Positions 1-64,000 of a DNA stretch of 64,000 nucleotides are shown here, one piece after another; positions within the stretch are counted from its first letter, which is position 1, and each line of letters opens with the position of its first letter. Position numbers and translations under genes: made by a program. The stretch spans positions 11,047 through 75,046 of the forward strand of contig JANOFO010000003.1 of assembly GCA_031413715.1 (NCBI GenBank). The letters run 5' to 3'. This DNA is from Minisyncoccota bacterium (GTDB taxonomy: Bacteria > Patescibacteriota > Minisyncoccia > Phycocordibacterales > UBA9973). Below the pieces are notes generated by a model, which made no database searches, was not told the DNA's origin, and worked only from the letters and a program-made list of their open reading frames with translations.

Positions 1-538
1 CATTACTTGCAAGTGGTGCATAATATTTGATATATATATTGCCTGAGAAATAAGGCGCTTTATCAAAGATATAACCATCATCATTTATAAAATAACAATT
101 CTCCCCGATATCTGTGCTGAGCTCAGGCACATCTTTCCCGCAATAAAGATACGAGCCTGCTCGCTCTTCTATATTGATATGTATCGTATGTAAACCATCA
201 CGAGAAAGCGAAAGCTTCTCTATGCGAGGAAATTTGGAAAGAAGGTTGTTGTATATTGTATCCTTAGGATATATAAAAGTATTCGCCTTTGTAAAAAGCT
301 TTATATATTTACCTGCAAGTAATTCGCGAACTTTTGATTCAATATCAGATGTATTGATAATGCGAGTACCAGTGACAGTAATGTTGCTGATAAGAAAACG
401 TGCGTTACCAGAAAAATACGAAACTCCACCGATAATAGCTACAATGAGGATAGAGATGAGGATAGAGAAGCGCAAGCGTCGCCTGCGACGCTTGCGCTTC
501 ATGTCTTCCATACGTGGTGACGTAAGAATATCTTTCAT
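1..538 (-). CDS. ftsQ: Cell division protein FtsQ (POTRA-domain), N-terminal part; the C-terminus runs off the window
   Basis: Reverse-strand translation from the ATG at 538 gives MKDILTSPRMED...KRKRRRRRLRF, then a TM helix (ILISILIVAIIGG), then NITVTGTRIINTSDIESKV, a typical FtsQ POTRA start. No stop codon occurs before the window edge, which is why it is missing from the ORF track. Confidence 0.6.
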   Translation of the reverse strand, partial: MKDILTSPRMEDMKRKRRRRRLRFSILISILIVAIIGGVSYFSGNARFLISNITVTGTRIINTSDIESKVRELLAGKYIKLFTKANTFIYPKDTIYNNLLSKFPRIEKLSLSRDGLHTIHINIEERAGSYLYCGKDVPELSTDIGENCYFINDDGYIFDKAPYFSGNIYIKYYAPLASN

Positions 539-541
539 ATG

Positions 542-1807
542 CTATTTTGTGATAGTATCTTTGCCTATATATTTTTGCAAAACTTCTGGAATTTTTATAC
601 TGCCATCTGCCTGCTGAAAGTTTTCAACTAGTGAAACAAGAATGCGAGGGGTCGGGATCGCAGTAGCATTAAGAGAGTGAGCGTAATATATCTTGCCATT
701 CGCATCTTTATACCTCGTATTGAAACGGCGAGTTTGAAAATCGTGATAGTACGACGCGCTTGCAATTTCACGGTATTTACCTTCTTTAGGAACCCATAGA
801 TTTGTGTCATAGGATTTAACGTGAGCTCCTTTCATATCACCTCCGCATATTGCTACTTGTTGATATGGTATGCCGAGAGACTCTATGAATTCTTCGGTAT
901 TCCTATTCAATTCCTCATGGAACTTTACCGACTCTTCATGGCTTGCTTCACACAATATAAGCTGTTCAAGTTTATAAAACTCGTGAACCCGAATGAGGCC
1001 TTTGACATCTTTACTATGGCTTCCTGCTTCTCTTCTGTAGCATGGAGAAAAGGCCAAGTACCTTTTTGGCAGTTCAGTGTATGGAATTATTTCATCTGCG
1101 TGGTAAGCCATCATCGGCACCTCGGAAGTTCCTGCAAGATACTGGTCATCCTGGGTCTGAAAAATATCTTCTGCATCGCCAGGTAAATGCCCAGTACCGT
1201 AGAAATATTCCTTATTCACTATTGCAGGTGCTATAAAAGGATTAAACTTTTTCTTTAAGAAAAACTCCATCGCATAATTCCAGATTGCCCATGAAAGCAA
1301 AGCTCCATCATTTTTAAGAAAATATCCTCGGAATCCATGAACTTTTGTTCCTCGTTCAAAGTCAACCATATCAAGCGCCGTCATAAGTTCAATATGATCT
1401 TTTGGTTCGAATGAAAAGACAGGCTTTTCTCCCCAGACCTTTAGCTCCTTATTGTCATCTTCGTCATTACCTTCTGGCACAGACATGTCAGGGATATTGG
1501 GAACTCTAAACATAAGCTCCTTCCATTCTTTCATAATCTCTCGAAGCGCTTCTTCTTTCTCTTTTAGTTCATCTTTGACTATGCGCATCTCTTCTATCAT
1601 CTGCGTACGCACAGCATGCTCTACATTGCCACCCATAGCAAGGCTCGCTTTATTCTGCTCAGCGCGCAAGGCTTCAACACGAGATAGTAACTCTAGCCGC
1701 TTATCATCAAGCACAATAAGCACATCAATATCCACTTCTATATGCTTTTTCTCGGCACCTGCTTTTACTATATCTTTATTCTCTCTAATAAATTTGATGT
1801 CTAACAT
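542..1807 (-). CDS. serS: Seryl-tRNA synthetase
   Basis: 421 aa. It has the N-terminal coiled-coil arm (MLDIKFIRENKD...LRAEQNKAS) followed by a class II catalytic core (..FSPCYRREAGS.., GDMKGAHVKSYDTNLW). Confidence 0.95.
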   Translation of the reverse strand: MLDIKFIRENKDIVKAGAEKKHIEVDIDVLIVLDDKRLELLSRVEALRAEQNKASLAMGGNVEHAVRTQMIEEMRIVKDELKEKEEALREIMKEWKELMFRVPNIPDMSVPEGNDEDDNKELKVWGEKPVFSFEPKDHIELMTALDMVDFERGTKVHGFRGYFLKNDGALLSWAIWNYAMEFFLKKKFNPFIAPAIVNKEYFYGTGHLPGDAEDIFQTQDDQYLAGTSEVPMMAYHADEIIPYTELPKRYLAFSPCYRREAGSHSKDVKGLIRVHEFYKLEQLILCEASHEESVKFHEELNRNTEEFIESLGIPYQQVAICGGDMKGAHVKSYDTNLWVPKEGKYREIASASYYHDFQTRRFNTRYKDANGKIYYAHSLNATAIPTPRILVSLVENFQQADGSIKIPEVLQKYIGKDTITK

Positions 1808-1897
1808 ATTTGTCCAGTATATAATGAGACACCGTTACAAGCAAATGGCGATTTGAGTTTAAAAAAAGATTAACACTGTATAGATACACTTACGAAT

Positions 1898-2761
1898 ATG
1901 GAAGAAATACGCGTATTACCGCCAAAAGAAATACCGAGAGCTCTTTTCGAAATCCCCCAGCCTCCGAAAAAACTTTACATCCGCGGGAATATGCCTCCAG
2001 ATGATTACATCTATCTCGCCGTTGTAGGATCACGCAAACACACTTCATACGGGAGAGATGTTTGCGAAAAATTAATCAAAGGACTCGCTGGCTATCCTAT
2101 TGTCATTGTATCCGGACTGGCGCTTGGTATGGATTCTATCGCACATCGCGCGGCATTATCTGCCGGACTCACAACGCTCGGGATGCCCGGATCCGGAATA
2201 GACAACAAGGCCTTGTATCCACGAAGCAATGCAGACCTCGCAGACGATATCGTAAGAAACGGAGGCTGTCTCATTTCTGAATATCCTCCAACAATGAAAG
2301 CTGAACTTTATACCTTCCCACAAAGAAACAGGCTGATGGCAGGAATATCAAAAGCGACTCTTGTCATAGAAGCGGCAGAAAAATCAGGTACGCTCATCAC
2401 CGCTCGAATGGCGCTCGACTACAATAGGGATGTGCTTGTCGTACCCGGATCAGTATTTTCAAATACATCGACAGGGACAAACAGATTAATCAGGCAAGGT
2501 GCAACACCCATAACAACAAGCGAAGAACTCTTGGAAGCTCTTGGATTCGAAATCGAGAAGCCCGAGAAAAGTGATGAAGAAAAGTATGGAGACTGTACAA
2601 AAGAAGAGAGAAAAATCATCGAGCTCCTCTCTGAACCGATAGAGCGCGACGAGCTCATACGCGAGTCAGGAATGGATACAGCAAGCGCCAACGCACTCCT
2701 TTCAATAATGGAAATAAAAGAACTGATTAAGGAAGAATTAGGGGAAATACGGAGAACATAA
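1898..2761 (+). CDS. dprA: DNA processing protein DprA/Smf
   Basis: 287 aa. Rossmann-like DprA core (YLAVVGSRKHTSYGRD...IVSGLALGMDSIAHRAAL...LISEYPP) plus a C-terminal wHTH region. Confidence 0.9.
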   Translation: MEEIRVLPPKEIPRALFEIPQPPKKLYIRGNMPPDDYIYLAVVGSRKHTSYGRDVCEKLIKGLAGYPIVIVSGLALGMDSIAHRAALSAGLTTLGMPGSGIDNKALYPRSNADLADDIVRNGGCLISEYPPTMKAELYTFPQRNRLMAGISKATLVIEAAEKSGTLITARMALDYNRDVLVVPGSVFSNTSTGTNRLIRQGATPITTSEELLEALGFEIEKPEKSDEEKYGDCTKEERKIIELLSEPIERDELIRESGMDTASANALLSIMEIKELIKEELGEIRRT

Positions 2762-2825
2762 GCACAAGATCTAGAGTATCACTTTCTGGCATATGCTGAA
2801 ATTTGATACTGTTTAATATTTACTA

Positions 2826-3470
2826 CTATCTATATAGCTCTGAAAACAAAGCGACTGTTTTTGCAAAATCTTTTTCAGCAACTATAAAAATTAGCTCTGT
2901 AGGTGTAGATACAAGTTCTTCTATGTTTATGCGAGCGCGGGCGGTTACCGCAAGGAGCGAAAAGAAAACATTTGGCATACCAAAAACTTCTGGACTGAAA
3001 GAAACTCCAATTGCTGCGAACCCGTGATTAATATATTTTGGTTTTATTTTAAAGTGTTTTAAAACCTTTCTTGCCATGTTAGATGAACAGATAACATCAA
3101 TCTCAGTTGTGCCTATAGTTATAGTAAAAAAATCTTCTTTGGACACAGATATGTTTTTATGAAGGGAGTCGAGTTCATGAATAAATTTATCGGTATTTTC
3201 GTACGTTATTTCTGAAAGAGGAAGTTTGGTTGTAATATTTTTTATAGCAACATCTTGTATGAGGGGTTTCTGCTTCTTGAATTCTTTCTTTAGGCGTGAC
3301 AGAGAGACTACGAGGCTAGTTATGGTTACTTCCTTCTTTGTCTCCATCTCTACAACCGGTCTTATTTTATGTGCATAACTGGACATATTCATATAGCCTT
3401 CAGTAAGTGCACTGTAGGCCTCCAGCTCTTTTAGCACCACCTCTCGGACAATTGACTGAATTTTGATCAT
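2826..3470 (-). CDS. Hypothetical protein with an ACT-like C-terminal regulatory domain
   Basis: 214 aa. The C-terminal segment LLAVTARARINIEELVSTPTELIFIVAEKDFAKTVALFSELY resembles the ACT regulatory domain of aspartate kinases. No catalytic domain was recognised. Confidence 0.3.
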   Translation of the reverse strand: MIKIQSIVREVVLKELEAYSALTEGYMNMSSYAHKIRPVVEMETKKEVTITSLVVSLSRLKKEFKKQKPLIQDVAIKNITTKLPLSEITYENTDKFIHELDSLHKNISVSKEDFFTITIGTTEIDVICSSNMARKVLKHFKIKPKYINHGFAAIGVSFSPEVFGMPNVFFSLLAVTARARINIEELVSTPTELIFIVAEKDFAKTVALFSELYR

Positions 3471-3603
3471 ATTTTGGTATTTTAACAGATTTTACAAATA
3501 GTCCAAAATGACAGATCAATGTTAAAAAACTTAACTAATATATCGTAAAGACTTATCCTTAAGAAAAGAATCAAAATTATTTAACATTAAAAAGGAGGTC
3601 AAA

Positions 3604-3900
3604 ATGTGTAGTGCAAATACTGGCGAAAGAAAAAATGGAGAACGTCGTGATGACGAAGCAGATCAAAGAAGATTGAGGAAAGGTAAGGGGGCATTGAAAA
3701 TAATAACCATAAAGAGTTTCTGTCCTCATTGCAACAAAATGACAGAAACAATCAGAGTGGAATCCCCGAAGTGTGCAACTTATCTCTGTGTAGAATGTTG
3801 GCATGAACCTACAGTAAATACGAAATCAACTATATCTAAAAATGTGGTTGTTGGAGAATTAAGAAAATTGATTTCAGCTATAGAACAAAACACTTCTTAG
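3604..3900 (+). CDS. Small zinc-ribbon protein (CxxC...CxxC), hypothetical
   Basis: 98 aa. Strong RBS (aaaggaggtcaaaATG). Basic N-terminus followed by FCPHCNKM...CVECWH. A hairpin terminator follows. Confidence 0.4.
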   Translation: MCSANTGERKNGERRDDEADQRRLRKGKGALKIITIKSFCPHCNKMTETIRVESPKCATYLCVECWHEPTVNTKSTISKNVVVGELRKLISAIEQNTS

Positions 3901-3932
3901 GCTAGCAAAAATTCATTATTGCTAGCCTTTTT
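3900..3932 (+). terminator. Rho-independent terminator after the zinc-ribbon gene
   Basis: 9-bp stem ggctagcaa / ttgctagcc with a 10-nt loop, followed by TTTTT. Confidence 0.5.
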
Positions 3933-4118
3933 CATATATAATTGTAGCTATAATTTGCAAAAAAATTGAGGAGGTGTTACTAATAGAGGAAGTTATGATC
4001 CCGTTAGAAGTCATATATGTTATCTGAGGAAACGGGGTTATGAAAAGTTGTGAATTATTTTTTGATTTTATTATTTAATTTATGTACGGGAATCTAAAGG
4101 TTCCCTACTTCTAACGGG

Positions 4119-6389
4119 ATGAAGTTACTGATTGTCGAATCGCCATCAAAAGCAAAGACTATCGAGAAATATCTTGATGGGGCTTTCACTGTCCGTGCAT
4201 CTGTCGGACATATTCGTGACTTACCAAAATCAAATAAAGCGGCTATTGACATCCCTGCGGGATTTGTCCCCCATTACGAGATATCAAAAGGTAAAGAAAA
4301 AGTAGTTCACGAACTTACAACACTTGCAACGAGAGCAACTGAGATAATGCTCGCTACTGACCCTGATCGCGAAGGTGAGGCTATTGCTTGGCATATAGAA
4401 GAACTTTTAAACGCTGATAAGAAAGTCAAGGCTCCTATTAAAAGAGTTACATTCCATGAAATTACAAAAGAAGCTGTTGAAGAAGCATTGAAGTCTCCAC
4501 GAGACATTGATACCAATCTACGCAAAGCTCAAGAAGCACGCCGTGTGCTCGATCGGCTTGTTGGATATGACCTCTCGGGTATCATCTGGAAGAAAGTCCG
4601 CTACGGCTTGTCTGCTGGGCGAGTTCAATCCCCTGCTCTTCGGATCATTATGGAGCGTGAGCGTGAAATCCGTGCATTTATACCAGAGCAATACTGGATT
4701 CTTGAGGGGCTTTTCGAAACGCATAAGAAAGATAAACTGACACTATCATGCGTCGATGAACCTCGCGATAGAAAATTAGTAGAGAAAATATTAGAACAAG
4801 GTCAGAAAGAAAAATGGTATGTCAAAGATTTGAAAGCTTCTGAGCAGAAGCGTAGTCCTCGCGCTCCATTTACAACTTCAACTCTTCAACAGACTGCAAG
4901 CACGAGACTTGGATTTTCCCCTTCACGTACAATGCAAGTCGCCCAGAAACTTTATGAACAAGGATTTATCACATATATGCGTACTGATAGTACAAACCTT
5001 TCTGTTGTCGCATCTGGCCAAATACAAAAAGTAATAGAGAAAAAATATGGTAAAGATCAAGCCGAACCTCGAGTCTACAAAACAAAATCCAAGAATGCTC
5101 AAGAAGCCCACGAAGCTATTCGTCCGACTCATGTCGACTCTATGAATGAAGGTTCCAACGACGAGCAGAAAAGACTATATCGCCTCATTTGGGAGCGTAC
5201 AGTTTCTTCTCAGATGGTAGATGCAAAACTTATGAAAACAAAGATTGTGGCAAACATCTCCCACCCCCTCGCCCTATCGGGCACTCCCCCTCAGGCAGGG
5301 GGAGAAAAATTCCAGTTCCCAGACTTCACTGCCAACGGTTCGCGGGTACTCTCGCCCGGCTGGCTTGCATGTGAGACAGAAGCTCGTGGTGAAGATGTAG
5401 AGCTTCCTTTGGTTGAAATAGGTGAAGAGCTAAAACTTCTTGAATTAAAAGATACTGAGAAGGCAACAGAACCCCCGAACAGATACACCGAAGCAGGCCT
5501 TGTGAAAGAACTTGAAGCTCGTGGTATCGGACGTCCGAGTACTTATGCCTCTATTATGCGCACTATAGAAGAGCGTGGCTATGTAGAAAAAATTGGCAAG
5601 ACACTTCACCCAACTGATACCGGAGATGTGGTTTCAAGCTTTCTTGAAGCCAACTTTGCTGAATACATAAGTGATACATTTACAGCCGAGATGGAAGACG
5701 AACTTGATGATATTTCAAATGGAAAACGCGAATATGAAAAAACATTGAAAGACTTTTATATTCCATTCCAAAAAGATATTAAAGAGAAAGACAAACTAGC
5801 AAAAGCTACAAATATGGGTGAGGCACCAGAAGACATGAAATGTCCAAAATGTGGCGGTGATATGATCATCAAACTCGCACGTAATGGCAAGTTTTATTCC
5901 TGCGCTCGCTATCCAGATTGTGCCGGCGCGCGAACAATGGAAGGCAATGAACTTGAAGGACCAAAAGAGACTGGCGAAATGTGCCCGCTCTGCGGTGATA
6001 AAAAAGGTAAATCGGGTGGTGGAAAACTTGTAGTGCGCCAAGGTAAATTTGGTGCATTCGTTTCTTGTTCACGATATCCGAAATGCAAATTCATAAAAGA
6101 GGATGAAGAGGAGAAGAAAAAGAAGATGACTGATGTGACGTGTCCTACATGCAACAAAGGTAAAATGATGGAGCGCCGCGGACGCTTCGGTATATTCTAC
6201 TCATGTTCAAATTATCCTGACTGTAAGAACGCAATCAAAGCCAAACCTACTGGCAATATCTGCCCGTACTGCCAGTCGCTAATGATGGAAGGCACAAAGA
6301 CTATCCCAGAACGGTGCAGTAACAAGATGTGCAAAAATCACAACCCACACAAATTGGGTGATGATATAAAATCTAATAAGAAGAAATAA
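4119..6389 (+). CDS. topA: DNA topoisomerase I with three or four C-terminal Zn-ribbon modules
   Basis: 756 aa. TOPRIM N-terminus (LLIVESPSKAKTIEKYL...GHIRDL) and a type IA core (..QYWIL.., FITYMRTDS). Repeated CPxCG...C zinc ribbons at the C-terminus. Confidence 0.95.
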   Translation: MKLLIVESPSKAKTIEKYLDGAFTVRASVGHIRDLPKSNKAAIDIPAGFVPHYEISKGKEKVVHELTTLATRATEIMLATDPDREGEAIAWHIEELLNADKKVKAPIKRVTFHEITKEAVEEALKSPRDIDTNLRKAQEARRVLDRLVGYDLSGIIWKKVRYGLSAGRVQSPALRIIMEREREIRAFIPEQYWILEGLFETHKKDKLTLSCVDEPRDRKLVEKILEQGQKEKWYVKDLKASEQKRSPRAPFTTSTLQQTASTRLGFSPSRTMQVAQKLYEQGFITYMRTDSTNLSVVASGQIQKVIEKKYGKDQAEPRVYKTKSKNAQEAHEAIRPTHVDSMNEGSNDEQKRLYRLIWERTVSSQMVDAKLMKTKIVANISHPLALSGTPPQAGGEKFQFPDFTANGSRVLSPGWLACETEARGEDVELPLVEIGEELKLLELKDTEKATEPPNRYTEAGLVKELEARGIGRPSTYASIMRTIEERGYVEKIGKTLHPTDTGDVVSSFLEANFAEYISDTFTAEMEDELDDISNGKREYEKTLKDFYIPFQKDIKEKDKLAKATNMGEAPEDMKCPKCGGDMIIKLARNGKFYSCARYPDCAGARTMEGNELEGPKETGEMCPLCGDKKGKSGGGKLVVRQGKFGAFVSCSRYPKCKFIKEDEEEKKKKMTDVTCPTCNKGKMMERRGRFGIFYSCSNYPDCKNAIKAKPTGNICPYCQSLMMEGTKTIPERCSNKMCKNHNPHKLGDDIKSNKKK

Positions 6390-6428
6390 AAAAGGAACCT
6401 TTTTGAGGTCCCTTTTAAAAAATGATTA

Positions 6429-6890
6429 CTATCCAAGCAGCTCTTTAACAAGGCTAAGAGAATACCTGATCCCATACTCACCAGTACCAAAATCTCCTGA
6501 TGTACCATTACATTGATTATGACTCATATAAATCCAAAGTTTATTTACTATCTCACTAGTTAGATTAACTTTAGACCATCGAAAATTATAAATATGAGGT
6601 GTGCCTCTCAAGCTGCAATTATTTCTGACGATATCAAATTTAATTTCGCCGCTGGCATGTACATAGATAAGTTCAATCCTTTCCTTTTCCATATACTTAA
6701 GCAATTCTAATGGCTGATGGTAAAAACTATCATCATATTCAATGAGATACAGTATGGGCTGTTCTGAATAAGTCTTGCTCAGAACCAAATACTGTAGCTT
6801 GATTGATTCAAGAGGCCGAAAGGAAGTATCAAAATATCTTTTGATTGGGTCAGAAAGTATAACTTCCTTGACTGAAGATTTAATAGTCAT
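6429..6890 (-). CDS. Hypothetical protein in an AT-rich, isolated opposite-strand gene
   Basis: 153 aa with no recognisable motif. Local GC is clearly lower than in the flanking topA and rel genes. Confidence 0.4.
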   Translation of the reverse strand: MTIKSSVKEVILSDPIKRYFDTSFRPLESIKLQYLVLSKTYSEQPILYLIEYDDSFYHQPLELLKYMEKERIELIYVHASGEIKFDIVRNNCSLRGTPHIYNFRWSKVNLTSEIVNKLWIYMSHNQCNGTSGDFGTGEYGIRYSLSLVKELLG

Positions 6891-6982
6891 GGTATAGAAG
6901 TTTTAATGTTTTTTAATAACGTTTAAATTCGACTTGATATTACCATTTTACTAAACTATGTCAATCGGCTATACTGAGTCAT

Positions 6983-8446
6983 ATGCCGAACATTGATGAA
7001 ATATTCTCTCTAATTCCCTCTATAGGTGCCAAAGGAAAAGCTATTATAAAAAAGGCGTATGACTTCGCGAACAAGGCTCATCATGGACAGCTCCGCAAGA
7101 GTGGCGAGCCGTACTTCACTCATGTCTTCAAGACTGCCAAGAACTTGGCGGATCTGGGTATGGGTCCGACCGTTATTACAGCTGGATTCTTGCATGATGT
7201 ATTAGAAGACACTAAAACAACAGAGGAAGAATTAACTAGAGAGTTCAATAAAGAAATTGTGTCTTTGGTCCAAGGTGTGACGAAACTTGGAACAGTCCGA
7301 TACAAAGGTATCGAACGCAATGTCGAGAATTTACGTAGATTTTTTGTATCGATGACGGAAGACTTGCGAGTGCTAGTGATAAAGCTCGCTGATCGACTCC
7401 ATAATATAGAAACCCTAGAGCATGTGCGACCTGATAAACAAAAACGCATCGCGCTTGAAACTTTGGAGGTTTATGCTCCTCTTGCCAATCGCCTATCGAT
7501 GGGCCGACTCAAGGGCCGACTGGAAGATGCAGCATTTAAATTTGCATATCCAAAAGAATACGAGCAAGTTCACAAAATGCTTCTTGCGAAAAAGGGAGTG
7601 GAGGAAAAATATTTAATCGAAGTTCGAGACGAGCTAATACAAAAACTAAAGAAAGATAGCATTGAAAATACGCATGTAGACTACCGACAGAAACATCTCT
7701 ACTCACTATGGAAGAAGCTAAAAAAGTATGACATGGACATCGGCAAGATATATGACATCTTGGCTTTGCGTGTAAAAGTAAACACAGTGGCAGATTGTTA
7801 CCATGTACTCGGGCTTATTCATGGAACATGGACACCACTGCCGAATCGCTTTAAAGATTATATTGCTACACCAAAATTAAACGGCTATCGTAGCCTGCAT
7901 ACGACGATATTCACTGGTACCGGAGGCATTGTGGAGATACAGATTCGCACTTACGAAATGCATAATGAAGCCGAGAATGGTATCGCGGCGCACTTTGCAT
8001 ACAAAGAAGGTAAAAATATAGATCTCGAACAATTTGAATGGGTACGGGAACTTCGTGACCTAAATGATATTAATGGAGACAAAAATAATCCTGAGAAATT
8101 TCTCAAGGACATCAAGATGGATTTCTTCAAGGATCGTGTATTCGTCTTTACTCCGAAGGGTGACATTATCGATTTGCCTGAAGATTCGAGCGTTATAGAT
8201 TTTGCTTATGCCATACATACAGATATAGGGAATCATGCCCAGGGTGCAAAGATTAATGGCAAGAATGTAGCTCTCCACACCAAGCTTCATACCAATGACA
8301 TTATCGAAGTCCAAGTAAATAAGAACGCAAATCCATCATCCAAGTGGCTTGATCATACAAAGACAGGACTTGCTAAAAAGCATATTAATGCGCACTTGAA
8401 ATCGCATAGTCTGCTTTCTAAATTCCTATCGTTTGGAAAGAGTTAA
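6983..8446 (+). CDS. rel: Short (p)ppGpp synthetase/hydrolase Rel (HD + synthetase + TGS domains; no C-terminal ACT/RRM)
   Basis: 487 aa. HD motif (HGQLRKSGEPYFTHV...GFLHDVLEDT). Synthetase block (RVKVNTVADCYHVLGLIHGTW...GYRSLHTTI). TGS domain (FVFTPKGDIIDLPEDSSVIDFAYAIHTDIG). Confidence 0.9.
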   Translation: MPNIDEIFSLIPSIGAKGKAIIKKAYDFANKAHHGQLRKSGEPYFTHVFKTAKNLADLGMGPTVITAGFLHDVLEDTKTTEEELTREFNKEIVSLVQGVTKLGTVRYKGIERNVENLRRFFVSMTEDLRVLVIKLADRLHNIETLEHVRPDKQKRIALETLEVYAPLANRLSMGRLKGRLEDAAFKFAYPKEYEQVHKMLLAKKGVEEKYLIEVRDELIQKLKKDSIENTHVDYRQKHLYSLWKKLKKYDMDIGKIYDILALRVKVNTVADCYHVLGLIHGTWTPLPNRFKDYIATPKLNGYRSLHTTIFTGTGGIVEIQIRTYEMHNEAENGIAAHFAYKEGKNIDLEQFEWVRELRDLNDINGDKNNPEKFLKDIKMDFFKDRVFVFTPKGDIIDLPEDSSVIDFAYAIHTDIGNHAQGAKINGKNVALHTKLHTNDIIEVQVNKNANPSSKWLDHTKTGLAKKHINAHLKSHSLLSKFLSFGKS

Positions 8447-9465
8447 ATTGAGAAATTTTTGATGCTATAGAGATCCGCATCTTCGTCTGCTTGTTTGATC
8501 TCTTCTTTACTCCTATCATCCATAAGCTTTATATCATCCTCTATCGTAGAGACTACGAGTTCAGAGCTATTGTTATCGATTGGTGCTTCCTGTTCTTGTT
8601 TAGCGATAAAATTCTCTAGCATCTCGTTTGGATCTCGTTCTTTATTTGATTTAAGCAGATCAAGAATCATGCGAAGATCATCATTGGAAAAGAAATCGAT
8701 CATAATCTGCCCGCCGTTTTCTTTGCGGTCGATATGGACACGAGTACCCAAATGCTCTTGGAGTTTGTCTTCAAGGTCAGCAAGCTCTGGATCAGGCATA
8801 TATTCTTTCTTGCGAATACGATCGACAGCAATCTTGCGAGCGATCTTCTCAGCATCGCGGACTGTCATTTTTTTGAGCATGATTTCCTTAAAAAGCACCA
8901 TCTGCTCTTCGGGTCTATCCGCAAGCATGAGAATCGGTCTTGTGTGACCCTCGGTAATTTTACCGCCAGAGAGACCATCGAGAATCTCCTGCGGGAGTGA
9001 AAGCAAGCGTAATGTATTGGAAACATGCTCGCGACTTTTGCCGACCTTAGTGCCGATCTGCCCATGAGTAAATTTAAATTCTTCGTTAAGTCGGAAAAAA
9101 GCACGAGCACGTTCGACAGAATTGAGGTCTTCACGTTGCAGGTTTTCTATAATTGCAAGCTCGAGCTTGGCCATATTGTCATCGCCAACGCGAATAATGA
9201 CCGGTACTTGATCAAGCCCTGCCAGACGAGAAGCGCGCAAGCGACGCTCTCCGGCGATGAGTTCATATTCTACCGCAATGCCTCCATCTTCTTTCAAAAC
9301 TTCCATGCGTGATACGGTCAGAGGCTGAAGGACACCGTACTGGCGAATAGAGTCAGCGAGCTCGCTTAAGCGGCCTTCGTCGAACTCGCGACGTGGCTGA
9401 AAAGGATTGGGTTTGATCTTATCGACATCTATCCAAAAGATTGAATTACTATAAAGCTGTGACAT
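8443..9465 (-). CDS. parB: ParB/Spo0J-family partition protein; no adjacent parA
   Basis: 340 aa. ParB box (IFWIDVDKIKPNPFQPRREFDEGRLSELADSIRQYGVLQPLTV...IAGERRLRASRLAGLDQVPVII). Its end overlaps the rel stop codon by 4 nt (convergent genes). Confidence 0.85.
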   Translation of the reverse strand: MSQLYSNSIFWIDVDKIKPNPFQPRREFDEGRLSELADSIRQYGVLQPLTVSRMEVLKEDGGIAVEYELIAGERRLRASRLAGLDQVPVIIRVGDDNMAKLELAIIENLQREDLNSVERARAFFRLNEEFKFTHGQIGTKVGKSREHVSNTLRLLSLPQEILDGLSGGKITEGHTRPILMLADRPEEQMVLFKEIMLKKMTVRDAEKIARKIAVDRIRKKEYMPDPELADLEDKLQEHLGTRVHIDRKENGGQIMIDFFSNDDLRMILDLLKSNKERDPNEMLENFIAKQEQEAPIDNNSSELVVSTIEDDIKLMDDRSKEEIKQADEDADLYSIKNFSI

Positions 9466-9494
9466 AGGGCATATTTTATCATATTTTTATTGCA

Positions 9495-9523
9495 TTGAAA
9501 AATTGACTAAAACCATGTATACT
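9495..9523 (+). promoter_or_regulatory. Sigma70-like promoter for tRNA-Tyr
   Basis: TTGAAA-17 nt-TATACT, ending about 12 nt before the tRNA 5' end. Confidence 0.45.
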
Positions 9524-9534
9524 CCCCTTTGTAT

Positions 9535-9617
9535 GCGTCGGTGGTGGAGTGGTCTAACACATCAGACTGTAAATCTGACGGCCTTGGCCTTCGTTGGTTC
9601 GAATCCAACCCGGCGCA
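9535..9617 (+). tRNA. tRNA-Tyr (anticodon GTA); long variable arm; CCA not encoded
   Basis: Acceptor stem gcgtcgg/ccggcgc with one G-U pair. Anticodon loop gaCTGTAAAtc. Long variable arm (cggccttggccttcg). T-arm gttggTTCGAATccaac. Discriminator A. Confidence 0.85.
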
Positions 9618-9621
9618 CTAG

Positions 9622-9648
9622 AAAAAAAACGGCTTCGGCCGTTTTTTT
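9622..9648 (+). terminator. Rho-independent terminator after tRNA-Tyr
   Basis: acggc-ttcg-gccgt hairpin followed by a run of seven T. Confidence 0.6.
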
Positions 9649-9829
9649 GCACCGGAGTAAGCAAAAGCTTTTTGCTTATGTGTTGGATTCGAAAACCTTG
9701 AGTATATCGCACGGAACAAAGTGAGTACGATACGAAAGGTGTACAGATTCTGTAAGAATCGAAAAGTGTACTCACGATCCTCCCCGGCGCACAAACATAA
9801 AAAATACAAGGTCTTGCCTTGTACTTTTT

Positions 9830-10198
9830 ATGTTATGCTATACTGTATGCATGGAAAACACTAAATTACCAGATGGTGCACAATTTTTAATAATAAGAGA
9901 TGGTCAACCAAAGAAAGTCGTCGCCTTTGCAGGTATGCCAATTGAGCTGAATGATCTGATAGCTGTAAATTCTGATGAAGAATCTTTTCTCAAAGAAGGA
10001 AGGGTGGGCTTTGTTCTGATTTCTGCAAGCAAAGAAAGTGCTTCTATTAAAGTATTGTCTGATATAAAGGAGACGATTACTATAAATTTTGGGGAACAAA
10101 AGAAAGTCAGCATCTTGGGAACTGATTTGCTGATTGAACTATGGGCTGTACGCTTTGACTCTGAGACACCCAACAATTGGCGTTTATCAATGATTTAA
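9830..10198 (+). CDS. Hypothetical protein (the true start is probably the Met at 9851, MENTKL..)
   Basis: 122-aa ORF with no recognisable motif. Convergent with the next gene, overlapping by 4 nt. Confidence 0.4.
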   Translation: MLCYTVCMENTKLPDGAQFLIIRDGQPKKVVAFAGMPIELNDLIAVNSDEESFLKEGRVGFVLISASKESASIKVLSDIKETITINFGEQKKVSILGTDLLIELWAVRFDSETPNNWRLSMI

Positions 10199-11097
10199 AT
10201 CAGAACACCGATTACTGTTTTCATTTTATCTCTACCTTTTGCTCGGAATTTCTTAATCTGAATTGACATCTCAATGAAGAACTTCTCTTCGGGGATTATA
10301 TTATGATTATTTTGTAGATATTCTTCTAAAGATTTTGAATCATCTATAGTCTTTGCGGTCAGGTTGAGCATCTCTGTTGCTCTACTGTCGCCAGCCACAT
10401 TATCCATATTTTCGTAAGCTTCATCCCACATTTTCTGTAATAGTGAGAAGTCCTGACTCATGGTATCGAGAGTATAGACTCTTTTCTGTTTTGGCTCTTT
10501 TGCTTCTTTCTCAGTATTCTTTATCTCCAATAGTTCCCATGCTTCCTTGGGCTTAAGCATATCTATTTCAGCATCAGTAATACCAAAAGATTTTAAATCC
10601 GCACGCAGCCGATTTGTGACAAATACGGGGATACCTTCCTCTTTGGGATTTGGAGAATGAGCAGTTGATTCTCCCGACTCAGTTCTTTCAGAAATTTTGC
10701 CATTTTCATCAACAAAAAAATTATTTCCCATTTCAAAGACTCTCTCCTGTTTCTGGGGCTTTGCTTCCTGCCAACCGAACTGCCTAGCCACTTTCAAGGC
10801 AGAGGCATAGATCTGTTCCTTCGTCGGACCGCCATCTTCTGAGGAAATAATCCTAGAGTTTTCTCTGTTAGCCTCTATTTCAGCTCGTTGATCTACCATT
10901 AGAGATAACGGCTTTGGGTATTCGAGCACGCCGTATTCATTAAACATCCTCGTAAGATACGTCGCAAATTTTAACTTCATCTTGTCCCAGGAAGAATCCT
11001 CTTTTTTCTCTTGCGCGTTTGTTTTATAAGCAGAGGAATTATCTTCCTGAGAAGGTTTTTCTTGTATTCGCCTTCTTAGAAATTTGTTATCTATCAT
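10195..11097 (-). CDS. Hypothetical lysine/glutamate-rich protein
   Basis: 300-aa ORF. Charged, low-complexity regions. No recognisable catalytic motif. Confidence 0.45.
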   Translation of the reverse strand: MIDNKFLRRRIQEKPSQEDNSSAYKTNAQEKKEDSSWDKMKLKFATYLTRMFNEYGVLEYPKPLSLMVDQRAEIEANRENSRIISSEDGGPTKEQIYASALKVARQFGWQEAKPQKQERVFEMGNNFFVDENGKISERTESGESTAHSPNPKEEGIPVFVTNRLRADLKSFGITDAEIDMLKPKEAWELLEIKNTEKEAKEPKQKRVYTLDTMSQDFSLLQKMWDEAYENMDNVAGDSRATEMLNLTAKTIDDSKSLEEYLQNNHNIIPEEKFFIEMSIQIKKFRAKGRDKMKTVIGVLI

Positions 11098-11102
11098 AGA
11101 GC

Positions 11103-13796
11103 TTATTTACTATACGGACTCGGTTTGCTGACTTTGAAATTTGATTTGATTTTTTTCTTGTTCATCTCAATAATAAGATCATTGTCTTTGAGGATGACAT
11201 TGACCGTATCCCCTTTCTTTACGCCTTTACTGATGATGAACGACGCAATTGGGTTTAAGATCTTATTTTGGATCAATCTACCAAGAGGTCGGGCACCATA
11301 GTGAGGGTTGTATCCCTCACGAGCAAGATATGAGAGAGCATCTTGGGATATTTCAAGCTCGATATTCTTGCCTCGCAATCTTTCACGGATAACGTTGATC
11401 TTAAGATCTACAATGTGGCGGATAACTTCCATCGACAAGATATCAAAGACGATCGTGTCATCGAGGCGGTTCAAGAATTCAGGACGGAAATGATCCTTGA
11501 GCGACGCCAAGACTTTTTCTTTTGTCTCGGCATATTCATTCTTCTTGGAATTCGTAAACCCAAGTGACTCCATCTTCTCAATGAAATTCGAGCCTATGTT
11601 TGAGGTCAATATGATGATTGTATTTTTAAAGTTGACTATGCGGCCTTTGGCATCCGTCAGGCGACCTTCATCGAGTACTTGCAAAAGCACATTGAAGACT
11701 TCGGGGTGGGCTTTCTCAATCTCGTCGAAGAGAATAACCGAGTATGGTCTATGGCGAATAGCTTCGGTCAAGTTACCAGATTCATCATAGCCTACGTATC
11801 CAGGCGGTGAACCGATGAGTTTTGATACGCTATGGCGCTCCATATATTCACTCATATCAACTCGAATCAATGCTTTGTCATCATTGAACATAAACTGGGC
11901 AAGAGTTTTCGTAAGCTCAGTCTTACCTACGCCTGTAGGACCCAAGAAAATAAACGAACCGATTGGTTTGTTCGGATCAGAAATTCCAGCACGCGAACGG
12001 CGAACGACATCAGCAATTTTAGTTATCGCTTCATCTTGCCCGACAACACGCTTACGAAGCTCATCTTCCATATGAGCAAGTTTCTCGCGCTCCTCTTCAA
12101 GCATCTTTACAAGCGGAATGCCGGTCCAGCGAGAGACAACTTCAGCGATATCTTCAGCTGTAATATCTTCCTTTAGAATACGGCGTGATTTCTGGAGCTT
12201 CTTGAGACGAGTGAGTTTTGTCTCCAATTTATTTTGCAAATCAGGGATCTGCCCGTAGCGGATTTCAGCTGCACGAGCAAGATCAGCTCGCATCTCGGCA
12301 TTCTCGCCTTCCAATCTAAGTGACTCGAGTTCTTTCTTGATGGCGCGAATTTCTATAACAGTCTCCTTCTCATTCTTCCATTTTAATTCAAGTTCTCTTG
12401 TTTTCTCTTTCAAGTTTCCGATCTCTTTATCGATATCTTTGACGCGGGCTTTGGTATCCTTACTGTCAGCTGACTTATTTGAAACTCTGGAGATCTCTTT
12501 CATAAGAGCTTCCTTTTCAATCTCAAAGCGCATTATTTTGCGATGAGCATCTTCTAGAATCTGCGGCTTGTTTTCAAGAGCGATGCGGAGCGCAGATGCT
12601 GCTTCGTCAATCAGATCCACGGCTTTATCAGGCAGATATCTGTTTGTGATATAACGTGAACTTAAATTAACTGCGGATATAATAGCATCATCGGTAATAC
12701 GTACGCCGTGAAAAAGTTCGTACTTTTCTTTGAGTCCACGGAGAATCGCTACTGCATCATCGATGCTCGGTTCATCTATAAATATCGGTTGGAAGCGACG
12801 AGCAAGAGCAGGGTCTTTTTCGATATGTTTCTGGTATTCTTTGAGTGTTGTCGCACCAATAGCGCGAAGTTCGCCTCTCGCAAGAGCAGGTTTAAGCATG
12901 TTTGAAGCATCGAGTGATCCCTCAGCTGATCCAGCACCGACAATCGTATGAATCTCATCTATAAAGAGTATTATCTTTCCATCAGACTTTTCAATTTCTT
13001 TCATTATTCCGCGTAGGCGCTCTTCAAACTCTCCGCGGTATTTTGTGCCCGAGAGAAGCAATCCCAGATCAAGAGAGACAACTTCTTTGTCGCGTAAACT
13101 CTCAGGTACGTCGTTTTTAGCTATTCGTTGTGCGAGAGCTTCTGCTACTGCTGTTTTGCCAGTACCAGCTTCACCGATGAGTATCGGGTTATTTTTGGTA
13201 CGACGAGAGAGGATCTGCATCATACGCATTATTTCAGTATCGCGCCCGACGACAGGATCAAGTTTGTCTTCTCTCGCGAGCGTCGTTAGATTACGTGTAA
13301 ATTTCGATAGTAGCTTCGGCTTTTTTGAAGAACTGGATTCAGTGACATTTTCACTTTTAAAAAGCTCGAGTACCGAGAGAACTTGATCTTTTTCAATCTT
13401 GAATTTTGCCAGGAGTTCTCGTGCGTCTCCAGGAGTTTCAAGCAAAGAGACAAATAAATGTTCTGTGGAAACGAATTCGTCTTTGAGAGCATTTGCTACT
13501 TTACTTGAATTCTCTATTGATTGAGCAAGATCTGGAGTCAGATATATCTGATATGACGGTGAAATAGTATTGCGATTCTCTGGAGACTCGATCATCTCTA
13601 TTAAATTATCAGTAAGGAGCATAGTATCTACGTCCATCTTGTCCAAGATTGATACAATCATAGAATCTTCTTGGATCAAAAGTGCTGTGAGTAAATGGAG
13701 CGCATTCACATGATTCTGTCCGCGCTCAATAGCAAGCTCGTGAGCTTTGCGGATTGCTTCCTTGGCTTTAGTTGTAAGATGGTTAAATGGTGGCAT
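11103..13796 (-). CDS. clpB: ATP-dependent chaperone ClpB
   Basis: 897 aa. Clp N-domain, two AAA+ modules ([16 protein letters not shown].., [15 protein letters not shown]), a long coiled-coil middle domain and sensor-2 ([10 protein letters not shown]). Confidence 0.95.
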
Positions 13797-13815
13797 ATAT
13801 TTATTTACTAAATAA

Positions 13816-14391
13816 TTATTGTTTTGGATCGACTGTCGGAGTTAGAGCTGATGCTCCCTGGCTATTTGCTGACGCTCCTGTCATTTCTTTTTTCGGGGTG
13901 ATTCTTAGGATTGTAAATCCGTTTGTAAACTTCTTGATAACAGTCGCATCAAAATCAATTTTATCTAAAGTGACTTTATAAACTTCCTTATCATTCAAGA
14001 TACTGGAATCAACTAATATAAGCCCCATATCTGATATTATTATTCCCTGTCCTAATGCTTTGGGTAAAACTACAGGTGGATTGCCTGGAGCAGGAATTGG
14101 GGCAAGAGCAACATCCTCTTTTGAATAAATGGATACGAGTACATCCCCATCGCCAGTGAACATTCCTTTGTTGTCAGAAGTATCTGTAGTTGGTTTCTCA
14201 GGAAGTTCAGCTGGAACTGTGGTCACTTTCTCGATTGTCCTTTGAATTACGTTGTTTATCGTTTGAGGCACACTTTTCGGTATCTGTTGCATGAGAGAAA
14301 CGGTAATGATTCCCGTAGCAATAGAGACTACAAAAGTAATCAGTAAAGTAAGCAGTATCAGCTGGGTTTTATTTAACTCTTTAATATCCAT
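13816..14391 (-). CDS. Hypothetical membrane-anchored protein (N-terminal TM, extracytoplasmic Pro/Thr-rich linker)
   Basis: 191 aa with a TM helix (LILLTLLITFVVSIATGIITV). Confidence 0.45.
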   Translation of the reverse strand: MDIKELNKTQLILLTLLITFVVSIATGIITVSLMQQIPKSVPQTINNVIQRTIEKVTTVPAELPEKPTTDTSDNKGMFTGDGDVLVSIYSKEDVALAPIPAPGNPPVVLPKALGQGIIISDMGLILVDSSILNDKEVYKVTLDKIDFDATVIKKFTNGFTILRITPKKEMTGASANSQGASALTPTVDPKQ

Positions 14392-14498
14392 ACTATTAGT
14401 ATATCATAGCTGTCAACCTTATTTCCAGCTTTTATATTTAAGTATATGATTGGCTACTTTATAACTCCTTCTTGCCAACCCAAGAGGTCTTGCTAGTT

Positions 14499-15755
14499 TT
14501 ATATTACCCCATAGGTCTTGCCTATGGGGTATTTCCACTTTTTATATTTCGCCAAAATTTGTTTGAAAGATTTGATAAGGGCATCTAGATCGCTCTTTTT
14601 AGTTTGTCTTCCGAGAGAGATGCGAATCGAGCCATCGGTTGTATTTGATTTTGCGCCTTGAGCTTTTCGGAGAGCAGTGATCACATACGATTCATCGGGT
14701 TCATCACTCTTGCAAGCGCTTTTTGCAGAAACGAGGATTCCTTTTGCATCCAGTTCAATTACTAAGAGTTCGCTTGAAATACCAAGGACAGAAATATTTA
14801 TATTATTCGGCAAGCGATTTATTGGGTCACCGTTTAAAATTATTTCATAGCTGGAGATTTTAGAGAGAGCAAGGAGTTTTTTAATTCCATAGTCGCGAAG
14901 TTTGGTAAGTCGAGCTGATTCTTTTTCTTTCATCTTGCAAGTTATTTCAAATGCCTTGGCAATACCCACTATCGAAGCAGTATTTTCTGTTCCTGATCGT
15001 AATCCGAATTCCTGCCCCCCACCTTTATATAATGGACTGATTTCAATTCCTCTTTTCTTGTATAAAACTCCTACACCTTTTGGTCCATATATCTTTGAGC
15101 TATTGAATGTGAGCATATCCACCCCGAGCTTCTCAATATTTTCAGTCGGCAGATAATTCATGGCCTGACATGCATCTGTATGGAAGATCGGAAAAGGAGA
15201 ATTTTTATTTTCTTTTATGTTTTTTTTGTGATGCCTAATAGTCTTGGCAATCTCTTGTATAGGCTGAACTGTTCCAATTTCATTATTGGCATACATGACT
15301 GAGACAAGAATAGTATTTTCTTTTAATGCATCGCGAATATCCTTTGGGTTGATCAATCCAGTATCGTCAGGCATGACATAGGTTACCAGAGCTTCACCGC
15401 GCTCTTCAAGAATTTTACAATTCTCAAGCACCGCAGCATGCTCTATAGCTGTCGTTATAATGTGTGGAATGTCTTTACTTTTATAGGCACGCACAGTTCC
15501 CAATATTGCGAGCGCATCGCTCTCCGTACCACTGCCTGTGAAAATAATCTCGTCGCTATGAGTAAATATAAGCTTTGCAATATTAGACCTAGATTCTTCT
15601 ACTCTCTGGCGAGCCATAACCCCTTCCTTATGGATAGAACTGGCATTAGCAAAATGCTTATCGTCATAAAAACTCATCGCTTTAGCAACATTTCGATCAA
15701 TCGGCGCGGTACTCGCATAGTCTAGATATATGTTTTTTCTTGATAATTTAGGCAC
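14499..15755 (-). CDS. Cysteine desulfurase (class V aminotransferase, IscS/NifS-like)
   Basis: 418 aa. IYLDYASTAP.., PLP-lysine region (LTFNSSKIYGPKGVGVLY), C-terminal catalytic Cys loop (SAKSACKSDEP). Confidence 0.85.
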   Translation of the reverse strand: MPKLSRKNIYLDYASTAPIDRNVAKAMSFYDDKHFANASSIHKEGVMARQRVEESRSNIAKLIFTHSDEIIFTGSGTESDALAILGTVRAYKSKDIPHIITTAIEHAAVLENCKILEERGEALVTYVMPDDTGLINPKDIRDALKENTILVSVMYANNEIGTVQPIQEIAKTIRHHKKNIKENKNSPFPIFHTDACQAMNYLPTENIEKLGVDMLTFNSSKIYGPKGVGVLYKKRGIEISPLYKGGGQEFGLRSGTENTASIVGIAKAFEITCKMKEKESARLTKLRDYGIKKLLALSKISSYEIILNGDPINRLPNNINISVLGISSELLVIELDAKGILVSAKSACKSDEPDESYVITALRKAQGAKSNTTDGSIRISLGRQTKKSDLDALIKSFKQILAKYKKWKYPIGKTYGVI

Positions 15756-15814
15756 CAGAATACTATATCATAGCATTGTAAAAAGCCTCTGATTCGTATA
15801 TACTACCCGAAGTT

Positions 15815-16258
15815 ATGAGTATACTTATCCTAATTTATATGCTTGCAGGAATAATTGTTATCCTCCTTGTCTGGATCATTTCCACCGAACGCCGAATGAG
15901 AAAATTCTGGAGAGGTACGAAAGCTGAGAGTCTAGAAGATCTGATGAACCAGATAGCAAAGCAAGTAGAGAACCTAAAGAACACGCAGACCGAGATTAAT
16001 AGCCACTTGGTCACCGTCGACCGTAGGCTCGACAAGTCAATTCGCAAAATTGAGACGGTGAGATTCAATCCATTCGTCGATGGTGGCGGTAATCAGAGCT
16101 TCGCAATCTCGTTTCTAAACGATGAAGGCAATGGTGTCATTATTTCGAGTCTTTATGCTCGTGATCGCATGAGCATCTTTGCTAAGCCAATAACAGCAGG
16201 GAGTTCAGAGTTTGAACTCACTACTGAAGAGAAGGAGGTTCTCAAGAAGTCAAAGTAA
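15815..16258 (+). CDS. DUF4446-like small membrane protein
   Basis: 147 aa. N-terminal TM, then RFNPFVDGGGNQSFAISFLNDEGNGVIISSLYARDR, which I recall as the DUF4446 signature. The assignment is from memory only. Confidence 0.4.
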   Translation: MSILILIYMLAGIIVILLVWIISTERRMRKFWRGTKAESLEDLMNQIAKQVENLKNTQTEINSHLVTVDRRLDKSIRKIETVRFNPFVDGGGNQSFAISFLNDEGNGVIISSLYARDRMSIFAKPITAGSSEFELTTEEKEVLKKSK

Positions 16259-16268
16259 AAAAGATCGT

Positions 16269-17813
16269 ATGAGTAAAGAAACAACACAATCCAATATAGT
16301 TGTACGCCCCCCCGTCGTCGTAGTGATGGGCCATGTTGATCATGGAAAATCTACTCTGCTAGATTATATCCGCAAATCAAATGTCGTAGAGAGCGAGAGC
16401 GGAGGTATCACCCAGCATATCAGCGCTTACGAAGTGACTCACCCCGAAGGAAAGAGTACTTCCAACGGGGCAAGTAAAGACGAAGTGGCTGTTGAAAGAA
16501 AAATCACTTTTATAGATACGCCAGGGCATGAAGCATTCTCTAAAATGCGCGCTCGCGGAGCACAAGTAGCAGATATTGCTATCCTCGTAGTCTCGGCTGA
16601 AGATTCAGTGAAGGCTCAGACCTTGGAAGCCTACAACACTATCATAGAGAGCAAGACTCCATATATAGTAGCCATAAACAAAGTAGATAGGCCAGGTGCC
16701 AATGTCGAAAAAACAAAGATGGACCTTGTAGAAAAAGGCATTTATTTGGAAGGTATGGGAGGCGATATACCGTTCGTAGCGATCTCGGCAAAAGAAGGCA
16801 CCGGCATACCAGAACTTCTTGATATGATCTTGCTTGTTGCAATGCTTCATAGCTTCACTGGAGATCGATCAAAGAATGCAAGTGGCGTGATCATCGAAGC
16901 TAACCGGGAGCCAAAGCGCGGAATATCTGCAACTGCCATCATAAAGGACGGCACTCTAAGGTCAGGAATGTTCGTGGCGGCAGGCGGCGCAATAGTGACG
17001 ACTAGAATACTAGAAAATTTCCTAGGCAAGCCTATAAAGGAAGCTAGCTTCTCTTCCCCTATCCGCCTTGTCGGATTTGAATCTATGCCAGAAGTCGGAA
17101 TTGGGTTTGCTTCATTTGATACAAAAAAGGGAGCAGAGAATTATGTAAACAACCTCGAAAATACTAAGGAGAATAATAAAGCCGCAAGTGAAATACTCGT
17201 TCAGATTGGCAAAACGATACCGCTTGTCATTAAGACTGACGTTGCAGGAACCATGGAAGCATTGGAAAAAGAGATTGAGAAGTTAAATACAAATGAGATC
17301 TCATTTAAGATCATAAGCGCAGGTGTGGGCGCGATCGGTGAAACAGATATCAAAATGGCAAACGTAAACAAAGATACTATTATCGTGGGATTCAATACGA
17401 AGTTAGATACTGGCGCACGAGATCTCAATGATCAGCTGAAAGTAAAGGTAGAAACATTCAATATAATTTACAAACTTATCGACTGGCTGAAAGAGATAGT
17501 AGAAGAGCGACGTCCTAGGCAAGAAGTAGTAGAAGTCACCGGTACTCTCAAAGTACTAAAAACATTTGGTGCAACTAAAGAGAAGCAAATCATCGGCGGC
17601 AAAGTAACCACCGGCCGTATTACCGACAATGGCACCGTTCGCATCATGCGACGTGATTTTGAGATCGGCCGGGGTAAAGTCGTCGGACTCCAACAAAATA
17701 AATTAAAGGCAAGAGAAGTCCTCGAAGATACAGAGGCAGGCATGATGATCGAATCAAAGATTGATATCGCTCCAGGCGACATGCTTGAGGCATTTATTAT
17801 ATCTATTAAATAG
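16269..17813 (+). CDS. infB: Translation initiation factor IF-2 (short form lacking the N-terminal extension)
   Basis: The ATG at 16269 (MSKETTQ..) avoids overlap with the upstream gene. G-domain ([18 protein letters not shown]...DTPGHEAF...NKVD), then the IF-2 beta-barrel domains. Confidence 0.9.
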
Positions 17814-17814
17814 C

Positions 17815-18141
17815 ATGTCAGAGTACCGATCGGAAAAAATAGCGGGCCATATCAGAGAACTAGCAGCCCTATATATAGAGCATGAAGCAGGACCAACATC
17901 GATGATTACTGTTACTCGAGTACTGCTCTCTCCGGATAATAAAAATGCGAAGATCATGGTGAGTGTCCTACCACGTGAAAAAGAAAAAGCAGCGTATGGG
18001 TTCTTAAAACGAAATCTAGGAGATATGCGTAAATATATAACTAAAGGCCTAAAAATTAACCCTATTCCATTTTTAGATATAGAGATAGATGAGGGAGAGA
18101 AAAATCGTCAGAAAATTGACGAATTGCTCACGAAAGGCTAG
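17815..18141 (+). CDS. rbfA: Ribosome-binding factor A
   Basis: MSEYRSEKIAGHIRELAALYI...ITVTRVLLSPDNKNAKIMVSVL is an RbfA KH-like fold. It starts 2 nt after the infB stop, matching the usual infB-rbfA order. Confidence 0.85.
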   Translation: MSEYRSEKIAGHIRELAALYIEHEAGPTSMITVTRVLLSPDNKNAKIMVSVLPREKEKAAYGFLKRNLGDMRKYITKGLKINPIPFLDIEIDEGEKNRQKIDELLTKG

Positions 18142-18164
18142 GATATACATGCGCAATAAGATAA

Positions 18165-18239
18165 GGCGTGGTGGCGAAGTGGTAACGCTTCGGTCTGCAA
18201 AACCGACATGCGCGGGTTCAATTCCCGCCCACGCCTCCA
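18165..18239 (+). tRNA. tRNA-Cys (anticodon GCA); CCA encoded
   Basis: Acceptor stem ggcgtgg/ccacgcc. Anticodon loop tCTGCAAAa. T-arm gcgggTTCAATTcccgc. The sequence ends tCCA. Confidence 0.85.
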
Positions 18240-18384
18240 AGAAGAAAACAAAGTTTTCTTCTGCGTGGGAGAAACCAAACTGCTTTGGTTTCGTCGGGAA
18301 TTGGAAGACTTTTCTGTGTTTTTTCAAAACCAGAAAAGTACCAGCGACCGTAGGGCGAAACTCCCGCAGTTAAAAACAACATAT

Positions 18385-18471
18385 GCCGGGGTGGCGAAAT
18401 TGGTAGACGCACTGCTCTTAGGAAGCAGCGAGAGTAATCTCATGGAAGTTCAAGTCTTCTCCCCGGCACCA
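18385..18471 (+). tRNA. tRNA-Leu (anticodon TAG); long variable arm; CCA encoded
   Basis: Acceptor stem gccgggg/ccccggc. Anticodon stem-loop ctgctCTTAGGAagcag. Long variable arm. T-arm ggaagTTCAAGTcttct. The sequence ends aCCA. Confidence 0.85.
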
Positions 18472-18584
18472 AGCTTGTTTGTCGGCAAGAGATTATTCTC
18501 GAATTCAGAGGGTGCTTAAATCGTTTGCAATATTAAAAGTTTGTCTATTTGCAATCCTTCTCCTTTTATAGTAGTATAAGTTCT

Positions 18585-18818
18585 ATGACGATTATTGCTA
18601 CTGTACTACCGTATATACAGATTATACTGTCTATTATTTTGGTTGGCGCAATTTTACTCCAGCAATCAGGCGCAGGTGTGGGCGGTGCACTCGGAGGAGG
18701 AGATGGCGGCGGACTTTATCATACACGACGTGGATTTGAAAAGTTCCTATTTGTTACCACAATTATTGTGGGTATACTTTTTGCTCTCTCAGCTTTTATT
18801 GCGATACTCGTTAACTAA
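18585..18818 (+). CDS. secG: Preprotein translocase subunit SecG
   Basis: MTIIATVLPYIQIILSIILVGAILLQQSGAGVGGALGGGDGGGLYHTRRGFEKFLFVTTIIVGILFALSAFIAILV. This is two TM helices with a Gly-rich loop, the classic SecG layout. The ORF track starts it at an upstream TTG; the ATG at 18585 is preferred. Confidence 0.7.
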   Translation: MTIIATVLPYIQIILSIILVGAILLQQSGAGVGGALGGGDGGGLYHTRRGFEKFLFVTTIIVGILFALSAFIAILVN

Positions 18819-18867
18819 ATCATTGGGGTTCACCCCTACTATAAACTAACATACTACTCGTTTTCAG

Positions 18868-20700
18868 ATGCATTCTATGCAGAACTTTCTCACATTTATA
18901 AAAGAATTCCGTATTCCTAAAAAACAAGAACTTCGAAATGCTAAAGCGTCTTTTTCGAAAAGGAAGCTTCGTATGTTCATGGCAAGTCTTATTGTTGCCT
19001 TTGTCGCTATGATAATCCTCGTGGCGCGCGTTAACTCTTCATTTATGGTTGCAGTACCCGCAGACGGCGGTACTCTCAATGAAGGCATCATCGGTATGCC
19101 TACGCTTGTCAATCCAGTGCTCGCTATATCTGACGCCGACAAAGATCTAACTGCCTTAGTATATTCCGGACTTATGCAGAAAATGCCTGATGGAAGTTTT
19201 ATTCCTGATTTAGCACAATCTTTCACTGTCTCTCCTGACGGCACGATATATACATTCACAATGCGTACAAATGCAACATTTCAGGACGGAACTCCCGTTA
19301 CCGCAAACGACGTCATATTTACGATTGAAAAAATAAAAGATTCACTGATAAAAAGTCCTCGCAAGATTGGATGGGACGGAGTGACTGCAGCAAAAAAAGA
19401 TGAGAATACTGTCATCTTTACACTTAATCAACCATATATATCATTTCTTGATAACACAACGATTGGAATACTGCCTATGCATATTTGGAAAAATGTGAGC
19501 GCTCAAGAATTCGGGCTTTCAATTTTAAACACTGCGAAGGCTATCGGTTCAGGTCCCTATCAAATAGACTCTGTGTCCAAAAATAGCGAAGGAGTACCGG
19601 AAAAATATAGCTTAGAACGCTTTACGAAATTTACACTCGGTGAACCACATATAAAGTATATAAATATCATATCTTTTGCCAATGAAAAAGATCTCGTCCG
19701 TGCGCTCGTAACACACTCTATTGATCAGGCAAGTGGTATATCGCCTGAAAATGCGAAAAGCATCACAGATGCGGGACTCGTTATTCATACGGCGACACTA
19801 CCAAGAATATTTGGAGTCTTCTTCAATACTGCCAATAACAAAGTTCTTGCTGATAGTGCTGTCATGAGCGCATTCGATAAAGCGCTCGACCGGGAAGAGA
19901 TCGTCGAGAGCGTGCTTGGCGGATATGCAAGTGTCGTTCACAATCCCATCCCAGAAACAATCATGGATAACGACTCAAGTGATCCCTATAAAAATGCATC
20001 GCTTGATGATGCACGGGCTATCCTTGATAAGGCAGGATGGACATTAGGAGCTGATGGTATCCGAACCAAGGGCGGCGTGAAAACAGTTGTAGAGACCAAA
20101 AAAGTAGGCAAAAAAACAGTGACGAAAAATGTCCAGGTGAATACTGGTCCTATGGTCAAGCTTGCATTCTCTTTAACTACTGGCGATACACCAGAACTCA
20201 AAGATTCTGCCAATAAGATACGTGAACAGCTTGAAAAATTGGGGGCTCAAATCTATATAAAAATATACGAAACGGGTCCACTCAATCAACTCATCCGTTC
20301 TCGCGATTATGAGGCACTGTTCTTCGGACAAATTATAAATCACGAGTCAGATTTATTTTCTTTCTGGCATTCATCACAAAAACAAGATCCGGGGCTCAAC
20401 ATCGCTCTCTATAGCAATAAAACAGTAGATGCGATACTTGAGAACGCACAGAAGACCCTTGATCGTAACAGTCGTATTACGAAATATAAAGATCTAGTGA
20501 GAGAATTCAATAAAGATATTCCTGCCCTCCTCATCTATTCACCAAAATACTTATATGCAACATTACCAACCCTCGGCAATATCCCACTTGATACACTCTC
20601 TGCCCCATCAGATCGATTTGCATCTATCTACAGTTGGTATGCAGATACAGATCATATATGGAAAGTATTCACATATTTGCCGCCCTATAATAAAAAATAA
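18868..20700 (+). CDS. ABC-transporter substrate-binding protein, family 5 (OppA/DppA-like), membrane-anchored
   Basis: 610 aa with an N-terminal TM helix. SBP-5 fold blocks (..PDGTIYTFTMRTNATFQDGTPVTANDVIFT.., ..ALFFGQII..). No permease or ATPase genes lie adjacent. Confidence 0.75.
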   Translation: MHSMQNFLTFIKEFRIPKKQELRNAKASFSKRKLRMFMASLIVAFVAMIILVARVNSSFMVAVPADGGTLNEGIIGMPTLVNPVLAISDADKDLTALVYSGLMQKMPDGSFIPDLAQSFTVSPDGTIYTFTMRTNATFQDGTPVTANDVIFTIEKIKDSLIKSPRKIGWDGVTAAKKDENTVIFTLNQPYISFLDNTTIGILPMHIWKNVSAQEFGLSILNTAKAIGSGPYQIDSVSKNSEGVPEKYSLERFTKFTLGEPHIKYINIISFANEKDLVRALVTHSIDQASGISPENAKSITDAGLVIHTATLPRIFGVFFNTANNKVLADSAVMSAFDKALDREEIVESVLGGYASVVHNPIPETIMDNDSSDPYKNASLDDARAILDKAGWTLGADGIRTKGGVKTVVETKKVGKKTVTKNVQVNTGPMVKLAFSLTTGDTPELKDSANKIREQLEKLGAQIYIKIYETGPLNQLIRSRDYEALFFGQIINHESDLFSFWHSSQKQDPGLNIALYSNKTVDAILENAQKTLDRNSRITKYKDLVREFNKDIPALLIYSPKYLYATLPTLGNIPLDTLSAPSDRFASIYSWYADTDHIWKVFTYLPPYNKK

Positions 20701-20702
20701 TT

Positions 20703-22709
20703 ATGAACGAAATACCAGATAAACAAGACAAAGAAGGAGCAAAACACAAAAGTCCTCATACTACTCGTAACTTCCATAGAAATAAGGGAAATTTTACGCG
20801 CACATTGCACAAGACACAAGGAGCAGCCCCACTATCACCGAGCCATACAAAGCAAACCCATCGTAGTGGCACATATACTGCAAATAATGCCGGCAAGGGC
20901 AGTCGTGGTAGTTATCAATATGGTTCAAACAAAGGTGGCCGAAGACCACGCGCGCAAGCTCCGAATCCAAAGGATGCAAATATCGTACCGACAGCCACTA
21001 AGAAAAAAACAAACTTTATCCCGGCTCCACTCCCTGGAGTCATTCGTATAATTCCACTTGGAGGCGTAGAAGAAATTGGCAAGAATATGACAGCAATAGA
21101 AATAGGCAACGATATTATCGTTATTGACGCCGGTATGCAATTCAAAACCGAGGATACGCCGGGAATCGATTATATCATCCCCAACACGACATATCTTGAA
21201 GAACGAAAGGATAAAATAAGAGGTATGTTTGTAACCCACGGGCACCTTGACCATATTGGCGGCATCCCCCTCGTTATGAGCCGCATTGGAAATCCACCGC
21301 TCTATTCTCGCAACCTCTCTATCCTTCTCATGAAAAAGCGCCAAGAAGAGTTCGCGCACTTACCGGCACTTAATCCGCAAGTTGTAGAAAAAGATTCAGT
21401 AATATATGCAGGAGAAATACGCATCAGATTTTTCGGAGTGACTCACACAGTGCCTGATTCTATGGGTATTGTCATCGAAACACCCTATGGATCAATAGTA
21501 ACTCCAGGAGACTACAAGCTTGATCAAGTAGACGGCAAAGTCTCCGATGAAGAAGAAAAAGAATATGCATTCTTCGACAAAGAAAAAGTTCTCTTGCTCA
21601 TGACTGATTCGACAAATGTAGAGAACGAAGGCTATTCAGTTCCTGAAGTCAGAGTGCATGAAGGACTTGATAAGCTTATCAAGCAAGGTACTGGGCGCAT
21701 CATCATTGCTGCCTTTGCCTCTCATATCACGCGATTAGTAAAGATCGTAGAAATAGCTGAAGGTCTTGGAAAGAAAGTTGTGCTCGACGGCAGGTCTCTC
21801 AAAACGAACATGGAGGTATGCGAACAAGCTGGATTATTCAAGCCCAAGAAAGGCACAATTATTCCCGTAGAAGATATAGACTCATACCCGCCGAATAAAG
21901 TAATCGTTCTTATGACAGGCGCCCAAGGCGAAGAATTCGCATCTCTTAACAGAGCAGCAAATAAAACTCATAAGAAATTTACCATTCGACCGGGTGATAC
22001 GATTATCCTTTCAGCATCCATCGTACCGGGGAACGAACTAGCTGTCGCACATTTGAAAGACAATCTAGCTCGCCACGGTGTTAAAATCATCAGTTACAGA
22101 ACAAGCGAAGAGACTATTCACGCGACTGGCCACGGAAATCAAGAAGATATTAAATGGCTCCACAGAAAGACTCATCCAAATTTCTTTGTTCCAATTCACG
22201 GTAATCACTACATGCTCAAGGTTCACAAGGAACTCGCAATGTCTCTCGGCATGAGTGAAGAAAATATCGTCGTACCTGACAATGGCACAATCATCGAGAT
22301 TACCGACAACGGCGAGAAAATCGGCATCCGTAAAGAGAAAGCTCCGTCAGGACCGATGATGGTGGACGGATTCTCTGTAGGTGATGAACAGGAAGTCGTT
22401 ATCCGCGACCGCCAAATGCTCGCCCAAGACGGAATGTTCGTCTTGATTGCGACTATAGATTCAACTACTGGCAAGCTTCGCAAATCTCCTGACATAATAT
22501 CTCGCGGATTTATTTATCTAAAAGAGAATCAGGAACTGCTCCACCAAGTCAGACTGATCATCAAGAAAACTATAGAGGATGGAGCTCGAGGAATGAACCC
22601 GATAAATTTTGACAGTATCAAGACAACTCTTGGCGACAATATCTCCAAGTTCCTCTTCCAGAAAACCGCCAAACGACCACTTGTTATACCTGTACTTTTA
22701 AGCGTCTAG
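20703..22709 (+). CDS. rnj: Ribonuclease J with a ~115-aa basic low-complexity N-terminal extension
   Basis: 668 aa. MBL motif (IIPLGGVEEIGKNM...FVTHGHLDHIGGIP), then the beta-CASP and C-terminal domains. The N-terminal extension is R/K/G/N-rich. Confidence 0.9.
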   Translation: MNEIPDKQDKEGAKHKSPHTTRNFHRNKGNFTRTLHKTQGAAPLSPSHTKQTHRSGTYTANNAGKGSRGSYQYGSNKGGRRPRAQAPNPKDANIVPTATKKKTNFIPAPLPGVIRIIPLGGVEEIGKNMTAIEIGNDIIVIDAGMQFKTEDTPGIDYIIPNTTYLEERKDKIRGMFVTHGHLDHIGGIPLVMSRIGNPPLYSRNLSILLMKKRQEEFAHLPALNPQVVEKDSVIYAGEIRIRFFGVTHTVPDSMGIVIETPYGSIVTPGDYKLDQVDGKVSDEEEKEYAFFDKEKVLLLMTDSTNVENEGYSVPEVRVHEGLDKLIKQGTGRIIIAAFASHITRLVKIVEIAEGLGKKVVLDGRSLKTNMEVCEQAGLFKPKKGTIIPVEDIDSYPPNKVIVLMTGAQGEEFASLNRAANKTHKKFTIRPGDTIILSASIVPGNELAVAHLKDNLARHGVKIISYRTSEETIHATGHGNQEDIKWLHRKTHPNFFVPIHGNHYMLKVHKELAMSLGMSEENIVVPDNGTIIEITDNGEKIGIRKEKAPSGPMMVDGFSVGDEQEVVIRDRQMLAQDGMFVLIATIDSTTGKLRKSPDIISRGFIYLKENQELLHQVRLIIKKTIEDGARGMNPINFDSIKTTLGDNISKFLFQKTAKRPLVIPVLLSV

Positions 22710-22719
22710 GAGCACACTA

Positions 22720-23916
22720 ATGCACATCACCAAACTCCATAGGATGTACATCCTTTCATTCTTGTTCACCCTTCACATATCGCTCTCAGCATATGTCAAT
22801 TCGACATTCCTATCAAATTTCATCTCTCCTTTATATGTGGGGATAATATATACCGTCGCATCAATTGTGACCTTATTCTTATTCTCAGAGAGCGCTGATA
22901 TTCTAAAACACTTCGGAAATCGCAGACTGGTTATTACGCTCTTGTTAATCAATATGGCATCACTTTTGGGCCTGATATCATCGACTGATCCATATCTGAT
23001 CGCCTGTTCATTTGTAGCATTCTTGGTTACCAATACTATGGTATTTTTCTGCATTGATATTTTTATTGAACACTTTGGCAACCCTGAAACTATAGGCAAG
23101 ACCAGAGGATTTTATTTGACGATTATTAGTATCGCTTGGGTCATCTCACCTCTTATTACTTCCATTCTTATCGGAGGTAGCGGTGGCTATCAGATGATAT
23201 ACACCATCGCTTTTATCGCTACTGCTATCACGACAATCGGACTTATACTCTCAGTCAAGAAATTTAGTGATAGCGTATATAAAAAGACTCCTTTTTTGGC
23301 GACATATCGCTACTTGAAGGCAAATCGCCACATGCTTGCTATAACCATTCTCAACTTCATCCTTCAGTTCTTCTACGCCTGGATGGTTGTATATACGCCG
23401 CTATATCTATTTGAGCATCTTGGATTCGGTTGGGACAAGATCGGTGTCATATTTACTATCATGCTTGTACCATTTGTGATATTTGATCTACCGATTGGAA
23501 TACTGATCGACAAATACCATGTTAGCAAGAGAAAACTTTTATACATTGGTATTCTCATCATGAGCTTATCGACAATGTCGATCGCATTTCTAGGGGCAGG
23601 CAGCATCGCATTGTGGGCACTTGTGCTGTTCTTGACGCGAACCGGGGCAGCGATTTTAGAGACGACTTCAGAGATATATTTCTTTACCCACATCAGTGAG
23701 AGCGATGCATACCTGCTCGGAGTATTTCGGGATATGACATCTTTAGCATATATTCTTGGCCCTCTTCTCGCTACTCTAGTCTTTATATTCTTCCCTTTCA
23801 AATATTTATTTATAATACTAGGCGCTTTTATCCTCTCCGGCTTCTACTATATACCCAAGCTAAAGCATAACCATGAAAACACAGATAACTATGGACTACC
23901 CAATACGAATCAATAG
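22720..23916 (+). CDS. MFS-type transporter (~12 TM helices)
   Basis: 398 aa, strongly hydrophobic with periodic TM helices. Its end overlaps the start of the next gene. Confidence 0.65.
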   Translation: MHITKLHRMYILSFLFTLHISLSAYVNSTFLSNFISPLYVGIIYTVASIVTLFLFSESADILKHFGNRRLVITLLLINMASLLGLISSTDPYLIACSFVAFLVTNTMVFFCIDIFIEHFGNPETIGKTRGFYLTIISIAWVISPLITSILIGGSGGYQMIYTIAFIATAITTIGLILSVKKFSDSVYKKTPFLATYRYLKANRHMLAITILNFILQFFYAWMVVYTPLYLFEHLGFGWDKIGVIFTIMLVPFVIFDLPIGILIDKYHVSKRKLLYIGILIMSLSTMSIAFLGAGSIALWALVLFLTRTGAAILETTSEIYFFTHISESDAYLLGVFRDMTSLAYILGPLLATLVFIFFPFKYLFIILGAFILSGFYYIPKLKHNHENTDNYGLPNTNQ

Positions 23917-24625
23917 ATATCTTGCGCAGAAGAACTACGCTACTCGCACTGGCGCAGATGAGCTTATTAAGAAGGGCTTTGTGACTATAAACGGCCGCAA
24001 GGCTGTCCTTGGCGACCAAGTTCAGGAAGGAGACACAGTAGAAGTGAGTAAGAAAGCACCGAAGGATGCATACGTGTATTATGAGTATAACAAAGCTGTA
24101 GGTGTTTCAACCAATCCAGACCCAGGGAGCAAGGATATATTACAAATAACAAAGTTCCCTGTCCGAGTCTTCCCTATCGGCCGGCTTGATAAAGACTCTC
24201 ATGGATTAATCCTCATGACCAACGATGGCCGTGTGACTGACCGATTGCTCTCGCCGAAATACGTACACGAAAAAGAATATGTCGTGAAAGTTGAACCAGC
24301 ATTTTCTGATAAATTTGTAGAGCTTATGAGTAATGGCGTAAAATTTGATGGATTCGTAAGCAAGAAATGCAAAGTCTGGCCTGCCCGCCATGCTTCGCAA
24401 GGCGATGCGGGCGGGAGAAAGAACAGTGATACATTCCATATCATCCTGACCGAAGGAAAGAAGCGTCAGATTCGCCGTATGGCTGAAGCGTTACATCACA
24501 CCGTCACGGATCTCAAACGTATTAGAATCATGAATATCGAACTTGGTAAAACCCCTTTCGGCGAGTTTCGAGAAATAAAAGACAAAGAACTTGATGAATT
24601 ACTGAAGTCTCTTCAACTCAAATAA
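23873..24625 (+). CDS. rRNA pseudouridine synthase, RsuA/RluB family (S4 domain + catalytic domain)
   Basis: S4-like N-terminus (RINRYLAQKNYATRTGADELIKKGFVTINGR). Catalytic Asp motif (GRLDKDSHGLILMTNDG). Confidence 0.8.
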   Translation: MKTQITMDYPIRINRYLAQKNYATRTGADELIKKGFVTINGRKAVLGDQVQEGDTVEVSKKAPKDAYVYYEYNKAVGVSTNPDPGSKDILQITKFPVRVFPIGRLDKDSHGLILMTNDGRVTDRLLSPKYVHEKEYVVKVEPAFSDKFVELMSNGVKFDGFVSKKCKVWPARHASQGDAGGRKNSDTFHIILTEGKKRQIRRMAEALHHTVTDLKRIRIMNIELGKTPFGEFREIKDKELDELLKSLQLK

Positions 24626-24653
24626 AAATCCTCTCGATTGAGAGGATTTTTAT
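24626..24653. terminator. Bidirectional hairpin terminator
   Basis: aaatcctctc-gatt-gagaggattt, flanked by A/T runs. It lies between convergent genes. Confidence 0.6.
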
Positions 24654-24669
24654 TTACTGAATAATTTTT

Positions 24670-27537
24670 TTATTTAATTACCGCTCTACTCTCCGCTCCA
24701 AATGATCCATCTGCTTTGAGTCCATTAGATGCTTGCCATTCTTTAACTTTAGCAGCGGTTCCCTTTCCGTATATTCCATCAGTAGTGATCCCGAGTAGCG
24801 ACTGAAGAGATTTCACATCTTCACCTCTTAATCCAATTTTCAATGTACGATTAAACACTGAACCACTTATTGAAGTATTTCCTTCTTTAACATCCGTGTA
24901 AGCATTTTTATTTGTTGAAATTGTTCTTCCAAAAGTCGAAGGAGTTACAACGGCAGATTGATAGAATCGTGGAGGCCAAGGAGCACTTGCAACTTCTTGT
25001 ATCCAATTTGTTCCATCAGTCGTTGACCAAATATCGCCACGCAAGGCACTTACACCTCCTTGACCAGCTCCACCTAGTAGCCACATTTTATTGTTCTGTA
25101 CTACAACAGAATGACCCGAGCGATATCCCCATGGACCTGGAGTACCAGTAGTAGTCCATACAACCCCATCAGAAGAAGAGACAATATCAAAAGTAGTAGA
25201 TCCTGTAGCAAAGCCACCCATAACCCATATCTTGCCATTAAATACCGTTGCAGTATGATAGCCTCGTGGCAAAAAAGCATTTATGTTTTCTTGTGTCCAA
25301 TTTATTCCGTTAGCAGTTGACCAAACATCACCGTAATTAGCACCATTATTATTTGTCCCACCTAGGATCCAAAGTTTATTATTAAACACTACAGAGGCGG
25401 AATTAGCTCTTGGAGTCCATGGAGCGTTACTAGTCGCTTGGTTCCAGTTTATTCCGTCGGACGATGACCAAACATCATTTAATTGATAGAAACTAGTGCC
25501 ATTTGATGATTGGCCACCTAGGATCCAAAGTTTATTATTGAAGACAGCGACACTGTGCGTGTCTCGAGCAGACCAAGGTCCATTTCCCATTTGAGTCCAA
25601 GTAATCCCATCTGACGAACTCCAAATATCGTTTGAACCTGCAGGATCATCTTTATTTCCTAGAACCCAAAGCTTATCTTGAAAATAAACAGCGGAATTAA
25701 ATAATCCTCTTGGTGACCACCTAGAACCAGTGTTGGGATCGTTAGATAAAATCTGATTCCAAGTTGTCATATTTGATGTTGACCAAATATCATTTGTGTT
25801 TCCACCAGCTTCATTAATTAATCCTCCCATCAAATAGACTTTTGCACTTGAAGGAGGAATGTTAGAAACAACAACAGTGACCGTAGCCGTTTGCGTTCCT
25901 GTCGTACATGGTTGGCCATTTGTAAGACTATACCCTGCTACTGAGGTGCAACCAGTATAGAGTGCCCCAGCAAACAGAGTGTATGTTGTTGTTTGAGTAA
26001 GCGGTCCAGTTGCCACCGTACTACTCACTTGACCATTCAAATTGGTCCAAACATTGGTCCAAACATCAGTAAATATTCCTACGCTAACACACCCATCCGT
26101 GGACAAAGAAAGCGTAGAGACTGATCCAGATACAACATTCATTGGATTCGCAGTGAAATAATTAATTATGCAACCTGTTTGTTGTGTACCGTTAATTGTA
26201 AATAAACTATCAGAATTGTCCATTGTCGTGTTATTAGAGTTTGGTTCCAAAACAACAAGGATTTCGAAATTTCGGCCTAACTGGGCATTATTTGAAAGGA
26301 TGAATTGTTCTGTTGGAAGACTTACAGTCTCAGTTCCATCATTATTGGTAGTATGAGGATCAGGCAACAAGTTTGTTGACCAAACTCCCCCATTTGGTCC
26401 TGGATTTCTAAATCGTGAATGAATACTCACGAGACTTCTGGAAGAAATATTACAACTTTTCCATTTCACGGTTATCTGCTGGCCAGCTTGATAGACTTCT
26501 CCTCCGTTTGGAGAAAGAACAATAATGGAAGGATCTGACACAGAGCTACATGTAGTATCAGGAGGTAAAACTATTCTAGTAGGAACACATTCTGTAGTCA
26601 TAACTGCAAGTGTATATGGCCCGCCTATGTTGCCACGCTCACGCCAGCCGGTGATAGTTTCCATGCGGTACTCCCGTATTGAAGTTGTCCGCGGATACCA
26701 TTTTTTACAGTAGGTTAGTTTGTCTAAATCTGCTCCTGAGACGCCGTCTGGATCTGTTAGCCAATTACCTTGCGCATCTACATGCTGATTAACCTTTCCC
26801 CACCAGTATGCGATACGAGGAGTAAGATCAACAACGCTTGATCCACCTATTGTAATCAAGTTACCAACAATTGGTAAACCCGAGGAGTAAGCACCAAATC
26901 CTCCACTATGATTTGCACCGAAAATTCCAAATTTAAATTGTCCTGCTAAAGCAGAAGGTTTTATATCTCCAACAATTTTAAATGTTTTACTAGACCCAGA
27001 CATGACAGCTAAATCAAAGCCTTGAGCCCAGGACCAATAATAGTTTCCATTAAAACTAAAAGCAGTAGCCGTCAAACCAATCTGTGAATTGTTTGTGAGG
27101 TCAATTACTCTGACATTTGTTATATAGGAATTTACATTTTCGTTGGATCCAATTTGGAGGCCATTCAAATAACAAATATTCTGAGATCCAGTATTTGTCA
27201 TTTTTATTCTAGCAAGTTCAACATTGGTAGCACCAGAAGATACAGTCTGATTCGAAGGATTATTGATATCGAGAACAAAACTTTCACTGCCTGGAGCAGT
27301 TTGGCCACAAGTAGGAATTACGACTGGATCTGTATCTTCTTTTGGATTAACAGTATTGATAGATTTGTCCGAAGATGTTGAATCTCCTAGAACACTACCA
27401 CTATTGCATTTCTGCCCTGTAGTTATGCTATAAGTGGCATTGCCGTAGCATCCATCGGGAAGTGTAGCTCCCTTTGCCTGACTTGCTACTAAAATCAATC
27501 CGAGAACGAAACCACCAAGAAGCAATTTCTTTATCAT
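24670..27537 (-). CDS. Large secreted/surface protein with a signal peptide, Cys-containing motifs, a Kelch-like beta-propeller and a C-terminal peptidoglycan-binding domain
   Basis: 955 aa. Signal peptide (MIKKLLLGGFVLGLILVASQAKG). At least seven repeats of the type IWSSSDGxxWTQ...NNKLWILGG (Kelch-like). C-terminal PG_binding_1-like segment (LKIGLRGEDVKSLQSLLGITTDGIYGKGTAAKVKEWQASNGLKADGSFG). Confidence 0.7.
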   Translation of the reverse strand: MIKKLLLGGFVLGLILVASQAKGATLPDGCYGNATYSITTGQKCNSGSVLGDSTSSDKSINTVNPKEDTDPVVIPTCGQTAPGSESFVLDINNPSNQTVSSGATNVELARIKMTNTGSQNICYLNGLQIGSNENVNSYITNVRVIDLTNNSQIGLTATAFSFNGNYYWSWAQGFDLAVMSGSSKTFKIVGDIKPSALAGQFKFGIFGANHSGGFGAYSSGLPIVGNLITIGGSSVVDLTPRIAYWWGKVNQHVDAQGNWLTDPDGVSGADLDKLTYCKKWYPRTTSIREYRMETITGWRERGNIGGPYTLAVMTTECVPTRIVLPPDTTCSSVSDPSIIVLSPNGGEVYQAGQQITVKWKSCNISSRSLVSIHSRFRNPGPNGGVWSTNLLPDPHTTNNDGTETVSLPTEQFILSNNAQLGRNFEILVVLEPNSNNTTMDNSDSLFTINGTQQTGCIINYFTANPMNVVSGSVSTLSLSTDGCVSVGIFTDVWTNVWTNLNGQVSSTVATGPLTQTTTYTLFAGALYTGCTSVAGYSLTNGQPCTTGTQTATVTVVVSNIPPSSAKVYLMGGLINEAGGNTNDIWSTSNMTTWNQILSNDPNTGSRWSPRGLFNSAVYFQDKLWVLGNKDDPAGSNDIWSSSDGITWTQMGNGPWSARDTHSVAVFNNKLWILGGQSSNGTSFYQLNDVWSSSDGINWNQATSNAPWTPRANSASVVFNNKLWILGGTNNNGANYGDVWSTANGINWTQENINAFLPRGYHTATVFNGKIWVMGGFATGSTTFDIVSSSDGVVWTTTGTPGPWGYRSGHSVVVQNNKMWLLGGAGQGGVSALRGDIWSTTDGTNWIQEVASAPWPPRFYQSAVVTPSTFGRTISTNKNAYTDVKEGNTSISGSVFNRTLKIGLRGEDVKSLQSLLGITTDGIYGKGTAAKVKEWQASNGLKADGSFGAESRAVIK

Positions 27538-27603
27538 AAGTCTTTGATTATCGTCTTATTTATATATCTTAATACTAACACGCCTAGGCTTTTCGTCAAA
27601 GAA

Positions 27604-27634
27604 AAACACCCTAATTTTAGATCAGGGTGTTTTT
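27604..27634 (-). terminator. Hairpin terminator after rpsR
   Basis: aacaccctaattttagatcagggtgtt with T-runs on both sides. Confidence 0.5.
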
Positions 27635-27639
27635 CAATA

Positions 27640-27840
27640 TTATTTAGCGATATACGGTAGAAGTCCCATGAATCGAGCTCGTTTGATGGCTACGGAGAGC
27701 TTGCGCTGATTCTTGGCAGTCACATCAGTACGACGGCGGGCCTGCATGCGAGCGCTTGGAGTCAGAAATCGGCGGAGAAGCTCGATATCCTTATAGTCGA
27801 TATGTTTTATATTGTTTGATGAAAAGTAGTCTTGTTTCAT
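27640..27840 (-). CDS. rpsR: 30S ribosomal protein S18
   Basis: 66 aa. ..YKDIELLRRFLTPSARMQARRRTDVTAKNQRKLSVAIKRARFMGLLPY. Confidence 0.9.
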   Translation of the reverse strand: MKQDYFSSNNIKHIDYKDIELLRRFLTPSARMQARRRTDVTAKNQRKLSVAIKRARFMGLLPYIAK

Positions 27841-27868
27841 AAATTTTATTTATTAATTCGTAATAGTT

Positions 27869-28327
27869 TTAGAACGGGATGTCTTCGGCATTAATCTGTT
27901 CATCGGGATACTCAATTGTATCGAGTGAATCATCATCTTCTTTTGGAGCAGTATTAGCAGACTGAGGAGTTGATGGTCGAGAACCACCTGAAGGACCGCC
28001 AGCCGAGCCAAACTGTACGCGATCAGCAATGATCTCAGTTCGATACTTCTTTGTGCCTGTGCCTGCATCATCCCAACTGCGGGTCTGCATGCGGCCTTCT
28101 ACCATAACTTGACTGCCCTTCTTCATATATTGGGCAACAGTTTCTGCTTGGCGGCCGAAGACTACGATATTGTGATAGTCCGCAGCTTCTTGTTTTGCAC
28201 CATTTTTGTCTTTCCAGACACGGTTCGTAGCGACAGAGAAACTACAAACTTTGATTCCAGATGGAATCGCTTTGAGTTCTGGATCACGAGTGAGATTACC
28301 TATGATAAGTGCTTTGTTTAGATACAT
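27869..28327 (-). CDS. ssb: Single-stranded DNA-binding protein
   Basis: 152 aa. OB fold (LNKALIIGNLTRDPEL...YHNIVVFGRQAE). Gly/Pro-rich tail ending in the acidic DIPF motif. Confidence 0.9.
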   Translation of the reverse strand: MYLNKALIIGNLTRDPELKAIPSGIKVCSFSVATNRVWKDKNGAKQEAADYHNIVVFGRQAETVAQYMKKGSQVMVEGRMQTRSWDDAGTGTKKYRTEIIADRVQFGSAGGPSGGSRPSTPQSANTAPKEDDDSLDTIEYPDEQINAEDIPF

Positions 28328-28356
28328 AATAGTTAGTTTAATTACTAATGACTTTA

Positions 28357-28851
28357 TTATACCACCAATGCGTCTATCTCCTTGTCTATAGTTTCTTCAT
28401 TGATTGGACCTGATTCTTCTGACTTTGTCACACGACGTTTTACACCATCAGTCTTGCCGTATGGACGCTTGACTGACATGGTGCTCTCGCGAACTGTCTT
28501 GATCATAAGATAACGAACAAGCTTCTCATTCTTATCAAGAATATTTTTAATAATTTTAGCTTGATCTGTCGTACATTCAAACTTGACCCAGCCGAAATAC
28601 CCATAAGAGAACTTCTGCTTCTTGTTCTCTATAGAGCGCGACATCTCATAGGCGAGCTCCATCATCTTCGGATATTCATCAGAAATAAATGTTGCACCTT
28701 TTTCAGTGAACATATCCTTAAACGTAGTGACTTCCCCACCAAGGTTCTCCTCGGCAATTGAGGGTACCATGATATAGCCCACCTCATAAACAGTCACCTT
28801 TCCTTGTTTAACCTCAACTTCTTCCCCCTCTAAATCTTTTGCTTTAGGCAT
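28357..28851 (-). CDS. rpsF: 30S ribosomal protein S6 with a C-terminal extension
   Basis: 164 aa. It has an S6-like N-terminal core (YEVGYIMVPSIAEE...ISDEYPKMMELAY). This is the first gene of a classic rpsF-ssb-rpsR operon. Confidence 0.8.
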   Translation of the reverse strand: MPKAKDLEGEEVEVKQGKVTVYEVGYIMVPSIAEENLGGEVTTFKDMFTEKGATFISDEYPKMMELAYEMSRSIENKKQKFSYGYFGWVKFECTTDQAKIIKNILDKNEKLVRYLMIKTVRESTMSVKRPYGKTDGVKRRVTKSEESGPINEETIDKEIDALVV

Positions 28852-28969
28852 TATCTTTTTAATTTCTATTAATTATCTTACTATGGACCCCCGCAAAACA
28901 GCGAGTATTTGTGTGCCGGTTTCAGGACCGGGACAAGCAAGACGTGGAGTTATACTAGCAAAAATAACT

Positions 28970-29809
28970 TTATATGTCAAAAACACGCTTGGCATTTTGT
29001 ATTATGGCTTTCGCTACTTCAGCTTCCAACAAACCTTTAATTTCAGCAATCTTTTTGACCACCTCTCGTATATACGAAGGCTCATTGCGATTGCCTCGGT
29101 AGGGCACCGGGGACACATACGGCGCATCAGTCTCGGACATAATCATATCGAGAGGAGTATTCCGGATAACTTCATCATAGTCTTTGGTAAAAGTAATCAC
29201 ACCGGTAAATGACAAAGTGAACCCAAATTCAACAAATGCCTTGGCATCATCTATATCACCTGCGAAAAAATGCACATCACCTTTTACTTTGGCATGCAGT
29301 TTTAATATATTGAGTGCATCATGATATACATTCCGCTTATTATCATCTACGCTATGGCGTAGATGTAACATAAGAGGTTTATTAAATTCATTGGCAAGTT
29401 CAATCTGATCGATAAACGCTTTCTTTTGCTTCTCAATTGTCTCCTCTGTACATCGGAAGTAATCCAAGCCACACTCGCCTATCGCAACCACCTTCTTATC
29501 TTTTAGAAGTTCTCTGTAAGCATCCTTATCGAAACTCTCGCCTCGTGAGGTAAATTCTACTCCCCCCTCTCCAAGCTCTTTTTCGTCGTGATATGATGCT
29601 CCAGTATGTATCGGATGAAGGCCAATTATGGCGTAGACTCCTTCTTCATATTGATTTGCCATCTCTACCGCTTTCCGCGAAGTGTCGATCTGAGTACCGA
29701 CATTGATAACCCAAGTATCGCTATCAAATGCTCGTTTAATAACCTCATCTCGATCTTCATCAAACGCTTTGAAATTTACATGAGAGTGGATGTCGATGTA
29801 TTTAGGCAT
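28970..29809 (-). CDS. tatD: TatD-family metal-dependent hydrolase
   Basis: 279 aa. IDIHSHVNF.., ..GLHP.., ..GECGLDY.., ..HLR.., ..ETDAPY. Confidence 0.85.
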   Translation of the reverse strand: MPKYIDIHSHVNFKAFDEDRDEVIKRAFDSDTWVINVGTQIDTSRKAVEMANQYEEGVYAIIGLHPIHTGASYHDEKELGEGGVEFTSRGESFDKDAYRELLKDKKVVAIGECGLDYFRCTEETIEKQKKAFIDQIELANEFNKPLMLHLRHSVDDNKRNVYHDALNILKLHAKVKGDVHFFAGDIDDAKAFVEFGFTLSFTGVITFTKDYDEVIRNTPLDMIMSETDAPYVSPVPYRGNRNEPSYIREVVKKIAEIKGLLEAEVAKAIIQNAKRVFDI

Positions 29810-31251
29810 TAATCTTTTCTCGCAAACAATGGCTCTTCTGGTTTCTTATTCTCTCGTATTAATTTTTTCAGCTTTTCATTCGTTTCTGGAAGTATCGGGT
29901 TGAGCATTCGTGCAATCTGGTAAAGACGAAGAATTAGATCCGTGATCAATATTTTACCTTTTTCTAAGTCAACTTTTACTACTTTAAATGGCTCAGTTTC
30001 CTGAATTGTTTTATCAAGTTCTCCGATTTCATTCCAGATATAATCGGTCACTTTCTTCAAATCATAGGTCTCAAACATTTTAAAATATTCTGCAAAATCA
30101 GATTTCTCTGGAATTTCTGGACATGCATCCAAGTATTTCTCGGAAAGCGTGAGTATACGGCTCGATAGGTTGCCTATCCCGTTTGCAAGACCTGAGTTAT
30201 ATGATTCCTTGAAGCGTTCCATTGTAAAAGGGCTGTCTTCGAATGCAGAGAGTTCCCGGAGGACAAAGTAGCGAAGTGCTTCTGTTCCATATTCTTTTAC
30301 CACATCATAAGGATTTACTACATTGCCAATTGATTTGGACATTTTTATCCCGCCATCGCCAGTGATAAATCCGTTGATGATTATTTGATTTGAGCAAGGC
30401 AAATCTGCAGCCATAAGCATCGCCTGCCACATAGCTGACTGCTGTCGGAGATTATCTTTACCACAGTATTGCGTTGGCATGCCATTAGCCCAGAACTTTT
30501 CAAAGCTCTCCATATCTTCGGGCCATCCAAGTGTAGATATATAGTTCACTAGAGCATCGAACCACACATACATAACATGGTCGTCATCACTTGGCACTGG
30601 TACGCCCCATGACATTTTTGATTTTAGGCGTGAGATGGAAAAATCTTCAAGTCCTGCTTGGACAAAAGTTTTGATTTCATGCAAACGAAAATCTGGCAAA
30701 ACAAATTTTGGATTGTTTTCATATAGATCAAGAAGTGGCTTTTGGAACGCTGAGAATTTGAAAAAGTAATTCTCTTCGTCTATCAACTCCACAGGTTTGC
30801 CAGGATGAATCGGGCATTCCCCTTTCTCATTGAGTTCTGAGTCAGTTTTTTCAAGCTCACAGCCTACACAGTACTTTGTCTGGTATGTTTTTTTGTATAT
30901 AAATCCGCGCTCATTGCAGCGATTCCAAAATTCTTGAGCAGCAGCTACATGGTGAGCATTGGTCGTACGTATAAAATGCACGTCATCTGATATGCCAAGT
31001 AAATCTTTCAACCCTCGAAAACGTTCCGCATAGCTATCTACATATGCTTGGACTTCTTTGCCTTCTGCCAAAGCTGCAGTGAGGAGTTTCTGTCCATGCT
31101 CATCCGTCCCCGTATTAAAAAAGACCTCGTAGCCTTCAAGCTTCCTTGCCCGAGCAATAACATCAGCACGAATTATTTCCATAGCGAAACCCACATGAGG
31201 ATCAGCATTCACATACGGCAATGTAGTAGTTATGTAGAAAGTCTTTGGCAT
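29809..31251 (-). CDS. metG: Methionyl-tRNA synthetase (short form)
   Basis: 480 aa. HVG motif (PYVNADPHVGFA), KMSKS (KMSKSIGNVVNP), CxxC knuckle (CVGCE...CPIH). Confidence 0.9.
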   Translation of the reverse strand: MPKTFYITTTLPYVNADPHVGFAMEIIRADVIARARKLEGYEVFFNTGTDEHGQKLLTAALAEGKEVQAYVDSYAERFRGLKDLLGISDDVHFIRTTNAHHVAAAQEFWNRCNERGFIYKKTYQTKYCVGCELEKTDSELNEKGECPIHPGKPVELIDEENYFFKFSAFQKPLLDLYENNPKFVLPDFRLHEIKTFVQAGLEDFSISRLKSKMSWGVPVPSDDDHVMYVWFDALVNYISTLGWPEDMESFEKFWANGMPTQYCGKDNLRQQSAMWQAMLMAADLPCSNQIIINGFITGDGGIKMSKSIGNVVNPYDVVKEYGTEALRYFVLRELSAFEDSPFTMERFKESYNSGLANGIGNLSSRILTLSEKYLDACPEIPEKSDFAEYFKMFETYDLKKVTDYIWNEIGELDKTIQETEPFKVVKVDLEKGKILITDLILRLYQIARMLNPILPETNEKLKKLIRENKKPEEPLFARKD

Positions 31252-31252
31252 A

Positions 31253-32317
31253 TTAATTAGCGAGAGCTACTTTCTTTTTCTCAAGATCATCTAGAAATTC
31301 AAGCAAGCAGACAGCGCAAGGAACAGCCAGTATCACGCCCCATAGTCCTGCCAAAGTCGCTCCTATTATCAATGACAATATAACCACCACCGGAGAGATG
31401 CCTGTGGCCTTTCGTATTATAAGAGGATAAATCAGATATGTTTCAAATTGACCAATGACGAAATACATAAGTAACGTAATGGCAGAAATCGTAACACCTC
31501 CATCAAGATAAGCAAAGATAGTGCCCGGTATTGCAGCCAAGATTAATCCGAAAGGAATTAGTTCAGCTACAACAACCAAAAGTGCCAAAACTAGTGAGTA
31601 CTTTACGCCGATGATAGTGAGTCCGAGATACGTGAGCACGCCTACAATCACGCCCATCAGCATCTGACCCTGCATCCAAAGACCGATCTTACGTTCAGTA
31701 CGCTGCCAGAGTCCGATGATATATTCTTCATTTGCTTTAGGTGTAATGATTCGTAAAAATCCTTCAATACCATGCTCTGTAACTGAAAGATAGAAGGATA
31801 TAACAATAATCAAAATAAAATTGAGTATACCATCGAATGCTTGTCCAAATATATTAAAGAATCCTCCAGAGAGACTTGATGCCAAATCCTGAGTACTCTT
31901 TATAACATCTGGAAGAGACGCATTATGAGAAATATTCGTGACAATACCTTGAGCGCCTGAAATAGTATCAGGCTGGAATGTATTTAAAATGCTACTAGTT
32001 GGAATATACTGCGCAAGCTGAGTAACGAGTAATGACATTTCCTGGATAAAGACTGGCACAAATACAGACATCAGGCCTATGATGATCAAAAATGAGAATA
32101 GGTATAGTAAGAATACTGCAAGAGTCCTGTTCTTTACATACTTTTTCATTTTATGAACAGCAAATCCTATAAAGGAAGCGATAACTATAGAAGTGAGTAT
32201 TATAAGGATAATATTCGTAAGCTTCATGAGCGCCACAAATACGATCCCAAATAAAATAACCCTGATAATAGTTCCGTTTGATATAGAGATCTGGATAGAT
32301 TTAGTAGGTGACTCCAT
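31253..32317 (-). CDS. AI-2E family (PerM/UPF0118) transporter
   Basis: 354 aa, eight TM helices. Signature region (LALLVVVAELIPFGLILAAIPGTIFAY). Confidence 0.75.
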   Translation of the reverse strand: MESPTKSIQISISNGTIIRVILFGIVFVALMKLTNIILIILTSIVIASFIGFAVHKMKKYVKNRTLAVFLLYLFSFLIIIGLMSVFVPVFIQEMSLLVTQLAQYIPTSSILNTFQPDTISGAQGIVTNISHNASLPDVIKSTQDLASSLSGGFFNIFGQAFDGILNFILIIVISFYLSVTEHGIEGFLRIITPKANEEYIIGLWQRTERKIGLWMQGQMLMGVIVGVLTYLGLTIIGVKYSLVLALLVVVAELIPFGLILAAIPGTIFAYLDGGVTISAITLLMYFVIGQFETYLIYPLIIRKATGISPVVVILSLIIGATLAGLWGVILAVPCAVCLLEFLDDLEKKKVALAN

Positions 32318-32350
32318 AAAGCCATTTTAGCACAATCGAGGATATGATGC

Positions 32351-33622
32351 CTAGAATTTCAATATCTTTTCAAAGTTGGATTTATCTTTGAATGGGCCTA
32401 TAAGACACAAGTTTAGATGCTTGGTTTTGAAGATTGTTTTGGCCATTTTTTGGATATCAGCACTCGTGACTTTATTTATGTTTTTTATCTTATCTTCAAG
32501 ACCTTTAAGTTCCCTCTTCATCAATTCTTGCGTGCCATAAAAGCTTGCTATATCGTCTGTCGCTTCAAGAGAGAGCTTCATATTGCCACCAAGGAAGGAT
32601 CTGATCTTGGAAAGCTCGGACTCGCTTACTTTCTCTTTGGTTAATCTATTACATTCATTCAATATTTCTTTGATGACTTCAAGTGTACGTTCATTATTTA
32701 CACCTGCTGATATTTGAAACGCGCCAGTATCGAGCGAAGGATCATTATAAGCGCGCACATAGTAAGCCACGCCCATCTCTTCACGAAGCTTTATAAAGAG
32801 CCTAGAGCTCATCCCTGCCCCAAGGACTCCCGACAAAACGGAGAGAATTGCATTCCTAGGATCTTTGAGCGGAAATGTCCTGACTCCGAGCACAAAATGC
32901 GTCTGATCAGTAACCTTATGCTTAACTAGAACCTTTGGTTTACTTTGTGATATTCTTGTTTTTACTTTTTTCCCTTTCTTGCCGGTATGAACATTCTTAA
33001 AATGTTTAGCTGCTTCTTTATACACCTCGTCTTTGCTTACGCTACCTGCTACTACGATGACTGTCCCCTCTGCTACATAATGATCTTTTTTATATTTTAC
33101 GAAATCATCTCGCTCCATGGCTCGGACATTGTCTTTCGTGCCTGCAATATTGCGTCCTGCTGGTTGATCGCCATAAAGTACTTCTTGGAAAAGATCTTGT
33201 ACGTGGCGCGCTGGCATATCTTCGTACATATTTATCTCTTCTACTATGACCCCTTTCTCTTTTTGTATTTCAGCATCGGGGAAAGTAGAGTTAAGATATA
33301 TATCAGAAATTACATCAAATATCTTTTTGAAATTCTTGGAATCAGATTTGGCATAATACCCTGTCATCTCATGGTCAGTGAAGGCGTTATATTGCGCACC
33401 AAGACCATCGAGCTCGTGCGATATAGCCTGGGCATTTGGTCTCTTTATTGTGCCTTTGAAACACATATGCTCAAGAAAGTGCGATATACCATTTACCTTC
33501 TTGGTCTCATAATTTGATCCAGTACCAACAAGCACCAAGACTGTCACCGTAGGATTATCTTTCATCGGAATGGTAACAATCCGAAGCCCGTTCTTTAATG
33601 TTTTTTTATTTGGTTTAATCAT
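32351..33622 (-). CDS. M16-family zinc peptidase (pitrilysin/insulinase-like)
   Basis: 423 aa. Inverted zinc-binding motif HxxEH (GISHFLEHMCFKGT) and a downstream Glu region. Confidence 0.85.
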   Translation of the reverse strand: MIKPNKKTLKNGLRIVTIPMKDNPTVTVLVLVGTGSNYETKKVNGISHFLEHMCFKGTIKRPNAQAISHELDGLGAQYNAFTDHEMTGYYAKSDSKNFKKIFDVISDIYLNSTFPDAEIQKEKGVIVEEINMYEDMPARHVQDLFQEVLYGDQPAGRNIAGTKDNVRAMERDDFVKYKKDHYVAEGTVIVVAGSVSKDEVYKEAAKHFKNVHTGKKGKKVKTRISQSKPKVLVKHKVTDQTHFVLGVRTFPLKDPRNAILSVLSGVLGAGMSSRLFIKLREEMGVAYYVRAYNDPSLDTGAFQISAGVNNERTLEVIKEILNECNRLTKEKVSESELSKIRSFLGGNMKLSLEATDDIASFYGTQELMKRELKGLEDKIKNINKVTSADIQKMAKTIFKTKHLNLCLIGPFKDKSNFEKILKF

Positions 33623-34167
33623 AAATTTTCTTGTTTTTCTAACATCAATAGATCGTACCCTCTTTTAACTTCATCTTCTGGCAAAACACCCAGAGAAATA
33701 GTGAAATCTAGCAACTCTTTTCTAACTTGATCGATGTTCTCTTCTGCCATCTTTTCAACTTCAATAAATGTGCCGAGATCATCAACCTCATCAATACAAA
33801 CTTCGTATTCTCCCACCATTCCTTTCTGACGATTTTTTGTAACTGTGTTTGCAGTTTTATATCCCATCAAGAGTAGTGCTTGTTCTAGAGTTTTAGCATC
33901 TTGTATTTCTATCTCGTGCTCAATCTTAGAAAGGTTTTTGTGTTTTGAGAGATCCGCTTTTACTGTGAAAAAGAATTTGCCTTCATTTGTTTCTCTGATT
34001 CTCGGGAAATGATCATTCGTCAAATACTCAGCAACCGTACCAATTACTCTGGTATAAACCGTGTCTTTCTGTTTGACTTGTGGAGAAAAAACGCATCCAA
34101 GTGCTTCCAATTTTTCCATAATCTCTCTCTTGTCTCTAAGCTTGACCTTTATTTCAATTTCTTTCAT
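33619..34167 (-). CDS. CYTH-domain protein (CyaB/thiamine-triphosphatase-like triphosphate tunnel enzyme)
   Basis: 182 aa. N-terminal EIEIKVKL (the ExExK signature), then beta-strand-rich repeats containing acidic residues. Confidence 0.55.
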   Translation of the reverse strand: MKEIEIKVKLRDKREIMEKLEALGCVFSPQVKQKDTVYTRVIGTVAEYLTNDHFPRIRETNEGKFFFTVKADLSKHKNLSKIEHEIEIQDAKTLEQALLLMGYKTANTVTKNRQKGMVGEYEVCIDEVDDLGTFIEVEKMAEENIDQVRKELLDFTISLGVLPEDEVKRGYDLLMLEKQENL

Positions 34168-34168
34168 T

Positions 34169-35467
34169 CTATGACAATTTATCTTTTATATATTCTGTAA
34201 GTTCAGTAATTTTTATTCTCTCTTGTATTCCTGTATCCCGGTCGCGGATTGTGACAGATTCGTCGGTTAGTGTATCGAAGTCGATTACAATGCACCATGG
34301 AGTACCTATCTCGTCCTGCCTGCGGTAACGCTTGCCGATATTGCCATTGTCATCCCACATAACTCTTCCAAACTCTGCTTTCAGCGTTCCATACACTAGG
34401 CGAGCTTTATCTACAAGCTCAGGCTTATTTTTTAAAAGTGGAGAGACAGCGCAAATAATCGGCGCCATAGAGGGCTTGAGGGCAAGATACGTGCGAACTT
34501 CCCCGTTCTGCTCGTCTTCTTTATAAGAAGAGAGCATGAGGGCGAGCATCATGCGATCGACACCAATTGACGGCTCAATGACGTGAGGCACGATTTTCTC
34601 TTTGGCTTCCTCGTCTATATATTCTAGCTTGTGATTATCAAGATCAAAGCTGCCACGGTATGCAAGACCTAAAAGCTCTTTCTGCCCAAAAGGAAAATCA
34701 AATTCAAAATCAATAGTCCTCTTTGAATAATGAGCGCGATCCCCATCTCCCACTTCGATCTCATGCAAGCTTGCCATATCAAGCCCAAGTTCTTCGACGA
34801 ACTCGACAATGGAATCTTTCCAAAAAGTAAAGTATTTTTCCCAGTCTTCGCTGCGAATAAAGTATTCTACTTCCATCTGTTCTATCTCGCGTACCCGAAA
34901 TACAAAGTCGCGAGGAGTAATCTCGTTGCGGAATGCCTTTCCGATTTGAGCAATGCCGAATGGAAGCTTCGGATGGAACGAATCAACGATATTCTTGAAG
35001 TTTACGAATATTCCCTGGGCAGTCTCGGGACGCAGATACACCGTTGCCGAGGAATCCTCCATCGCGCCGATCTGAGTGGCAAACATCATATTAAATTGCC
35101 GAGCTTCACCGAGCGCACCCTTACAGTCAGGACAAATTTTAGGATCAGCCAATTGATCAGCGCGAAAACGATGATGGCATTTCGAGCATTCTACAAGTGG
35201 GTCAGAAAATCCGGCTACGTGCCCTGACGCTTCCCAAACTTTCGCGCTCATAAGGATCGCAGCATCGACTTCGTACATATCATCGCGTGAGGAAACAAAT
35301 TTCTTGCGCCACGCTTCCTTGATATTGTTCCGCAATGCTACACCTAGAGGACCGAAGTCCCAAGTGCCGGCAAGCCCGCCATAAATTTCTGAACCGGCGT
35401 AGATAAAACCCCGACGCTTGGCAAGCGATATGATCTTTTCCATGAGGTTTTGGTTAGTATTGGTCAT
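34169..35467 (-). CDS. glyS: Glycyl-tRNA synthetase (class II, dimeric archaeal/eukaryal-type)
   Basis: 432 aa. ..RRGFIYAGSEIYGGLAGTWDFGPLG.., class II motifs, C-terminal anticodon-binding domain. Confidence 0.9.
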   Translation of the reverse strand: MTNTNQNLMEKIISLAKRRGFIYAGSEIYGGLAGTWDFGPLGVALRNNIKEAWRKKFVSSRDDMYEVDAAILMSAKVWEASGHVAGFSDPLVECSKCHHRFRADQLADPKICPDCKGALGEARQFNMMFATQIGAMEDSSATVYLRPETAQGIFVNFKNIVDSFHPKLPFGIAQIGKAFRNEITPRDFVFRVREIEQMEVEYFIRSEDWEKYFTFWKDSIVEFVEELGLDMASLHEIEVGDGDRAHYSKRTIDFEFDFPFGQKELLGLAYRGSFDLDNHKLEYIDEEAKEKIVPHVIEPSIGVDRMMLALMLSSYKEDEQNGEVRTYLALKPSMAPIICAVSPLLKNKPELVDKARLVYGTLKAEFGRVMWDDNGNIGKRYRRQDEIGTPWCIVIDFDTLTDESVTIRDRDTGIQERIKITELTEYIKDKLS

Positions 35468-35469
35468 AT

Positions 35470-37407
35470 CTATGGTATAACACGTTCATTGCCTTGTTGA
35501 AAGTTTGAATTGTTCGTGAGTTGAGTGGTAATCGGTCCGCGCTTGCTTTGAATCAAAGTACCTGTAAAAGTATCCGTTCCAGAAAGTAGGACATCTTTCA
35601 TAAGCTGGGGCACAGACCCTACTTGTGATGTAGACGGCGTTAGAGAAAGAGTAAATGATGCTTCACGACTGGAAGCAAATCCAGTATTAGGATTAACGGT
35701 GCCAATATTCCAGATTACTTCCCTAGTAGTTTCATTATACGAGATATTTTCCTTACCTCCTCCTTGTACTCCTACCCACTTTATATAAATAGGAAGCACA
35801 GAGCGAGCCTGGGCATTCGTGATAATGTTTGTAGAATTCACCAGGTTCCATGTTACGGTATATTTTGTTTCTGTTTCTGCTTTGGGAGGCAGAGAACCCG
35901 ATGTATAGACAGCCGAAGAAGCAAGCTGGAAGTCAGAAAGTACTTTTACTATTTTGCTGCTCGCATTATTTACATCATTGAACGTAGATCCGTCCGAGGG
36001 TTGTATGCCTTTTATCCTGACACCAAGCGCCACCTGTGGACTTTTGATAAGAGTGGCATTACCCACAAGCGAGATTGGCTTGAAAGAAAAGGACATGGAT
36101 CCACTTGATCCAGGCTCAACCGAGGCAAGCTCTGAAATGCTGTTTTTATCCCAGATGATTTGATTATTAACCGAATCAAAGAATCCTTCGCCTGCGTTAA
36201 CTGCGGTTCGATCATATGCATTGCCCGATAGTCCGACTATGATTTGCGCGTCGATAATGCGAGTAGAGAGATTGTTGACCCATGATATTTGAGCATTTAC
36301 GCTCTCTCCGCCAGATGCTGTGTATGTAGGTAGATCCTGACCATTCACGATTATACGAGCTTCGAGGAATGGCTTGGTGATGGAAAGAGTCTGTAGAAGC
36401 GATGTATAGACTACATTAACCACTGATTGATCGGTTGGTTTTGGCGCTCCAGCGTACACATGGAATACTTGTTCCTCCCCATCCTGGCCTACCAAACGCC
36501 CATTTAATGTGATAGTTATCGGATTTGTTTTCGTAAGAGAATCAAGATTCCAGACTGAGCTGCCTATCGTAGGCGTCGGTATTGCGCTGTCAAAAACGAA
36601 ATTATTTGGATATGTAACTTGGAGGATTGTGTGACCTTCTGGCAAAGTCGTGTTGAGTGTAGCAGTAATCTTCATAGTAATAATCTGATCTGAAGTCGCA
36701 GTCGTAGGCGCATCTATGATAAGTGAAAGCGGAGCCGAACTTATCGTAACTGGATATTCTTTCTCTTTGGTAAATATAGCATTAGAACCTTCGGGATGAT
36801 ATTCCAGACTCACTTTCACTGTACGTATAGATTTCTCGTCGCCGAAAAGAGTAACTTTAATGTTGCGAGTAATAGTCTGCCCGGCCTTTATCGTACCGAT
36901 ACTATCACGAGGAAGTCGTATGACGTCAGTTGCGTTGTCACTGGCACCACGAGGATATTCGATTAAAAGGTCGGCGAGTTCGAGACTGGCGTTATTGTTA
37001 TTTGTAATTTCTATCTGGAGCGGTAGTTCATCTCCACCTTTTGTAAATGCATTGCCAAGGACTGTAATCTCTATATTGTCATTTGAAACAGAAACTCCTC
37101 CGCGCATAAACATAGTTACAGAAAATATAATCGCAGCAAAAAAGAAAATGGTTGCGCCAATAAAAAACTTTTTAAAGCCTGACATTCGCGGCTTTCTAAC
37201 ATACCTCGGATCAAGAGGATTGCCGTCTGGTCCGGCGCTTGGTTGCCAGCTCGCAGGAACTTTGTGAGCTATAGGGTGCAGCACGCCTTCGCGAGAGCGA
37301 TTAGTCGTAGAGTCTTCTCTATCGTAAAGATGACGCTTAATATCTTCGATTCTATTTCCATTTAGATTATTATCATTCTCTGCCATATAGAAAGTAGTAT
37401 AGCACAA
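35470..37407 (-). CDS. Hypothetical large membrane-anchored extracytoplasmic protein
   Basis: 645 aa. Cytoplasmic N-terminus, one TM helix (FFIGATIFFFAAIIFSVTMF), then a long Thr/Ser/Asn-rich, beta-rich ectodomain with no recognisable domain. Confidence 0.55.
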   Translation of the reverse strand: MCYTTFYMAENDNNLNGNRIEDIKRHLYDREDSTTNRSREGVLHPIAHKVPASWQPSAGPDGNPLDPRYVRKPRMSGFKKFFIGATIFFFAAIIFSVTMFMRGGVSVSNDNIEITVLGNAFTKGGDELPLQIEITNNNNASLELADLLIEYPRGASDNATDVIRLPRDSIGTIKAGQTITRNIKVTLFGDEKSIRTVKVSLEYHPEGSNAIFTKEKEYPVTISSAPLSLIIDAPTTATSDQIITMKITATLNTTLPEGHTILQVTYPNNFVFDSAIPTPTIGSSVWNLDSLTKTNPITITLNGRLVGQDGEEQVFHVYAGAPKPTDQSVVNVVYTSLLQTLSITKPFLEARIIVNGQDLPTYTASGGESVNAQISWVNNLSTRIIDAQIIVGLSGNAYDRTAVNAGEGFFDSVNNQIIWDKNSISELASVEPGSSGSMSFSFKPISLVGNATLIKSPQVALGVRIKGIQPSDGSTFNDVNNASSKIVKVLSDFQLASSAVYTSGSLPPKAETETKYTVTWNLVNSTNIITNAQARSVLPIYIKWVGVQGGGKENISYNETTREVIWNIGTVNPNTGFASSREASFTLSLTPSTSQVGSVPQLMKDVLLSGTDTFTGTLIQSKRGPITTQLTNNSNFQQGNERVIP

Positions 37408-37409
37408 AA

Positions 37410-37994
37410 CTAAAGACCGCTCTCGTTTAAAGCCTTATTTATATGCGCTATTATAGACTGACGCTCTTTTAGAATGGCTTCTGTCTCCTTTTGGTCAAAT
37501 GGAGTTGATAAATATTGAGCAAGCATTGCTGACTCGCCAATATACCCCAGAGTATTCATAATGCGTAGTACTAAATGAAGTTCTAGAGCCGCCCTAGTAG
37601 AGATAGATATACTACTATCGTCGAGCATATATAGCGCCTGGATAAAATCATCGAAAATCTTTCCTGACTCTTCTTCCCCATCGCAGAGACGCTCGATAAG
37701 CTTGCCGATACGAGCAATCAGAAGCAGTGACTCTCGATCTGCCCTTGCATACGGGAATGACGTAATAGTAGAAGCTGATGTAACGCGCCAAATATCACGA
37801 CCTCGAACAAGATCAATTTTAATGTATGAAAAATCTTGAAGCGAAAAACGAAGTTTCGATTTGTTTAATCTTATACCTTGAGCAGCTGCTCGCACTAATC
37901 CCATTTCGCGCGTATATATAGAGAGCATCTTGTTAGCTTCGCCAGTATTGCGAGAAGATAAGATAAACCCATGAGTGTGATGTATGTGATGCAT
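37410..37994 (-). CDS. recO: DNA repair protein RecO (short)
   Basis: 194 aa. N-terminal OB-fold start (THGFILSSRNTGEANKMLSIYTREMGLVRAAAQG) followed by a helical region. Confidence 0.6.
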   Translation of the reverse strand: MHHIHHTHGFILSSRNTGEANKMLSIYTREMGLVRAAAQGIRLNKSKLRFSLQDFSYIKIDLVRGRDIWRVTSASTITSFPYARADRESLLLIARIGKLIERLCDGEEESGKIFDDFIQALYMLDDSSISISTRAALELHLVLRIMNTLGYIGESAMLAQYLSTPFDQKETEAILKERQSIIAHINKALNESGL

Positions 37995-37995
37995 G

Positions 37996-38430
37996 CTATT
38001 TATTATCCGAAGTTAAAATTTCCTTACCATTTGGTCCTGCCCAGTCAGTATATCGCCACCACGTCGGATTAAAGATAAAGAATACAAATTTCGGATCTAG
38101 AGATTTTTCCTTTTTGTTAGGAAATTTACCAAAGTAAATAGCATCAAACAGTTCCTTTTCTTCTTCCGTAATTAGCCGCGCCTCCCCGTCAATCTGAAGC
38201 GTTTTCATATCACTTTCACTTGAACCTATAACAAAAGAGGCTCTTGTCATATTTTTCCCAAAAAGCGGTTCAGCTTTTCTATACTCTCGATACGTTTCAA
38301 AGTAAAACTGAAGCGGATCCTCTGTATTTGCAAAATGCACTGTCGCAGCATGAGGTGAACCATCAAGCATTTCAACTGCAAGGACGCCAACTCTTTGACT
38401 ATTTATATAATCAAGAATCTTCTGATCCAT
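37996..38430 (-). CDS. Pyridoxamine 5'-phosphate oxidase-like FMN-binding split-barrel protein
   Basis: 144 aa. ..QRVGVLAVEMLDGSPHAATVHFA.. is typical of the PNPOx-like family. Confidence 0.55.
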   Translation of the reverse strand: MDQKILDYINSQRVGVLAVEMLDGSPHAATVHFANTEDPLQFYFETYREYRKAEPLFGKNMTRASFVIGSSESDMKTLQIDGEARLITEEEKELFDAIYFGKFPNKKEKSLDPKFVFFIFNPTWWRYTDWAGPNGKEILTSDNK

Positions 38431-38435
38431 ATTAT

Positions 38436-39077
38436 TTAGATTTCTTCTTCTTTCCCTATTTCCAAAATCTTGAATTCAATATTGTTCTTTTCTAAAAATC
38501 CTCCGGGAATTTTTCTGATAAAGCCGTCTCTCTTTATATTCCAGTCGTGCACAGGAAAAGTTACTCGAGGTTTTATCGCGATCGCATAATCGATTGAATC
38601 TTTGATTCGCAACCAAGGACCAAGTACGGGAAGCGCCAGAATGTCGACAGGTTTTCCCGGATTGGTAAATGAATCTCCCGGATAAAATAGATCTTTGCCG
38701 ATAAAGTAGCCAGTATTCTGAACCTGGCCGAAGTCTTCATAGATCTCTGCATGCTTATCACCACGGGCTTCGAGATATACACCAGCAAATTCACCAATAC
38801 CCCCATCTTCTAGGATTTGGTGTGGAATGCCAGACTCACCAAGAATCTTGCCGACAGAACTATTAGTAACCACAATAGCAGCTGGATTATTAAGGAGTAC
38901 ATTTTTAAGTGATTCAATGTGTAAATGATCATTATGCTCATGAGTAATAACCACAAGATCAATATTTTTTTCTTCTTCTTGTCCTTCTATTGTGTATTCG
39001 CCCGGGTCAGTTAGGACTCGTTTATTGCCAATAGTTATAACTAGGCAGCAGTGGCCTATCTTCTTGATCTTCATCAT
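38436..39077 (-). CDS. MBL-fold metallo-hydrolase
   Basis: 213 aa. HxHxDH motif (VITHEHNDHL). Confidence 0.75.
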   Translation of the reverse strand: MMKIKKIGHCCLVITIGNKRVLTDPGEYTIEGQEEEKNIDLVVITHEHNDHLHIESLKNVLLNNPAAIVVTNSSVGKILGESGIPHQILEDGGIGEFAGVYLEARGDKHAEIYEDFGQVQNTGYFIGKDLFYPGDSFTNPGKPVDILALPVLGPWLRIKDSIDYAIAIKPRVTFPVHDWNIKRDGFIRKIPGGFLEKNNIEFKILEIGKEEEI

Positions 39078-39078
39078 C

Positions 39079-39540
39079 CTATTTTACCACATTTTTTGAT
39101 TCGTACTCATCTAAGTATTTTTGAGCTTGTTTGAGGGTTTGTATTCGGCCCTCCTTTTTAAATACGAATGTATTTCGAGCTTCCTCGTACGTAGCCCATT
39201 TGTAGTCGAGTATTTCCCCTTCTTGGATTTTCACAGTCTTATCTTTTACAATTCCCACAAAATATTTACAGATTTTATCGATTGTTTGTCCGTTCTTTAC
39301 AATCTCATAGCGTTCGTCTATAAGAGGAGCATCCAATAACTCTATATCAGCGATCCCAGTCTCTTCCACGAGCTCTCGCATAGCAATCACAAGGGGGTCT
39401 GTTTCCCCTTCTTCTCTTTTACCTTTAGGATAGCTCCAATTTTGATACTTTTCATCTTGAAAAAGAATGAGATATTTGTACTCTCCGTCTTCCTTAAATA
39501 CTGTTACTACTCCATAAGCCATGTGTTCAATATCGGCCAT
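39079..39540 (-). CDS. NUDIX hydrolase
   Basis: 153 aa. Nudix box (GKREEGETDPLVIAMRELVEETGI). Confidence 0.8.
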   Translation of the reverse strand: MADIEHMAYGVVTVFKEDGEYKYLILFQDEKYQNWSYPKGKREEGETDPLVIAMRELVEETGIADIELLDAPLIDERYEIVKNGQTIDKICKYFVGIVKDKTVKIQEGEILDYKWATYEEARNTFVFKKEGRIQTLKQAQKYLDEYESKNVVK

Positions 39541-39541
39541 A

Positions 39542-42500
39542 TTATTTTATATTTATCTTAAATACTAACTCATCAATATTTACTTCAGTTCCTTCATTCT
39601 CAGCGATTTTAATTTGCTTTGCACCCACGGTTTTTAGGAGTTCAACTTTAAATTTATTTATTATTTCTTGGCCATCTGTGTTAGTCGCAACTTCAAGCAC
39701 TACCACATCGCCAGGACTGAGTCCCTGTGCTTTACGCATGTCTTGAATCGCTCGGACAAGCTCGCGATACTGGCCTTCCTGCTTGAGCTCGGGAGTCATG
39801 TTTATATCAAGCTCTACCATAGATTCAATTGAATCATCCGCGCCAATCTCTTTTACATTCAATTCATCTTTAAGGATTTCAATATATTCTTCCTTGAGAT
39901 CTAGATTCTTGACTTTCAGCTGCCAGAGTGGCTGTCTGACTTTTATTCCCGCTTTCTGACGAGCTTCCAATCCTTGCGTGACTATTGATCGGACAGTCTC
40001 CATTTTGGAAAGCAAGTCATTATCAGCTTCGCTTCCTTTCGGCCACGAAGCAAGATGAACGCTTAATTCGTCTGCCTCACTTTTTAATTTCTGCCAAACA
40101 TCTTCTGCTGAAAAAGGCGCGAGCGGGGCTAGGAGCTTGGCTATCTCTTTGAGGGTAAAGTAGAGCGTCTGAAGCGCTTCGGTATCGTGATCCTTTATGC
40201 GGTCGCGAGAACGGCGCACATACCACGTAGAAAGATCGTCGATGAATTCACGGATCGCACGCGTTGGCTCGAGAAGCTTGTAGCTGTCCAAATTCTGAGT
40301 CACAGTATTCACCAGTCGATTGAGTTTAGCGATTATCCATTGATCGAGGATATTGCCTGAAGTCTTCTTCTCAACTTTCTCTAAATCCGTGTCTCTATAC
40401 AATTCATAGAACGCGAGCACATTGTAGAGCAAGTTGAATACTTTATTGTGGAGCTCAGCAACTGTCTTCTCGTCGAAGTTCTTTGATTCACCTGGCTGAT
40501 TGACCGAGTACATCCAGAGGCGGAGAGTGTCGACGCCATATTTTTCGATCATCACCCACGGATCAACAATGTTGCCGAGAGATTTTGACATCTTTTTGCC
40601 TTTCTCATCGAGAATATGCCCGAGGCAGATGACATTCTTGTATGCGCGGCCTCTGCCCATGAGCACTCCAACAGCATGGAGAGTGTAAAACCATCCGCGA
40701 GTCTGATCGATAGCTTCAGATATGTAATCGGCCGGGAAGCCTGTGCCATCTACCCATTCTTTATTCTCAAATGGATAGTGATCCTGAGCAAATGGCATAG
40801 CGCCCGAATCAAACCAGACATCCATAACTTCTTTGACCCGAGTTATTTCTTGCCCATCTTCGGACACGAGCTTTATCTGATCTATGTATGGTCGGTGAAG
40901 ATCGAGTTCGTATTCTTCGTTGTGAGGGACAGGCACGAAAGGCAGCGCACGTACTTCAGCATTCATAAATCTCTTGAAATCAGGAACAAAGACATGCGTA
41001 CCAGCCACCTGATATTCTTTGTTGTCCGGCATGAATAGTCCCGAATTCACATAGCATGCCCATGCCGGACCGCCGTGAGTGATGATCAATATATTCTTAT
41101 CTTTATATGTTTCCTCAAGTTCATACAGGACCTCAGCCGTTCTCTTTTGAACATCTTTGAGTGATTCCCCGCCTCCGATCTTCTCTGTGAACCATTTTAG
41201 TCCTGTGTTCGTATATACATATTTGTGGTATGTATTCCAATCCTTATTATCAAAATCACCAGGGTTTATTTCCTGCAATCGCGGATCATATTTGATAGCA
41301 TCAAGTGACATACTCAAAGTTTCTGCCACAAGATCCGCAGTTTCTTTCGTACGAGTAAAGGGAGACGAAACGATGATATCAATATTGTTAGCTTTGAGCA
41401 GAGAAGCCTGCCTTCTCACTTCTTCTTTTCCTTCTGGAGTCAGATTATCAGTCGCCTGGTTTTTATAGCTCACTAATTCATGCAAGTTACCTTCCGTACC
41501 GCCATGGCGCATGACAAAATATTTGTTGCCGGACTTCTTGGTCTTTTTTTTCATTTCCTCAAGACTGCCGATGACTTCAAGCGTGCCATCTGCCGTCTGC
41601 CATATCGGAAGCGGTGTACCCCAGTAGCGCTCGCGTGATATTGCCCAATCTTTTATATCCTTGAGCCATTCACCGAAACGCCCGTCACGGATATGTGCTG
41701 GCTCCCAATTAATTTCTTTATTCTGATCTATTAACTGCTTTTTGATCTTCTCATCAGACATGCGGATGTACCATGAATCGCGCGCATAGTAGATAAGCGG
41801 GGTCTTACATCGCCAGCAATGAGGGTATGAGTGCTCATATTTTTCCTTTTTGAAAAGCAATCCTCGATGAGCCAAGTCTTTGATAATATCCACTGCAACT
41901 TCTTCATCCTTGACGAATCTACCTTCTAGGAAATCTGTGCCCTTAACAAAATGACCTGTATCATCTACTGTATGGAATTTGGGAAGTCCAACTTTTGTGC
42001 CAAGCTCAAAGTCTTCCTGACCATACATAACCGCAGTATGAACAATGCCGCTACCATCAGTCGTCGTTACGAAATCAGCAGTATAAACTTTGTATGCGTT
42101 CTGTAATTTTTCATCGCCTTTATTAAGCTCCCCAAGATATGGATACAGAGGCTCATATTCGAGGCCAATAAGTTCATTTCCTATAATATCATTATGTACA
42201 ATTTCGATTTTTTGATCTTTAAAAAGTTCAGGAACTCTTGCGGTTGCAACAACATACAACTCTTGTACTCCTTCAACACGCAGAGCTGTGTAAGAAATAT
42301 CCTTACCAACCGCCAAAGCAACATTACCTAGAAGTGTCCAAGGGGTTGTTGTCCAAGCTATGAGATAAACAGTGTCCTTTGTCTCGTTACCCTTGCCCCA
42401 TTTCTGTCCCGGCTTTAAATGAAATTTCGCATATACTGACAGATCCTTGTCATCTTGGTATCCTTGCGCAAGTTCATGTGACGAAAGAGCCGTCCCACAG

Positions 42501-43057
42501 CGTGGACACCAAGGCAAGACCTTGTAGTCCTTATAGAGCAACTTCTGCTCGTTTACTTTCTTTACAACATTCCATACTGACTCTATATATGTATTGTTAT
42601 ATGTGATGTATGGATTATCTTTATCTACCCAATACCCTACTCGATCACGAAATGTATACCAAAGATCAATATATCTCCAAACGCTTTCGCGACATTTCTG
42701 ATTAAATTTAGCAATGCCATATTCTTCTATATCTTTTTTTGATGTAAGGCCAAGTTCTTTTTCTACTTGAAGTTCAACTGGAAGACCATGCGTATCCCAA
42801 CCGCCTTTTCGGCCCACATGATATCCTTGCATCGTCTTGTATCTCGGAATAGCATCTTTGAAAGATTGAGGCTCTAAATGGTGTATTCCTGGCTTGCCAT
42901 TGGCTGTCGGCGGGCCATCGTAAAAAACAAACTCTCCTTTCGGCGAATCCTTCGCGAGTGTCTTCTGGAAAATACTATTCTCTTTCCAGAATTCTAAGAT
43001 TTTCTCTTCTCGGAGCGCAGCTTCTGATTTCTTGTTTTGTATTTCTTTATCTTCCAT
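39542..43057 (-). CDS. ileS: Isoleucyl-tRNA synthetase containing an inserted histidine-phosphatase (phosphoglycerate-mutase family) domain (~aa 505-715)
   Basis: 1171 aa in a single ORF. IleRS blocks: HIGH-type motif (PTANGKPGIHH), editing/CP1 region, WCWRCKTP, KMSKS (KMSKSLGNIVDP), C-terminal anticodon-binding and junction domains. Between ..ISRERYWGTPLPIWQTADGTLEVIGSLEEM and ..LDLHRPYIDQIKL...DVWFDSG lies a ~210-aa segment with the three PGAM hallmarks: FVMRHGGTEGN, SSPFTRTKETA and LIITHGGPAW. Confidence 0.9.
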   Translation of the reverse strand: MEDKEIQNKKSEAALREEKILEFWKENSIFQKTLAKDSPKGEFVFYDGPPTANGKPGIHHLEPQSFKDAIPRYKTMQGYHVGRKGGWDTHGLPVELQVEKELGLTSKKDIEEYGIAKFNQKCRESVWRYIDLWYTFRDRVGYWVDKDNPYITYNNTYIESVWNVVKKVNEQKLLYKDYKVLPWCPRCGTALSSHELAQGYQDDKDLSVYAKFHLKPGQKWGKGNETKDTVYLIAWTTTPWTLLGNVALAVGKDISYTALRVEGVQELYVVATARVPELFKDQKIEIVHNDIIGNELIGLEYEPLYPYLGELNKGDEKLQNAYKVYTADFVTTTDGSGIVHTAVMYGQEDFELGTKVGLPKFHTVDDTGHFVKGTDFLEGRFVKDEEVAVDIIKDLAHRGLLFKKEKYEHSYPHCWRCKTPLIYYARDSWYIRMSDEKIKKQLIDQNKEINWEPAHIRDGRFGEWLKDIKDWAISRERYWGTPLPIWQTADGTLEVIGSLEEMKKKTKKSGNKYFVMRHGGTEGNLHELVSYKNQATDNLTPEGKEEVRRQASLLKANNIDIIVSSPFTRTKETADLVAETLSMSLDAIKYDPRLQEINPGDFDNKDWNTYHKYVYTNTGLKWFTEKIGGGESLKDVQKRTAEVLYELEETYKDKNILIITHGGPAWACYVNSGLFMPDNKEYQVAGTHVFVPDFKRFMNAEVRALPFVPVPHNEEYELDLHRPYIDQIKLVSEDGQEITRVKEVMDVWFDSGAMPFAQDHYPFENKEWVDGTGFPADYISEAIDQTRGWFYTLHAVGVLMGRGRAYKNVICLGHILDEKGKKMSKSLGNIVDPWVMIEKYGVDTLRLWMYSVNQPGESKNFDEKTVAELHNKVFNLLYNVLAFYELYRDTDLEKVEKKTSGNILDQWIIAKLNRLVNTVTQNLDSYKLLEPTRAIREFIDDLSTWYVRRSRDRIKDHDTEALQTLYFTLKEIAKLLAPLAPFSAEDVWQKLKSEADELSVHLASWPKGSEADNDLLSKMETVRSIVTQGLEARQKAGIKVRQPLWQLKVKNLDLKEEYIEILKDELNVKEIGADDSIESMVELDINMTPELKQEGQYRELVRAIQDMRKAQGLSPGDVVVLEVATNTDGQEIINKFKVELLKTVGAKQIKIAENEGTEVNIDELVFKINIK

Positions 43058-43310
43058 ATATTAAAAAACTCGTCCACGTACAGCAATTAAAAATTACTAT
43101 ACAAGGACGAGTTTCCTCGTGGTACCACCTTGCTTACTTCTCATTTTATAGGGCTCTACTCTCCGCCTAGGACGGATTTCTTCCCAATGCCTGTCCGAAA
43201 TAAATATTAGTATTTATGTCGGGCTCAGAGGTGATGCCTGTCCGGACTATTCGGACGGGGCCTCGTCATTGCATCTACCTATAGAATACAGATAAATCAC
43301 TGACTTTGCA
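43058..43310 (-). promoter_or_regulatory. T-box riboswitch leader of ileS (putative specifier AUC)
   Basis: The reverse-strand leader contains AAGCAAGGTGGTACCACGAGGAAACTCGTCC, matching the T-box consensus GGGTGGNACCGCG. This is followed by a terminator hairpin (aaactcgtcc ...38 nt... ggacgagttt) and TTTTTT, ending 5 nt before the ileS ATG. Upstream there are repeated cggacagg stem elements and a candidate specifier ggcAUCAcc (the + strand GAT at 43233-43235). Confidence 0.65.
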
Positions 43311-43314
43311 AGAA

Positions 43315-44055
43315 TTAGATAATACTTCCAACCTTAAGACCAAGCTTGTCGCTTGCTGATTCATTTTGGACTATGATCTCAAGGAAGCGCTTTTCTCCGA
43401 AACCAGAACTCCCTCGAGTCAATGCAGGCTTGCCGTCTTTTGGAACATCAGCTAGGCGCTCGTAAAATTCGAGATCCTTCATGAAATGACTTTCATTCTC
43501 GATAAGGGTTGTCTTGCAGTTGCCGAAGTTATCTACCCTCCATACGAAGTTTTTTTCTCCGAAATCTTCGACATCTACTTCTTTTGCAGGTACATCTTCT
43601 CCTTCGCTAAGCCATTTGGCAAGATACGGTAGGTACTCAAAGCTTCTAAATTGTGAATTGGAAATCCGCAAGGCTTCATCGTGATCGAGAAACTTACTGC
43701 ATACTTCAAACACATCTGTTTCATAAACCTTGGAGAATAGCCCGAGCTTCTTGGCAAGAGGAAAGCAATTCGGCGTTCCTAGTATCAGCAATTTCCCGAG
43801 TCTGCAAAAGCAAAATGGAATACCATTTAGGTACTTTTCCTTATTGCCACGCAAGGCAACATTGATGGAAATAATGCCAGGTGCATCCTTGTAGGCATCG
43901 ATTGTATCGATAAGATCACCCTGAGCCTTTAGGCTCGATTCTACTCCGCAAAAGTTGGTGGAAATATTTTCAAGAAGACCATGGTAACGTGCTACTTGGC
44001 GCGTGCGGGCATTGTCGTCGAGGCAGTCATTGATGATTGTGACAAGTTGTGACAT
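43315..44055 (-). CDS. Hypothetical protein, possibly a divergent DUF62 / SAM hydroxide adenosyltransferase (SalL/FlA-like)
   Basis: 246 aa. C-terminal VWRVDNFGNCKTTLIENE resembles the DUF62 C-terminal ID.FGN..TN motif. A mid-region TPNCFPLAKKL weakly resembles RDIFAPVAAHL. The N-terminal motif is poorly conserved. This is weak, memory-based similarity. Confidence 0.35.
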   Translation of the reverse strand: MSQLVTIINDCLDDNARTRQVARYHGLLENISTNFCGVESSLKAQGDLIDTIDAYKDAPGIISINVALRGNKEKYLNGIPFCFCRLGKLLILGTPNCFPLAKKLGLFSKVYETDVFEVCSKFLDHDEALRISNSQFRSFEYLPYLAKWLSEGEDVPAKEVDVEDFGEKNFVWRVDNFGNCKTTLIENESHFMKDLEFYERLADVPKDGKPALTRGSSGFGEKRFLEIIVQNESASDKLGLKVGSII

Positions 44056-44243
44056 AGCTTTTTAATTTTAAATTGTTAAAACAACCCGTCGGGGCTGTTT
44101 TTTGCATTTCATAGGTAGATTTGAGAATTTATGCAGTGCAACAAGCAACCCCGATATTTGGGGTTTTCATCATAACTGCCATCATTCCTTGTTTGCACGT
44201 ATTCATATATAGAATGATATCAAAATTATATTCACCCTGTCAA

Positions 44244-45938
44244 TTACATCTTTTCTGGAGTTTTGATACCTAGGAGGTAGAGGCCATTTTTCATAGTTTG
44301 ATGAAATGCCTCTACGAGAGCGATGCGGTATGGGGCATGCGGATCATTTTTATTTATAATCTGAGTATTCGCATAGAAAGAATTAAAAGCACTAGCGAGT
44401 TCGGTAAGATACGTCGCGATGTGATGAGGCTCAAGCGCTTCGTATGAACGCACCACAATTTCAGGGAATTGATAAAGAATATGTTCTAGATTCGTGACTT
44501 CATTTGGTACATCTTTATATCCTAGAGAAAGGTCTTCTTGTTCTGCTTTTTTAAGCAGTGCATTTGCGCGAACAGCAGTGTATTGCAGATATGGGCCAGA
44601 GTCCCCTTCAAATGAGATAGATTTCTCAAAGTCATATACGATGTCGCCAGTCAGTGAAGAGCGAAGAATGGAATATTTCACCGCAGAGACTCCAACTTCT
44701 TCACTGATAGATTTCTTTTCTTCATTGGAGAATTCGCGATCTTTAACCTTCTCACCGACCACATCCATAGAATCCCGAATCAATGATTCTCCTGTTATGA
44801 CATTGCCTTTTCGAGAAGACATCTTGCCAGAAGCAAACTTCATCATGCCATGAGTCACATGCTTCATACGCTTCTCATAATCTGGATGGATCAATGACAC
44901 AGCTTTCTGCACTACTTTCATATATTCGCCTTGCTCAATAGCCGTAACGATAATAGATAGATCAGGGTCTTCTTTGCCAAACTTGGTCATCATCAATCCT
45001 ATTTCTTTTGTCTCATAGAGAGGAATACCTAGCGATGTAATGAAAACTCTGGTGTGCAGTTTCGGATCATACTTTTCGGCATGGAACACTATTGCGCCAT
45101 CGGATTCTTCAAAAACCTTTCCAAGATTCTCTTGTACGATCTTCTGACCAATTGGAGCCATTTCAGACTCAAAGAAATAATAATTAAATTTTGTACCAAG
45201 AAGAGAATATATTTCTTCAAATGCATCGAGGGTGACTTGTCTGCCCCAATCATATATTGTATTTATATCCTCATCACTTCTATCATAGACTTTTTTATTT
45301 ATAACATCGATTTCTTTCTTTATATTTTCATCCTCATCTGCTTTTGTGCTTGCTTTGGCATACTGCTCGCCGATCCATAAAGCTCCCTTTCCTTCGTACG
45401 ATTCACCAGAGTTAATAATGCCATAGATAGCTTTAGCGACATGAGGTCCGACATCACCTTGATAGTTTGCGCGGATAGTATGAGCCCCAGAGTATTCCAT
45501 GATGCGAGCGATGGATTCCCCTATAGCATTTGTCATCAAGTGGCCGATATGAAACGGCTTGAAAGGATTGGGATCAGTGTATTCCACCATAATTTTCTTA
45601 CATTTTACACGCTCATTTTTACCCCAATCTTCTTTTTGCTTTAAAATATCTTTTACTGCATCAGCAAAAAATTCTCGAGAGAGATAGAAATTGATAAATC
45701 CTGGTCCAGCGATTTCGATCTTAGCGATTTCCTTCGGTAAATTACTTTCAAGTTCACTTTTGATCTTTTCAGCAAGCTCGCGCGGATTACTCCCTGCAAC
45801 TTTAGCGTAAGCAAGCGCAACATTCGTAGAATAATCTCCATTGATAATTTCAGCTGGATGTTCAAGAATTATATCTTCGGCATCAATTCCAAGATTTTTC
45901 AGCGCTATCTTAATTTGTTCTTTTAATTTTTCCTGCAT
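44244..45938 (-). CDS. argS: Arginyl-tRNA synthetase
   Basis: 564 aa. N-terminal Arg_tRNA_synt_N, class I HIGH variant (..PNPFKPFHIGHL..), C-terminal DALR anticodon-binding region. Confidence 0.9.
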   Translation of the reverse strand: MQEKLKEQIKIALKNLGIDAEDIILEHPAEIINGDYSTNVALAYAKVAGSNPRELAEKIKSELESNLPKEIAKIEIAGPGFINFYLSREFFADAVKDILKQKEDWGKNERVKCKKIMVEYTDPNPFKPFHIGHLMTNAIGESIARIMEYSGAHTIRANYQGDVGPHVAKAIYGIINSGESYEGKGALWIGEQYAKASTKADEDENIKKEIDVINKKVYDRSDEDINTIYDWGRQVTLDAFEEIYSLLGTKFNYYFFESEMAPIGQKIVQENLGKVFEESDGAIVFHAEKYDPKLHTRVFITSLGIPLYETKEIGLMMTKFGKEDPDLSIIVTAIEQGEYMKVVQKAVSLIHPDYEKRMKHVTHGMMKFASGKMSSRKGNVITGESLIRDSMDVVGEKVKDREFSNEEKKSISEEVGVSAVKYSILRSSLTGDIVYDFEKSISFEGDSGPYLQYTAVRANALLKKAEQEDLSLGYKDVPNEVTNLEHILYQFPEIVVRSYEALEPHHIATYLTELASAFNSFYANTQIINKNDPHAPYRIALVEAFHQTMKNGLYLLGIKTPEKM

Positions 45939-45955
45939 TTTCTACTTTCTACTAG

Positions 45956-46378
45956 CTACTTCTTCCCCGTACTTCCAAACATTCCTTCTCCACGAGCTGA
46001 GTCACTGAGCGTATCAGTCTCTTCAAGTTCGCATATAGCCACAGGCACGATAACAAGCTGGGATACTTTGTCTCCTTTTTCAAAAGCATAAGGCTTGTCA
46101 GAAAGATTTACTAAAAGGGTGTTATATTCACCTCGATATCCTGCATCAAAGACTCCTCCCATATGATGCAGCCCTGCCTTGGACATGCTACTCTTGTCCA
46201 TAATTATACCACCGTAGCCGTCGGGAAATTCGAGAGCAAACCCATGCCAGAATCTATAATGCTCCATTGGCTGGATAATCTTATCCTCCATCGCATACAT
46301 ATCCATGCCAATATCTCCCGGATGAGCGTATCTTGGCAACTTCGCATTCTCTTTTAATTTTTTAACTTTGATTTTCAT
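45956..46378 (-). CDS. dut: dUTP diphosphatase
   Basis: 140 aa. ..LPRYAHPGDIGMDMYA.., ..GIIMDKSSMSKAGL.., ..GVFDAGYRGE.., ..GDKVSQLVI.. are dUTPase motifs 1-5. Confidence 0.9.
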   Translation of the reverse strand: MKIKVKKLKENAKLPRYAHPGDIGMDMYAMEDKIIQPMEHYRFWHGFALEFPDGYGGIIMDKSSMSKAGLHHMGGVFDAGYRGEYNTLLVNLSDKPYAFEKGDKVSQLVIVPVAICELEETDTLSDSARGEGMFGSTGKK

Positions 46379-46380
46379 TT

Positions 46381-46953
46381 TTATATTTTAATTATCTCTT
46401 TGACTTTCTTTACAACTTGCTTTGGTGACAAGCGAGTATTATCTATCTCTATATTATACTTCACCGGGGCAGGAGTATTCCAATCTTTTTCTTTCTTCAT
46501 TATTTGCCTCATTATCTTAGGATCAGCAAGTTTGTTCAATTTCTTCCTTGATTTCCCTGATACACGCTTGATAAGAGCATTTCGATCAGCAGTCAGGTGA
46601 ACGAAATACGCTTTCCCACCGGCCTTCTCAATAAATGATTGAATTTTCTTCACAAACATAGGATCACTTAAACCTGTCAATGAAACATAATCTGCCGAAT
46701 ACGCATGAGTAGTTACAGTATTCAAATGGCCTTTTGAGATTTCTTCAAATATAGACAATCTCAATGTTTCAACTAAACGATTGAGGTTTAGGGTGTCTCT
46801 CTCAAAAAGTTCTCTGGCAATATCGTAAGTATGGTGATTATGGAAAAATTTATATCCAGTCTGTTTTTGGAATTCTTTAGCTACTGTATATTTACCTACA
46901 GCAAACGGGCCATAGAATGTGACAACATTGAATTTGGGTTTTTTAGTTTTCAT
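46381..46953 (-). CDS. P-loop NTPase / small-molecule kinase-like protein
   Basis: 190 aa. Walker A (TFYGPFAVGKYT). It has the size and layout of the AAA_33 / nucleoside-kinase fold. Substrate unknown. Confidence 0.5.
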   Translation of the reverse strand: MKTKKPKFNVVTFYGPFAVGKYTVAKEFQKQTGYKFFHNHHTYDIARELFERDTLNLNRLVETLRLSIFEEISKGHLNTVTTHAYSADYVSLTGLSDPMFVKKIQSFIEKAGGKAYFVHLTADRNALIKRVSGKSRKKLNKLADPKIMRQIMKKEKDWNTPAPVKYNIEIDNTRLSPKQVVKKVKEIIKI

Positions 46954-47483
46954 TTAAAATTTACTGAACATTTCTAATATAGGAGGGAAAAATAGAGAAG
47001 TGACAAATTTACTTTTTTCTTGCTCAGAAAGATTTTTAATACTTTCTATAGAATACTCTTCAAATCCAGCTCCATCTTCAGGTTCGATTTTTAAATCGAA
47101 AATTGTACCAGAAAAATTATAGCCAAAAAAATATCGAAGTGCATTATTTATAGTTTTTGTTTCAGGATCTTCATTTCGAAAAAGAACCCTACCAAGATAT
47201 TTAAGATTATCAATACTTTCCTCAATACCAGTTTCTTCTCTTAATTCGTTAATCGCTGCTTGTTCAATAGTTTGATCAAGTTCAACATGGCCACTTACGG
47301 AAAAGGTTAGTTTGCCAGGATGCGTTTCTTTAGTAATTGAACGTTTCTGGAAAACAAATTTATCATTAGGTAACTTTATAAGAACAAATACCTCTGGGTG
47401 CAGTAGCCCTTTTTGGTGAACAACGGATCTTTCTTCAGAACCTATTACATCTCCACGCTCATTAATAAGAGGTATTTTCATAA
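46954..47483 (-). CDS. NUDIX hydrolase (the ORF track extends it upstream to 47613 with a hydrophobic N-terminus)
   Basis: Nudix box (SGHVELDQTIEQAAINELREETGIEE). Start taken at MKIPLINERGD. Confidence 0.7.
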
Positions 47484-47554
47484 CTACCCCAGTATAACAA
47501 AATAAACCAATCCCATGAAGAGATTGGTTTATCAATGTTTTGTTATAAATTATT

Positions 47555-47974
47555 TTACTCGTCACGAAAGTCGAGCCAAAAAGGACAATAATTACCAACT
47601 GGTTGTCCGTCAATATTTATGGGCATAGTGCCGCTGCCAATATTGAAGATTTTTTTCGCAGGATTGCCATCATTCTCATTACAAGCAAGATGACAATCTC
47701 CTTTACCAGTAGCATACACTGAGCCCATTTCTCCCCGGTAGAAACAATTTCTACATGTTCTTTGTACAACCCCATCTGTTGGAGTATATAATACTTCCGT
47801 AGGTGTTAATTCTTTTTTTGGATCATCTTTCGTTTCTGCAGCGATGAATGGCTGCCCGTTAAGGAGACGCAAGCCTCCTTTTTTAACAGTAAGACCTTTT
47901 TTCATAACAATAAGTTTATTTTTTGATTTTGAATATTCAGTTACATTATAGCACGCGAAATCCCATGTTGTCAA
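47555..47974 (-). CDS. Hypothetical Cys-rich small protein (probable start MKKGLTVKKGG.. at about 47905)
   Basis: ~116-139 aa. CRNCFYRGEMGSVYATGKGDCHLACNENDG...YCPFW, with 5-6 Cys suggesting a metal site. No family recognised. Embedded in the nucleotide operon. Confidence 0.4.
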   Translation of the reverse strand: MTTWDFACYNVTEYSKSKNKLIVMKKGLTVKKGGLRLLNGQPFIAAETKDDPKKELTPTEVLYTPTDGVVQRTCRNCFYRGEMGSVYATGKGDCHLACNENDGNPAKKIFNIGSGTMPINIDGQPVGNYCPFWLDFRDE

Positions 47975-47980
47975 TATTTA

Positions 47981-48673
47981 CTATTTAAGTAATTTTCGAA
48001 CTTTTCCATAAACCTCCTCATGTATATCTTCGCGAGTGCGGAGAATATTCTTTTGGGCACATTCTATCTGCTTGAATTCGGGCTGCGTCTTGGCGAGCCA
48101 AAGAGCGCTCTTGCGAGAATTTGTAAGGTATTCAACATTTCCTTCTACTATATCTTTCTTCTTGCCTAGATATGTGCGTTTAGATTTCTTGTTGCGTTCT
48201 TTAATAAGATTCAAGATAACAGACATCGGAAGGTTAAGATAAAAAACCACATCGGGTCGAGGAATTTTGAAAACTTTATATTCCATCTCATCTAGCCACT
48301 TTATAAATGCTGCACGCTTAGCCGCATTCTTGATCTTGCCTCCTTGGTGGATCTGATTGGCGCTCACATAGCGATTCGCAAGGACTATGTAGCCCCGCTT
48401 GAGCCAGCCTTCGATCTCTGCTTTTGATTCAAACCGGTCACCTGCATAGAGTACCGAGGCGATCTTTGGATGAACTTTGACGAAATTATAATATTGTTCA
48501 GAAAGGCAGTGACCGATAAATTTACCGAAAAAGTTCTTGTAGTATTCTGGAAAGTCTACATTCTTAACTATATACCCTTCTTTCTTTAATCTTTTAGTCA
48601 ACAAATCCACCTGGGTTGCTTTTCCGCTACCATCCGTACCGTCTATTACTATGAGTTTACCTTTTCTTTTCAT
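47981..48673 (-). CDS. tmk: Thymidylate (dTMP) kinase
   Basis: 230 aa. P-loop (IVIDGTDGSGKATQ). DRY/LID region (LYAGDRFESKAEIEGWLKRGYIVLANRYVSANQIHQGG) aligns well with the Tmk DR(H/Y)...S..AYQG block. Confidence 0.75.
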   Translation of the reverse strand: MKRKGKLIVIDGTDGSGKATQVDLLTKRLKKEGYIVKNVDFPEYYKNFFGKFIGHCLSEQYYNFVKVHPKIASVLYAGDRFESKAEIEGWLKRGYIVLANRYVSANQIHQGGKIKNAAKRAAFIKWLDEMEYKVFKIPRPDVVFYLNLPMSVILNLIKERNKKSKRTYLGKKKDIVEGNVEYLTNSRKSALWLAKTQPEFKQIECAQKNILRTREDIHEEVYGKVRKLLK

Positions 48674-48677
48674 TGTT

Positions 48678-49109
48678 CTACTTTATCGCATCGTAGTAAT
48701 TCTTGCCAGTTTTGTATGATTCAATAGCAAGACCTGTCTGTATAAATACAGGATCAGGTAACTTACCAAGATCATACCATCCCCAATCTTCAAGTTTTTC
48801 AGGTTCGAGTACCTGCGGTTCTCCGCTTTCCCAATCAGCAAGTAAGACTATATTTACATAATGCTTTGGAGCATAGTGAAAAATATTTCCTACATGCAAG
48901 AATCGAATATTTTTAATCTGAATTCCTGTTTCCTCTAATGTTTCACGTCGAGCACAATCTTCAAATGACTCCATGTACTCTAGATGTCCACCTGGAAATG
49001 CATATTCACCTATGCCATGGGAACTTTTCCGCTTACCCATCAAGACCTTGCCATCTTTCAAGATCATGATCCCCATACCAACTCTTGGTCTTTGATTTTC
49101 TGTATCCAT
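48678..49109 (-). CDS. NUDIX hydrolase
   Basis: 143 aa. Nudix box (GGHLEYMESFEDCARRETLEETGI). Confidence 0.8.
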   Translation of the reverse strand: MDTENQRPRVGMGIMILKDGKVLMGKRKSSHGIGEYAFPGGHLEYMESFEDCARRETLEETGIQIKNIRFLHVGNIFHYAPKHYVNIVLLADWESGEPQVLEPEKLEDWGWYDLGKLPDPVFIQTGLAIESYKTGKNYYDAIK

Positions 49110-49110
49110 A

Positions 49111-49518
49111 TTATTTTAAAAACTTATTTAGAATTATTTTTACATCATTCAAATCTTTATACTCTTCTACTTGGAATGCACTGTTGCCACTCACCATAGC
49201 AGAAAGTGATTTATCTGGGACATGTCTGTAGAGACAGAGTACTTTTTTATGTAGATTCTCGGCAATCCCGAGCTCATAGCCTACGCCAAGCGATGGAGTC
49301 GTAACTTCGGCCACTATCATGTCGGAATTTTTGAGCCATTTCATATCTCTATTGTATATAAACTCTGCAGCCTTTTGTTCCCCTTTTTCAGATATGCTAG
49401 CATCACCAATATGCTCAGTCAGAATTTCTCCGTAACTTTTCAATATCTCTATAATCTGAACATACAACTCTCTATCATCTCGCCCTCCCCGTATTGAACC
49501 TGCAAAGTATATTTTCAT
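49111..49518 (-). CDS. 2'-deoxynucleoside 5'-phosphate N-hydrolase (DNPH1/Rcl family)
   Basis: 135 aa. KIYFAGSIRGGRDDRELY...ILTEHI...VAEVTTPSLGVGYELG...SLSAMV...FQVEEY aligns closely along its length with my memory of the animal DNPH1/Rcl sequence, including the catalytic E in VGYELG. Confidence 0.75.
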   Translation of the reverse strand: MKIYFAGSIRGGRDDRELYVQIIEILKSYGEILTEHIGDASISEKGEQKAAEFIYNRDMKWLKNSDMIVAEVTTPSLGVGYELGIAENLHKKVLCLYRHVPDKSLSAMVSGNSAFQVEEYKDLNDVKIILNKFLK

Positions 49519-49523
49519 AATTA

Positions 49524-50087
49524 CTATTCTAAATTAAATTTGTTTAAAAATAAATCGATCTCCTTATGGAAAGCTTCCAAGTCAGAATTATTCAGAATAG
49601 AATAATCTGCAAGTTTCAGACATTCAAAAACTCGCGGTAAATTTGGCAGAGAATTCTCAGTTTTTTCATTTTGAATAAATTCTTCTAATGTTGTTGCTTC
49701 TCCTAATTTATTGCGATTTACGCTTCTTTCAAATCGAACTTTTGTATCAGCTTCAATTACAAGCAATGCAAGGTTTGAATTCGCACGCATATATTCTATT
49801 GTGCCCAAAATTCGCATGCCAGTTATTATCCCTCTATCACCAGTGATTCTATTTAGAGCAAGTCTGGCAAAATGATCAGGACCCTTTTCCTTAACAAGAC
49901 TATTGCCTATCTTGATGAGATTTTCTCTCGTTGGTTCGATATTGTCTTCCTTTGCTAGATCTCTCAATATCTCGCTTATTGGGGAAGAAGGTATTTTTAA
50001 TTTTTTCGAAATATATTCTGCTGCCGTATCTTTACCAGAACTAATAGTACCAATAATACCAATTATAGTTTTTCTTCCTTGGTTCAT
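49524..50087 (-). CDS. dNMP kinase-like P-loop kinase (phage T4 gp1-like SGKDT motif)
   Basis: 187 aa. IIGIIGTISSGKDTAAEYI matches the T4 gp1 motif GVKRSGKDTTADFI. The overall size is also similar to gp1. Confidence 0.5.
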   Translation of the reverse strand: MNQGRKTIIGIIGTISSGKDTAAEYISKKLKIPSSPISEILRDLAKEDNIEPTRENLIKIGNSLVKEKGPDHFARLALNRITGDRGIITGMRILGTIEYMRANSNLALLVIEADTKVRFERSVNRNKLGEATTLEEFIQNEKTENSLPNLPRVFECLKLADYSILNNSDLEAFHKEIDLFLNKFNLE

Positions 50088-50088
50088 A

Positions 50089-50550
50089 TCATTTCGTTCC
50101 TAACTCTTTTAAAGCTTCGGTTGCGAGGTGCAAAACATTAGGACGAAGGTTCATATTGTTAAGCTCCTCCTTGCTGACCCAACGTGTTTCAGTAAGCTCG
50201 TGCTCGCTTTCCGAATTTAAAACCTTATCGGAATCCGTTGTAGCAAAATATACAAGAACAATATGTTCGTGTGTTTCATTTACCAAATGTTTTCCTAAGT
50301 ATCGAGGAGACGGCAGATAAGAATAATCGTCGTCATCAAAAATAGGAACTTCGCTTTGTATCTTAATATCTAATCCGACCTCTTCTTTCACTTCACGATA
50401 CGCTGCCTCGATGGGATCCTCATCAAGTTCTATATGCCCGCCAACAGAAAGCCAAATTTTATACTTGTCATGCATCCGAAGAAGCACCTTGTCCTTGTAA
50501 ACAATGAATACTTCTACTGTATAGTCGACTTTTTCGTGAAGGTGGGGCAT
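50089..50550 (-). CDS. NUDIX hydrolase
   Basis: 153 aa. Nudix box (GGHIELDEDPIEAAYREVKEEVGL). Confidence 0.8.
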   Translation of the reverse strand: MPHLHEKVDYTVEVFIVYKDKVLLRMHDKYKIWLSVGGHIELDEDPIEAAYREVKEEVGLDIKIQSEVPIFDDDDYSYLPSPRYLGKHLVNETHEHIVLVYFATTDSDKVLNSESEHELTETRWVSKEELNNMNLRPNVLHLATEALKELGTK

Positions 50551-50551
50551 G

Positions 50552-50980
50552 TTAATTAATCATACCAATAATCTCGCTAATATACTTATCTAAATTCTCT
50601 AGTGTTTTTAATTCTTCAGCCAAGAACCACTCATATTTATCATGCTCATCGCTAAGCTTTACTTTCCCTTTAGCCTGTCCTACATATGTAAGCCGGACGA
50701 CATGCTTATCTTCCTTTAATATATCTTGAGCAGAGAGGAGCTTTGGTTCCCCAACAAGTTCAAGCCCTGTTTCTTCAAGAACTTCTCTTTTAAGATTCTC
50801 TAAAAGAGAGACTCCTATATCTATTCGTCCTCCTGGAATATCCCAGATATCACGATCTTTTATTTCCGGATATTTCTCTTTAGAACGCTGAAGCAGGAGA
50901 TAGTTCCCTTCTTCATTTCTCAATAAAATTTTTACGCCAACTTGGAGATTCATATAAATAGAATATAACAAAAACAACAT
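50552..50980 (-). CDS. NUDIX hydrolase, first gene of the long minus-strand nucleotide operon
   Basis: 142 aa. Nudix box (GGRIDIGVSLLENLKREVLEETGLE). Confidence 0.75.
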   Translation of the reverse strand: MLFLLYSIYMNLQVGVKILLRNEEGNYLLLQRSKEKYPEIKDRDIWDIPGGRIDIGVSLLENLKREVLEETGLELVGEPKLLSAQDILKEDKHVVRLTYVGQAKGKVKLSDEHDKYEWFLAEELKTLENLDKYISEIIGMIN

Positions 50981-51003
50981 CAGAAATCCACCAGATCCAA
51001 AAG

Positions 51004-51037
51004 TGACACAAATTAGGCCATGGCGTAATTTGTGTCA
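51004..51037. promoter_or_regulatory. 34-bp palindrome 1 (TGACACAAATTAGGCCA|TGGCGTAATTTGTGTCA), a probable operator in the divergent promoter region
   Basis: 16 of 17 positions are self-complementary. Centred on CCATGG. It lies between the minus-strand NUDIX operon start (50980) and the plus-strand wHTH gene start (51066). Its right arm overlaps a candidate -35 for the plus-strand gene. Confidence 0.6.
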
Positions 51038-51065
51038 GTGTTGCTACAATGATAGAATAAGTTAT

Positions 51066-51545
51066 ATGTCTATAGTTGGGGAAATTTTGAAAGAATTGTG
51101 GGAAACTGAACATACCTATAAAGGTACTAAGGTAAACATCTTCGGTATCCCTCGTTTTAAAAAGTACTCCAAACGAACTTTGCGCTCTACTATCGACAGG
51201 CTTGCCAAAAAAGAAATAATTCAAAAAGAGATAGCTGGCATCGTCCTTTCAAAAAATGGTAGGCGTTATGTCAAAAGGAAGATGGACTCGCTTCACTCAT
51301 TTGAAAAACCTGACTATGCTTCTCTGTCAAAGAATCTCGTCGTTATGTTTGATATTCCTACGGAAAGAAAAGCGGAGCGAGAATGGCTGCGTTTCCATTT
51401 AAAAAAGTTTGGTTACATTATGATACAAAAAAGTGTGTGGGTTGGGCCTTCTCCTCTACCGAAAGAATTTAAAGATTATATTAAGAGCATTAAACTTCAT
51501 AATTGCATAAAAACATTTAAGCTGGCTAAACCATACAAAACATAA
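51066..51545 (+). CDS. Small winged-helix + Cas2-like (VapD/Cas2 fold) protein, a putative regulator
   Basis: 160 aa from the ATG at 51066. The ORF track's upstream GTG start only translates the palindrome. N-terminal K/R-rich wHTH-like region (..RSTIDRLAKKEIIQKEIAGIVLSKNGRRYV..). C-terminal LVVMFDIPTERKAEREWLRFHLKKFGYIMIQKSVWVGP resembles the Cas2 core (..VYDI...R...L...G.R.Q.SVF..). Confidence 0.45.
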   Translation: MSIVGEILKELWETEHTYKGTKVNIFGIPRFKKYSKRTLRSTIDRLAKKEIIQKEIAGIVLSKNGRRYVKRKMDSLHSFEKPDYASLSKNLVVMFDIPTERKAEREWLRFHLKKFGYIMIQKSVWVGPSPLPKEFKDYIKSIKLHNCIKTFKLAKPYKT

Positions 51546-51565
51546 TTATATAAGTAAAATCATGG

Positions 51566-51599
51566 TGACACATTTTCTGCCATGGCAGAAAATGTGTCA
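51566..51599. promoter_or_regulatory. 34-bp perfect palindrome 2 (TGACACATTTTCTGCCA|TGGCAGAAAATGTGTCA)
   Basis: Perfect 17+17 inverted repeat, 20 nt after the stop of the wHTH/Cas2-like gene. It shares the outer TGACACA/TGTGTCA and central CCATGG with palindrome 1. No flanking T-run, so it is not a typical intrinsic terminator. Confidence 0.6.
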
Positions 51600-51643
51600 A
51601 ACGTAAAAGTTATAATATATAGTAGATGCTTAATCTAAAATAT

Positions 51644-52222
51644 TTATAGATATTCTATTAATTGCTCATAGACTTCTGGTCTGTTCACTCGCAATGTTTC
51701 CCCTGTTTTGGTTGGAAGCTTAGCCATAGAAAGACCATATTGGTTGGCAAATGCAATAATTTTGTCCTCGGCAGCTTTGATCTCTGATTCATCGTTAACC
51801 AAAAGTTCTATTTCGCACGCTTTGAGTCCTGTTTCTATCTCGTCAATATCAATTAAAAATCCTTCTTTCTTATACTTCGTACGGTGAGTAGTAAAGCTTA
51901 CAAGTTCTTCTAAATTTTTCTTTACTTCAGTTTCTAAATAACTATCTGTATCAAATCCTAGTTTCTCGAGAATTTCTTTCTCATTTGTAATTTCTATAGC
52001 ATGCTTAGCTTTTTCGTTAGTGTCAGTTCCTATCTGAATCTTGAGTTCATAACTGCCATCTCGTTTACGCAATTTTATTTTCGCTTCACTTTTAAAATAA
52101 TCAAATGTGGGAGTATCGTAATAAATATCTCGAATTGATTTGTCTTCAACAAATTCTGCTCCTTCAAGCAAAGCTTTGAGCTGTTCATATGTTGGTTGAA
52201 ATTTCTTTTCTATCTCAATCAT
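51644..52222 (-). CDS. CYTH-domain protein (triphosphate tunnel metalloenzyme), co-operonic with glyA
   Basis: 192 aa. N-terminal MIEIEKKF (ExExK) and alternating acidic beta strands (..ELKIQIGTDTNEK.., ..EIELLVNDESE..). Its start overlaps the glyA stop (ATGA). Confidence 0.55.
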   Translation of the reverse strand: MIEIEKKFQPTYEQLKALLEGAEFVEDKSIRDIYYDTPTFDYFKSEAKIKLRKRDGSYELKIQIGTDTNEKAKHAIEITNEKEILEKLGFDTDSYLETEVKKNLEELVSFTTHRTKYKKEGFLIDIDEIETGLKACEIELLVNDESEIKAAEDKIIAFANQYGLSMAKLPTKTGETLRVNRPEVYEQLIEYL

Positions 52223-53496
52223 ACAAAACTCTTTGGTATCGGGTGCTTATGGGCTAGGGCTTTTACTTTCTCTTTTATTTCGGCTTTTTTGTCTGCATTA
52301 TCTTTGTTCTTGAGGGTCTCAATAAGGAGCTTGGCAACTTCGGCACAATCTTCTTCTTTGAATCCACGAGTAGTGATGGCTGGCGTGCCGAAACGAATAC
52401 CGGATGGATCAAGTGGCTTACGGGTATCATTTGCGATCGAGTTCATATTAAGGGTAATACCAACTTCATCAAGTACCGTCTGAGCTTCCTTTCCTGTAAC
52501 CCCAAGGGAGCCAAATACATCAGCAAGGATGAGGTGGTTATCTGTTCCCCCGCCGATCATGCGGACACCTTCATCTTTCAGAACTTTCTCCATTGCTTTG
52601 GCATTTTTTAATATCTGAGCTGCATATACTTTAAATTCTGGTCGGAGAGCTTCACCGAAGGCGATAGCTTTCGCAGCAATCGTGTGCATATGCGGGCCGC
52701 CTTGAATGCCTGGAAAGATAGATTTATCTATCTTTTTTGCGATCTCTTCATTCTCTCTAGTGAGGATCATACCACCACGCGGACCGCGAAGAGTTTTATG
52801 AGTAGTGGTTGTGATGATATCAAATCCGAAATCAAATGGATTTGGCAAAACTTTTGCAGCTATGAGTCCTGCGATGTGCGCCATATCAGCCATTGTGATC
52901 GCACCGACTTCTTTTGCAATGTCAACAAACTTCTGATAATTAAGATTGCGGGAATAAGCAGAGAATCCGGCAAGAATTATTTTAGGTTTCTTCTCGATTG
53001 CTACCTGGCGAAGGGCTTCATAGTCGATCTCGCCTGTCTCCGGATCTTTCATCTTGTAAGTCACGAAATTATAGATCTTTGCAGGAAGGGTCATCGGGTG
53101 GCCGTGTGTAAGATGCCCGCCATGAGAGAGATCCATGCCGAGCACGGTATCGCCGGGTTCAAGAAGAGCAGAGTAAACAGCAAGGTTGGCAGGGGCGCCG
53201 GAGTGTGGCTGAACATTCGCGAATTTGCAATCAAAAAGCTTGCACGCCCTTTCAATTGCCAATCGCTCGACTTGATCGGTAAATTCCTGCCCTCCGTAAT
53301 AACGACGTCCAGGATAGCCTTCAGAGTATTTGTTGGTAAGAACTGAGCCGTTGGCTTCCCGAACCGCCATAGAGACATAATTCTCGGAAGGTATTAGCTC
53401 AAGACCATCTTCTTCCCGTAATGTTTCCCCTTCTATCGCTTGTAGTATTTCCTTGTCTTGTTCTTCTATATACATCCCGATAGTGAAAAATGGCAT
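52219..53496 (-). CDS. glyA: Serine hydroxymethyltransferase
   Basis: 425 aa. ..LELIPSENYVSMAVREANGSVLTNKYSEGYPGRRYYGG.., PLP-Lys region (TTTTHKTLRGPRGG). Confidence 0.9.
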   Translation of the reverse strand: MPFFTIGMYIEEQDKEILQAIEGETLREEDGLELIPSENYVSMAVREANGSVLTNKYSEGYPGRRYYGGQEFTDQVERLAIERACKLFDCKFANVQPHSGAPANLAVYSALLEPGDTVLGMDLSHGGHLTHGHPMTLPAKIYNFVTYKMKDPETGEIDYEALRQVAIEKKPKIILAGFSAYSRNLNYQKFVDIAKEVGAITMADMAHIAGLIAAKVLPNPFDFGFDIITTTTHKTLRGPRGGMILTRENEEIAKKIDKSIFPGIQGGPHMHTIAAKAIAFGEALRPEFKVYAAQILKNAKAMEKVLKDEGVRMIGGGTDNHLILADVFGSLGVTGKEAQTVLDEVGITLNMNSIANDTRKPLDPSGIRFGTPAITTRGFKEEDCAEVAKLLIETLKNKDNADKKAEIKEKVKALAHKHPIPKSFV

Positions 53497-53630
53497 TATG
53501 TGTTGGCCGTTTTCAATTTTAATTAAGTAATAGTATAAAGCTAGGTTTTAAAACTAACTCCAGTGGTATCCCCGCACATGATAGGCTATGCCATTTTCTA
53601 CTACGGGATACATACACCGATTTTAGCATG

Positions 53631-53658
53631 TTGAACAAGAAATCAAAAACTGTATAAT
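53631..53658 (+). promoter_or_regulatory. Sigma70-like promoter of the thyX-like/dcd operon
   Basis: TTGAAC-16 nt-TATAAT, ending 6 nt before the ATG at 53665 (a very short leader). Confidence 0.5.
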
Positions 53659-53664
53659 GAGACT

Positions 53665-55020
53665 ATGCAATCTGGTAATATTGAAGAGCTCAAACACACA
53701 AAAGTGTCAATCAATGGCGGAGGAGTGGTCATCATCCTAGATACTGGATCAGTGATAGGACCTGAATCTTCGGCGATGCTACAAGCTCTTCACTCAAGAT
53801 CAACAAGTGGGCTTGAAGGTCATCTTGAAATTCTAGCTAAAAGAGGTTCTGAGAATTTCATGAAGAATTTCTATGTCGGATACGGACACAAATCTATCGG
53901 TGACTGTGGTACTGCATCTATTTTTATCGAAGGAGTATCTCTGCTTGTTGCAAAAGCTATACAAGACTGGCCTCTATATTCCGGACAAGAATCTTCTACA
54001 AGATATGTGGATTTCAGAGTACAACCTTTCAAAAATCCCATGGGTTTTGATGAGGGAAATAAAATACTAGAAACTTGGAGACAATTTTACATAGATTCAT
54101 TTGATAAGACGGTGGAATATTTAAAAACTCAATTCCCGATCGGCGAAGGAGAATCAGAATCTATTTATATAAAAGCAATAAATGCTCGGGCTTTTGATAC
54201 CTTACGTGGATTCCTACCAGCAGGTGCAGTTACAAACCTCGCTTGGTCTACCAACCTACGCCAAGCGGCGGATAAATTACTTGTTCTGCGACATCATCCA
54301 CTTTTGGAAGTCCGAGAAACAGCCGAAGCAATAGAGAAAGCTTTGATTGGAGCATACCCAAATTCGTTCGGCCACAAGAGATACGAAGCCACAGAAGAAT
54401 ACAATAAATATTGTATGGAGAATGATTACTATTATCACAATCCTAAATGTCCAGATTTCGAGATGACTTCAAATTCTATTGATGTAAAACTTCTACCGAG
54501 AGAAACACTCGAAAAACGTCCAGCAAAAACAGAACTGCCAAAACATTTGGGCGAATCTGGCACTATCCAATTTGAATTCCTACTTGATTTCGGATCATTC
54601 CGAGATATACAGAGACATCGTGCCATAATCCAGCGAATGCCATTACTGACAACAGAGCTCGGATTTGAAGAATGGTATATATATGAACTTCCAGAATCTA
54701 TACGAGAAAAAGCAAAAGCACTTTTAAAATCACAGGAGGAGAAAATTGCGTCACTCTCTATTTCGAAAGAAGAGAAGCAATATTATATAGCAATGGGTTA
54801 CAAAATTTCTAATCGCATAACCGGTAATCTACCTTCACTAGTATATTTGGCAGAGCTCCGCGCAACACGATTCGTCCACCCTACTCTTCGCAAGAGAGCG
54901 AAACAACTTGCAGACAAATTATCGGAGATATTTGGGAAGGATGGCTTGATAATTCACTTAGACGAAGAACCCGACCGATTTGACATAAAGCGTGGTGAGC
55001 ACGATATTGTGCTAAAATAA
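53665..55020 (+). CDS. Long, divergent ThyX-like (flavin-dependent thymidylate synthase family) protein
   Basis: 451 aa. GHKSIGDCGTASIFIEGVSLLVAKAIQDWPLYSGQESSTRY aligns to the ThyX core (GHxSPFEHxxFTFxIEG.S....Q..RHR-X7-S..RY), but DWP replaces the RHR. A separate RHR occurs later (FRDIQRHRAIIQRM) and an LR..R..H block follows (AELRATRFVHPTLRK). The protein is about twice the length of a canonical ThyX. Based on a memory-based alignment only. Confidence 0.5.
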   Translation: MQSGNIEELKHTKVSINGGGVVIILDTGSVIGPESSAMLQALHSRSTSGLEGHLEILAKRGSENFMKNFYVGYGHKSIGDCGTASIFIEGVSLLVAKAIQDWPLYSGQESSTRYVDFRVQPFKNPMGFDEGNKILETWRQFYIDSFDKTVEYLKTQFPIGEGESESIYIKAINARAFDTLRGFLPAGAVTNLAWSTNLRQAADKLLVLRHHPLLEVRETAEAIEKALIGAYPNSFGHKRYEATEEYNKYCMENDYYYHNPKCPDFEMTSNSIDVKLLPRETLEKRPAKTELPKHLGESGTIQFEFLLDFGSFRDIQRHRAIIQRMPLLTTELGFEEWYIYELPESIREKAKALLKSQEEKIASLSISKEEKQYYIAMGYKISNRITGNLPSLVYLAELRATRFVHPTLRKRAKQLADKLSEIFGKDGLIIHLDEEPDRFDIKRGEHDIVLK

Positions 55021-55024
55021 TACT

Positions 55025-55561
55025 ATGATTCTCTCTGATACGAAGATACTTGAGCATGTAGAAAAGGGCGATATAGTTATAACGCCATTTGATGTCGCCA
55101 ACATGGGTGGCAATTCGTATGATGTGCATTTGAGTAAATATTTTGCTCAATATATTGATAGTGAAATTGACGCAAAAAAGCATAATCAAATAAAACATTT
55201 TGAAATACGAGAAGAAGGATTCGTACTCATGCCCGGTGAGCTATACCTTGCCTCTACCCTAGAATACACAGAGTCGCATATCCACGTGCCATTCCTAGAA
55301 GGAAAATCTTCTACTGGCAGACTTGGCGTAGATATACATGCGACAGCAGGCAAAGGCGATGTCGGGTTCTGCGGATATTGGACTCTTGAAATCTCAACAT
55401 CAAAACCGGTGCGCATTTATCCTGGTATGCCGATTGGACAGCTCATTTACTATGTCGTAGAAGGTCCAGTCGAGCGTCTCTATCATAAAAAAGCGACAGC
55501 CAAGTATTCTCATCAAGAGAACTTACCAAAGGAGTCAATGATGTGGAAAAATTTTAAATAA
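55025..55561 (+). CDS. dcd: dCTP deaminase
   Basis: 178 aa. MILSDTKILEHVEKGDIVITPFD...GNSYDVHL...GELYLASTLEYT...GKSSTGRLGV is typical Dcd. Confidence 0.85.
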   Translation: MILSDTKILEHVEKGDIVITPFDVANMGGNSYDVHLSKYFAQYIDSEIDAKKHNQIKHFEIREEGFVLMPGELYLASTLEYTESHIHVPFLEGKSSTGRLGVDIHATAGKGDVGFCGYWTLEISTSKPVRIYPGMPIGQLIYYVVEGPVERLYHKKATAKYSHQENLPKESMMWKNFK

Positions 55562-55562
55562 G

Positions 55563-55598
55563 AAATGGCTGGTTCCTTAATAAAGGAACCAGCCATTT
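55563..55598. terminator. Bidirectional hairpin between dcd and pnp
   Basis: aaatggctggttcc-ttaataa-aggaaccagccattt (14-bp stem). Confidence 0.55.
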
Positions 55599-55616
55599 GA
55601 ATAAAATGAAAAATTC

Positions 55617-56438
55617 TTAAAGAGCTTTAATCACTGACGACAGGTAACTACCAAGCTGTCCCGAGAATTGCTTGGCCTTTTTTATATTATCTTCATGCGA
55701 ATGAATTCCAACAGCGTCGTTTGTAATAAACGCAAGTGAGAGAACTCTCGTTTTGTAGAGGGCTGCAACAGCAACTTCTGGTATTGTACTCATGCCTACT
55801 GCTTTGGCACCTGTATATGATAAGGCTAATTTGTCATATTTGCGACCTTCGAAGTTAGGGCCGAGCACCATAACATAGCCACCGGTGACAATCTTTCCGT
55901 TATACGCTTTCCGATTTTGGAGAGCGAGTTTCATTAGATCCTTGGACAATACATCGTCCGGTGAAGCGAATTCACTCACCCATAGAGGAAGTGGTACGTA
56001 CAGACTGACAAAGCCATCAATAACAACTAGGCACCCAGGCTCCAGTTTACTCTTTGGTAGTGCTCCTGCTGCACAGGTTGTAATCAACGTCTTAACACCT
56101 AATTTCATTAAAATTTCAGTTTGCAACCTAACCATCAAATAAATTGCTAGGCTACAAGGCTCTTCGTTCAGATGGATCCGTCCCTGTAGAACAATCACTT
56201 CTTTTCCTGCAACAGTACCATGGACAAACCTTCTGTTGTGGCCCTCTAACTTTCCCAATCTTGAAAAGCCAGGAACCTTTTCAAAGTTGATATACTGTGG
56301 ATTTTCAATCTTCAACTTATCCCCCCAACCTGTTCCCAAAATGATGCCAAGCCGAATGGGTTTTTTAATTTTAAATTTTTTACGTAAAAAATCAGCAGCT
56401 TTTGTCGCGGCAATTTCGCGGTTTCTATTTCTTTTCAT
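55617..56438 (-). CDS. Purine nucleoside phosphorylase / MTA phosphorylase (PNP-UDP family, trimeric type)
   Basis: 273 aa. ..LGIILGTGWG.., ..HNRRFVHGTVAGKEVIVLQGRIHL.., ..TTCAAGAL.., ..MSTIPEVAVA.. Confidence 0.8.
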   Translation of the reverse strand: MKRNRNREIAATKAADFLRKKFKIKKPIRLGIILGTGWGDKLKIENPQYINFEKVPGFSRLGKLEGHNRRFVHGTVAGKEVIVLQGRIHLNEEPCSLAIYLMVRLQTEILMKLGVKTLITTCAAGALPKSKLEPGCLVVIDGFVSLYVPLPLWVSEFASPDDVLSKDLMKLALQNRKAYNGKIVTGGYVMVLGPNFEGRKYDKLALSYTGAKAVGMSTIPEVAVAALYKTRVLSLAFITNDAVGIHSHEDNIKKAKQFSGQLGSYLSSVIKAL

Positions 56439-56544
56439 AGTAGAAATGTTTTAAATGATGAATGATGATTCCCACGAAAATTACCATTTATCTACATAAA
56501 TGTCAAAGAAATGCTTATGAGGAATTCTGAGTTATTTTTATTCT

Positions 56545-57858
56545 TTACATGCCATCAGGTGCGACTTCAAGCCTGATGGACAAGAACTTTTGACTATCTT
56601 TAGAAAGGACTTTGACGTTGATGCTATCACCTACCTTTTTGGCACGAATGATTGACGAGAAATCTTGTTCTTGATCCATCTTCTCTCCATCAACTTCAAG
56701 AATAATATCATTCTCTACAATTCCAGCTTTGTCTGCTGGAGAACCTGGCACAACTGCTATATCTGCGGCTGTCGCGCCTCTCTGCACTAAGATGCCGTAA
56801 TCCACACTAAGATTATTCTTTGCTTTCAATTCGGCAGTCACAGGAAGGTACCTTATGCCAACATATGGCCTGATAATCTTACCTGTGGCTTTGACAGAGG
56901 CAATGGCGCTCTTGACACTATTGATAGGGAGAGCAAAACCGACGTTGGAAGAACCTTGGACCACAGCAACGTTTATACCGATAACGTCGCCTCTCAGATT
57001 TAGAAGTGGTCCACCAGAATTGCCTGGATTTATGGCAGCGTCTGTTTGGATAACTTTATCCAGCCTCTCTGACTGCCCCGCACTGTCCCCTGCTATAACT
57101 GAGCGGGAAAGGCCAGAGACTACCCCGACGGAAACACTATTTTTAAATTCACCGAGTGCATTGCCGATAGCAATAACACTTTGGCCGACTTGTAATGCGT
57201 CGGAGTCTCCTAATTGTAGATATGCTTGGTTTGAGACACCAATTTTTAGAAGTGCGACGTCGAGTACACCATCACGAGCAAGGACTGTAGCGCTATACAT
57301 CTTGCCGTTATTGAGAAGGACATCGTAAGTAGCAGTCTTATCTTCAACAACATGACGATTCGTAACAATCATACCGTCGGAAGATATGAGGAATCCAGAA
57401 CCACTACCGATCTTTTTCTTTTCTGTACCATTTTCTTTGTATATAGGTGTCTGGAAAAATCCAGGGAACATGCCTCCGAATGAATCATTGTTTGAATCAT
57501 AAGAAATATCATATTTAGGAACTATCTTACTAACAACAATGGATACTACTGCAGGTTTAGCTGTTTTGACAGCATTGATAACACTATCCTGCCGCGCCAC
57601 ATCAGAAGATACAGGAGGAATTTGTGTCTGACTGTTCTCTGATGGAGTTGTAGAATCATAGATGAGGTTTGAATCGCTTGATTTTACATCTGTAGTGGAA
57701 TTTATTCCAAGAACTTTAAAAACCTGTGTGCGATACTGCCATGCGATAAAAGTTATAAGAGTAATTGTAACGATCACAGTTGCGAAACTTATAAGAATAG
57801 TTCTAACGATTGGATCTCTAAACATGTCTTTAATTTTTTGTAAATTTGAATCTTTCAT
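56545..57858 (-). CDS. htrA: HtrA/DegP-family serine protease with a PDZ domain, membrane-anchored
   Basis: 437 aa. N-terminal TM. Catalytic triad blocks (GSGFLISSDGMIVTNRHVV, DVALLKI, INPGNSGGPLLN). C-terminal PDZ (..IILEVDGEKM..). Confidence 0.9.
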   Translation of the reverse strand: MKDSNLQKIKDMFRDPIVRTILISFATVIVTITLITFIAWQYRTQVFKVLGINSTTDVKSSDSNLIYDSTTPSENSQTQIPPVSSDVARQDSVINAVKTAKPAVVSIVVSKIVPKYDISYDSNNDSFGGMFPGFFQTPIYKENGTEKKKIGSGSGFLISSDGMIVTNRHVVEDKTATYDVLLNNGKMYSATVLARDGVLDVALLKIGVSNQAYLQLGDSDALQVGQSVIAIGNALGEFKNSVSVGVVSGLSRSVIAGDSAGQSERLDKVIQTDAAINPGNSGGPLLNLRGDVIGINVAVVQGSSNVGFALPINSVKSAIASVKATGKIIRPYVGIRYLPVTAELKAKNNLSVDYGILVQRGATAADIAVVPGSPADKAGIVENDIILEVDGEKMDQEQDFSSIIRAKKVGDSINVKVLSKDSQKFLSIRLEVAPDGM

Positions 57859-57931
57859 ATTTATAATTTTATAAGAATGAGTATCGTTGTCAACATTTGG
57901 AGTATCTATCTCTGTACTATACTATATATAC

Positions 57932-59578
57932 ATGAGAAAACTCAAATATATTTTATTTTTCATTCTATCTTTCTATGCCATTAACAACGCGGAGGCGCTT
58001 CAAGTAGAGTACAGTACGACGCTCGGTGTGAAGGGGTCAGATATCTTGATACAATACGCGGATATTGGCAAGAAGCAAAATTACATCTGTAATACTGTCA
58101 CAAGCAAATGCTCTTCAACAAAAAAGACAACGCTTGGTGTCACTCCGAATCTCGCGCTCAAGCCCGAACTTAAAAATGAACTCAGAGAAAAGGGTGCAAG
58201 TCATATCACACTCTCGCCTTCCAAGAATTTCCTGGCATACTATATTGATGGCACAGATAGTGCTCCGAATCGCATGTATACCCTCAGAGATATGAATACC
58301 GGAAAAGAATATACTATCTCAAGTAGTGTGTCGTATTGGGATCTCGTCGCTGATCAGGCTCGTGTGTTTGATTTCTCGCCAGATGATAAGAAACTTATAT
58401 ACCTCGATGATCGAGAAGGTACACTTGCGCTCTACATGGTAGATACAACTATCCTTTCAGATTCTGAAATCACAAGCACGAAACTTGCAACAAGCGCGTA
58501 TCAAGCTGACGATTTTATTTTCACTGATAACCAGACCTTGTATTATATCGGCAACAGTAAAGACAATAAATATATCTGGTCACTTTATCGCTTTAATCTA
58601 ACAACAGGAAAAGATGTTGCCCTTCAAACTGGAGTATCATACGTGGATCCACTCAAGAAAGTCGGTAAGATGCTGGTATTTAACCGTCTCTTCTCGAGAG
58701 GCTACAGTCCGGAGATGTATAATACCAGCACCAAGAAAATCGTAGAGTTCAAGATCCCAAATAAAAGTACAAAGAAAAACCTGACAACAGAGGAAATCAT
58801 AACATCAGGCACTGCGACCGGAGTTCTCATGAAGCCAACATCGAAAGACACGACAAAGTCATTCCCGCTCGTCATCTGGCTACACGGTGGACCATATCGA
58901 CAAACAAGTTACGGATATCATCCGTATCATAGTTATGGTATATATGATTCAATTCTGGAATTACTTCGGAAAGATAATGTCATTGTGCTCAAGCTCGACT
59001 ATCGGGGCAGCTTCGGCTTCGGCCGAAGCTTTGCTGAAGACATCAAAGGCTCAGTTGGTAAGGGTGACGTACAGGATGTAATGGATGCTATCGCATATGC
59101 AAAGAATCGTTATCATGTAAGCAATGTTTATCTAGCAGGCAATAGTTATGGAGGATACCTAGCACTCAGTACACTTGTCCAACATCCAGAACCTCTCACC
59201 GGAGTGATATCTATAAACGGAGTGACCGACTGGGAAAGTTTGCTTGTAAAAATGCAAACATCGATATTCAATACCGAATTCAATGGTTTACCCATCGAGG
59301 GTAATCGCGTTTTATACGATCAAGCTTCTATATACAACAAGATAAACAATATAGGTAATCAGAAAATATCCATCGTAGCAGGAGTATCTGATAGGACGAT
59401 CCCCTATTGGCAAGCGACCGACCTTAACGACAAATTAAAAGCTGCTGGAAAAAATGTAACACTCATCTCATACGAGAATGAGGATCATGTATATAAAGAA
59501 AAGAAAACTATTCAAAACTTGTGCAAACAGATGTTTGCCTTTGTTGAAATACCAGTAGACAAAGAATGTAATAAATAA
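57932..59578 (+). CDS. S9-family serine peptidase (prolyl oligopeptidase / dipeptidyl-peptidase type), secreted
   Basis: Signal peptide (MRKLKYILFFILSFYAINNAEA). N-terminal beta-propeller region. Alpha/beta-hydrolase domain with VIWLHGGP and the nucleophile elbow GNSYGGY. Confidence 0.8.
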   Translation: MRKLKYILFFILSFYAINNAEALQVEYSTTLGVKGSDILIQYADIGKKQNYICNTVTSKCSSTKKTTLGVTPNLALKPELKNELREKGASHITLSPSKNFLAYYIDGTDSAPNRMYTLRDMNTGKEYTISSSVSYWDLVADQARVFDFSPDDKKLIYLDDREGTLALYMVDTTILSDSEITSTKLATSAYQADDFIFTDNQTLYYIGNSKDNKYIWSLYRFNLTTGKDVALQTGVSYVDPLKKVGKMLVFNRLFSRGYSPEMYNTSTKKIVEFKIPNKSTKKNLTTEEIITSGTATGVLMKPTSKDTTKSFPLVIWLHGGPYRQTSYGYHPYHSYGIYDSILELLRKDNVIVLKLDYRGSFGFGRSFAEDIKGSVGKGDVQDVMDAIAYAKNRYHVSNVYLAGNSYGGYLALSTLVQHPEPLTGVISINGVTDWESLLVKMQTSIFNTEFNGLPIEGNRVLYDQASIYNKINNIGNQKISIVAGVSDRTIPYWQATDLNDKLKAAGKNVTLISYENEDHVYKEKKTIQNLCKQMFAFVEIPVDKECNK

Positions 59579-59580
59579 AA

Positions 59581-59952
59581 CTATTTCAAAAGAGATTTCA
59601 CGTTCTCAATATCAAGCCCTATCTGCAGAGCCAGATCCTCGACGTTCGTGAACTTTTTTATACCCCGCAGTCGAGATACGATATTAATTTCTATAGGAAT
59701 ATCTTGAGTATTGGGAACATTATCATCGGTAAAATCAAGAAGGTGAACTTCCATAGTTTTCTCTTTCTGATCGAATGTCGGTATAGCTCCGAAGTGGAGT
59801 GCGCCTTTGTATGTGGCATCACCGATCGTGATCCACGCTGCGTAAATACCCTGCTCGAGAGCAAGATCTATGGGAACGACCAAATTGATCGTCGGAAACC
59901 CGATCTTGTGCCCGCGGCCTTCGCCTCTAATTTGCCGAGACGTGAACTGCAT
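59581..59952 (-). CDS. Monofunctional riboflavin kinase-like protein
   Basis: 123 aa. GEGRGHKIGFPTINL...YAAWITIG...ALHFGAIPTF...EVHLLDF matches the riboflavin kinase domain of RibF. Confidence 0.7.
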   Translation of the reverse strand: MQFTSRQIRGEGRGHKIGFPTINLVVPIDLALEQGIYAAWITIGDATYKGALHFGAIPTFDQKEKTMEVHLLDFTDDNVPNTQDIPIEINIVSRLRGIKKFTNVEDLALQIGLDIENVKSLLK

Positions 59953-60856
59953 CAGATTGCAAGTGAGCTATTTTATATATTGCGAATGATAATATAAAAG
60001 CAGCAAAAAACTGAGACGCTGCAAGTGTCGTGTGATAAAGCGTCATATCAATGAAAATAGCGATAAACGGAAATGTGAGCTCGAGCATAGTTGAAATGTG
60101 CACGGGGGTTTTCTTGAGGCCTTTATAGTAAATGAGAAGAGCAACCATACCCGTCGAGACTGCGATAAGCGCAAAGAGTCCAAACTGGGGCGGGGTCGGT
60201 AGAGAAAGTGAAGAGCCGTAGCCAAATATAATAATCACTATAAATGCGATAATGCTCGTTATGAGGAATCGGTAAAAGGTACTTGTCTTCGATGAGACGT
60301 TGGTAAGAATCATTTTAGAAAATGTAGTCGATGTACCCCACGCAAAAGCTGCACCGAGAGCATAGAGTGCAGCTATAACTGTATCTGTGCCGGTAGTCAG
60401 ATTCACTACTCCATTCTTGAATGTCACAAAGTAAGCAGCCAAGATTGCAAGGAGAGCCCATCTTATATATCTCCTATCTGGCTTTTCTTTTAGAAAGATG
60501 GAGGCCGAACTGATAGCAAACACAGGTTGTAATTTCTGAAGCAAAAAGACAACAGAGAAAGAAATAAAGTGAACCTTGAGTAGTGCCGTCGTAAACCAAA
60601 GCGTCCCGAGCAAACCGCTCAAAACTGCTACAAGCAAGAGTAGCCAGGCCTCTCTCTTGCCAATCCTCTCCTTGAGTACACTGCCAAGGAAAAAGGGAGT
60701 CATGATCAAAAGCCCGATAGCGTGTTCAAAGAATATGATTGTGATAGGAGGCAGACTGTAGAGATACCTACGTATAACACCGTCAAATGCCCAAAGCAGA
60801 GCTGCTATTATAATCAGTAGCGGACCGCTTGCACCTATCCTTTGTAATCTTGCCAT
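59927..60856 (-). CDS. EamA/DMT-family transporter (10 TM helices)
   Basis: 309 aa with two EamA-like halves. Confidence 0.7.
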   Translation of the reverse strand: MARLQRIGASGPLLIIIAALLWAFDGVIRRYLYSLPPITIIFFEHAIGLLIMTPFFLGSVLKERIGKREAWLLLLVAVLSGLLGTLWFTTALLKVHFISFSVVFLLQKLQPVFAISSASIFLKEKPDRRYIRWALLAILAAYFVTFKNGVVNLTTGTDTVIAALYALGAAFAWGTSTTFSKMILTNVSSKTSTFYRFLITSIIAFIVIIIFGYGSSLSLPTPPQFGLFALIAVSTGMVALLIYYKGLKKTPVHISTMLELTFPFIAIFIDMTLYHTTLAASQFFAAFILSFAIYKIAHLQSDAVHVSAN

Positions 60857-60962
60857 ATGACCAATAGTATACTAGGTTTTATGCTTTAAAGAAACCTAGA
60901 TAGGAATAAAGCTCATATTTGATATAATGTATAAACAATTAATAATAAATATAAACAAAAAA

Positions 60963-61646
60963 ATGGGATTTGAAAATTTTAAAAAAATGTTTGGTATTAC
61001 CGCAGCAATATCAACAGGAATTGCTGCTAACGCTGACGATAATAATAAAAAGGCTGACGCGATTTTCGCTAATCCAGATGCTAAAAAAATAGAGATATCA
61101 GTTGATAGTCCGAAGGATTCGACAAAAAATACAGGTGAAGAAGACCCTATAAACACTTTAAAGCCTGGAGAAAAGTTTAGACAAGTACCCGTCAATATGG
61201 AGCTCGGTGGGATCAAAGCTGAAGGAATGATACTTATCCCTATGCCAGGTGACACAACTAAAAACTATTACTTGATCAAATTCTCTGGAGAAGGTGAAAA
61301 CTTAATAGGAAAGATACTGGCAGCACTCAAAGCTTTAAATCTTAAACCTGGTTCTGGTGAATTACTTAAATATATAAATGATGAAGCCTTTAGAAAGGCT
61401 GGGAAGAGTGTTATGGCTATAGATAAGATTTATACGGAAGCAGAGAATCTAGGACAAAATCAATTTGTCCTAGTTAACGAAAACAGAACCGTAATGATCC
61501 TAAATGCCCTTAAAAATATACAAACTACAGAAATTAGATCTATGACGCAATATGGAACAACAATAGATTATGCAATTTTTGTAACTGGTGAAAAAAATAA
61601 AAGTAGTAGCCCAAATAACGGAGACTATGTAAGTACGAATAAATAA
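60963..61646 (+). CDS. Hypothetical secreted protein
   Basis: Signal peptide (MGFENFKKMFGITAAISTGIAANA). AT-rich, K/N-rich mature part. No domain recognised. Confidence 0.5.
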   Translation: MGFENFKKMFGITAAISTGIAANADDNNKKADAIFANPDAKKIEISVDSPKDSTKNTGEEDPINTLKPGEKFRQVPVNMELGGIKAEGMILIPMPGDTTKNYYLIKFSGEGENLIGKILAALKALNLKPGSGELLKYINDEAFRKAGKSVMAIDKIYTEAENLGQNQFVLVNENRTVMILNALKNIQTTEIRSMTQYGTTIDYAIFVTGEKNKSSSPNNGDYVSTNK

Positions 61647-61853
61647 ATATTGTCAGTTAAAAACACCCTAAATCCATTGGGGTGTTTTCGTTTTAAACCA
61701 TGGAATACTTGACTTTTTAGACAAAAAGTTTTAAGGTGGCGTAAGTTTTAGCTCTTTAAAACAATTGGTTTTACATATTAGGTAAAGAACTTTGCACTTC
61801 TATAAGTACAGGAGCGTATAGCTTTTTACCTAACAATTTAAAAAAACCAAACA

Positions 61854-62708
61854 ATGAAAAAGATTATTAGTATAATCGCAGCTTCAATAATAGGAGTAAG
61901 CGCTGTTTCTGGACAAAATTTTGAGAACTATTTTACAAACGGTGAATTAAAAGCCGCTTATGCCGAGAAAGAGCAGGGATCCGGCAGCACAAGTATTGAT
62001 CTGACATGGAAAACCCTTTACGGTCCTATTTCCTTCCAGGTAATGGCAACCAGTGGCCCGAGCATGTCTGTGTCCCATTTAGGATGTACGAGTATCCGCG
62101 GCTACAGTACTACGAACGGACAGCCGTGTACAAATTACCGTCCCTACCCTCAATTCATTTCTGTAAGTTTGGGCGGCGGAGGTATGAAACATTTCAAAAA
62201 CAAAAAGGTAGTTATCTGGCAGGTTGGTGCCACCGGGTTATTATCCCCTAAGAAAACATCTCCTTCCAAAAATACTGAGTGGTTCTGGGGAGGAAATGCA
62301 GGAGCAACATTCAGGAACGAAAAAGAAAAAAGGAATTATGAATTAGGTGTAAGTGTTATGCATGTCACTCAGCCGAAAGATTCGGTCGGTGCAACAAAGC
62401 GTAGCATAACCGTAGCAAACGCAGATGGAGTAAAATATCTGGGTGATATATTTGGCATAGGGATATCTTCCAGAGTGGAAATATTTTATGCAAAAAAAAT
62501 GTCATTCAAGGACATACAGATCCGGACAGATATAAACCCCTTTATCGCCTTGAAGCTTAAATCCAAACCCTGGGCATTCAGAGCCGGCGTTGAAATCAGG
62601 CGCATAAATAACATAGCCACTGGTTTCTCATCAAGAGGCCGCTATGAGAAGCCAGCCGGAACAGTAAGTGTACTACTTACTATTCAATCAAAAACAAAAA
62701 AACGTTAA
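61854..62708 (+). CDS. Hypothetical secreted protein carrying the GYSxTNGQPCT Cys motif
   Basis: 284 aa. Signal peptide (MKKIISIIAASIIGVSAVSG). The motif GCTSIRGYSTTNGQPCTNY is also present twice in the 955-aa surface protein. Beta-rich remainder. Confidence 0.5.
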   Translation: MKKIISIIAASIIGVSAVSGQNFENYFTNGELKAAYAEKEQGSGSTSIDLTWKTLYGPISFQVMATSGPSMSVSHLGCTSIRGYSTTNGQPCTNYRPYPQFISVSLGGGGMKHFKNKKVVIWQVGATGLLSPKKTSPSKNTEWFWGGNAGATFRNEKEKRNYELGVSVMHVTQPKDSVGATKRSITVANADGVKYLGDIFGIGISSRVEIFYAKKMSFKDIQIRTDINPFIALKLKSKPWAFRAGVEIRRINNIATGFSSRGRYEKPAGTVSVLLTIQSKTKKR

Positions 62709-62771
62709 AAACAAATAGGGATTCTGCTCATTAGTGGAATCCCTATTTTTTGGGATAATAATTGAGATTAT

Positions 62772-63116
62772 TTATTCTTTTTCCTTAAACTCTACAGTTC
62801 GAATATTCTCTACTGTTTTGTTTACTACTTTCTTGGTTGTTCGGCTTAATGCTTTGGTGAGTTTGTATATGACAAGTCCGATGAAGTAGGAACCGAGGAG
62901 TCCTACAAAGAAAATAATTTTGAAGAACAGATATGGACCGCCCAAAAAGTTTGTAAATGCGAGCATAAACAAGAAAGCAAGCCCGAGGATAATAAATATG
63001 AGGGGTAAGATTATTGTTCCTACAACTAGGTCGCGAAGCTGTGATCCAGCAAAACCTCCTGGGTTTTCTTTGGCTTCCTTAATATTGTTTCTAATTTGGA
63101 ATATTTTAAAAATCAT
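62772..63116 (-). CDS. Small two-TM membrane protein, hypothetical
   Basis: 114 aa with two hydrophobic helices. Confidence 0.45.
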   Translation of the reverse strand: MIFKIFQIRNNIKEAKENPGGFAGSQLRDLVVGTIILPLIFIILGLAFLFMLAFTNFLGGPYLFFKIIFFVGLLGSYFIGLVIYKLTKALSRTTKKVVNKTVENIRTVEFKEKE

Positions 63117-63179
63117 AGGTGTATTATATCAGACTTAAGAGCACTTCATAAATCGGCATTAAAGAGTATAATTAAATGT

Positions 63180-63704
63180 ATGAGAACAATACATTCATCA
63201 CAAAAAAATAGAGGTGTGTCAGGTATAGATATTACAATTGTTTTAGGTATTATAGCTATATTAATTACACTCTCGTTTAGTTCTAGTCGGTCAATGGGTT
63301 ATAAAACCTGGATAAATAAGGAGTCAAATTACAAGCAAGCGGATACAATAAACCAAGGCTATATACCTCCACCGCCATATAGTCCCCCTACTACTAACAC
63401 AACACCGGTTATCACACTTTATGGCGATAACCCCTATCAAATTTTTCATCCTGGAACCATACCAACTTGTGATCCGCCAGATAGCTGTCCTCCTCCTCGT
63501 ACCGATATATACAAAGAACCCGGTTACAAAGCATACGACAAAGAAGATGGCGATATAACTAGAAATGTTGTTGTTGAAGATGAGATCATGGATACTGCAG
63601 TTATGAACCCATGTCACCAGTGGAACAAAAAGTATACAGTGAGAGACTCTAAAAACAACACTGTAGCCGTTCGTCGATCTATCAATGAATGCAATGGCAT
63701 GTAA
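63180..63704 (+). CDS. Hypothetical membrane-anchored protein with a Pro-rich linker and a Cys-containing C-terminal domain
   Basis: Starts at M29 of the ORF. N-terminal NRGVSGIDITIVLGIIAILITL is only weakly pilin-like (it lacks the canonical G-F-T-L-I-E spacing). PPPPYSPPTT linker. Confidence 0.4.
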   Translation: MRTIHSSQKNRGVSGIDITIVLGIIAILITLSFSSSRSMGYKTWINKESNYKQADTINQGYIPPPPYSPPTTNTTPVITLYGDNPYQIFHPGTIPTCDPPDSCPPPRTDIYKEPGYKAYDKEDGDITRNVVVEDEIMDTAVMNPCHQWNKKYTVRDSKNNTVAVRRSINECNGM

Positions 63705-63718
63705 ATACAAATTAAAAA

Positions 63719-63746
63719 CTCTCCGACCTGGGTCGGAGAGTTTTTA
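63719..63746. terminator. Bidirectional hairpin terminator
   Basis: ctctccgacc / ggtcggagag stem followed by TTTTT. It lies between convergent genes. Confidence 0.6.
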
Positions 63747-63758
63747 ATTTAAGCAATA

Positions 63759-64000
63759 TTAAGGCTTAACCAAGAACCACATTCCACCAAAGTTTTGACC
63801 TTTTGTATCCCCTTCCAAAGTGTCATTTTTGTAGGTGTATAGAGGCATACCATTGTATGTGAGATGTTTAGTACCATCAGAGCGACTAATCACTGAGAAG
63901 TCCCCTGTAGCACCCGCACCCGCTATGAGCGATGTACCAGCTGTCGTAGTATGAGGTATCCAAGTCGCCGCACAAGTACCAGAACAATTACTTACGCCTT
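63759..64000 (-). CDS. C-terminal part of a secreted repeat protein with the Y-x-x-D lipoprotein repeat (COG4315/PF03640-like); the N-terminus is beyond the window
   Basis: The reverse-strand translation ends ..GMPLYTYKNDTLEGDTKGQNFGGMWFLVKP*, which resembles the repeated motif of that family. Confidence 0.5.
   Translation of the reverse strand, partial: GVSNCSGTCAATWIPHTTTAGTSLIAGAGATGDFSVISRSDGTKHLTYNGMPLYTYKNDTLEGDTKGQNFGGMWFLVKP

Follow-up and report, generated by a model that had tools for sequence, protein, structure and literature searches.

The window, which here means the whole 64,000-nucleotide stretch of a Minisyncoccota bacterium genome (contig JANOFO010000003.1) that was analysed, carries a minus-strand run of genes in which two NUDIX hydrolases, a kinase-like protein, a DNPH1/Rcl orthologue, a further NUDIX hydrolase and the thymidylate kinase Tmk are packed with gaps of only 1-5 bp (Table 1). 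The original prediction had singled out the DNPH1 and kinase-like ORFs, of 135 and 187 aa, and both lie on the strand and at the coordinates that it gave. It was also right that they are flanked by NUDIX genes, one directly downstream and two directly upstream (PF00293, E 1e-16 to 1e-21). The two ORFs are separated by 5 bp, and we predict that they are co-transcribed and belong to one pathway neighbourhood, with the boundaries of the unit drawn solely from gene spacing and consensus scans. On this basis the predicted transcription units run from 50980 to 47981, from 47905 to 47555 and from 47481 to 44244.

Four NUDIX genes of the run score above the PF00293 threshold, as does one other gene in the window. 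The Nudix box GX5EX7REUXEEXGU, as read from the translations, is unbroken in the 143-aa and 153-aa proteins. For the IDI/YfcD-like NUDIX gene the true start is likely the ATG at position 47481; homologues begin with MKLPVV. A small Cys-rich ORF of 116 aa gave no match in Pfam, NCBIfam, PHROGs or PADLOC, and is framed in our consensus scan by a promoter that scores 12/12 and by a hairpin. A second kinase-like protein, which we call K190, gave no PDB match and no informative match in PHROGs or PADLOC. Nothing points to the long, divergent ThyX acting as a hydroxymethylase; the simple view is that it carries out normal dTMP synthesis, since it is the sole thymidylate synthase of the island and related islands have ThyA and DHFR instead.

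Table 1 Features of the thymidylate island and other genes of the window discussed in the text.
Feature	Coordinates	Strand	Evidence
TatD DNase	28970-29809		
NUDIX hydrolase	39079-39540		Above PF00293 threshold
dUTPase Dut, 140 aa	45956..46378	-	PF00692 E 5.5e-23; TIGR00576 109 bits, over cut-off
Second P-loop kinase-like protein K190, 190 aa, atypical Walker A GPFAVGKYT	46381..46953	-	Sub-threshold CoaE, Cmk and dNK matches only
NUDIX hydrolase (IDI/YfcD-like)	46954..47481	-	PF00293 E 1.8e-12
Hairpin terminator of Cys-rich ORF	47533-47501		Consensus scan
Small Cys-rich ORF, 116 aa, without family match	47555..47905	-	Own consensus promoter and hairpin terminator
Promoter of Cys-rich ORF	47974-47945		Consensus scan
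Thymidylate kinase Tmk, 230 aa	47981..48673	-	PF02223 E 2.4e-18
NUDIX hydrolase, MutT-like, 143 aa, Nudix box intact	48678..49109	-	PF00293 E 1.8e-21; TIGR00586 mutt E 1e-9, under cut-off
DNPH1/Rcl orthologue (2'-deoxynucleoside 5'-phosphate N-hydrolase), 135 aa	49111..49518	-	PF05014, PDB matches, residues
UPF0200/SSO1041-type P-loop (d)NMP-kinase-like protein K187, 187 aa	49524..50087	-	AAA_18/AAA_17, PDB profile, AF2 model, phrog_139, PADLOC
NUDIX hydrolase, 153 aa, Nudix box intact, weakly NudB-like	50089..50550	-	PF00293 E 3.9e-16; NF006961 E 9.5e-12, under cut-off
NUDIX hydrolase, 142 aa (133 aa in L001 gene call), first gene of run	50552..50980	-	PF00293 E 7.3e-19
PaaX/Cas2-like putative regulator, 180 aa, divergently transcribed	51003..51545	+	PaaX_M E 9.5e-14
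CYTH-domain (triphosphate tunnel) protein, 192 aa	51644..52222	-	PF01928 E 9.2e-18
Serine hydroxymethyltransferase (SHMT), 425 aa	52219..53496	-	PF00464 E 8.5e-158
Flavin-dependent thymidylate synthase ThyX, long, divergent, 451 aa	53665..55020	+	PF02511 E 4.4e-18; phrog_36506 E 2.8e-14
dCTP deaminase Dcd, 178 aa	55025..55561	+	PF22769 E 7.2e-37
PNP_UDP_1 phosphorylase	55617-56438		

DNPH1 is a dimeric N-glycohydrolase that forms a covalent intermediate linked to a Glu and thereby converts a dNMP into free base and deoxyribose 5-phosphate. The original prediction had read the 135-aa ORF as an enzyme of this kind with its catalytic Glu in place, and had named PF05014 as the profile to search. 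That profile is matched with E 3.2e-18 (66.4 bits against a cut-off of 28.8). Rat Rcl (2KHZ) matches residues 2-133 of the 135 with E 1e-35 and human DNPH1 matches over the full length with E 2e-34, while the best nucleoside 2-deoxyribosyltransferase chain in the PDB reaches only E 0.11. The motifs KIYFAGSIRGGRDD, LTEH, VAEVTTPSLGVGYELG and SLSAMV are each found in the protein. These matches, like those of the NUDIX genes, greatly exceed chance expectation. Homology and active-site residues thus fully support its assignment as a genuine DNPH1 orthologue.

The roles of the active-site residues are taken from PMC10603095. Residues Y4, I9, R10, E35 and H36 of the window protein correspond to human Y24, I29, R30, E55 and H56, and I54, D58, S76, E82 and S106 to human I76, D80, S98, E104 and S128. 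The catalytic triad (human Tyr24/Asp80/Glu104) is therefore Y4, D58 and E82; across 32 relatives the Tyr and Glu are invariant and the Asp is kept in 31. Human S98 and S128' bind the 5'-phosphate and separate nucleotide hydrolases from nucleoside 2-deoxyribosyltransferases (PMC10603095), and their equivalents S76 and S106 (in SLSAM) are present in 32/32 relatives. The LTEHV motif reads L33-T34-E35-H36-I37, with LTEH in all 32; in the human enzyme E55 activates the water and H56 contacts base O2 (PMC10603095). The human R30-D73 pair reads base O4 through a water (PMC10603095). We see that the Arg is kept as R10, and in 27 of the 32 relatives, and that D73, its salt-bridge partner, falls in a 2-residue deletion of the window protein, where the adjoining E52, at a position that is acidic in 21/32, is only an approximate stand-in. 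These conserved residues are no proof of specificity for 5-hydroxymethyl-dUMP (hmdUMP), since mammalian DNPH1 slowly hydrolyses canonical dNMPs as well.

The gene directly upstream encodes the protein that we call K187, whose P-loop, GTISSGKDT, contains the SGKDT signature that had been noted in the sequence. A K187 profile searched against the PDB has SSO1041 (3LW7/3H0K) as its nearest match, over the full length and with E 8e-26. The AF2 model (pLDDT 91.6) agrees with this, as the best Foldseek match of the predicted structure is AMP-bound 3LW7 (TM 0.78/0.85, E 6.8e-10, rmsd 2.4 A). PRK08356 (NCBIfam) is matched with E 1.3e-18 and 67.5 bits, under its equivalog cut-off of 189, so K187 represents a related subfamily and not the equivalog. 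The kinase domain of PADLOC dCTPase aligns with the whole 187 aa (E 7.5e-13), and the N-terminus of the NCBIfam anti-phage dCTP deaminase (NF041025) gives E 4.8e-5, at 22 bits against a cut-off of 400; no C-terminal cytidine/dCMP deaminase domain was found in K187, which stops after the kinase fold. The UPF0200-like kinase family comprises more than 800 clusters (50% identity) at E <= 1e-30, and some K187 family members are fused to a canonical adenylate kinase.

The description of this kinase as like gp1 of phage T4 stands only in part. K187 matches phrog_139, which contains gp1, over its full length (E 3.6e-15, residues 1-185 on profile positions 78-264), and T4 gp1 falls on positions 83-261 of the same profile (E 1.8e-65). 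However, alignment with gp1 itself is confined to the P-loop segment, with 37 columns in hhalign (77% probability) and 19 residues in BLASTP. The match of 1DEK to the K187 profile is limited to positions 6-42, and 1DEK is not among the best 50 Foldseek structural neighbours, SSO1041 being nearer. The dNMP kinase profile search proposed by the original prediction did not bear it out: Pfam DNMK (PF21448) gives 13.2 bits against a cut-off of 27.1, over residues 8-45 only. Weak DNMK matches occur in 33/34 K187 family members (best 5.6e-7). Overall, these comparisons support the view that K187 is not a member of the T4 gp1 family and is related to it only at a remote superfamily level.

Generic identities for the two proteins, a nucleoside deoxyribosyltransferase and a dephospho-CoA kinase (CoaE), had been named as the outcome that would count against the original prediction, and the searches gave neither: the phosphate-binding serines speak against a nucleoside transferase, and K187 is below threshold for CoaE (PF01121 19.2 bits against 27, over residues 8-33 only; TIGR00152 22 against 65.6). 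Cmk, shikimate kinase and phosphomevalonate kinase were set aside likewise, as sub-threshold or structurally less near than SSO1041. We see no indication of the hm-dCMP specificity that had been suggested for the kinase. K187 probably phosphorylates at least one (d)NMP in dNTP salvage, and may act on ribonucleotides, as SSO1041 was crystallised with AMP and not with a dNMP.

DNPH1 is not rare among small genomes: more than 7000 protein clusters contain it, as do the genomes of at least 578 species from CPR, DPANN and other groups. As orthologues are common in CPR and DPANN genomes, the view that finding both genes in a tiny genome is unusual was not confirmed. At 80 orthologue loci, the genes that recur within 3-4 kb are Tmk, which is the commonest (11-15 loci), Dut (10-14), SHMT (7-10), ThyX, ThyA or Dcd (2-4 loci each) and NUDIX genes. 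Only genes of the thymidylate pathway and NUDIX genes recur in this way, many of them abutting DNPH1 at 2-60 bp, and in a Woesearchaeota locus DNPH1 adjoins a Tmk-ThyX fusion. Some 60 of the 80 loci have no conserved context.

The run in the window is part of a conserved CPR island made up of Dcd, ThyX or ThyA, SHMT, NUDIX, kinase, Tmk, Dut and ArgRS. Five of the seven contexts of kinase homologues, the window counted, show the same island of SHMT, NUDIX, kinase, Tmk and Dut. The 153-aa NUDIX gene adjoins the kinase in L082 and L084 as well, where an orthologue of the 143-aa NUDIX gene comes after the kinase. The PaaX/Cas2-like regulator is shared with the related islands L082, L020, L056 and L064, and the CYTH gene is kept between SHMT and NUDIX in L084, L028 and L056. 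The kinase homologue and DNPH1 occur in one island in L003, L010, L012 and L089, the kinase without DNPH1 in L082, L084 and L088, and DNPH1 without the kinase in L002, L020, L028 and L046; direct adjacency of the two was found in this genome alone. Kinase islands usually lack DNPH1, and DNPH1 islands mostly lack the kinase. In short, DNPH1 and K187 are variable passengers of a conserved island and form no obligate pair. Neither protein found a counterpart by tblastn among 50,697 phage records, which argues against a close phage origin.

Human DNPH1 has been shown to destroy hmdUMP. On balance, we favour the reading that the window holds a genuine DNPH1 within a CPR thymidylate island, likely clearing hmdUMP-like analogues of dUMP and dTMP, beside a UPF0200/SSO1041-type NMP kinase with which it forms no obligate pair. 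The island encodes a complete thymidylate branch, consisting of Dcd, Dut, ThyX, SHMT and Tmk, together with hydrolases that would clean the pool. Within it, DNPH1 would destroy hmdUMP or similar aberrant analogues as monophosphates, ahead of phosphorylation by Tmk. The thymidylate-pathway neighbours of DNPH1 fit such a role, and the policing of modified dUMP that had been proposed for the enzyme is compatible with both this neighbourhood and the conserved residues. Scavenged or oxidised DNA may be the source of the analogues, and side reactions of thymidylate synthase are another possible one; hmdUMP is a known acid-trapped derivative of the ThyX intermediate (PMC3498832). K187 would act as a nucleoside-monophosphate kinase that is remote kin both of phage dNMP kinases and of the kinase domain of anti-phage dCTP deaminases.

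Several other roles can be considered. DNPH1 could serve general catabolism and salvage, cleaving the bulk canonical dNMPs of scavenged DNA with no special role for modified bases; the free bases would pass through phosphoribosyltransferases to ribonucleotides, and the deoxyribose 5-phosphate would yield carbon and energy. CPR organisms are scavengers, the window holds a PNP_UDP_1 phosphorylase and a TatD DNase, and rat Rcl accepts all canonical dNMPs, although these are slow substrates for characterised DNPH1 (PMC10483697). As the recurrent neighbours are genes of the thymidylate branch, not deoC, phosphoribosyltransferases or nucleases, and as the residues that contact the base of hmdUMP (human H56 and R30) are kept, we consider a purely catabolic role unlikely. 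The same fold also supports a transferase: phage DmtZ, which adjoins or is fused to a Dut-like protein, takes deoxyribose 5-phosphate from dAMP and passes it on to the Z base (PMC12884076), and DNPH1 abuts Dut in several loci, so an enzyme that swaps dNMP bases to rebalance or diversify the pool can be imagined. The far better match to hydrolases than to any other solved structure, and the retention of the residue equivalent to E55, by which water is activated for hydrolysis, make this extremely improbable.

The remaining readings give K187 a larger part. In a dedicated two-enzyme filter, DNPH1 and a gp1-like kinase would together sort modified or selected dNMPs (hm-dCMP, dTMP, dGMP) in the manner of T4, much as the original prediction had proposed in seeing a unit that discriminates modified from canonical pyrimidines. 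The shared SGKDT P-loop and phrog_139 membership, the 5-bp spacing and the four islands with both genes are in keeping with this; yet gp1 similarity covers only 37 residues with DNMK below threshold and 1DEK outside the best 50 neighbours, the adjacency is unique, the kinase is found without DNPH1 in three islands and DNPH1 without the kinase in four, and neither protein matched the phage records. We regard such a filter as very unlikely. Anti-phage nucleotide depletion, in which the kinase-like protein would sense or bind dNTPs while DNPH1 and NUDIX enzymes deplete deoxynucleotides upon infection, draws on the matches of K187 to dCTPase and NF041025 and of the NUDIX genes to PADLOC PDC-S07. 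We reject this reading as scarcely credible because of the housekeeping synteny, an operon with Tmk, Dut and ArgRS being conserved in several CPR genomes, and because the PADLOC matches comprise only the dCTPase kinase domain and a generic NUDIX candidate. Moreover, K187 lacks the deaminase domain, DNPH1 has no PADLOC match, and no mobile-element genes are seen among annotated ORFs for about 20 kb on either side.

The reading that we prefer, the clearance of hmdUMP-like analogues, concerns a protein of wider interest: DNPH1 is a cancer drug target whose physiological substrate was recognised only recently, and its orthologues in prokaryotes are routinely given the wrong name, 'nucleoside 2-deoxyribosyltransferase'. 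In the literature searched we found no characterisation of prokaryotic DNPH1 orthologues, and searches of incomplete coverage found none on DNPH1 in Patescibacteria or on 'UPF0200'. DNPH1 and K187 both belong to known families, and it is their genomic context that is informative. In ultra-small genomes DNPH1 is repeatedly sited by Tmk, Dut, SHMT and thymidylate synthase, which offers independent evolutionary support for a role on dUMP/dTMP analogues; the bacterial proteins are simple material for testing that role. Where organisms subsist on scavenged nucleotides, the UPF0200-like kinases are candidates for the step that salvages dNMPs. Rebuilding dNTPs from scavenged DNA with a broad dNMP kinase is a strategy of phages T4 and T5. 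More speculatively, and with considerable doubt, the thymidylate branch of CPR and DPANN symbionts could have in DNPH1 a 'proofreader' of ancestral origin, removing hmdUMP-type by-products of ThyX/ThyA or of scavenged DNA before Tmk, with the UPF0200-type kinase as a broad-specificity dNMP kinase that rebuilds dNTPs directly from scavenged DNA. If true, UPF0200 and prokaryotic DNPH1 would each be assigned a function for the first time.

Compared with human and rat DNPH1 (2KHZ, 4FYH, 8OS9, 9DA1), the window protein shares the core size, the triad, LTEH and both phosphate serines, and also keeps R30 and the hydrophobic residues that clamp the base. It differs in being prokaryotic, in lacking the N- and C-terminal extensions and in having Tmk, NUDIX and kinase genes as operon partners; its shielding loop is also 2 residues shorter, which makes the D73 equivalent ambiguous. 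A second comparison is with MilB and BlsM, from Streptomyces antibiotic pathways; MilB, in work ascribed to Sikowitz et al. 2013, is said to act on ribonucleotides, with Phe replacing the catalytic-site Tyr. These hydroxymethyl-CMP/CMP N-glycosidases have the PF05014 fold and chemistry of DNPH1, and MilB recognises a 5-hydroxymethyl pyrimidine nucleotide (PMC10603095). For cytosine MilB has a Glu at the H56 position, and it contacts phosphate through R23 (PMC10603095), whereas Tyr4, His36 and Ser106 of the window protein are the states seen in DNPH1. Phage DmtZ similarly couples a DNPH1-fold enzyme to a dUTPase-family gene (DutZ) in a cluster that edits the nucleotide pool, but it is a viral enzyme that is selective for dAMP and has 2-aminoadenine as the acceptor of its transfer (PMC12884076).

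For the kinase, T4 gp1 (1DEK) has in common with K187 the SGKDT P-loop, the following helix and phrog_139, and differs by some 55 extra residues that K187 lacks. SSO1041 of Sulfolobus, a UPF0200 'adenylate kinase-related protein', resembles K187 in fold and length, at about 22% identity and from an archaeon; to our knowledge its biochemical function is uncharacterised, although it has been crystallised with AMP. The anti-phage dCTP deaminases have an N-terminal kinase-like domain homologous to the whole of K187, which by contrast stands alone and in a housekeeping context.

The genes for the 135-aa DNPH1-type protein and the 187-aa kinase are separated by 5 bp and belong to a minus-strand run (NUDIX, NUDIX, kinase, DNPH1, NUDIX, Tmk) with intergenic gaps of 0-6 bp; the NUDIX flanking that had been predicted for the pair is present on both sides. 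The neighbours upstream and downstream of the run therefore place DNPH1 and the kinase at the centre of an approximately 10-kb deoxynucleotide/thymidylate island. The G+C content of the window is approximately 36-45%, and the closest relatives of its proteins carry the names Paceibacterota, Parcubacteria or Patescibacteria; the window therefore belongs to a CPR bacterium.

Genes and signals of the island, those with coordinates in order along the window
Feature	Coordinates	Strand	Location
Dut	45956-46378	-	downstream of run
K190, second P-loop protein	46381-46953	-	downstream of run
NUDIX	46954-47481	-	downstream of run
Hairpin with T-run, 14-bp stem	47533-47501	-	after Cys-rich ORF
Cys-rich ORF, 116 aa	47555-47905	-	downstream of run
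Promoter-like site	47974-47945	-	after Tmk stop
Tmk	47981-48673	-	run member
NUDIX	48678-49109	-	run member
DNPH1, 135 aa	49111-49518	-	run member
187-aa kinase	49524-50087	-	run member
NUDIX	50089-50550	-	run member
NUDIX	50552-50980	-	run member
PaaX/Cas2-like putative regulator	51003-51545	+	upstream, divergent
CYTH protein	51644-52222	-	upstream of run
ThyX, 451 aa	53665-55020	+	upstream of run
ArgRS			downstream of run, beyond Dut
SHMT			upstream of run
Dcd			upstream of run
PNP/UDP-family phosphorylase			upstream of run

Consensus scans gave a perfect 12/12 sigma-70-like promoter with an extended -10 (TG) element, TTGACA-18-TATAAT, which together with the hairpin brackets the Cys-rich ORF. 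This suggests three transcription units: one from NUDIX to Tmk that contains both DNPH1 and the kinase, one for the Cys-rich ORF by itself, and one comprising NUDIX, K190, Dut and ArgRS. The reading is tentative because shuffled sequence has sites resembling promoters and terminators at least as often overall. Searches of Pfam, NCBIfam, PHROGs and PADLOC placed the Cys-rich ORF in no family, and in relatives its slot is held by DUF1599 or by an opposite-strand 122-aa ORF. Related islands (L082, L020, L056, L064) carry the PaaX/Cas2-like gene as well, suggesting that the island has regulation of its own.

Several other genes drew our attention. ThyX is about twice the usual length, has RHRAIIQ in place of the classic RHRxxS motif, and matched no solved ThyX structure by phmmer; the same form is found in L082 and, fused to Tmk, in L051. 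K190, a second kinase-like protein, is 190 aa long and has an atypical Walker A (GPFAVGKYT); its matches to CoaE, Cmk and dNK are all sub-threshold, it has no PDB match, and L020 and L089 at least have it too. Five NUDIX and two CYTH-domain genes lie within 64 kb (33619-34167, 39079-39540, 46954-47481, 48678-49109, 50089-50980, 51644-52222), an unusually large set of nucleotide 'house-cleaning' enzymes for a very small genome. The architecture at 39542-43057 (-) is also present in the related CPR (Patescibacteria) genome L082, and a 246-aa protein at 43315-44055 (-), whose sole similarity is a weak one, of its C-terminal part to the SAM hydroxide adenosyltransferase (DUF62) domain, is conserved in an identical contig of a Logan assembly.

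The original prediction of a DNPH1/Rcl-type protein with its catalytic Glu is borne out. The 135-aa protein matches PF05014 (66 bits) and can be aligned along its whole length with the solved rat (E 1e-35) and human (E 2e-34) DNPH1. In the human enzyme, the catalytic triad consists of Y24, D80 and E104; water is activated by E55, the base O2 is contacted by H56, and the base is held in a clamp of I29 and I76. Phosphate is bound by S98 and S128', and R30, stabilised by D73, contacts O4 via water (PMC10603095). The window protein is identical at all of these except D73 (Y4, D58, E82, E35, H36, I9, I54, S76, S106 and R10). Among 32 prokaryotic relatives, the R10 position is Arg in 27, and the other counterparts are invariant or nearly so. 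The D73 position falls inside a two-residue deletion of a non-conserved shielding loop, and the adjoining E52 may substitute for it. By these alignments the protein is a true DNPH1 orthologue. Its two serines and tyrosine are in the states expected of a 2'-deoxynucleotide hydrolase, as opposed to a nucleoside deoxyribosyltransferase or a ribonucleotide glycosidase, following in part what is established for Rcl and MilB; the usual database name for its relatives, 'nucleoside 2-deoxyribosyltransferase', is therefore probably a misnomer. The remaining basis for this reading of the residues is PMC10603095.

The premise that such a gene is unusual in a tiny genome proved wrong. DNPH1 orthologues form 7220 protein clusters at E < 1e-5 and occur in at least 578 species genomes, a lower bound from two narrow peptide patterns, spanning CPR, DPANN, Bacteroidota, Desulfobacterota, methanogens, Chloroflexota and others. 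We called ORFs in 80 retrieved DNPH1 loci and compared them with the window island proteins and with one another. The only neighbour families in more than four loci were Tmk (11-15), Dut (10-14), SHMT (7-10), NUDIX (6-7) and syntenic ArgRS, while ThyX, ThyA and Dcd occurred in 2-4 loci each. By our own estimate, chance would place a single-copy gene of a genome of about 700-1000 genes within about 6 genes of DNPH1 in approximately 1% of cases; the figure here is 14-19%. The neighbours often abut DNPH1 directly, with spacings of 2-3 bp to Tmk (L002, L028, L065), 2-9 bp to Dut (L003, L010, L028), 4-34 bp to SHMT (L004, L020, L032) and 44 bp to ThyX (L065). No conserved context was found in about 60 of the 80 loci. 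The island loci come from CPR and one Woesearchaeota, in which DNPH1 lies near a Tmk-ThyX fusion; this 742-aa fusion (L051, 4857-7085, -) is about 900 bp from DNPH1, with a second Tmk-like ORF between.

Four of six kinase homologues that we looked up sit in the same island without an intact DNPH1. In L082, L084 and L088 the order is SHMT, (CYTH), NUDIX, kinase, NUDIX, Tmk, (NUDIX), Dut, ArgRS; in L089 a truncated DNPH1 remnant lies 0.7 kb downstream of the kinase homologue. This 86-aa remnant (7240-7500, +), which has a frameshifted Tmk on the side away from the kinase homologue, reflects either gene decay or an assembly error in that MAG. Kinase-like genes also occur 1-2 kb from DNPH1 in L003, L010 and L012. 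Thymidylate synthase may be ThyX or ThyA with DHFR, and the deaminase Dcd or dCMP deaminase; thus the island is conserved as a functional neighbourhood whose parts can be exchanged, and DNPH1 and the kinase are both optional in it. Their direct juxtaposition is particular to the window genome.

For the 187-aa kinase, Pfam gives generic AAA_18 and AAA_17 matches only, and DNMK, the gp1 family, falls below cut-off (13.2 vs 27.1 bits, residues 8-45 only). With a T4 gp1 sequence 100% identical to GenBank X03016, BLASTP aligned 19 residues, and a profile-sequence comparison covered 37 residues at the P-loop, with 77% probability. A profile built from 34 family members gave a full-length match to Sulfolobus SSO1041/UPF0200, and its match to gp1 (1DEK) is limited to positions 6-42. 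The AlphaFold model (pLDDT 91.6) superposes best on AMP-bound SSO1041, then on adenylate and UMP/CMP kinases, and 1DEK is absent from its top 50 structural neighbours. Full-length similarity is seen to phrog_139, 'deoxynucleoside monophosphate kinase' (E 3.6e-15), of which gp1 is a member, and a further match, in PADLOC (E 7.5e-13) and also in NCBIfam, is to the kinase-like domain of anti-phage dCTP deaminases. The protein is an NMP-kinase-fold enzyme and not a gp1 orthologue; as a guess at function, 'dNMP-kinase-like' is therefore reasonable, and the predicted 'T4-gp1-like' overstates the case. The family has 811 representatives at E <= 1e-30, some fused N-terminally to canonical adenylate kinase and others tandem duplications (P0203, P0244), which fits a nucleotide kinase whose specificity differs from that of Adk.

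What the analysis shows is the families to which the island enzymes belong, the retained catalytic residues of DNPH1, the close gene spacing and the recurring neighbourhood; from these the most likely pathway can be proposed. Dcd and Dut would supply dUMP, ThyX with SHMT would methylate it, and Tmk would phosphorylate the dTMP. NUDIX and CYTH enzymes would cut unwanted (d)NTPs to monophosphates, and DNPH1 would irreversibly destroy a monophosphate whose re-phosphorylation has to be prevented, with hmdUMP or another such 5-substituted dUMP as the leading candidate. PMC10603095 and PMC10483697 give hmdUMP as the preferred substrate of human DNPH1, and it is known as a derivative obtained by acid-trapping a ThyX intermediate (PMC3498832); it also occurs in phage DNA, which a scavenger might take up. 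Acceptable dNMPs would return to the pool through the 187-aa kinase, perhaps also K190.

A bolder proposal, with DNPH1 as a thymidylate-branch proofreader alongside a phage-style dNMP salvage kinase, is in our estimation rather doubtful. Four rivals to the pathway proposed above fit the gene context and the residue data less well: bulk dNMP catabolism, a gp1-type filter dedicated to the task, nucleotide depletion against phages, and a dR5P transferase activity like that of phage DmtZ (PMC12884076).

Both proteins come from known families, and prokaryotic DNPH1 homologues are already auto-annotated. Worth recording are the systematic placing of DNPH1 among thymidylate-branch genes in CPR and DPANN genomes, an uncharacterised UPF0200-like kinase as a consistent island member, and the corrected gp1 label; in a partial coverage of the literature we found no published description of the neighbourhood, the kinase's island membership or the relabelling. 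In comparison with known systems, the kinase resembles T4 gp1 in the P-loop region and through the shared phrog_139, with no alignment beyond 37 residues, whereas its likeness to SSO1041/UPF0200 extends to a full-length profile match (E 8e-26) and the predicted fold (TM 0.78/0.85).

Follow-up and report, generated by a model that had tools for sequence, protein, structure and literature searches.

The 64-kb window (the whole stretch of DNA analyzed here) contains a short plus-strand gene that lies between two matching palindromes, with minus-strand genes on either side. The features of the locus, in window coordinates, are:

50552..50980, minus strand: NUDIX gene that heads the nucleotide operon on this strand and diverges from the regulator gene (Pfam NUDIX, 7.3e-19)
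51004..51037: upstream 34-bp palindrome, the proposed operator O1, TGACACAAATTAGGCCATGGCGTAATTTGTGTCA, with one G-G mismatch
51030..51035, plus strand: −35-like hexamer TTGTGT in the right arm of O1 (read from the sequence)
51053..51058, plus strand: −10 box TAGAAT, starting 13 nt upstream of the ATG (read from the sequence)
51066..51545, plus strand: gene for a short PaaX-like protein of 159 amino acids, with a winged helix-turn-helix (wHTH) and a Cas2-like domain (open reading frame, conserved start, PaaX_M match)
51066..51248, plus strand: wHTH domain, residues 1–61 (AlphaFold secondary structure, Foldseek, weak sequence matches)
51171..51209, plus strand: predicted recognition helix, residues 36–48 (AlphaFold helix 36–48, mutual information)
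51327..51524, plus strand: Cas2-like (PaaX_M) domain, residues 88–153 (Pfam, NCBIfam, PADLOC, predicted fold)
51351..51353, plus strand: codon of D96
51566..51599: downstream 34-bp palindrome, O2, TGACACATTTTCTGCCATGGCAGAAAATGTGTCA, with perfect 17-bp arms, starting 20 nt past the stop codon
51644..52222, minus strand: CYTH gene, the last of glyA-CYTH, convergent with the regulator gene (Pfam CYTH, 9.2e-18)

The open reading frame from the ATG at 51066 to the stop codon at 51545 is genuine and encodes 159 amino acids. A longer frame that opens at GTG 51003 is an artifact in which the upstream palindrome is read through, because all orthologs share the N-terminus MSIV.... We find 1749 homologs, all of them in Patescibacteria and ~158 amino acids in length, and identity among the patescibacterial orthologs is ~70%.

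The AlphaFold model of the protein (pLDDT 81) has a winged helix composed of helices 3–17, 29–33, and 36–48 and a wing at residues 52–61, followed by a beta-alpha-beta-beta-alpha-beta domain at residues 90–152. Foldseek searches with the full-length protein return PaaX-family structures as the best matches (3kfw, 8a39, and 3l09), then Cas2 chains and wHTH DNA-binding domains. The wHTH itself matches the DNA-binding domains of CggR, DtxR/IdeR, and MepR in Foldseek and, by sequence, has weak BlaI and CggR_N matches. The wHTH plus Cas2-like architecture proposed in a first-pass annotation is therefore borne out by Pfam, the AlphaFold model, and the Foldseek comparison. The K/R-rich character that it ascribed to the N-terminal half also holds, with 19 of the first 80 residues being Lys or Arg (counted by eye from the translation). 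Residues D96, R105, R109, S123, and W125 are near-invariant among 112 diverse representatives of the family, and D96 itself is invariant.

The Cas2-like domain belongs to the PaaX type. Its match to Pfam PaaX_M (PF20803, “PaaX central Cas2-like domain”) spans residues 92–153 and scores 52.2 bits against a cut-off of 24 (E = 6.7e-14). The full-length PaaX model TIGR02277 is matched at 27 bits, against an equivalog cut-off of 264.55, and only over model positions 32–148 of 279. PaaX_C has no match even at E values up to 10, and the protein stops at residue 159, six residues past the Cas2-like domain. The protein is thus a shortened member of the PaaX repressor family, in which the wHTH and the central Cas2-like domain of PaaX are present but the ligand-binding C-terminal domain, or any other ligand-sensing domain, is missing.

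Matches to Cas2 models are confined to the C-terminal domain: Pfam Cas2 (PF09827) at 24.7 bits against a cut-off of 23.8 (E = 2.6e-5), TIGR01573 cas2 at 29.5 bits against 24.5, and PADLOC Cas2 models down to 1.2e-8 (Cas2_II). In alignments with Cas2 of Streptococcus pyogenes and Enterococcus faecalis, D96 falls on the Asp of their MFDMP motif. Of the Cas2/VapD resemblance noted earlier, the Cas2 part stands, in both models and fold, while no VapD family match appears among the Pfam and NCBIfam results at E values up to 10. The 64-kb window holds no CRISPR array (TRF reports only two 12-bp repeats and Rfam only three tRNAs), and Pfam scans of the flanking genes, from 43.3 to 59.6 kb, detect no cas families. 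In related loci, the scanned neighbors are housekeeping or uncharacterized genes, with no cas genes among them; one recurrent neighbor of 568 amino acids has no Pfam match. With neither an array nor cas neighbors, a CRISPR link is rejected, in agreement with the first-pass annotation. The protein is not a CRISPR Cas2, and the public label “CRISPR-associated endonuclease Cas2” carried by its homologs is misleading.

The two flanking palindromes, at 51004–51037 and 51566–51599, had been described as matching, and they do match, at 34 bp each. A search of the 64-kb window for TGACACA-N10-30-TGTGTCA recovers O1 and O2 and nothing else (0.01 matches expected; none in 100 shuffles), and they are also the sole palindromes of their kind in a general palindrome scan of the window. 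This arrangement is widespread. Among ~60 related loci, including 20 from genomes and ~30 from metagenomes, nearly all have the palindrome on both sides of the gene. The center of the O1 equivalent lies 45 to 48 nt upstream of the ATG in nearly all genome loci, and in 36 of 38 loci, 27 to 31 nt separate its edge from the ATG. The O2 equivalent lies 7 to 100 nt past the stop codon in nearly all orthologous loci. O2 lacks the TTG of the −35-like hexamer and, on the minus strand, has a terminator-like score for the CYTH transcript. Palindromic symmetry continues 3 to 6 bp past the core, with a sequence specific to each site.

The upstream palindrome overlaps what appears to be the gene's own promoter. 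A TTGxxx hexamer in the palindrome arm, exactly 17 nt from the −10 box, is present at 24 of 37 orthologous loci, and a perfect TATAAT starts 12 to 16 nt upstream of the ATG at 30 of 37. The closeness of the −10 box to the ATG implies a leaderless or nearly leaderless mRNA. The hexamer TTGTGT of the gene studied here is weak and was not listed by a generic promoter scan because only three of its six positions match TTGACA. The combined geometry (TTG in the arm, 16 to 18 nt, at least five of six positions of TATAAT) is found on 25 of 30 gene-facing sides, in contrast to 4 of 61, 9 of 120, and 2 of 64 other palindrome sides. Promoter-embedded sites are therefore rejected as a general rule, since the placement of the −35 in the arm is peculiar to the side that faces the regulator gene. 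As the −35 of the gene's own promoter lies inside O1, binding there would repress the gene's own transcription; the sequence thus suggests autorepression via the upstream palindrome. At two related loci (L007 and L014), a paralog comes with a palindrome of its own, which lies 6 nt past a TTGACA-16-TATAAT promoter facing dnaK; this layout is consistent with a family of operator-binding repressors.

We find that the palindromes and the protein vary together. The outer 4 nt of the half-site differ between genomes and co-vary with residues 35, 37, 40, 41, and 44, all of them within helix 36–48 or at its beginning. Residues 37, 41, 40, 44, and 35 are the top five of 82 variable columns, with mutual-information z scores from 9.0 to 4.9 that are uncorrected for phylogeny. 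By our own calculation, likewise uncorrected for phylogeny, the chance that the top five would all fall among the nine variable columns of residues 35–44 (of 82) is ~5e-6. The outer 4 nt are identical in 42 of 50 pairs of sites within a locus, in contrast to 8% between loci. This co-variation is strong indirect evidence for direct binding of the protein to the palindrome. The earlier prediction that the palindromes are its binding sites accordingly gains support at the sequence level, from their near-universal flanking of the gene, their fixed distance from the start codon, and their co-variation with the predicted recognition helix. Most likely, the protein recognizes both flanking palindromes and represses its own promoter.

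In related genomes, the palindrome is further scattered in low numbers, at places far from the gene that include coding regions. MiaA carries it as an in-frame, present-or-absent insertion of ~36 nt: ~45 of the 120 closest orthologs have it, and about one-third have a short linker instead. ArgRS likewise has a present-or-absent in-frame copy, whose carriers are not each other's closest relatives. In all, seven unrelated gene families (including MiaA, ArgRS, and PGK) carry the palindrome, all in one of three open frames. The carrier genes MiaA, PGK, and others are absent from the window. Copy number is low throughout. The present genome has two copies in ~74 kb, with none in the further ~10 kb examined; another genome has none in 21 kb; and stretches with the exact core occur at most once on each of several contigs of 70 to 360 kb. 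No target-site duplications are seen around the intragenic copies. The palindrome core has no matches in viral contigs, PHROGs yields nothing, and PADLOC yields only the Cas2-domain matches; a phage or mobile-element origin is rejected on these grounds. Precise cassette excision is also rejected. Loci with the order NUDIX-site-Tmk differ from those with NUDIX-site-gene-site-198aa-Tmk by an extra gene, and there is thus no clean pair of empty and filled sites.

We infer binding, dimerization, autorepression, and the role of O2 along the following lines. The protein would bind the 34-bp palindrome as a dimer, with the Cas2-fold domain as the putative dimerization module, as in PaaX. Each recognition helix would read an outer xxxxACA half-site, and the conserved center TCTGC-N4-GCAGA would lie beneath the Cas2-like dimer. 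Occupancy of O1, which contains the −35, would block the gene's own promoter. O2 would be a second binding site; it could serve as a looping partner, or it could block or terminate the CYTH-glyA transcript that runs toward it. The gene and its two palindromes form a self-contained unit, conserved across Patescibacteria. As the same palindrome occurs at a few other places per genome, this unit would be a protein-palindrome system of its own. A plain repressor model does not explain the symmetry 3 to 6 bp beyond the core, the in-frame copies in MiaA, ArgRS, PGK, and others, or the joint change in specificity of the whole set of sites.

The genomic neighborhood bears on what such a system might control. 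CYTH-glyA (51644–53496) had been taken to be divergent from the NUDIX/kinase operon, but the two are co-directional, both on the minus strand; the gene is therefore an antisense insert in a co-directional array. In 10 of 21 genomes, the gene and its palindromes lie in an ArgRS-dUTPase-Tmk...NUDIX-GlyA array. The remaining 11 have them in unrelated contexts: purine genes, rpoB, grpE/dnaK, trmD, uvrA/uvrB, recJ, and polA. The idea that the protein is dedicated to regulating the nucleotide module is thus only partly upheld: co-occurrence with the cluster is seen in the 10 genomes, but the unit is elsewhere in the 11, and palindromes also lie far from the gene. Their presence elsewhere in related genomes, including in-frame within housekeeping genes, suggests more than a local regulator of nucleotide genes.

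If it were a local regulator dedicated to the deoxynucleotide/thymidylate cluster, the protein would use O1 and O2 to control the NUDIX-kinase-Tmk-dUTPase operon and read-through from glyA-CYTH. The recurrent antisense placement in this array fits such a role, and among the genes that point their 5′ end at a palindrome, Tmk/dNK clearly leads, with 18 of 63. The order NUDIX-site-Tmk recurs even where the fetched DNA lacks the regulator gene (L024, L114, and L125), and in three loci (L023, L067, and L109) the divergent gene has a TTGGAA-17-TATAAT promoter that begins 2 nt beyond the palindrome. Further sites adjoin DHFR, purD/purN, and uvrA-uvrC, and one lies inside a DNA-alkylation-repair gene. 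We nevertheless consider this role unlikely. Besides the 11 genomes with unrelated contexts, sites occur in or beside miaA, argS, pgk, atpC, RNase P RNA, a reverse transcriptase, and a surface protein, and promoter-coupled geometry is found on only 4 of 61 non-regulator sides. In the window, Tmk has no site of its own, and the sequence reveals no recognizable promoter at a defined spacing from O1 facing the NUDIX gene. A different alternative, REPtron-like, would make the palindromes mobile or actively homogenized and the protein their non-HUH partner, in which the wHTH would find the sites and the Cas2-like domain, with its conserved Asp, would nick or process them, thereby spreading them or copying them from one site to another, housekeeping genes (in-frame) included. 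Two copies bracket the gene as REPs do RAYT genes (PMC3733652). The in-frame, present-or-absent insertions in MiaA and ArgRS, the seven unrelated families with an in-frame copy, the variable bases common to the sites of one locus, the palindromy extending into site-specific flanks, and the five near-invariant residues in 112 family members could all be read in the same way. Against this, copies are few (two in ~74 kb here, none in 21 kb of another genome), target-site duplications and viral-contig matches are not seen, and the fold of the protein is not that of a known transposase or recombinase. The MiaA site occupies one orthologous position in many genomes, which fits old, maintained sites equally well, and the conserved residues may be mere structural features of the PaaX_M domain. 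We therefore regard spreading by the protein as a speculative reading of low likelihood.

It is very improbable that the protein instead acts at the level of the chromosome, in the manner of parS/ParB, Noc, or RTP/Ter, with a few sites marking segregation, organization, or fork arrest and the gene-adjacent sites being autoregulatory. Such proteins commonly have intragenic sites and sites beside their own gene, and the low copy number, the conserved positions of the sites in housekeeping genes, and the gene's location beside its own sites would all suit this role. However, close relatives differ in specificity, as is seldom seen in such systems, and the genome already encodes ParB; the GC skew of the window is uninformative on origin or terminus. 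There is only a slight chance that the palindromes function in RNA, as transcript hairpins (terminators or processing sites) bound or cut via the RRM-like Cas2 fold. RNase activity is known for some Cas2 and VapD proteins, many sites are located at 3′ ends (at 11 pairs of convergent genes and downstream of atpC and of RNase P RNA), O2 is terminator-like on the minus strand, and the symmetry extends beyond the core. Yet arm mismatches have no G-U strand bias (13 of G/T type against 17 of C/A type), which rejects a hairpin formed by one RNA strand, and the co-variation maps to the predicted DNA-reading helix. T-tracts follow the stem equally often on the 3′-facing-gene side and on the other (32% each), and O1 is not in a terminator position; plain intrinsic terminators are rejected on these grounds. 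O1 is also upstream of the conserved −10 box and thus not in the gene's own mRNA. For the RNase-type regulator suggested by the first-pass annotation, the conserved Asp is the one point in favor, and the arm mismatches, without the strand bias of RNA pairing, speak against it. We conclude that the short PaaX-type protein and its palindromes probably constitute a self-contained autorepressing system, one that neither belongs to CRISPR nor serves the nucleotide cluster alone.

Patescibacteria have tiny genomes, and their regulation is almost wholly unstudied. Here, one of their most conserved small (predicted) DNA-binding proteins is defined together with a 34-bp site and a residue-to-base pattern of co-variation. 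The widespread database label is wrong, as the protein is not a CRISPR Cas2. Our results also indicate that the PaaX scaffold exists in a minimal two-domain form. In-frame palindromes in essential genes, changing with the protein, pose the question of how a binding protein and its sites evolve in concert, and the family may represent a new class of repeat-associated protein. Literature searches on PaaX with Cas2, and on PaaX or palindromic operators in Patescibacteria, did not find the system described.

The protein shares with CRISPR Cas2 the ferredoxin-like beta-alpha-beta-beta-alpha-beta fold, model-level matches, and an Asp at the end of beta-1. Unlike Cas2, which is a stand-alone protein of ~90 to 110 amino acids, its Cas2-like domain is fused to an 87-residue region of wHTH plus linker, the window has no cas1 or other cas gene and no repeat array, and its Pfam PaaX_M score is far better than its Cas2 score.

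Rickettsia palindromic elements (RPEs) are palindromic DNA of ~100 to 150 bp that lies in-frame in housekeeping genes and is tolerated as extra peptide segments. The palindromes described here also lie in-frame within protein-coding housekeeping genes, but they are shorter, at ~34 to 40 bp (11 to 13 codons), are linked to the gene of a specific predicted DNA-binding protein, and are hosted by Patescibacteria rather than Rickettsia. PMC3733652 mentions RPEs as well. RAYT genes are bracketed by REPs, and the repeats also occur elsewhere in the genome, mostly in intergenic and sometimes in intragenic positions (PMC3733652). The likeness to our system lies in a single gene between two short palindromes, with further copies elsewhere in the genome, chiefly intergenic and in some cases intragenic, and in repeat and protein varying together between lineages (PMC3733652 for REP/RAYT). 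The differences are that the protein is a wHTH plus Cas2-like protein, with no other domain found, and not an HUH/Y1 (IS200/IS605-type) transposase; that copies are few per genome rather than tens to hundreds; that there is no GTAG or CGTC tag; and that the upstream copy doubles as part of a promoter.

The last comparison is with PaaX itself (8a39 from Escherichia coli W; 3l09; 3kfw/Rv0674; TIGR02277/COG3327), a phenylacetyl-CoA-responsive repressor with the same domain order of an N-terminal wHTH followed by a Cas2-like domain. PaaX has a wHTH, a dimerization motif, and the operator TGATTC-N27-GAATCA, and it represses its own expression by hindering RNA polymerase at Px (PMC9493321). The predicted site here, TGACAC-N22-GTGTCA, which overlaps the gene's own −35, has a like layout of two inverted hexamers with a long spacer but differs in spacing and sequence, and the repression of its own promoter known for PaaX is proposed for the patescibacterial protein as well. 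No paa genes are found nearby in Pfam scans of the flanking genes; the neighbors are nucleotide metabolism genes here and varied housekeeping genes elsewhere. The patescibacterial protein is half the size of PaaX, without the C-terminal helical domain (PaaX_C) that binds phenylacetyl-CoA, and its palindrome has a spacer of 22 rather than 27 nt, with the conserved center TCTGC-N4-GCAGA. Also unlike PaaX, the short protein is confined to Patescibacteria, its gene has a site on either side, and coding regions contain further copies.

We find that a pair of matching 34-bp palindromes brackets a gene for a short PaaX-like protein, laid out as follows:

51004-51037: upstream palindrome, the proposed operator O1
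51030-51035: −35-like hexamer TTGTGT, within the right arm of O1
51053-51058: −10 box TAGAAT
51066-51545, + strand: regulator gene, a 159-aa ORF
51566-51599: downstream palindrome, the proposed operator O2

Because all orthologs begin MS(I/M)V, we take ATG 51066 as the true start; a longer ORF from GTG-51003 was rejected, being only read-through of the upstream palindrome. The first-pass annotation rightly saw two matching palindromes around the gene: they are the sole pair of their kind in 64 kb (two found versus 0.01 expected). It erred in describing the adjacent NUDIX/kinase and CYTH-glyA operons as divergent. Both lie on the minus strand. The gene is thus inserted antisense within a co-directional array, diverging from NUDIX and converging on CYTH.

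The proposed wHTH plus Cas2-like architecture is confirmed by Pfam, an AlphaFold model and Foldseek. PaaX_M (“PaaX central Cas2-like domain”) matches residues 92-153 (6.7e-14), and Cas2 (PF09827) barely exceeds its cut-off; further matches to the C-terminal half come from NCBIfam cas2 and several PADLOC Cas2 models. The AlphaFold model (72 input homologs, pLDDT 81) has a winged helix (helices 3-17, 29-33 and 36-48; wing 52-61), followed by a linker helix and then, at residues 90-152, a beta-alpha-beta-beta-alpha-beta domain. Its top PDB matches are PaaX-family structures (3kfw, 2.4e-4; E. coli PaaX 8a39, 1.2e-3; then 3l09), ahead of Cas2 chains and wHTH DNA-binding domains. The C-terminal domain of PaaX is absent from the protein, whose score falls far short of the PaaX equivalog cut-off. 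As previously stated, the 64-kb window contains no CRISPR array. Proteins of ~158 aa form at least 1749 clusters (~70% identity), labeled either “PaaX” or “CRISPR-associated endonuclease Cas2”, whose named sources are Patescibacteria throughout (Paceibacteria, Nomurabacteria). When 1.8 billion cluster representatives were scanned in full, 1452 relatives emerged, almost all of them 150-190 aa long; the short two-domain form thus constitutes a distinct family. Among 112 diverse members, D96 (aligned with the Asp of the Cas2 beta-1 motif), P98, R105, W107, R109, Q121, S123, W125 and G127 are near-invariant.

Across 20 species-representative genomes, the upstream palindrome is centered 45-48 nt before the ATG at nearly every locus, with a second copy 7-100 nt past the stop. 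The consensus is xxxxACA-N3-TCTGC-N4-GCAGA-N3-TGTxxxx; genomes share its conserved core but differ in the outer 4 nt, which remain symmetric. A −10 box begins 12-16 nt before the ATG in 37 loci (perfect TATAAT in 30), and in 24 of the 37 the right arm supplies a TTGxxx hexamer exactly 17 nt 5′ of this box. Thus, the −35 of a promoter yielding an almost leaderless mRNA falls inside the operator. Requiring a TTG in the arm, a spacing of 16-18 nt and a −10 that matches TATAAT at five or more of its six positions singles out the regulator’s side (25/30 versus 4/61, 9/120 and 2/64 elsewhere). Arms come in two subtypes, ACAAAC...GTTTGT, which contains the TTG, and ACATTTT...AAAATGT, which does not; where the two copies at a locus differ in subtype, as in the window, the downstream copy is mostly of the latter subtype (reversed in L066 and L074). 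PaaX itself recognizes TGATTC-N27-GAATCA and, by impeding RNA polymerase, keeps its own promoter repressed (PMC9493321). The layout here is alike, although the spacer is 22 nt.

Protein and site co-vary. Across 38 distinct protein/site pairs, 82 alignment columns vary. Ranked by mutual information with the outer 4 nt, residues 37, 41, 40, 44 and 35 come first (z = 9.0 down to 4.9, versus 3.7 for the sixth), and each lies within the predicted recognition helix (36-48) or at its start. By chance, all five would fall among the nine columns that vary within residues 35-44 with a probability of ~5e-6; the test is uncorrected for shared ancestry. Such concentration on one helix would be hard to explain other than by direct recognition. 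The outer 4 nt are identical in 42 of 50 within-locus site pairs, versus 8% between loci.

With architecture, promoter geometry and co-variation observed directly, the best-supported model is a dimeric PaaX-family autorepressor. The dimer would bind both palindromes sequence-specifically; at O1 it would repress its own gene’s promoter, and O2 might act as a second site, whether looping partner, barrier or terminator for the converging CYTH transcript. That the family comprises operator-binding repressors is supported by a paralog in two genomes, whose own 30-bp palindrome, ACAAGTATTTTGCGGTCGCTAAATACTTGT, begins 6 nt after a consensus TTGACA-16-TATAAT promoter aimed at dnaK-dnaJ. This paralog looks like a heat-shock operon repressor (39-43% identical to the main protein by BLASTP, 28-30% in the multiple alignment). 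It lies between grpE and dnaK-dnaJ, tail-to-tail with the main copy (L014:6558-7143 and L007:6566-7175).

A dedicated role in the surrounding nucleotide module, as first proposed, is not supported. In 10 of 21 genomes the gene does sit within the equivalent array, sites face the 5′ end of Tmk more often than that of any other gene (18/63), and at some loci a TTGGAA-17-TATAAT promoter of the divergent gene begins 2 nt outside the palindrome. However, the other 11 genomes place the unit by purine genes, rpoB, grpE/dnaK, trmD, uvrA/uvrB, recJ/rnhA, polA and others, and in the window we could find no promoter at a defined spacing from O1 and facing NUDIX. Some local co-regulation is possible. The cluster itself (43315-56438) is dense, with genes on both strands: dUTPase, Tmk/dNK, nucleoside 2-deoxyribosyltransferase, four NUDIX, two P-loop kinases, CYTH, GlyA, Dcd, PNP and a 451-aa ThyX-like protein matching the Thy1 model only at residues 55-232.

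Elsewhere in the window, a GC-rich palindrome at 467-500 (16-bp arms, GAAGCGCAAGCGTCGCCTGCGACGCTTGCGCTTC; genome 40% GC) directly adjoins a 12-bp tandem repeat; its minus strand would encode KRKRRRRRLRF at the start of a membrane-protein-like ORF running off the window. ParB, RelA/SpoT, topoisomerase I, DprA and SerRS are encoded close to the window’s start (8443-9465 and L129), and cumulative GC skew levels off around 52-58 kb.

Scanning metagenomes for the exact core ACAAACTCTGC-N4-GCAGAGTTTGT recovered 106 stretches, with no hits in viral contigs; ~70 of the 106 lacked the regulator gene in the DNA fetched. Inside long ORFs lie 32 sites, always in one frame, reading x-T-N-S-A-x-A-E-F-V-x.

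Intragenic palindrome copies by host gene
MiaA: 18
ArgRS: 4
Reverse transcriptase: 4
PGK: 2
Pseudouridine synthase: 2
DNA-alkylation-repair enzyme: 1
Surface protein: 1

The ArgRS insert occupies a variable loop, is missing from the window’s ArgRS and most orthologs, and its carriers are not one another’s closest relatives. In MiaA the insert has one constant linker position: ~45 of the 120 closest proteins carry it, as TNSAxAEFV or TFSAxAENV (the latter corresponding to the O2-type arm), and in about a third the linker is 12 residues shorter. The same linker at L127:10519-10543 (the genome also giving L005) holds an unrelated GC-rich palindrome, TTCCCCTAGGC-CGT-GCCTAGGGGAA, encoding SPRPCLGE, and similar “SARQGLAE”-type linkers occur in many orthologs; this position seems to collect palindromes of several kinds.

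Other sites are intergenic, often at 3′ ends; examples are the PGK/HIT, DHFR/kinase and uvrA-uvrC gaps and positions downstream of atpC and of RNase P RNA. DNA-repair genes recur nearby: a 50-nt uvrA-uvrC gap (L080:5224-5257, L096:5485-5518), recJ/rnhA (L017), polA (L020), a DNA-alkylation-repair gene (L093) and, in a more distant genome, uvrA and uvrB around the regulator gene itself (L018:2943-9051). A 555-587-aa protein without Pfam match has a copy 9-36 nt past its stop in at least eight loci (L001:4161-5900, L085:644-2350 and seven others), and in L001 and L062 its gene lies between two copies. Symmetry extends a mean of 3-4 bp past the 34-bp core (0.4 expected), in flanks that differ in sequence site by site, coding regions included. 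Copy number is low, with two sites in ~74 kb of the window’s genome and at most one exact-core stretch per contig on several 70-360-kb contigs.

The domain combination is already captured by Pfam, and its architecture is thus known. Our literature search found no paper on the short form seen in Patescibacteria, on its cognate palindrome, on the co-variation between residues and bases or on the intragenic copies. Interest lies mainly in a recognition code that is directly testable; the protein may also represent a new class of repeat-associated proteins.

A simple repressor leaves unexplained the in-frame present-or-absent copies, the symmetric flanks and the concerted change of all sites within a genome. 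These features, and a gene between two repeats, would suit a REPtron-like unit of palindromes and protein, a reading we consider unlikely. An RNA-level role for the palindromes is still less probable, since arm mismatches lack strand bias and T-tracts show no bias to the terminator side; we give a role in chromosome organization similarly little credence. In the features that a simple repressor leaves unexplained and in its gene-between-two-repeats layout, the unit resembles REP/RAYT systems (palindromic repeats with their own transposase gene; PMC3733652), but differs from them in protein class and low copy number. The same palindrome features recall the Rickettsia palindromic elements, from which the unit is set apart on the same two counts.

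Follow-up and report, generated by a model that had tools for sequence, protein, structure and literature searches.

The 451-residue protein described here, encoded within a 64,000-nucleotide stretch of bacterial DNA (the window), consists of two ThyX-fold domains in tandem, and not of one stretched domain. The two domains have undergone complementary losses of active-site residues, and we consider it probable that the protein is a functional flavin-dependent thymidylate synthase, in which two chains pair into a pseudo-tetramer with two FAD/dUMP sites. The gene, its two domains and the region immediately upstream are laid out as follows:

53631..53658, plus strand: promoter-like site TTGAAC-16-TATAAT, ending 6 nt 5' of the tandem-thyX ATG (a consensus match only)
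53665..55020, plus strand: tandem ThyX (Thy1-Thy1) gene, 451 aa with an ATG start, from the list of open reading frames, with Pfam Thy1 in two stretches
53665..54384, plus strand: N-terminal ThyX domain, residues 1-240
54385..55017, plus strand: C-terminal ThyX domain, residues 241-451

The reading frame is present exactly as given in the first-pass annotation of this DNA, which had been made from the letters alone and had placed the product in the Thy1/ThyX family. A search with the Pfam Thy1 model (PF02511), proposed there as a check, bears this placement out with 66.2 bits (E = 4e-18; cut-off 24.8) over two stretches of the protein, a match far above chance. The NCBIfam equivalog model for thyX (TIGR02170) gave 29.1 bits, below its cut-off of 87.9. 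A single-sequence phmmer search of the PDB with the 451-residue protein recovered no match and a narrow profile of close homologues recovered chance matches only; solved ThyX structures were reached in the PDB only by a diverse profile of 102 sequences. An AF2 model of the whole protein (pLDDT 95.6, pTM 0.92) allowed the comparison with ThyX structures that had likewise been proposed: the best 50 PDB matches in a Foldseek search were all ThyX, with a target-normalised TM-score of ~0.65. Neither an absence of Thy1 similarity nor membership of an unrelated family, the two outcomes named in that annotation as speaking against the assignment, was seen. Promoter-like sites in the region are not more numerous than expected from shuffled sequence.

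Examined separately, each half relates to ThyX. The N half alone scored 49.5 bits against Pfam Thy1 (E = 6e-13), aligned to the Tm (Thermotoga maritima), Mtb (Mycobacterium tuberculosis) and Cg ThyX proteins with hhalign (E = 2.2e-8, probability 95%), and a family HMM aligned it to M. tuberculosis 3gwc (E = 1.5e-7). The C half alone scored 20.4 bits against Pfam Thy1 (E = 4.7e-4), under the 24.8 cut-off, and its hhalign alignment to canonical ThyX (E = 7.7e-4, probability 25%) had the RHR motif in register. When the C half was modelled separately with AF2 (pLDDT 93.9), every one of the best 50 PDB matches to the model was a ThyX, with a probability of 1.0 and an rmsd of 3-4 A across some 141 columns. 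No ThyX in the PDB was recovered by a profile built only from the C half, whose identity therefore depends on the Pfam and hhalign matches and on the predicted structure; since the sequence evidence for it is weak, the residue map of the C domain rests partly on structural register. BLASTP detected no internal repeat in the 451-residue protein, and hhalign aligned the two halves to each other with only E = 0.004, which implies either that the duplication is ancient or that two distant lineages were fused. The first-pass annotation had proposed a functional but rearranged ThyX with the canonical motifs spread over a single enlarged protein. The functional ThyX remains the best-supported reading; the single enlarged domain gives way to two domains, each matching Thy1, with complementary residue losses.

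Canonical ThyX assembles as a homotetramer, and three subunits contribute to each of its four identical active sites (PMC6514825). From subunit A of a site come the RHR motif and the arginine numbered Arg199(Mtb)/Arg174(Tm), from subunit B Ser71 and Arg190(Mtb), and from subunit C the loop with Gln103/Ser105/Arg107/Tyr108 in Mtb numbering (PMC6514825). The RHR contacts mainly the phosphates and ribityl of FAD, with its first arginine also touching the flavin and dUMP (PMC6514825), the latter contact being placed at the 3'-OH by a docking study (PMC9571937); the earlier description of the RHR as a dUMP-phosphate binder thus needs correction. A contact with the dUMP phosphate was instead ascribed to Mtb R172 in the docking study on 3GWC (PMC9571937), a residue for which the ThyX review gives no subunit (PMC6514825). 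We mapped these residues onto the tandem protein with two independent profile alignments, namely the family HMM against 3gwc and hhalign against T. maritima, and counted their conservation over 125 diverse family members at 35-54% identity:

53887..53895, plus strand: H75-K76-S77, equivalent to Mtb H69/S71 and Tm H53/T55; the FAD-contacting 'GH-S' motif with a subunit-B role in canonical ThyX (PMC6514825)
53965..53973, plus strand: D101-W102-P103, at the canonical RHR position; subunit-A role lost in the N domain
53992..54006, plus strand: S110-S111-T112-R113-Y114 (SSTRY), with Ser, Arg and Tyr of the ThyX motif retained; subunit-C role
54205..54207, plus strand: R181, equivalent to Tm R147 and Mtb R172; retained in the N domain only
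54613..54621, plus strand: R317-H318-R319, the sole RHR of the protein, aligned to Tm R78-H79-R80; subunit-A role
54859..54879, plus strand: R399...H405 ('LRATRFVH'; RATRFVH), with R399 equivalent to Tm R174 and Mtb R199, the uracil-binding arginine; subunit-A role
54988..55008, plus strand: C-terminal tail K-R443-G-x-(Q/H)-D-I, family-specific and without a canonical ThyX counterpart

The principal motif observations of the first-pass annotation hold. Both alignments agree in placing DWP at the RHR position; S111, R113 and Y114 align to Ser88, Arg90 and Tyr91 (Tm), that is Ser105, Arg107 and Tyr108 (Mtb), and the register of S111, at position +10, means that the X7-S spacing is kept. The RHR expected about 220 residues later begins at R317, 216 residues downstream of D101, and is followed by the LR...H block (L398-R399...H405), in which H405 lies near Tm H178 with a 2-residue offset in the ungapped alignment. 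The literal DWP is specific to a sub-clade (D in 102/125, W in 23/125 and P in 78/125 members); the family-wide trait is that the first half has no RHR.

The sequence conservation divides along subunit roles. The N domain keeps the subunit-B residues (S77 in 125/125, H75 in 121/125 and R199 in 102/125 members), the subunit-C residues (E109 in 122/125, S111 and R113 each in 125/125, Y114 in 121/125) and R181 (R in 116/125), and has lost the RHR and the Arg174(Tm) equivalent, its subunit-A positions reading D, variable, P and variable. Conversely, the C domain keeps the RHR (R317 and R319 in all 125, H318 in 109) and the Arg174(Tm) equivalent (R399, which like H405 is found in 125/125), and no longer has S-x-RY or the equivalents of Tm R147 and Tm R165: its subunit-C positions read M/L/T/T, it has P390 among the subunit-B positions, and Q372 (Q in 122/125) stands opposite R181. 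Hence neither domain has a full RHR-x7-S(-x-RY), the N domain reading DWP-x7-S-T-R-Y and the C domain an RHR followed by AIIQRMPLLT. This incompleteness is common to all 125 members: the RHR is missing from every first half, and no second half has an S-x-RY at the right spacing. Taken jointly, the two domains contain the whole T. maritima set of RHR, R174, S88, R90, Y91, R147, R165 and H53/T55, conserved throughout, with R317/H318/R319/R399 contributed by the C domain and S111/R113/Y114/R181/R199/H75/S77 by the N domain. The position of Mtb R87, a subunit-C residue, is hydrophobic in the N domain, and we assume that K97, at the position of Tm R74, substitutes for this arginine. In the C-terminal tail, R443 is found in 125/125 and G444 in 119/125 members; its pLDDT is 84-87 in the full model but about 54-83 in the model of the isolated C half, so that packing of the tail against the N domain is probable.

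All retained residues of known subunit role fall in one pair of symmetry-related sites, and all the lost ones in the other pair. This distribution would follow if two chains were assembled like the ThyX tetramer (D2), with the C domains taking the places of subunits A and D and the N domains those of B and C. The C domain would then act solely as the subunit-A donor (R317, H318, R319, R399), and the N domain as the donor for subunits B (S77, R199) and C (E109, S111, R113, Y114), also supplying R181. Two of the four sites would be complete and the other two devoid of every mapped residue, making the homodimer a pseudo-tetramer with two FAD/dUMP sites that is predicted to convert dUMP, CH2-THF and NADPH to dTMP. 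The oligomeric state, the number of sites and the catalytic activity are predictions. It is also conceivable, though in our estimate unlikely, that the dead pseudo-sites have been rebuilt into a new pocket for NADPH/folate docking or for an allosteric nucleotide, which on the same low estimate would be lined by the Q-D-x-P-L-Y segment, R313-D314, W337-Y338 and the K-R-G-x-Q-D-I tail. Such an enzyme would separate in space steps that canonical ThyX performs in turn in one crowded site.

To place the tandem gene in its metabolic context we examined its neighborhood, in which the following elements are pertinent:

47981..48673, minus strand: tmk (thymidylate kinase), Pfam Thymidylate_kin 66.9 bits, belonging to the same island of deoxynucleotide genes
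52219..53496, minus strand: glyA (serine hydroxymethyltransferase), Pfam SHMT 525.6 bits, NF000586 578.9 bits
55025..55561, plus strand: dcd (dCTP deaminase), Pfam DCD 127 bits, TIGR02274 119.5 bits (cut-off 92.8)
55563..55598, no strand assigned: perfect hairpin of 16 bp separating dcd from the convergent PNP gene

The operon with dcd and the divergent glyA had been recognized in the first pass as the setting expected for a thymidylate synthase, and the details agree. The tandem-thyX and dcd genes, on the same strand, are joined by TAA-tact-ATG with a 4-nt spacer and are translationally coupled; the hairpin is likely a bidirectional terminator closing this operon; glyA lies divergently 168 bp upstream. 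Added to these is tmk, 5 kb away; tmk and other deoxynucleotide genes are found within 6 kb. Among 80 related loci from Patescibacteria, 24 have dcd and 25 have glyA at a distance of up to 6 kb, and at locus L082 tmk directly adjoins the family gene, with tmk and dcd on either flank. An Rfam scan of the window recovered three tRNAs only, with nothing near the tandem-thyX locus. The combination of dcd, glyA and tmk supports dTMP synthesis by the tandem ThyX: the co-transcribed dCTP deaminase would provide dUMP, directly or via dUTP, the divergently encoded serine hydroxymethyltransferase would provide CH2-THF, and the product dTMP would pass to the thymidylate kinase encoded nearby.

These observations also bear on other explanations of the protein. 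The first-pass annotation had raised the possibility of a ThyX-derived enzyme acting on a different pyrimidine nucleotide, which would make it a flavin methyltransferase for UMP, dCMP or a similar substrate. Neofunctionalised paralogues of this kind exist, e.g. PolB, the UMP/dUMP C5-methylase of polyoxin biosynthesis in a Streptomyces antibiotic pathway (PMC5954106), and the strong divergence from assayed ThyX evident in the phmmer and TIGR02170 searches could be read in the same way, as could the invariant R313-D314 of the C domain, W337-Y338 and the R443 tail, which have no canonical counterpart. However, the arginines that read the uracil, R113 (= Tm R90) and R399 (= Tm R174), are found in every one of the 125 members, and the serine, tyrosine and phosphate-binding arginine are essentially invariant too; the neighbors of the gene are housekeeping deoxynucleotide genes, and neither biosynthetic cluster genes nor a second thymidylate synthase was seen within the 64-kb window, a context unlike that of an antibiotic or DNA-modification cluster. 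With no positive support for it, we regard a change of substrate as quite improbable. Much the same low probability attaches to a true thymidylate synthase whose pseudo-tetramer has all four sites working, two per chain, with what seems lost being supplied by family-specific, non-homologous residues, for instance R313, the tail residue R443 or K97. Invariant basic residues are indeed to spare outside the proposed scheme (R313, R443, R45, R409), and the segment replacing the RHR is conserved as Q-D-x-P-L-Y, which suggests that it still does something. Nevertheless, the second pair of sites would lack RHR, Arg174, Ser88, Arg90, Tyr91, Arg147 and Arg165 all at once, and to replace this entire set is far less parsimonious than to lose two sites.

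That neither single domain has a complete ThyX motif might further be taken to mean that the protein is a relic that has lost catalysis, or that it binds a nucleotide or flavin in a regulatory role. We find this very hard to reconcile with the strong purifying selection on the catalytic residues across a family represented in no fewer than 590 species-level genomes, most of them Patescibacteria, and comprising some 2,000 clusters at 50% identity. Moreover, the halves together hold all the mapped active-site residues except the arginine at Mtb R87, with K97 as its presumed substitute, and the gene is conserved beside genes that would supply the substrates and is also kept by phages.

The proposed two-site thymidylate synthase shares with canonical ThyX (T. 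maritima TM0449, PDB 1O26; M. tuberculosis Rv2754c, PDB 3GWC) the fold of both domains, the metabolic context and, by prediction, the chemistry, and its two domains combined provide the same active-site set, except for the arginine at the Mtb R87 position. It differs in that two domains, some 240 and 210 residues long, are fused, the motif is split, two sites are predicted and a conserved C-terminal tail is added, where the canonical enzyme is a single domain of about 220-260 residues with a whole RHR-x7-S-x-RY and four identical sites. This split architecture explains why tandem ThyX scores poorly with the standard thyX model; failure of an equivalog model in reduced genomes should not be scored as absence of thymidylate synthesis. 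An experimental parallel is the work of Leduc et al. (2004, PNAS 101:7252), in which ThyX heterotetramers were reportedly engineered by in vitro mixing of complementary inactive mutants. Because three monomers meet at the ThyX site, subunits with different missing residues can together build a complete one, a principle common to both cases; those heterotetramers were reportedly a mixture of point mutants, whereas the complementarity in tandem ThyX is natural, covalent, ancient and fixed across a large family. PolB is a single-domain paralogue from an antibiotic pathway, whereas the protein described here is tandem and lies alongside dcd, glyA and tmk. Both are ThyX-fold flavoenzymes that have diverged from the housekeeping ThyX, as described for PolB (PMC5954106).

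The fusion of two subunits, with subsequent partitioning of the catalytic residues, would provide a ready-made asymmetric ThyX, which would indicate which residues must come from which protomer and, with half the number of sites, could serve as a system to study communication between sites and the order of substrate binding. The chlamydial ThyX is about 529 residues in length, roughly double the usual size, and may for this reason have the same tandem architecture; it is reportedly an assayed FDTS (Griffin et al. 2005, JBC 280:5456). If the architecture is indeed shared, tandem ThyX would also matter for inhibitor design; ThyX is absent from humans and is for that reason being pursued as a target for antibacterials. 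The chlamydial protein was omitted from the original ThyX phylogeny as too divergent (PMC6171736).

The family is already annotated as FAD-dependent thymidylate synthase; a literature search for tandem, fused or double-length ThyX or a split architecture found no description of it. Some members are longer, at 500-550 residues, and complete Patescibacteria genomes, such as CP175956.1, are among those with the gene. Two candidates for separate forms of the domains did not stand up to scrutiny: at locus L082 the separate N-type and C-type reading frames (248 and 208 aa) result from a frame switch at a C-run, i.e. a 1-nt frameshift in a fused gene, and P0253, considered as a single-domain intermediate, is a gene call truncated at a contig end, so neither is a true split gene. 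Beyond bacteria, the family occurs in jumbo Vibrio phages and Microcystis phages, where gp020 of Microcystis phage Ma-LMM01 (491 aa, annotated 'thymidylate synthase'), QAX97196.1 of Vibrio jumbo phage vB_VmeM-Yong (annotated 'hypothetical protein') and another two-domain ThyX-like protein of Vibrio jumbo phage BONAISHI have the same architecture and the same motif split. These are only 24-32% identical to the tandem ThyX, the Vibrio phage protein reaching 32% over 93% of the length, and belong to other hosts and genomic surroundings; the model has a TM-score of 0.88 to BFVD A0A6B7EUB9 and 0.71 to Ma-LMM01 gp020. The phage homologues likewise have nucleotide-metabolism genes as neighbors, and gp020 of Ma-LMM01 belongs to the middle expression class, along with RNR and dUTPase.

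The thyX gene (window 53665-55020, + strand) is an intact ORF in the ORF list of the window, coding for a protein of 451 residues. The codon coordinates and all the motif details that the first-pass annotation had read from this product were verified, and the Thy1 relationship it had suggested was recovered with the Pfam profile (PF02511; 66.2 bits, E = 4e-18, in two stretches; cut-off 24.8). The protein scores 29.1 bits against the NCBIfam thyX equivalog TIGR02170, under the cut-off of 87.9, and a single-sequence search against all PDB chains returned no match. Thus, the protein truly belongs to the ThyX superfamily but is highly divergent within it.

When the protein was split at residue 241 and each half scored separately against Thy1, the N-terminal half (residues 1-240) was recovered with 49.5 bits (E = 6e-13) and the C-terminal half (residues 241-451) with 20.4 bits (E = 4.7e-4), which is under the cut-off by itself. 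A fold search with the full-length AlphaFold2 model (102-sequence alignment; mean pLDDT 95.6, pTM 0.92) gave ThyX chains as all its best PDB matches, and the C half modelled separately (pLDDT 93.9) recovered exclusively ThyX among its top 50 PDB matches (probability 1.0, rmsd ~3-4 Å over ~141 columns). Hence, the proposed ThyX relationship stands, but not the accompanying interpretation of one enlarged domain with dispersed motifs: the protein is a fused, subfunctionalised double ThyX. The similarity between its halves is nearly erased, with none detected by BLASTP and an E-value of 0.004 in hhalign; on this sequence evidence the underlying duplication or fusion is old.

Both domains were mapped onto canonical ThyX using two agreeing alignments, namely that of the family profile to Mycobacterium tuberculosis (Mtb) ThyX 3gwc (E = 1.5e-7) and hhalign comparisons of each half with the Thermotoga maritima (Tm), M. 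tuberculosis and C. glutamicum proteins (N half, E = 2.2e-8; C half, E = 7.7e-4, with the RHR in register); the T. maritima sequence used was verified to be identical to 1kq4. In M. tuberculosis three subunits build each active site (PMC6514825): subunit A supplies the RHR, which binds the FAD phosphates and ribityl, with Arg95 also touching the flavin and dUMP, as well as Arg199, which contacts dUMP; subunit B supplies Ser71 and Arg190, both for FAD; and subunit C supplies the Gln103 backbone, Arg87, Ser105, Arg107 and the Tyr108 lid.

Residue map (Tm/Mtb; subunit role; N domain; C domain), with counts of the named residue in 125 diverse full-length relatives (35-54% identity) drawn from the exhaustive representative search
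R78/R95; A; D101 (D 102); R317 (R 125)
H79/H96; A; W102 (variable); H318 (H 109)
R80/R97; A; P103 (P 78); R319 (R 125)
R174/R199; A; V207 (variable); R399 (R 125)
T55/S71; B; S77 (S 125); no equivalent
R165/R190; B; R199 (R 102); P390 (P 62)
E86/Q103; C; E109 (E 122); M325
S88/S105; C; S111 (S 125); L327
R90/R107; C; R113 (R 125); T329
Y91/Y108; C; Y114 (Y 121); T330
R147/R172; none given; R181 (R 116); Q372 (Q 122)
H53/H69; H75 in N domain
R74/H91; K97 in N domain (K 121)
H178/H203; H211 in N domain; H405 of C domain lies near Tm H178

As read from this map, the active-site losses of the two domains are complementary. The canonical RHR position is occupied by D101-W102-P103 in the N domain and by R317-H318-R319 in the C domain, and the ten residues following the latter (AIIQRMPLLT) lack Ser-x-Arg-Tyr. 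In every one of the top 150 representatives, the first half lacks an RHR and the second lacks an S-x-RY at the correct spacing. The DWP itself is a sub-clade trait, the family-wide rule being the absence of RHR from domain 1.

This pattern can be placed on the D2 tetramer of ThyX. When subunits A, B and C fill roles alpha, beta and gamma at site 1, symmetry about the three dyads assigns the same roles to (B, A, D) at site 2, (C, D, A) at site 3 and (D, C, B) at site 4. With C domains at positions A and D and N domains at B and C, sites 1 and 4 would have the full set of required residues, and sites 2 and 3 would have none of them. In agreement with such a placement, all retained canonical residues of known subunit role come from one symmetry-related pair of sites, and the lost ones from the other pair. 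One dyad, relating A to D and B to C, would survive as the homodimer axis; we thus propose that two identical chains form a pseudo-tetramer holding two FAD/dUMP sites, to both of which each N domain contributes.

The N domain has a hydrophobic residue at the position of Mtb Arg87, and we assume that K97 stands in for this arginine. Several family-invariant elements have no role in the two-site scheme: S44-R45, R313-D314 (four residues ahead of the C-domain RHR), W337-Y338, Q372-Y373 and a C-terminal tail, K-R443-G-x-Q-D-I (residues 442-448). Canonical ThyX has nothing equivalent to R313-D314, W337-Y338, Q372-Y373 or the tail, and these residues may contribute to the walls of the degenerate pseudo-sites or form a lid over the active site. 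The tail is modelled with higher confidence as part of the full-length chain than when the C half is modelled by itself.

Ser88, Tyr91, Arg90, Arg174 and Arg147 (Tm numbering), for which catalysis or dUMP contact has been reported, are essentially invariant in the relatives, which argues for dUMP methylation as the reaction rather than a new substrate; the protein is predicted to be, almost certainly, a thymidylate synthase. The neighbours named by the first-pass annotation, an adjoining dcd and a divergent glyA, are both present, within a deoxynucleotide gene island of ~10 kb (window 46381-56438):

46381-46953, P-loop kinase-like gene
46954-47613, NUDIX gene (Pfam scan)
47981-48673, tmk (thymidylate kinase)
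48678-49109, NUDIX-like ORF (label from reading the translated sequence)
49111-49518, nucleoside 2-deoxyribosyltransferase
49524-50087, AAA_18 kinase-like gene
50089-50980, two NUDIX-like ORFs (labels from reading the translated sequences)
51644-52222, CYTH-domain protein
168 bp upstream of thyX and divergent from it, glyA
53665-55020, + strand, thyX
coupled to thyX by a TAA-tact-ATG junction, dcd (TIGR02274, 119.5 bits, over cut-off)
55563-55598, hairpin with a perfect 16-bp stem, AAATGGCTGGTTCCTT-TATT-AAGGAACCAGCCATTT
55617-56438, purine nucleoside phosphorylase (PNP)

The hairpin lies exactly between the stop codons of the convergent dcd and PNP genes and is likely a bidirectional terminator. 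No dedicated dUTPase was seen in the island, which leaves a bifunctional dcd or a NUDIX enzyme as possible sources of dUMP. A promoter-like TTGAAC-16-TATAAT (53631-53664; a consensus match only) ends 6 nt before the thyX ATG, which has no clear Shine-Dalgarno sequence ahead of it; were it a true promoter, thyX-dcd would be transcribed with little or no leader. The Rfam scan of the window recovered three tRNA genes only (9535-9617, 18165-18236 and 18385-18468); near thyX it gave neither a riboswitch nor any other known RNA element. Alone amid the nucleotide-metabolism genes, with no CRISPR array noted nearby, is a gene (51003-51545, + strand) for a 180-residue protein matching the PaaX central Cas2-like domain (51.7 bits), more weakly CRISPR_Cas2 (24.4 bits, barely over cut-off), and an N-terminal winged helix-like domain; it may regulate the island.

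Of 8,000 candidates scored in a word-indexed search, 4,098 were relatives; those with names are mostly from Patescibacteria and already carry the annotation 'FAD-dependent thymidylate synthase' or 'thymidylate synthase ThyX'. The exhaustive search gave 1,948 clusters at 50% identity, with 496 at E <= 1e-30, nearly all of 430-500 residues, and at least 590 matching stretches in a one-genome-per-species collection encode a relative. Among 80 related loci, almost all of which bear titles of Patescibacteria lineages, 24 have dcd and 25 have glyA within 6 kb of the family gene. In the Logan SRR11567540 locus the gene is flanked by tmk and dcd; here (locus positions 3680-3750) the calling of the gene as two overlapping ORFs (248 and 208 residues) was considered as a natural domain split and rejected as a 1-nt frameshift at a C-run (gcgcccctcac), a sequencing error or pseudogene.

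The enzyme family is thus already annotated; a description of the tandem architecture was not found in the literature searched. Chlamydial ThyX, which is about double length and was reportedly shown to be active by Griffin et al. 2005, may belong to this family. In reviews (PMC6514825 among them), ThyX appears only as a homotetramer. Chlamydial thyX was too divergent for inclusion in the original phylogeny (PMC6171736). The two-domain architecture and split motifs are shared by phages, namely jumbo Vibrio phages (e.g. vB_VmeM-Yong MS32, locus positions 3929-5314, QAX97196.1) and Microcystis phage Ma-LMM01 (gp020, locus positions 1387-2862). The jumbo Vibrio phage protein is 32% identical to the 451-residue protein over 93% of the length; these members are mostly annotated 'hypothetical protein', and their records could therefore be re-annotated. 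Ma-LMM01 gp020 shows middle-gene expression together with RNR and dUTPase.
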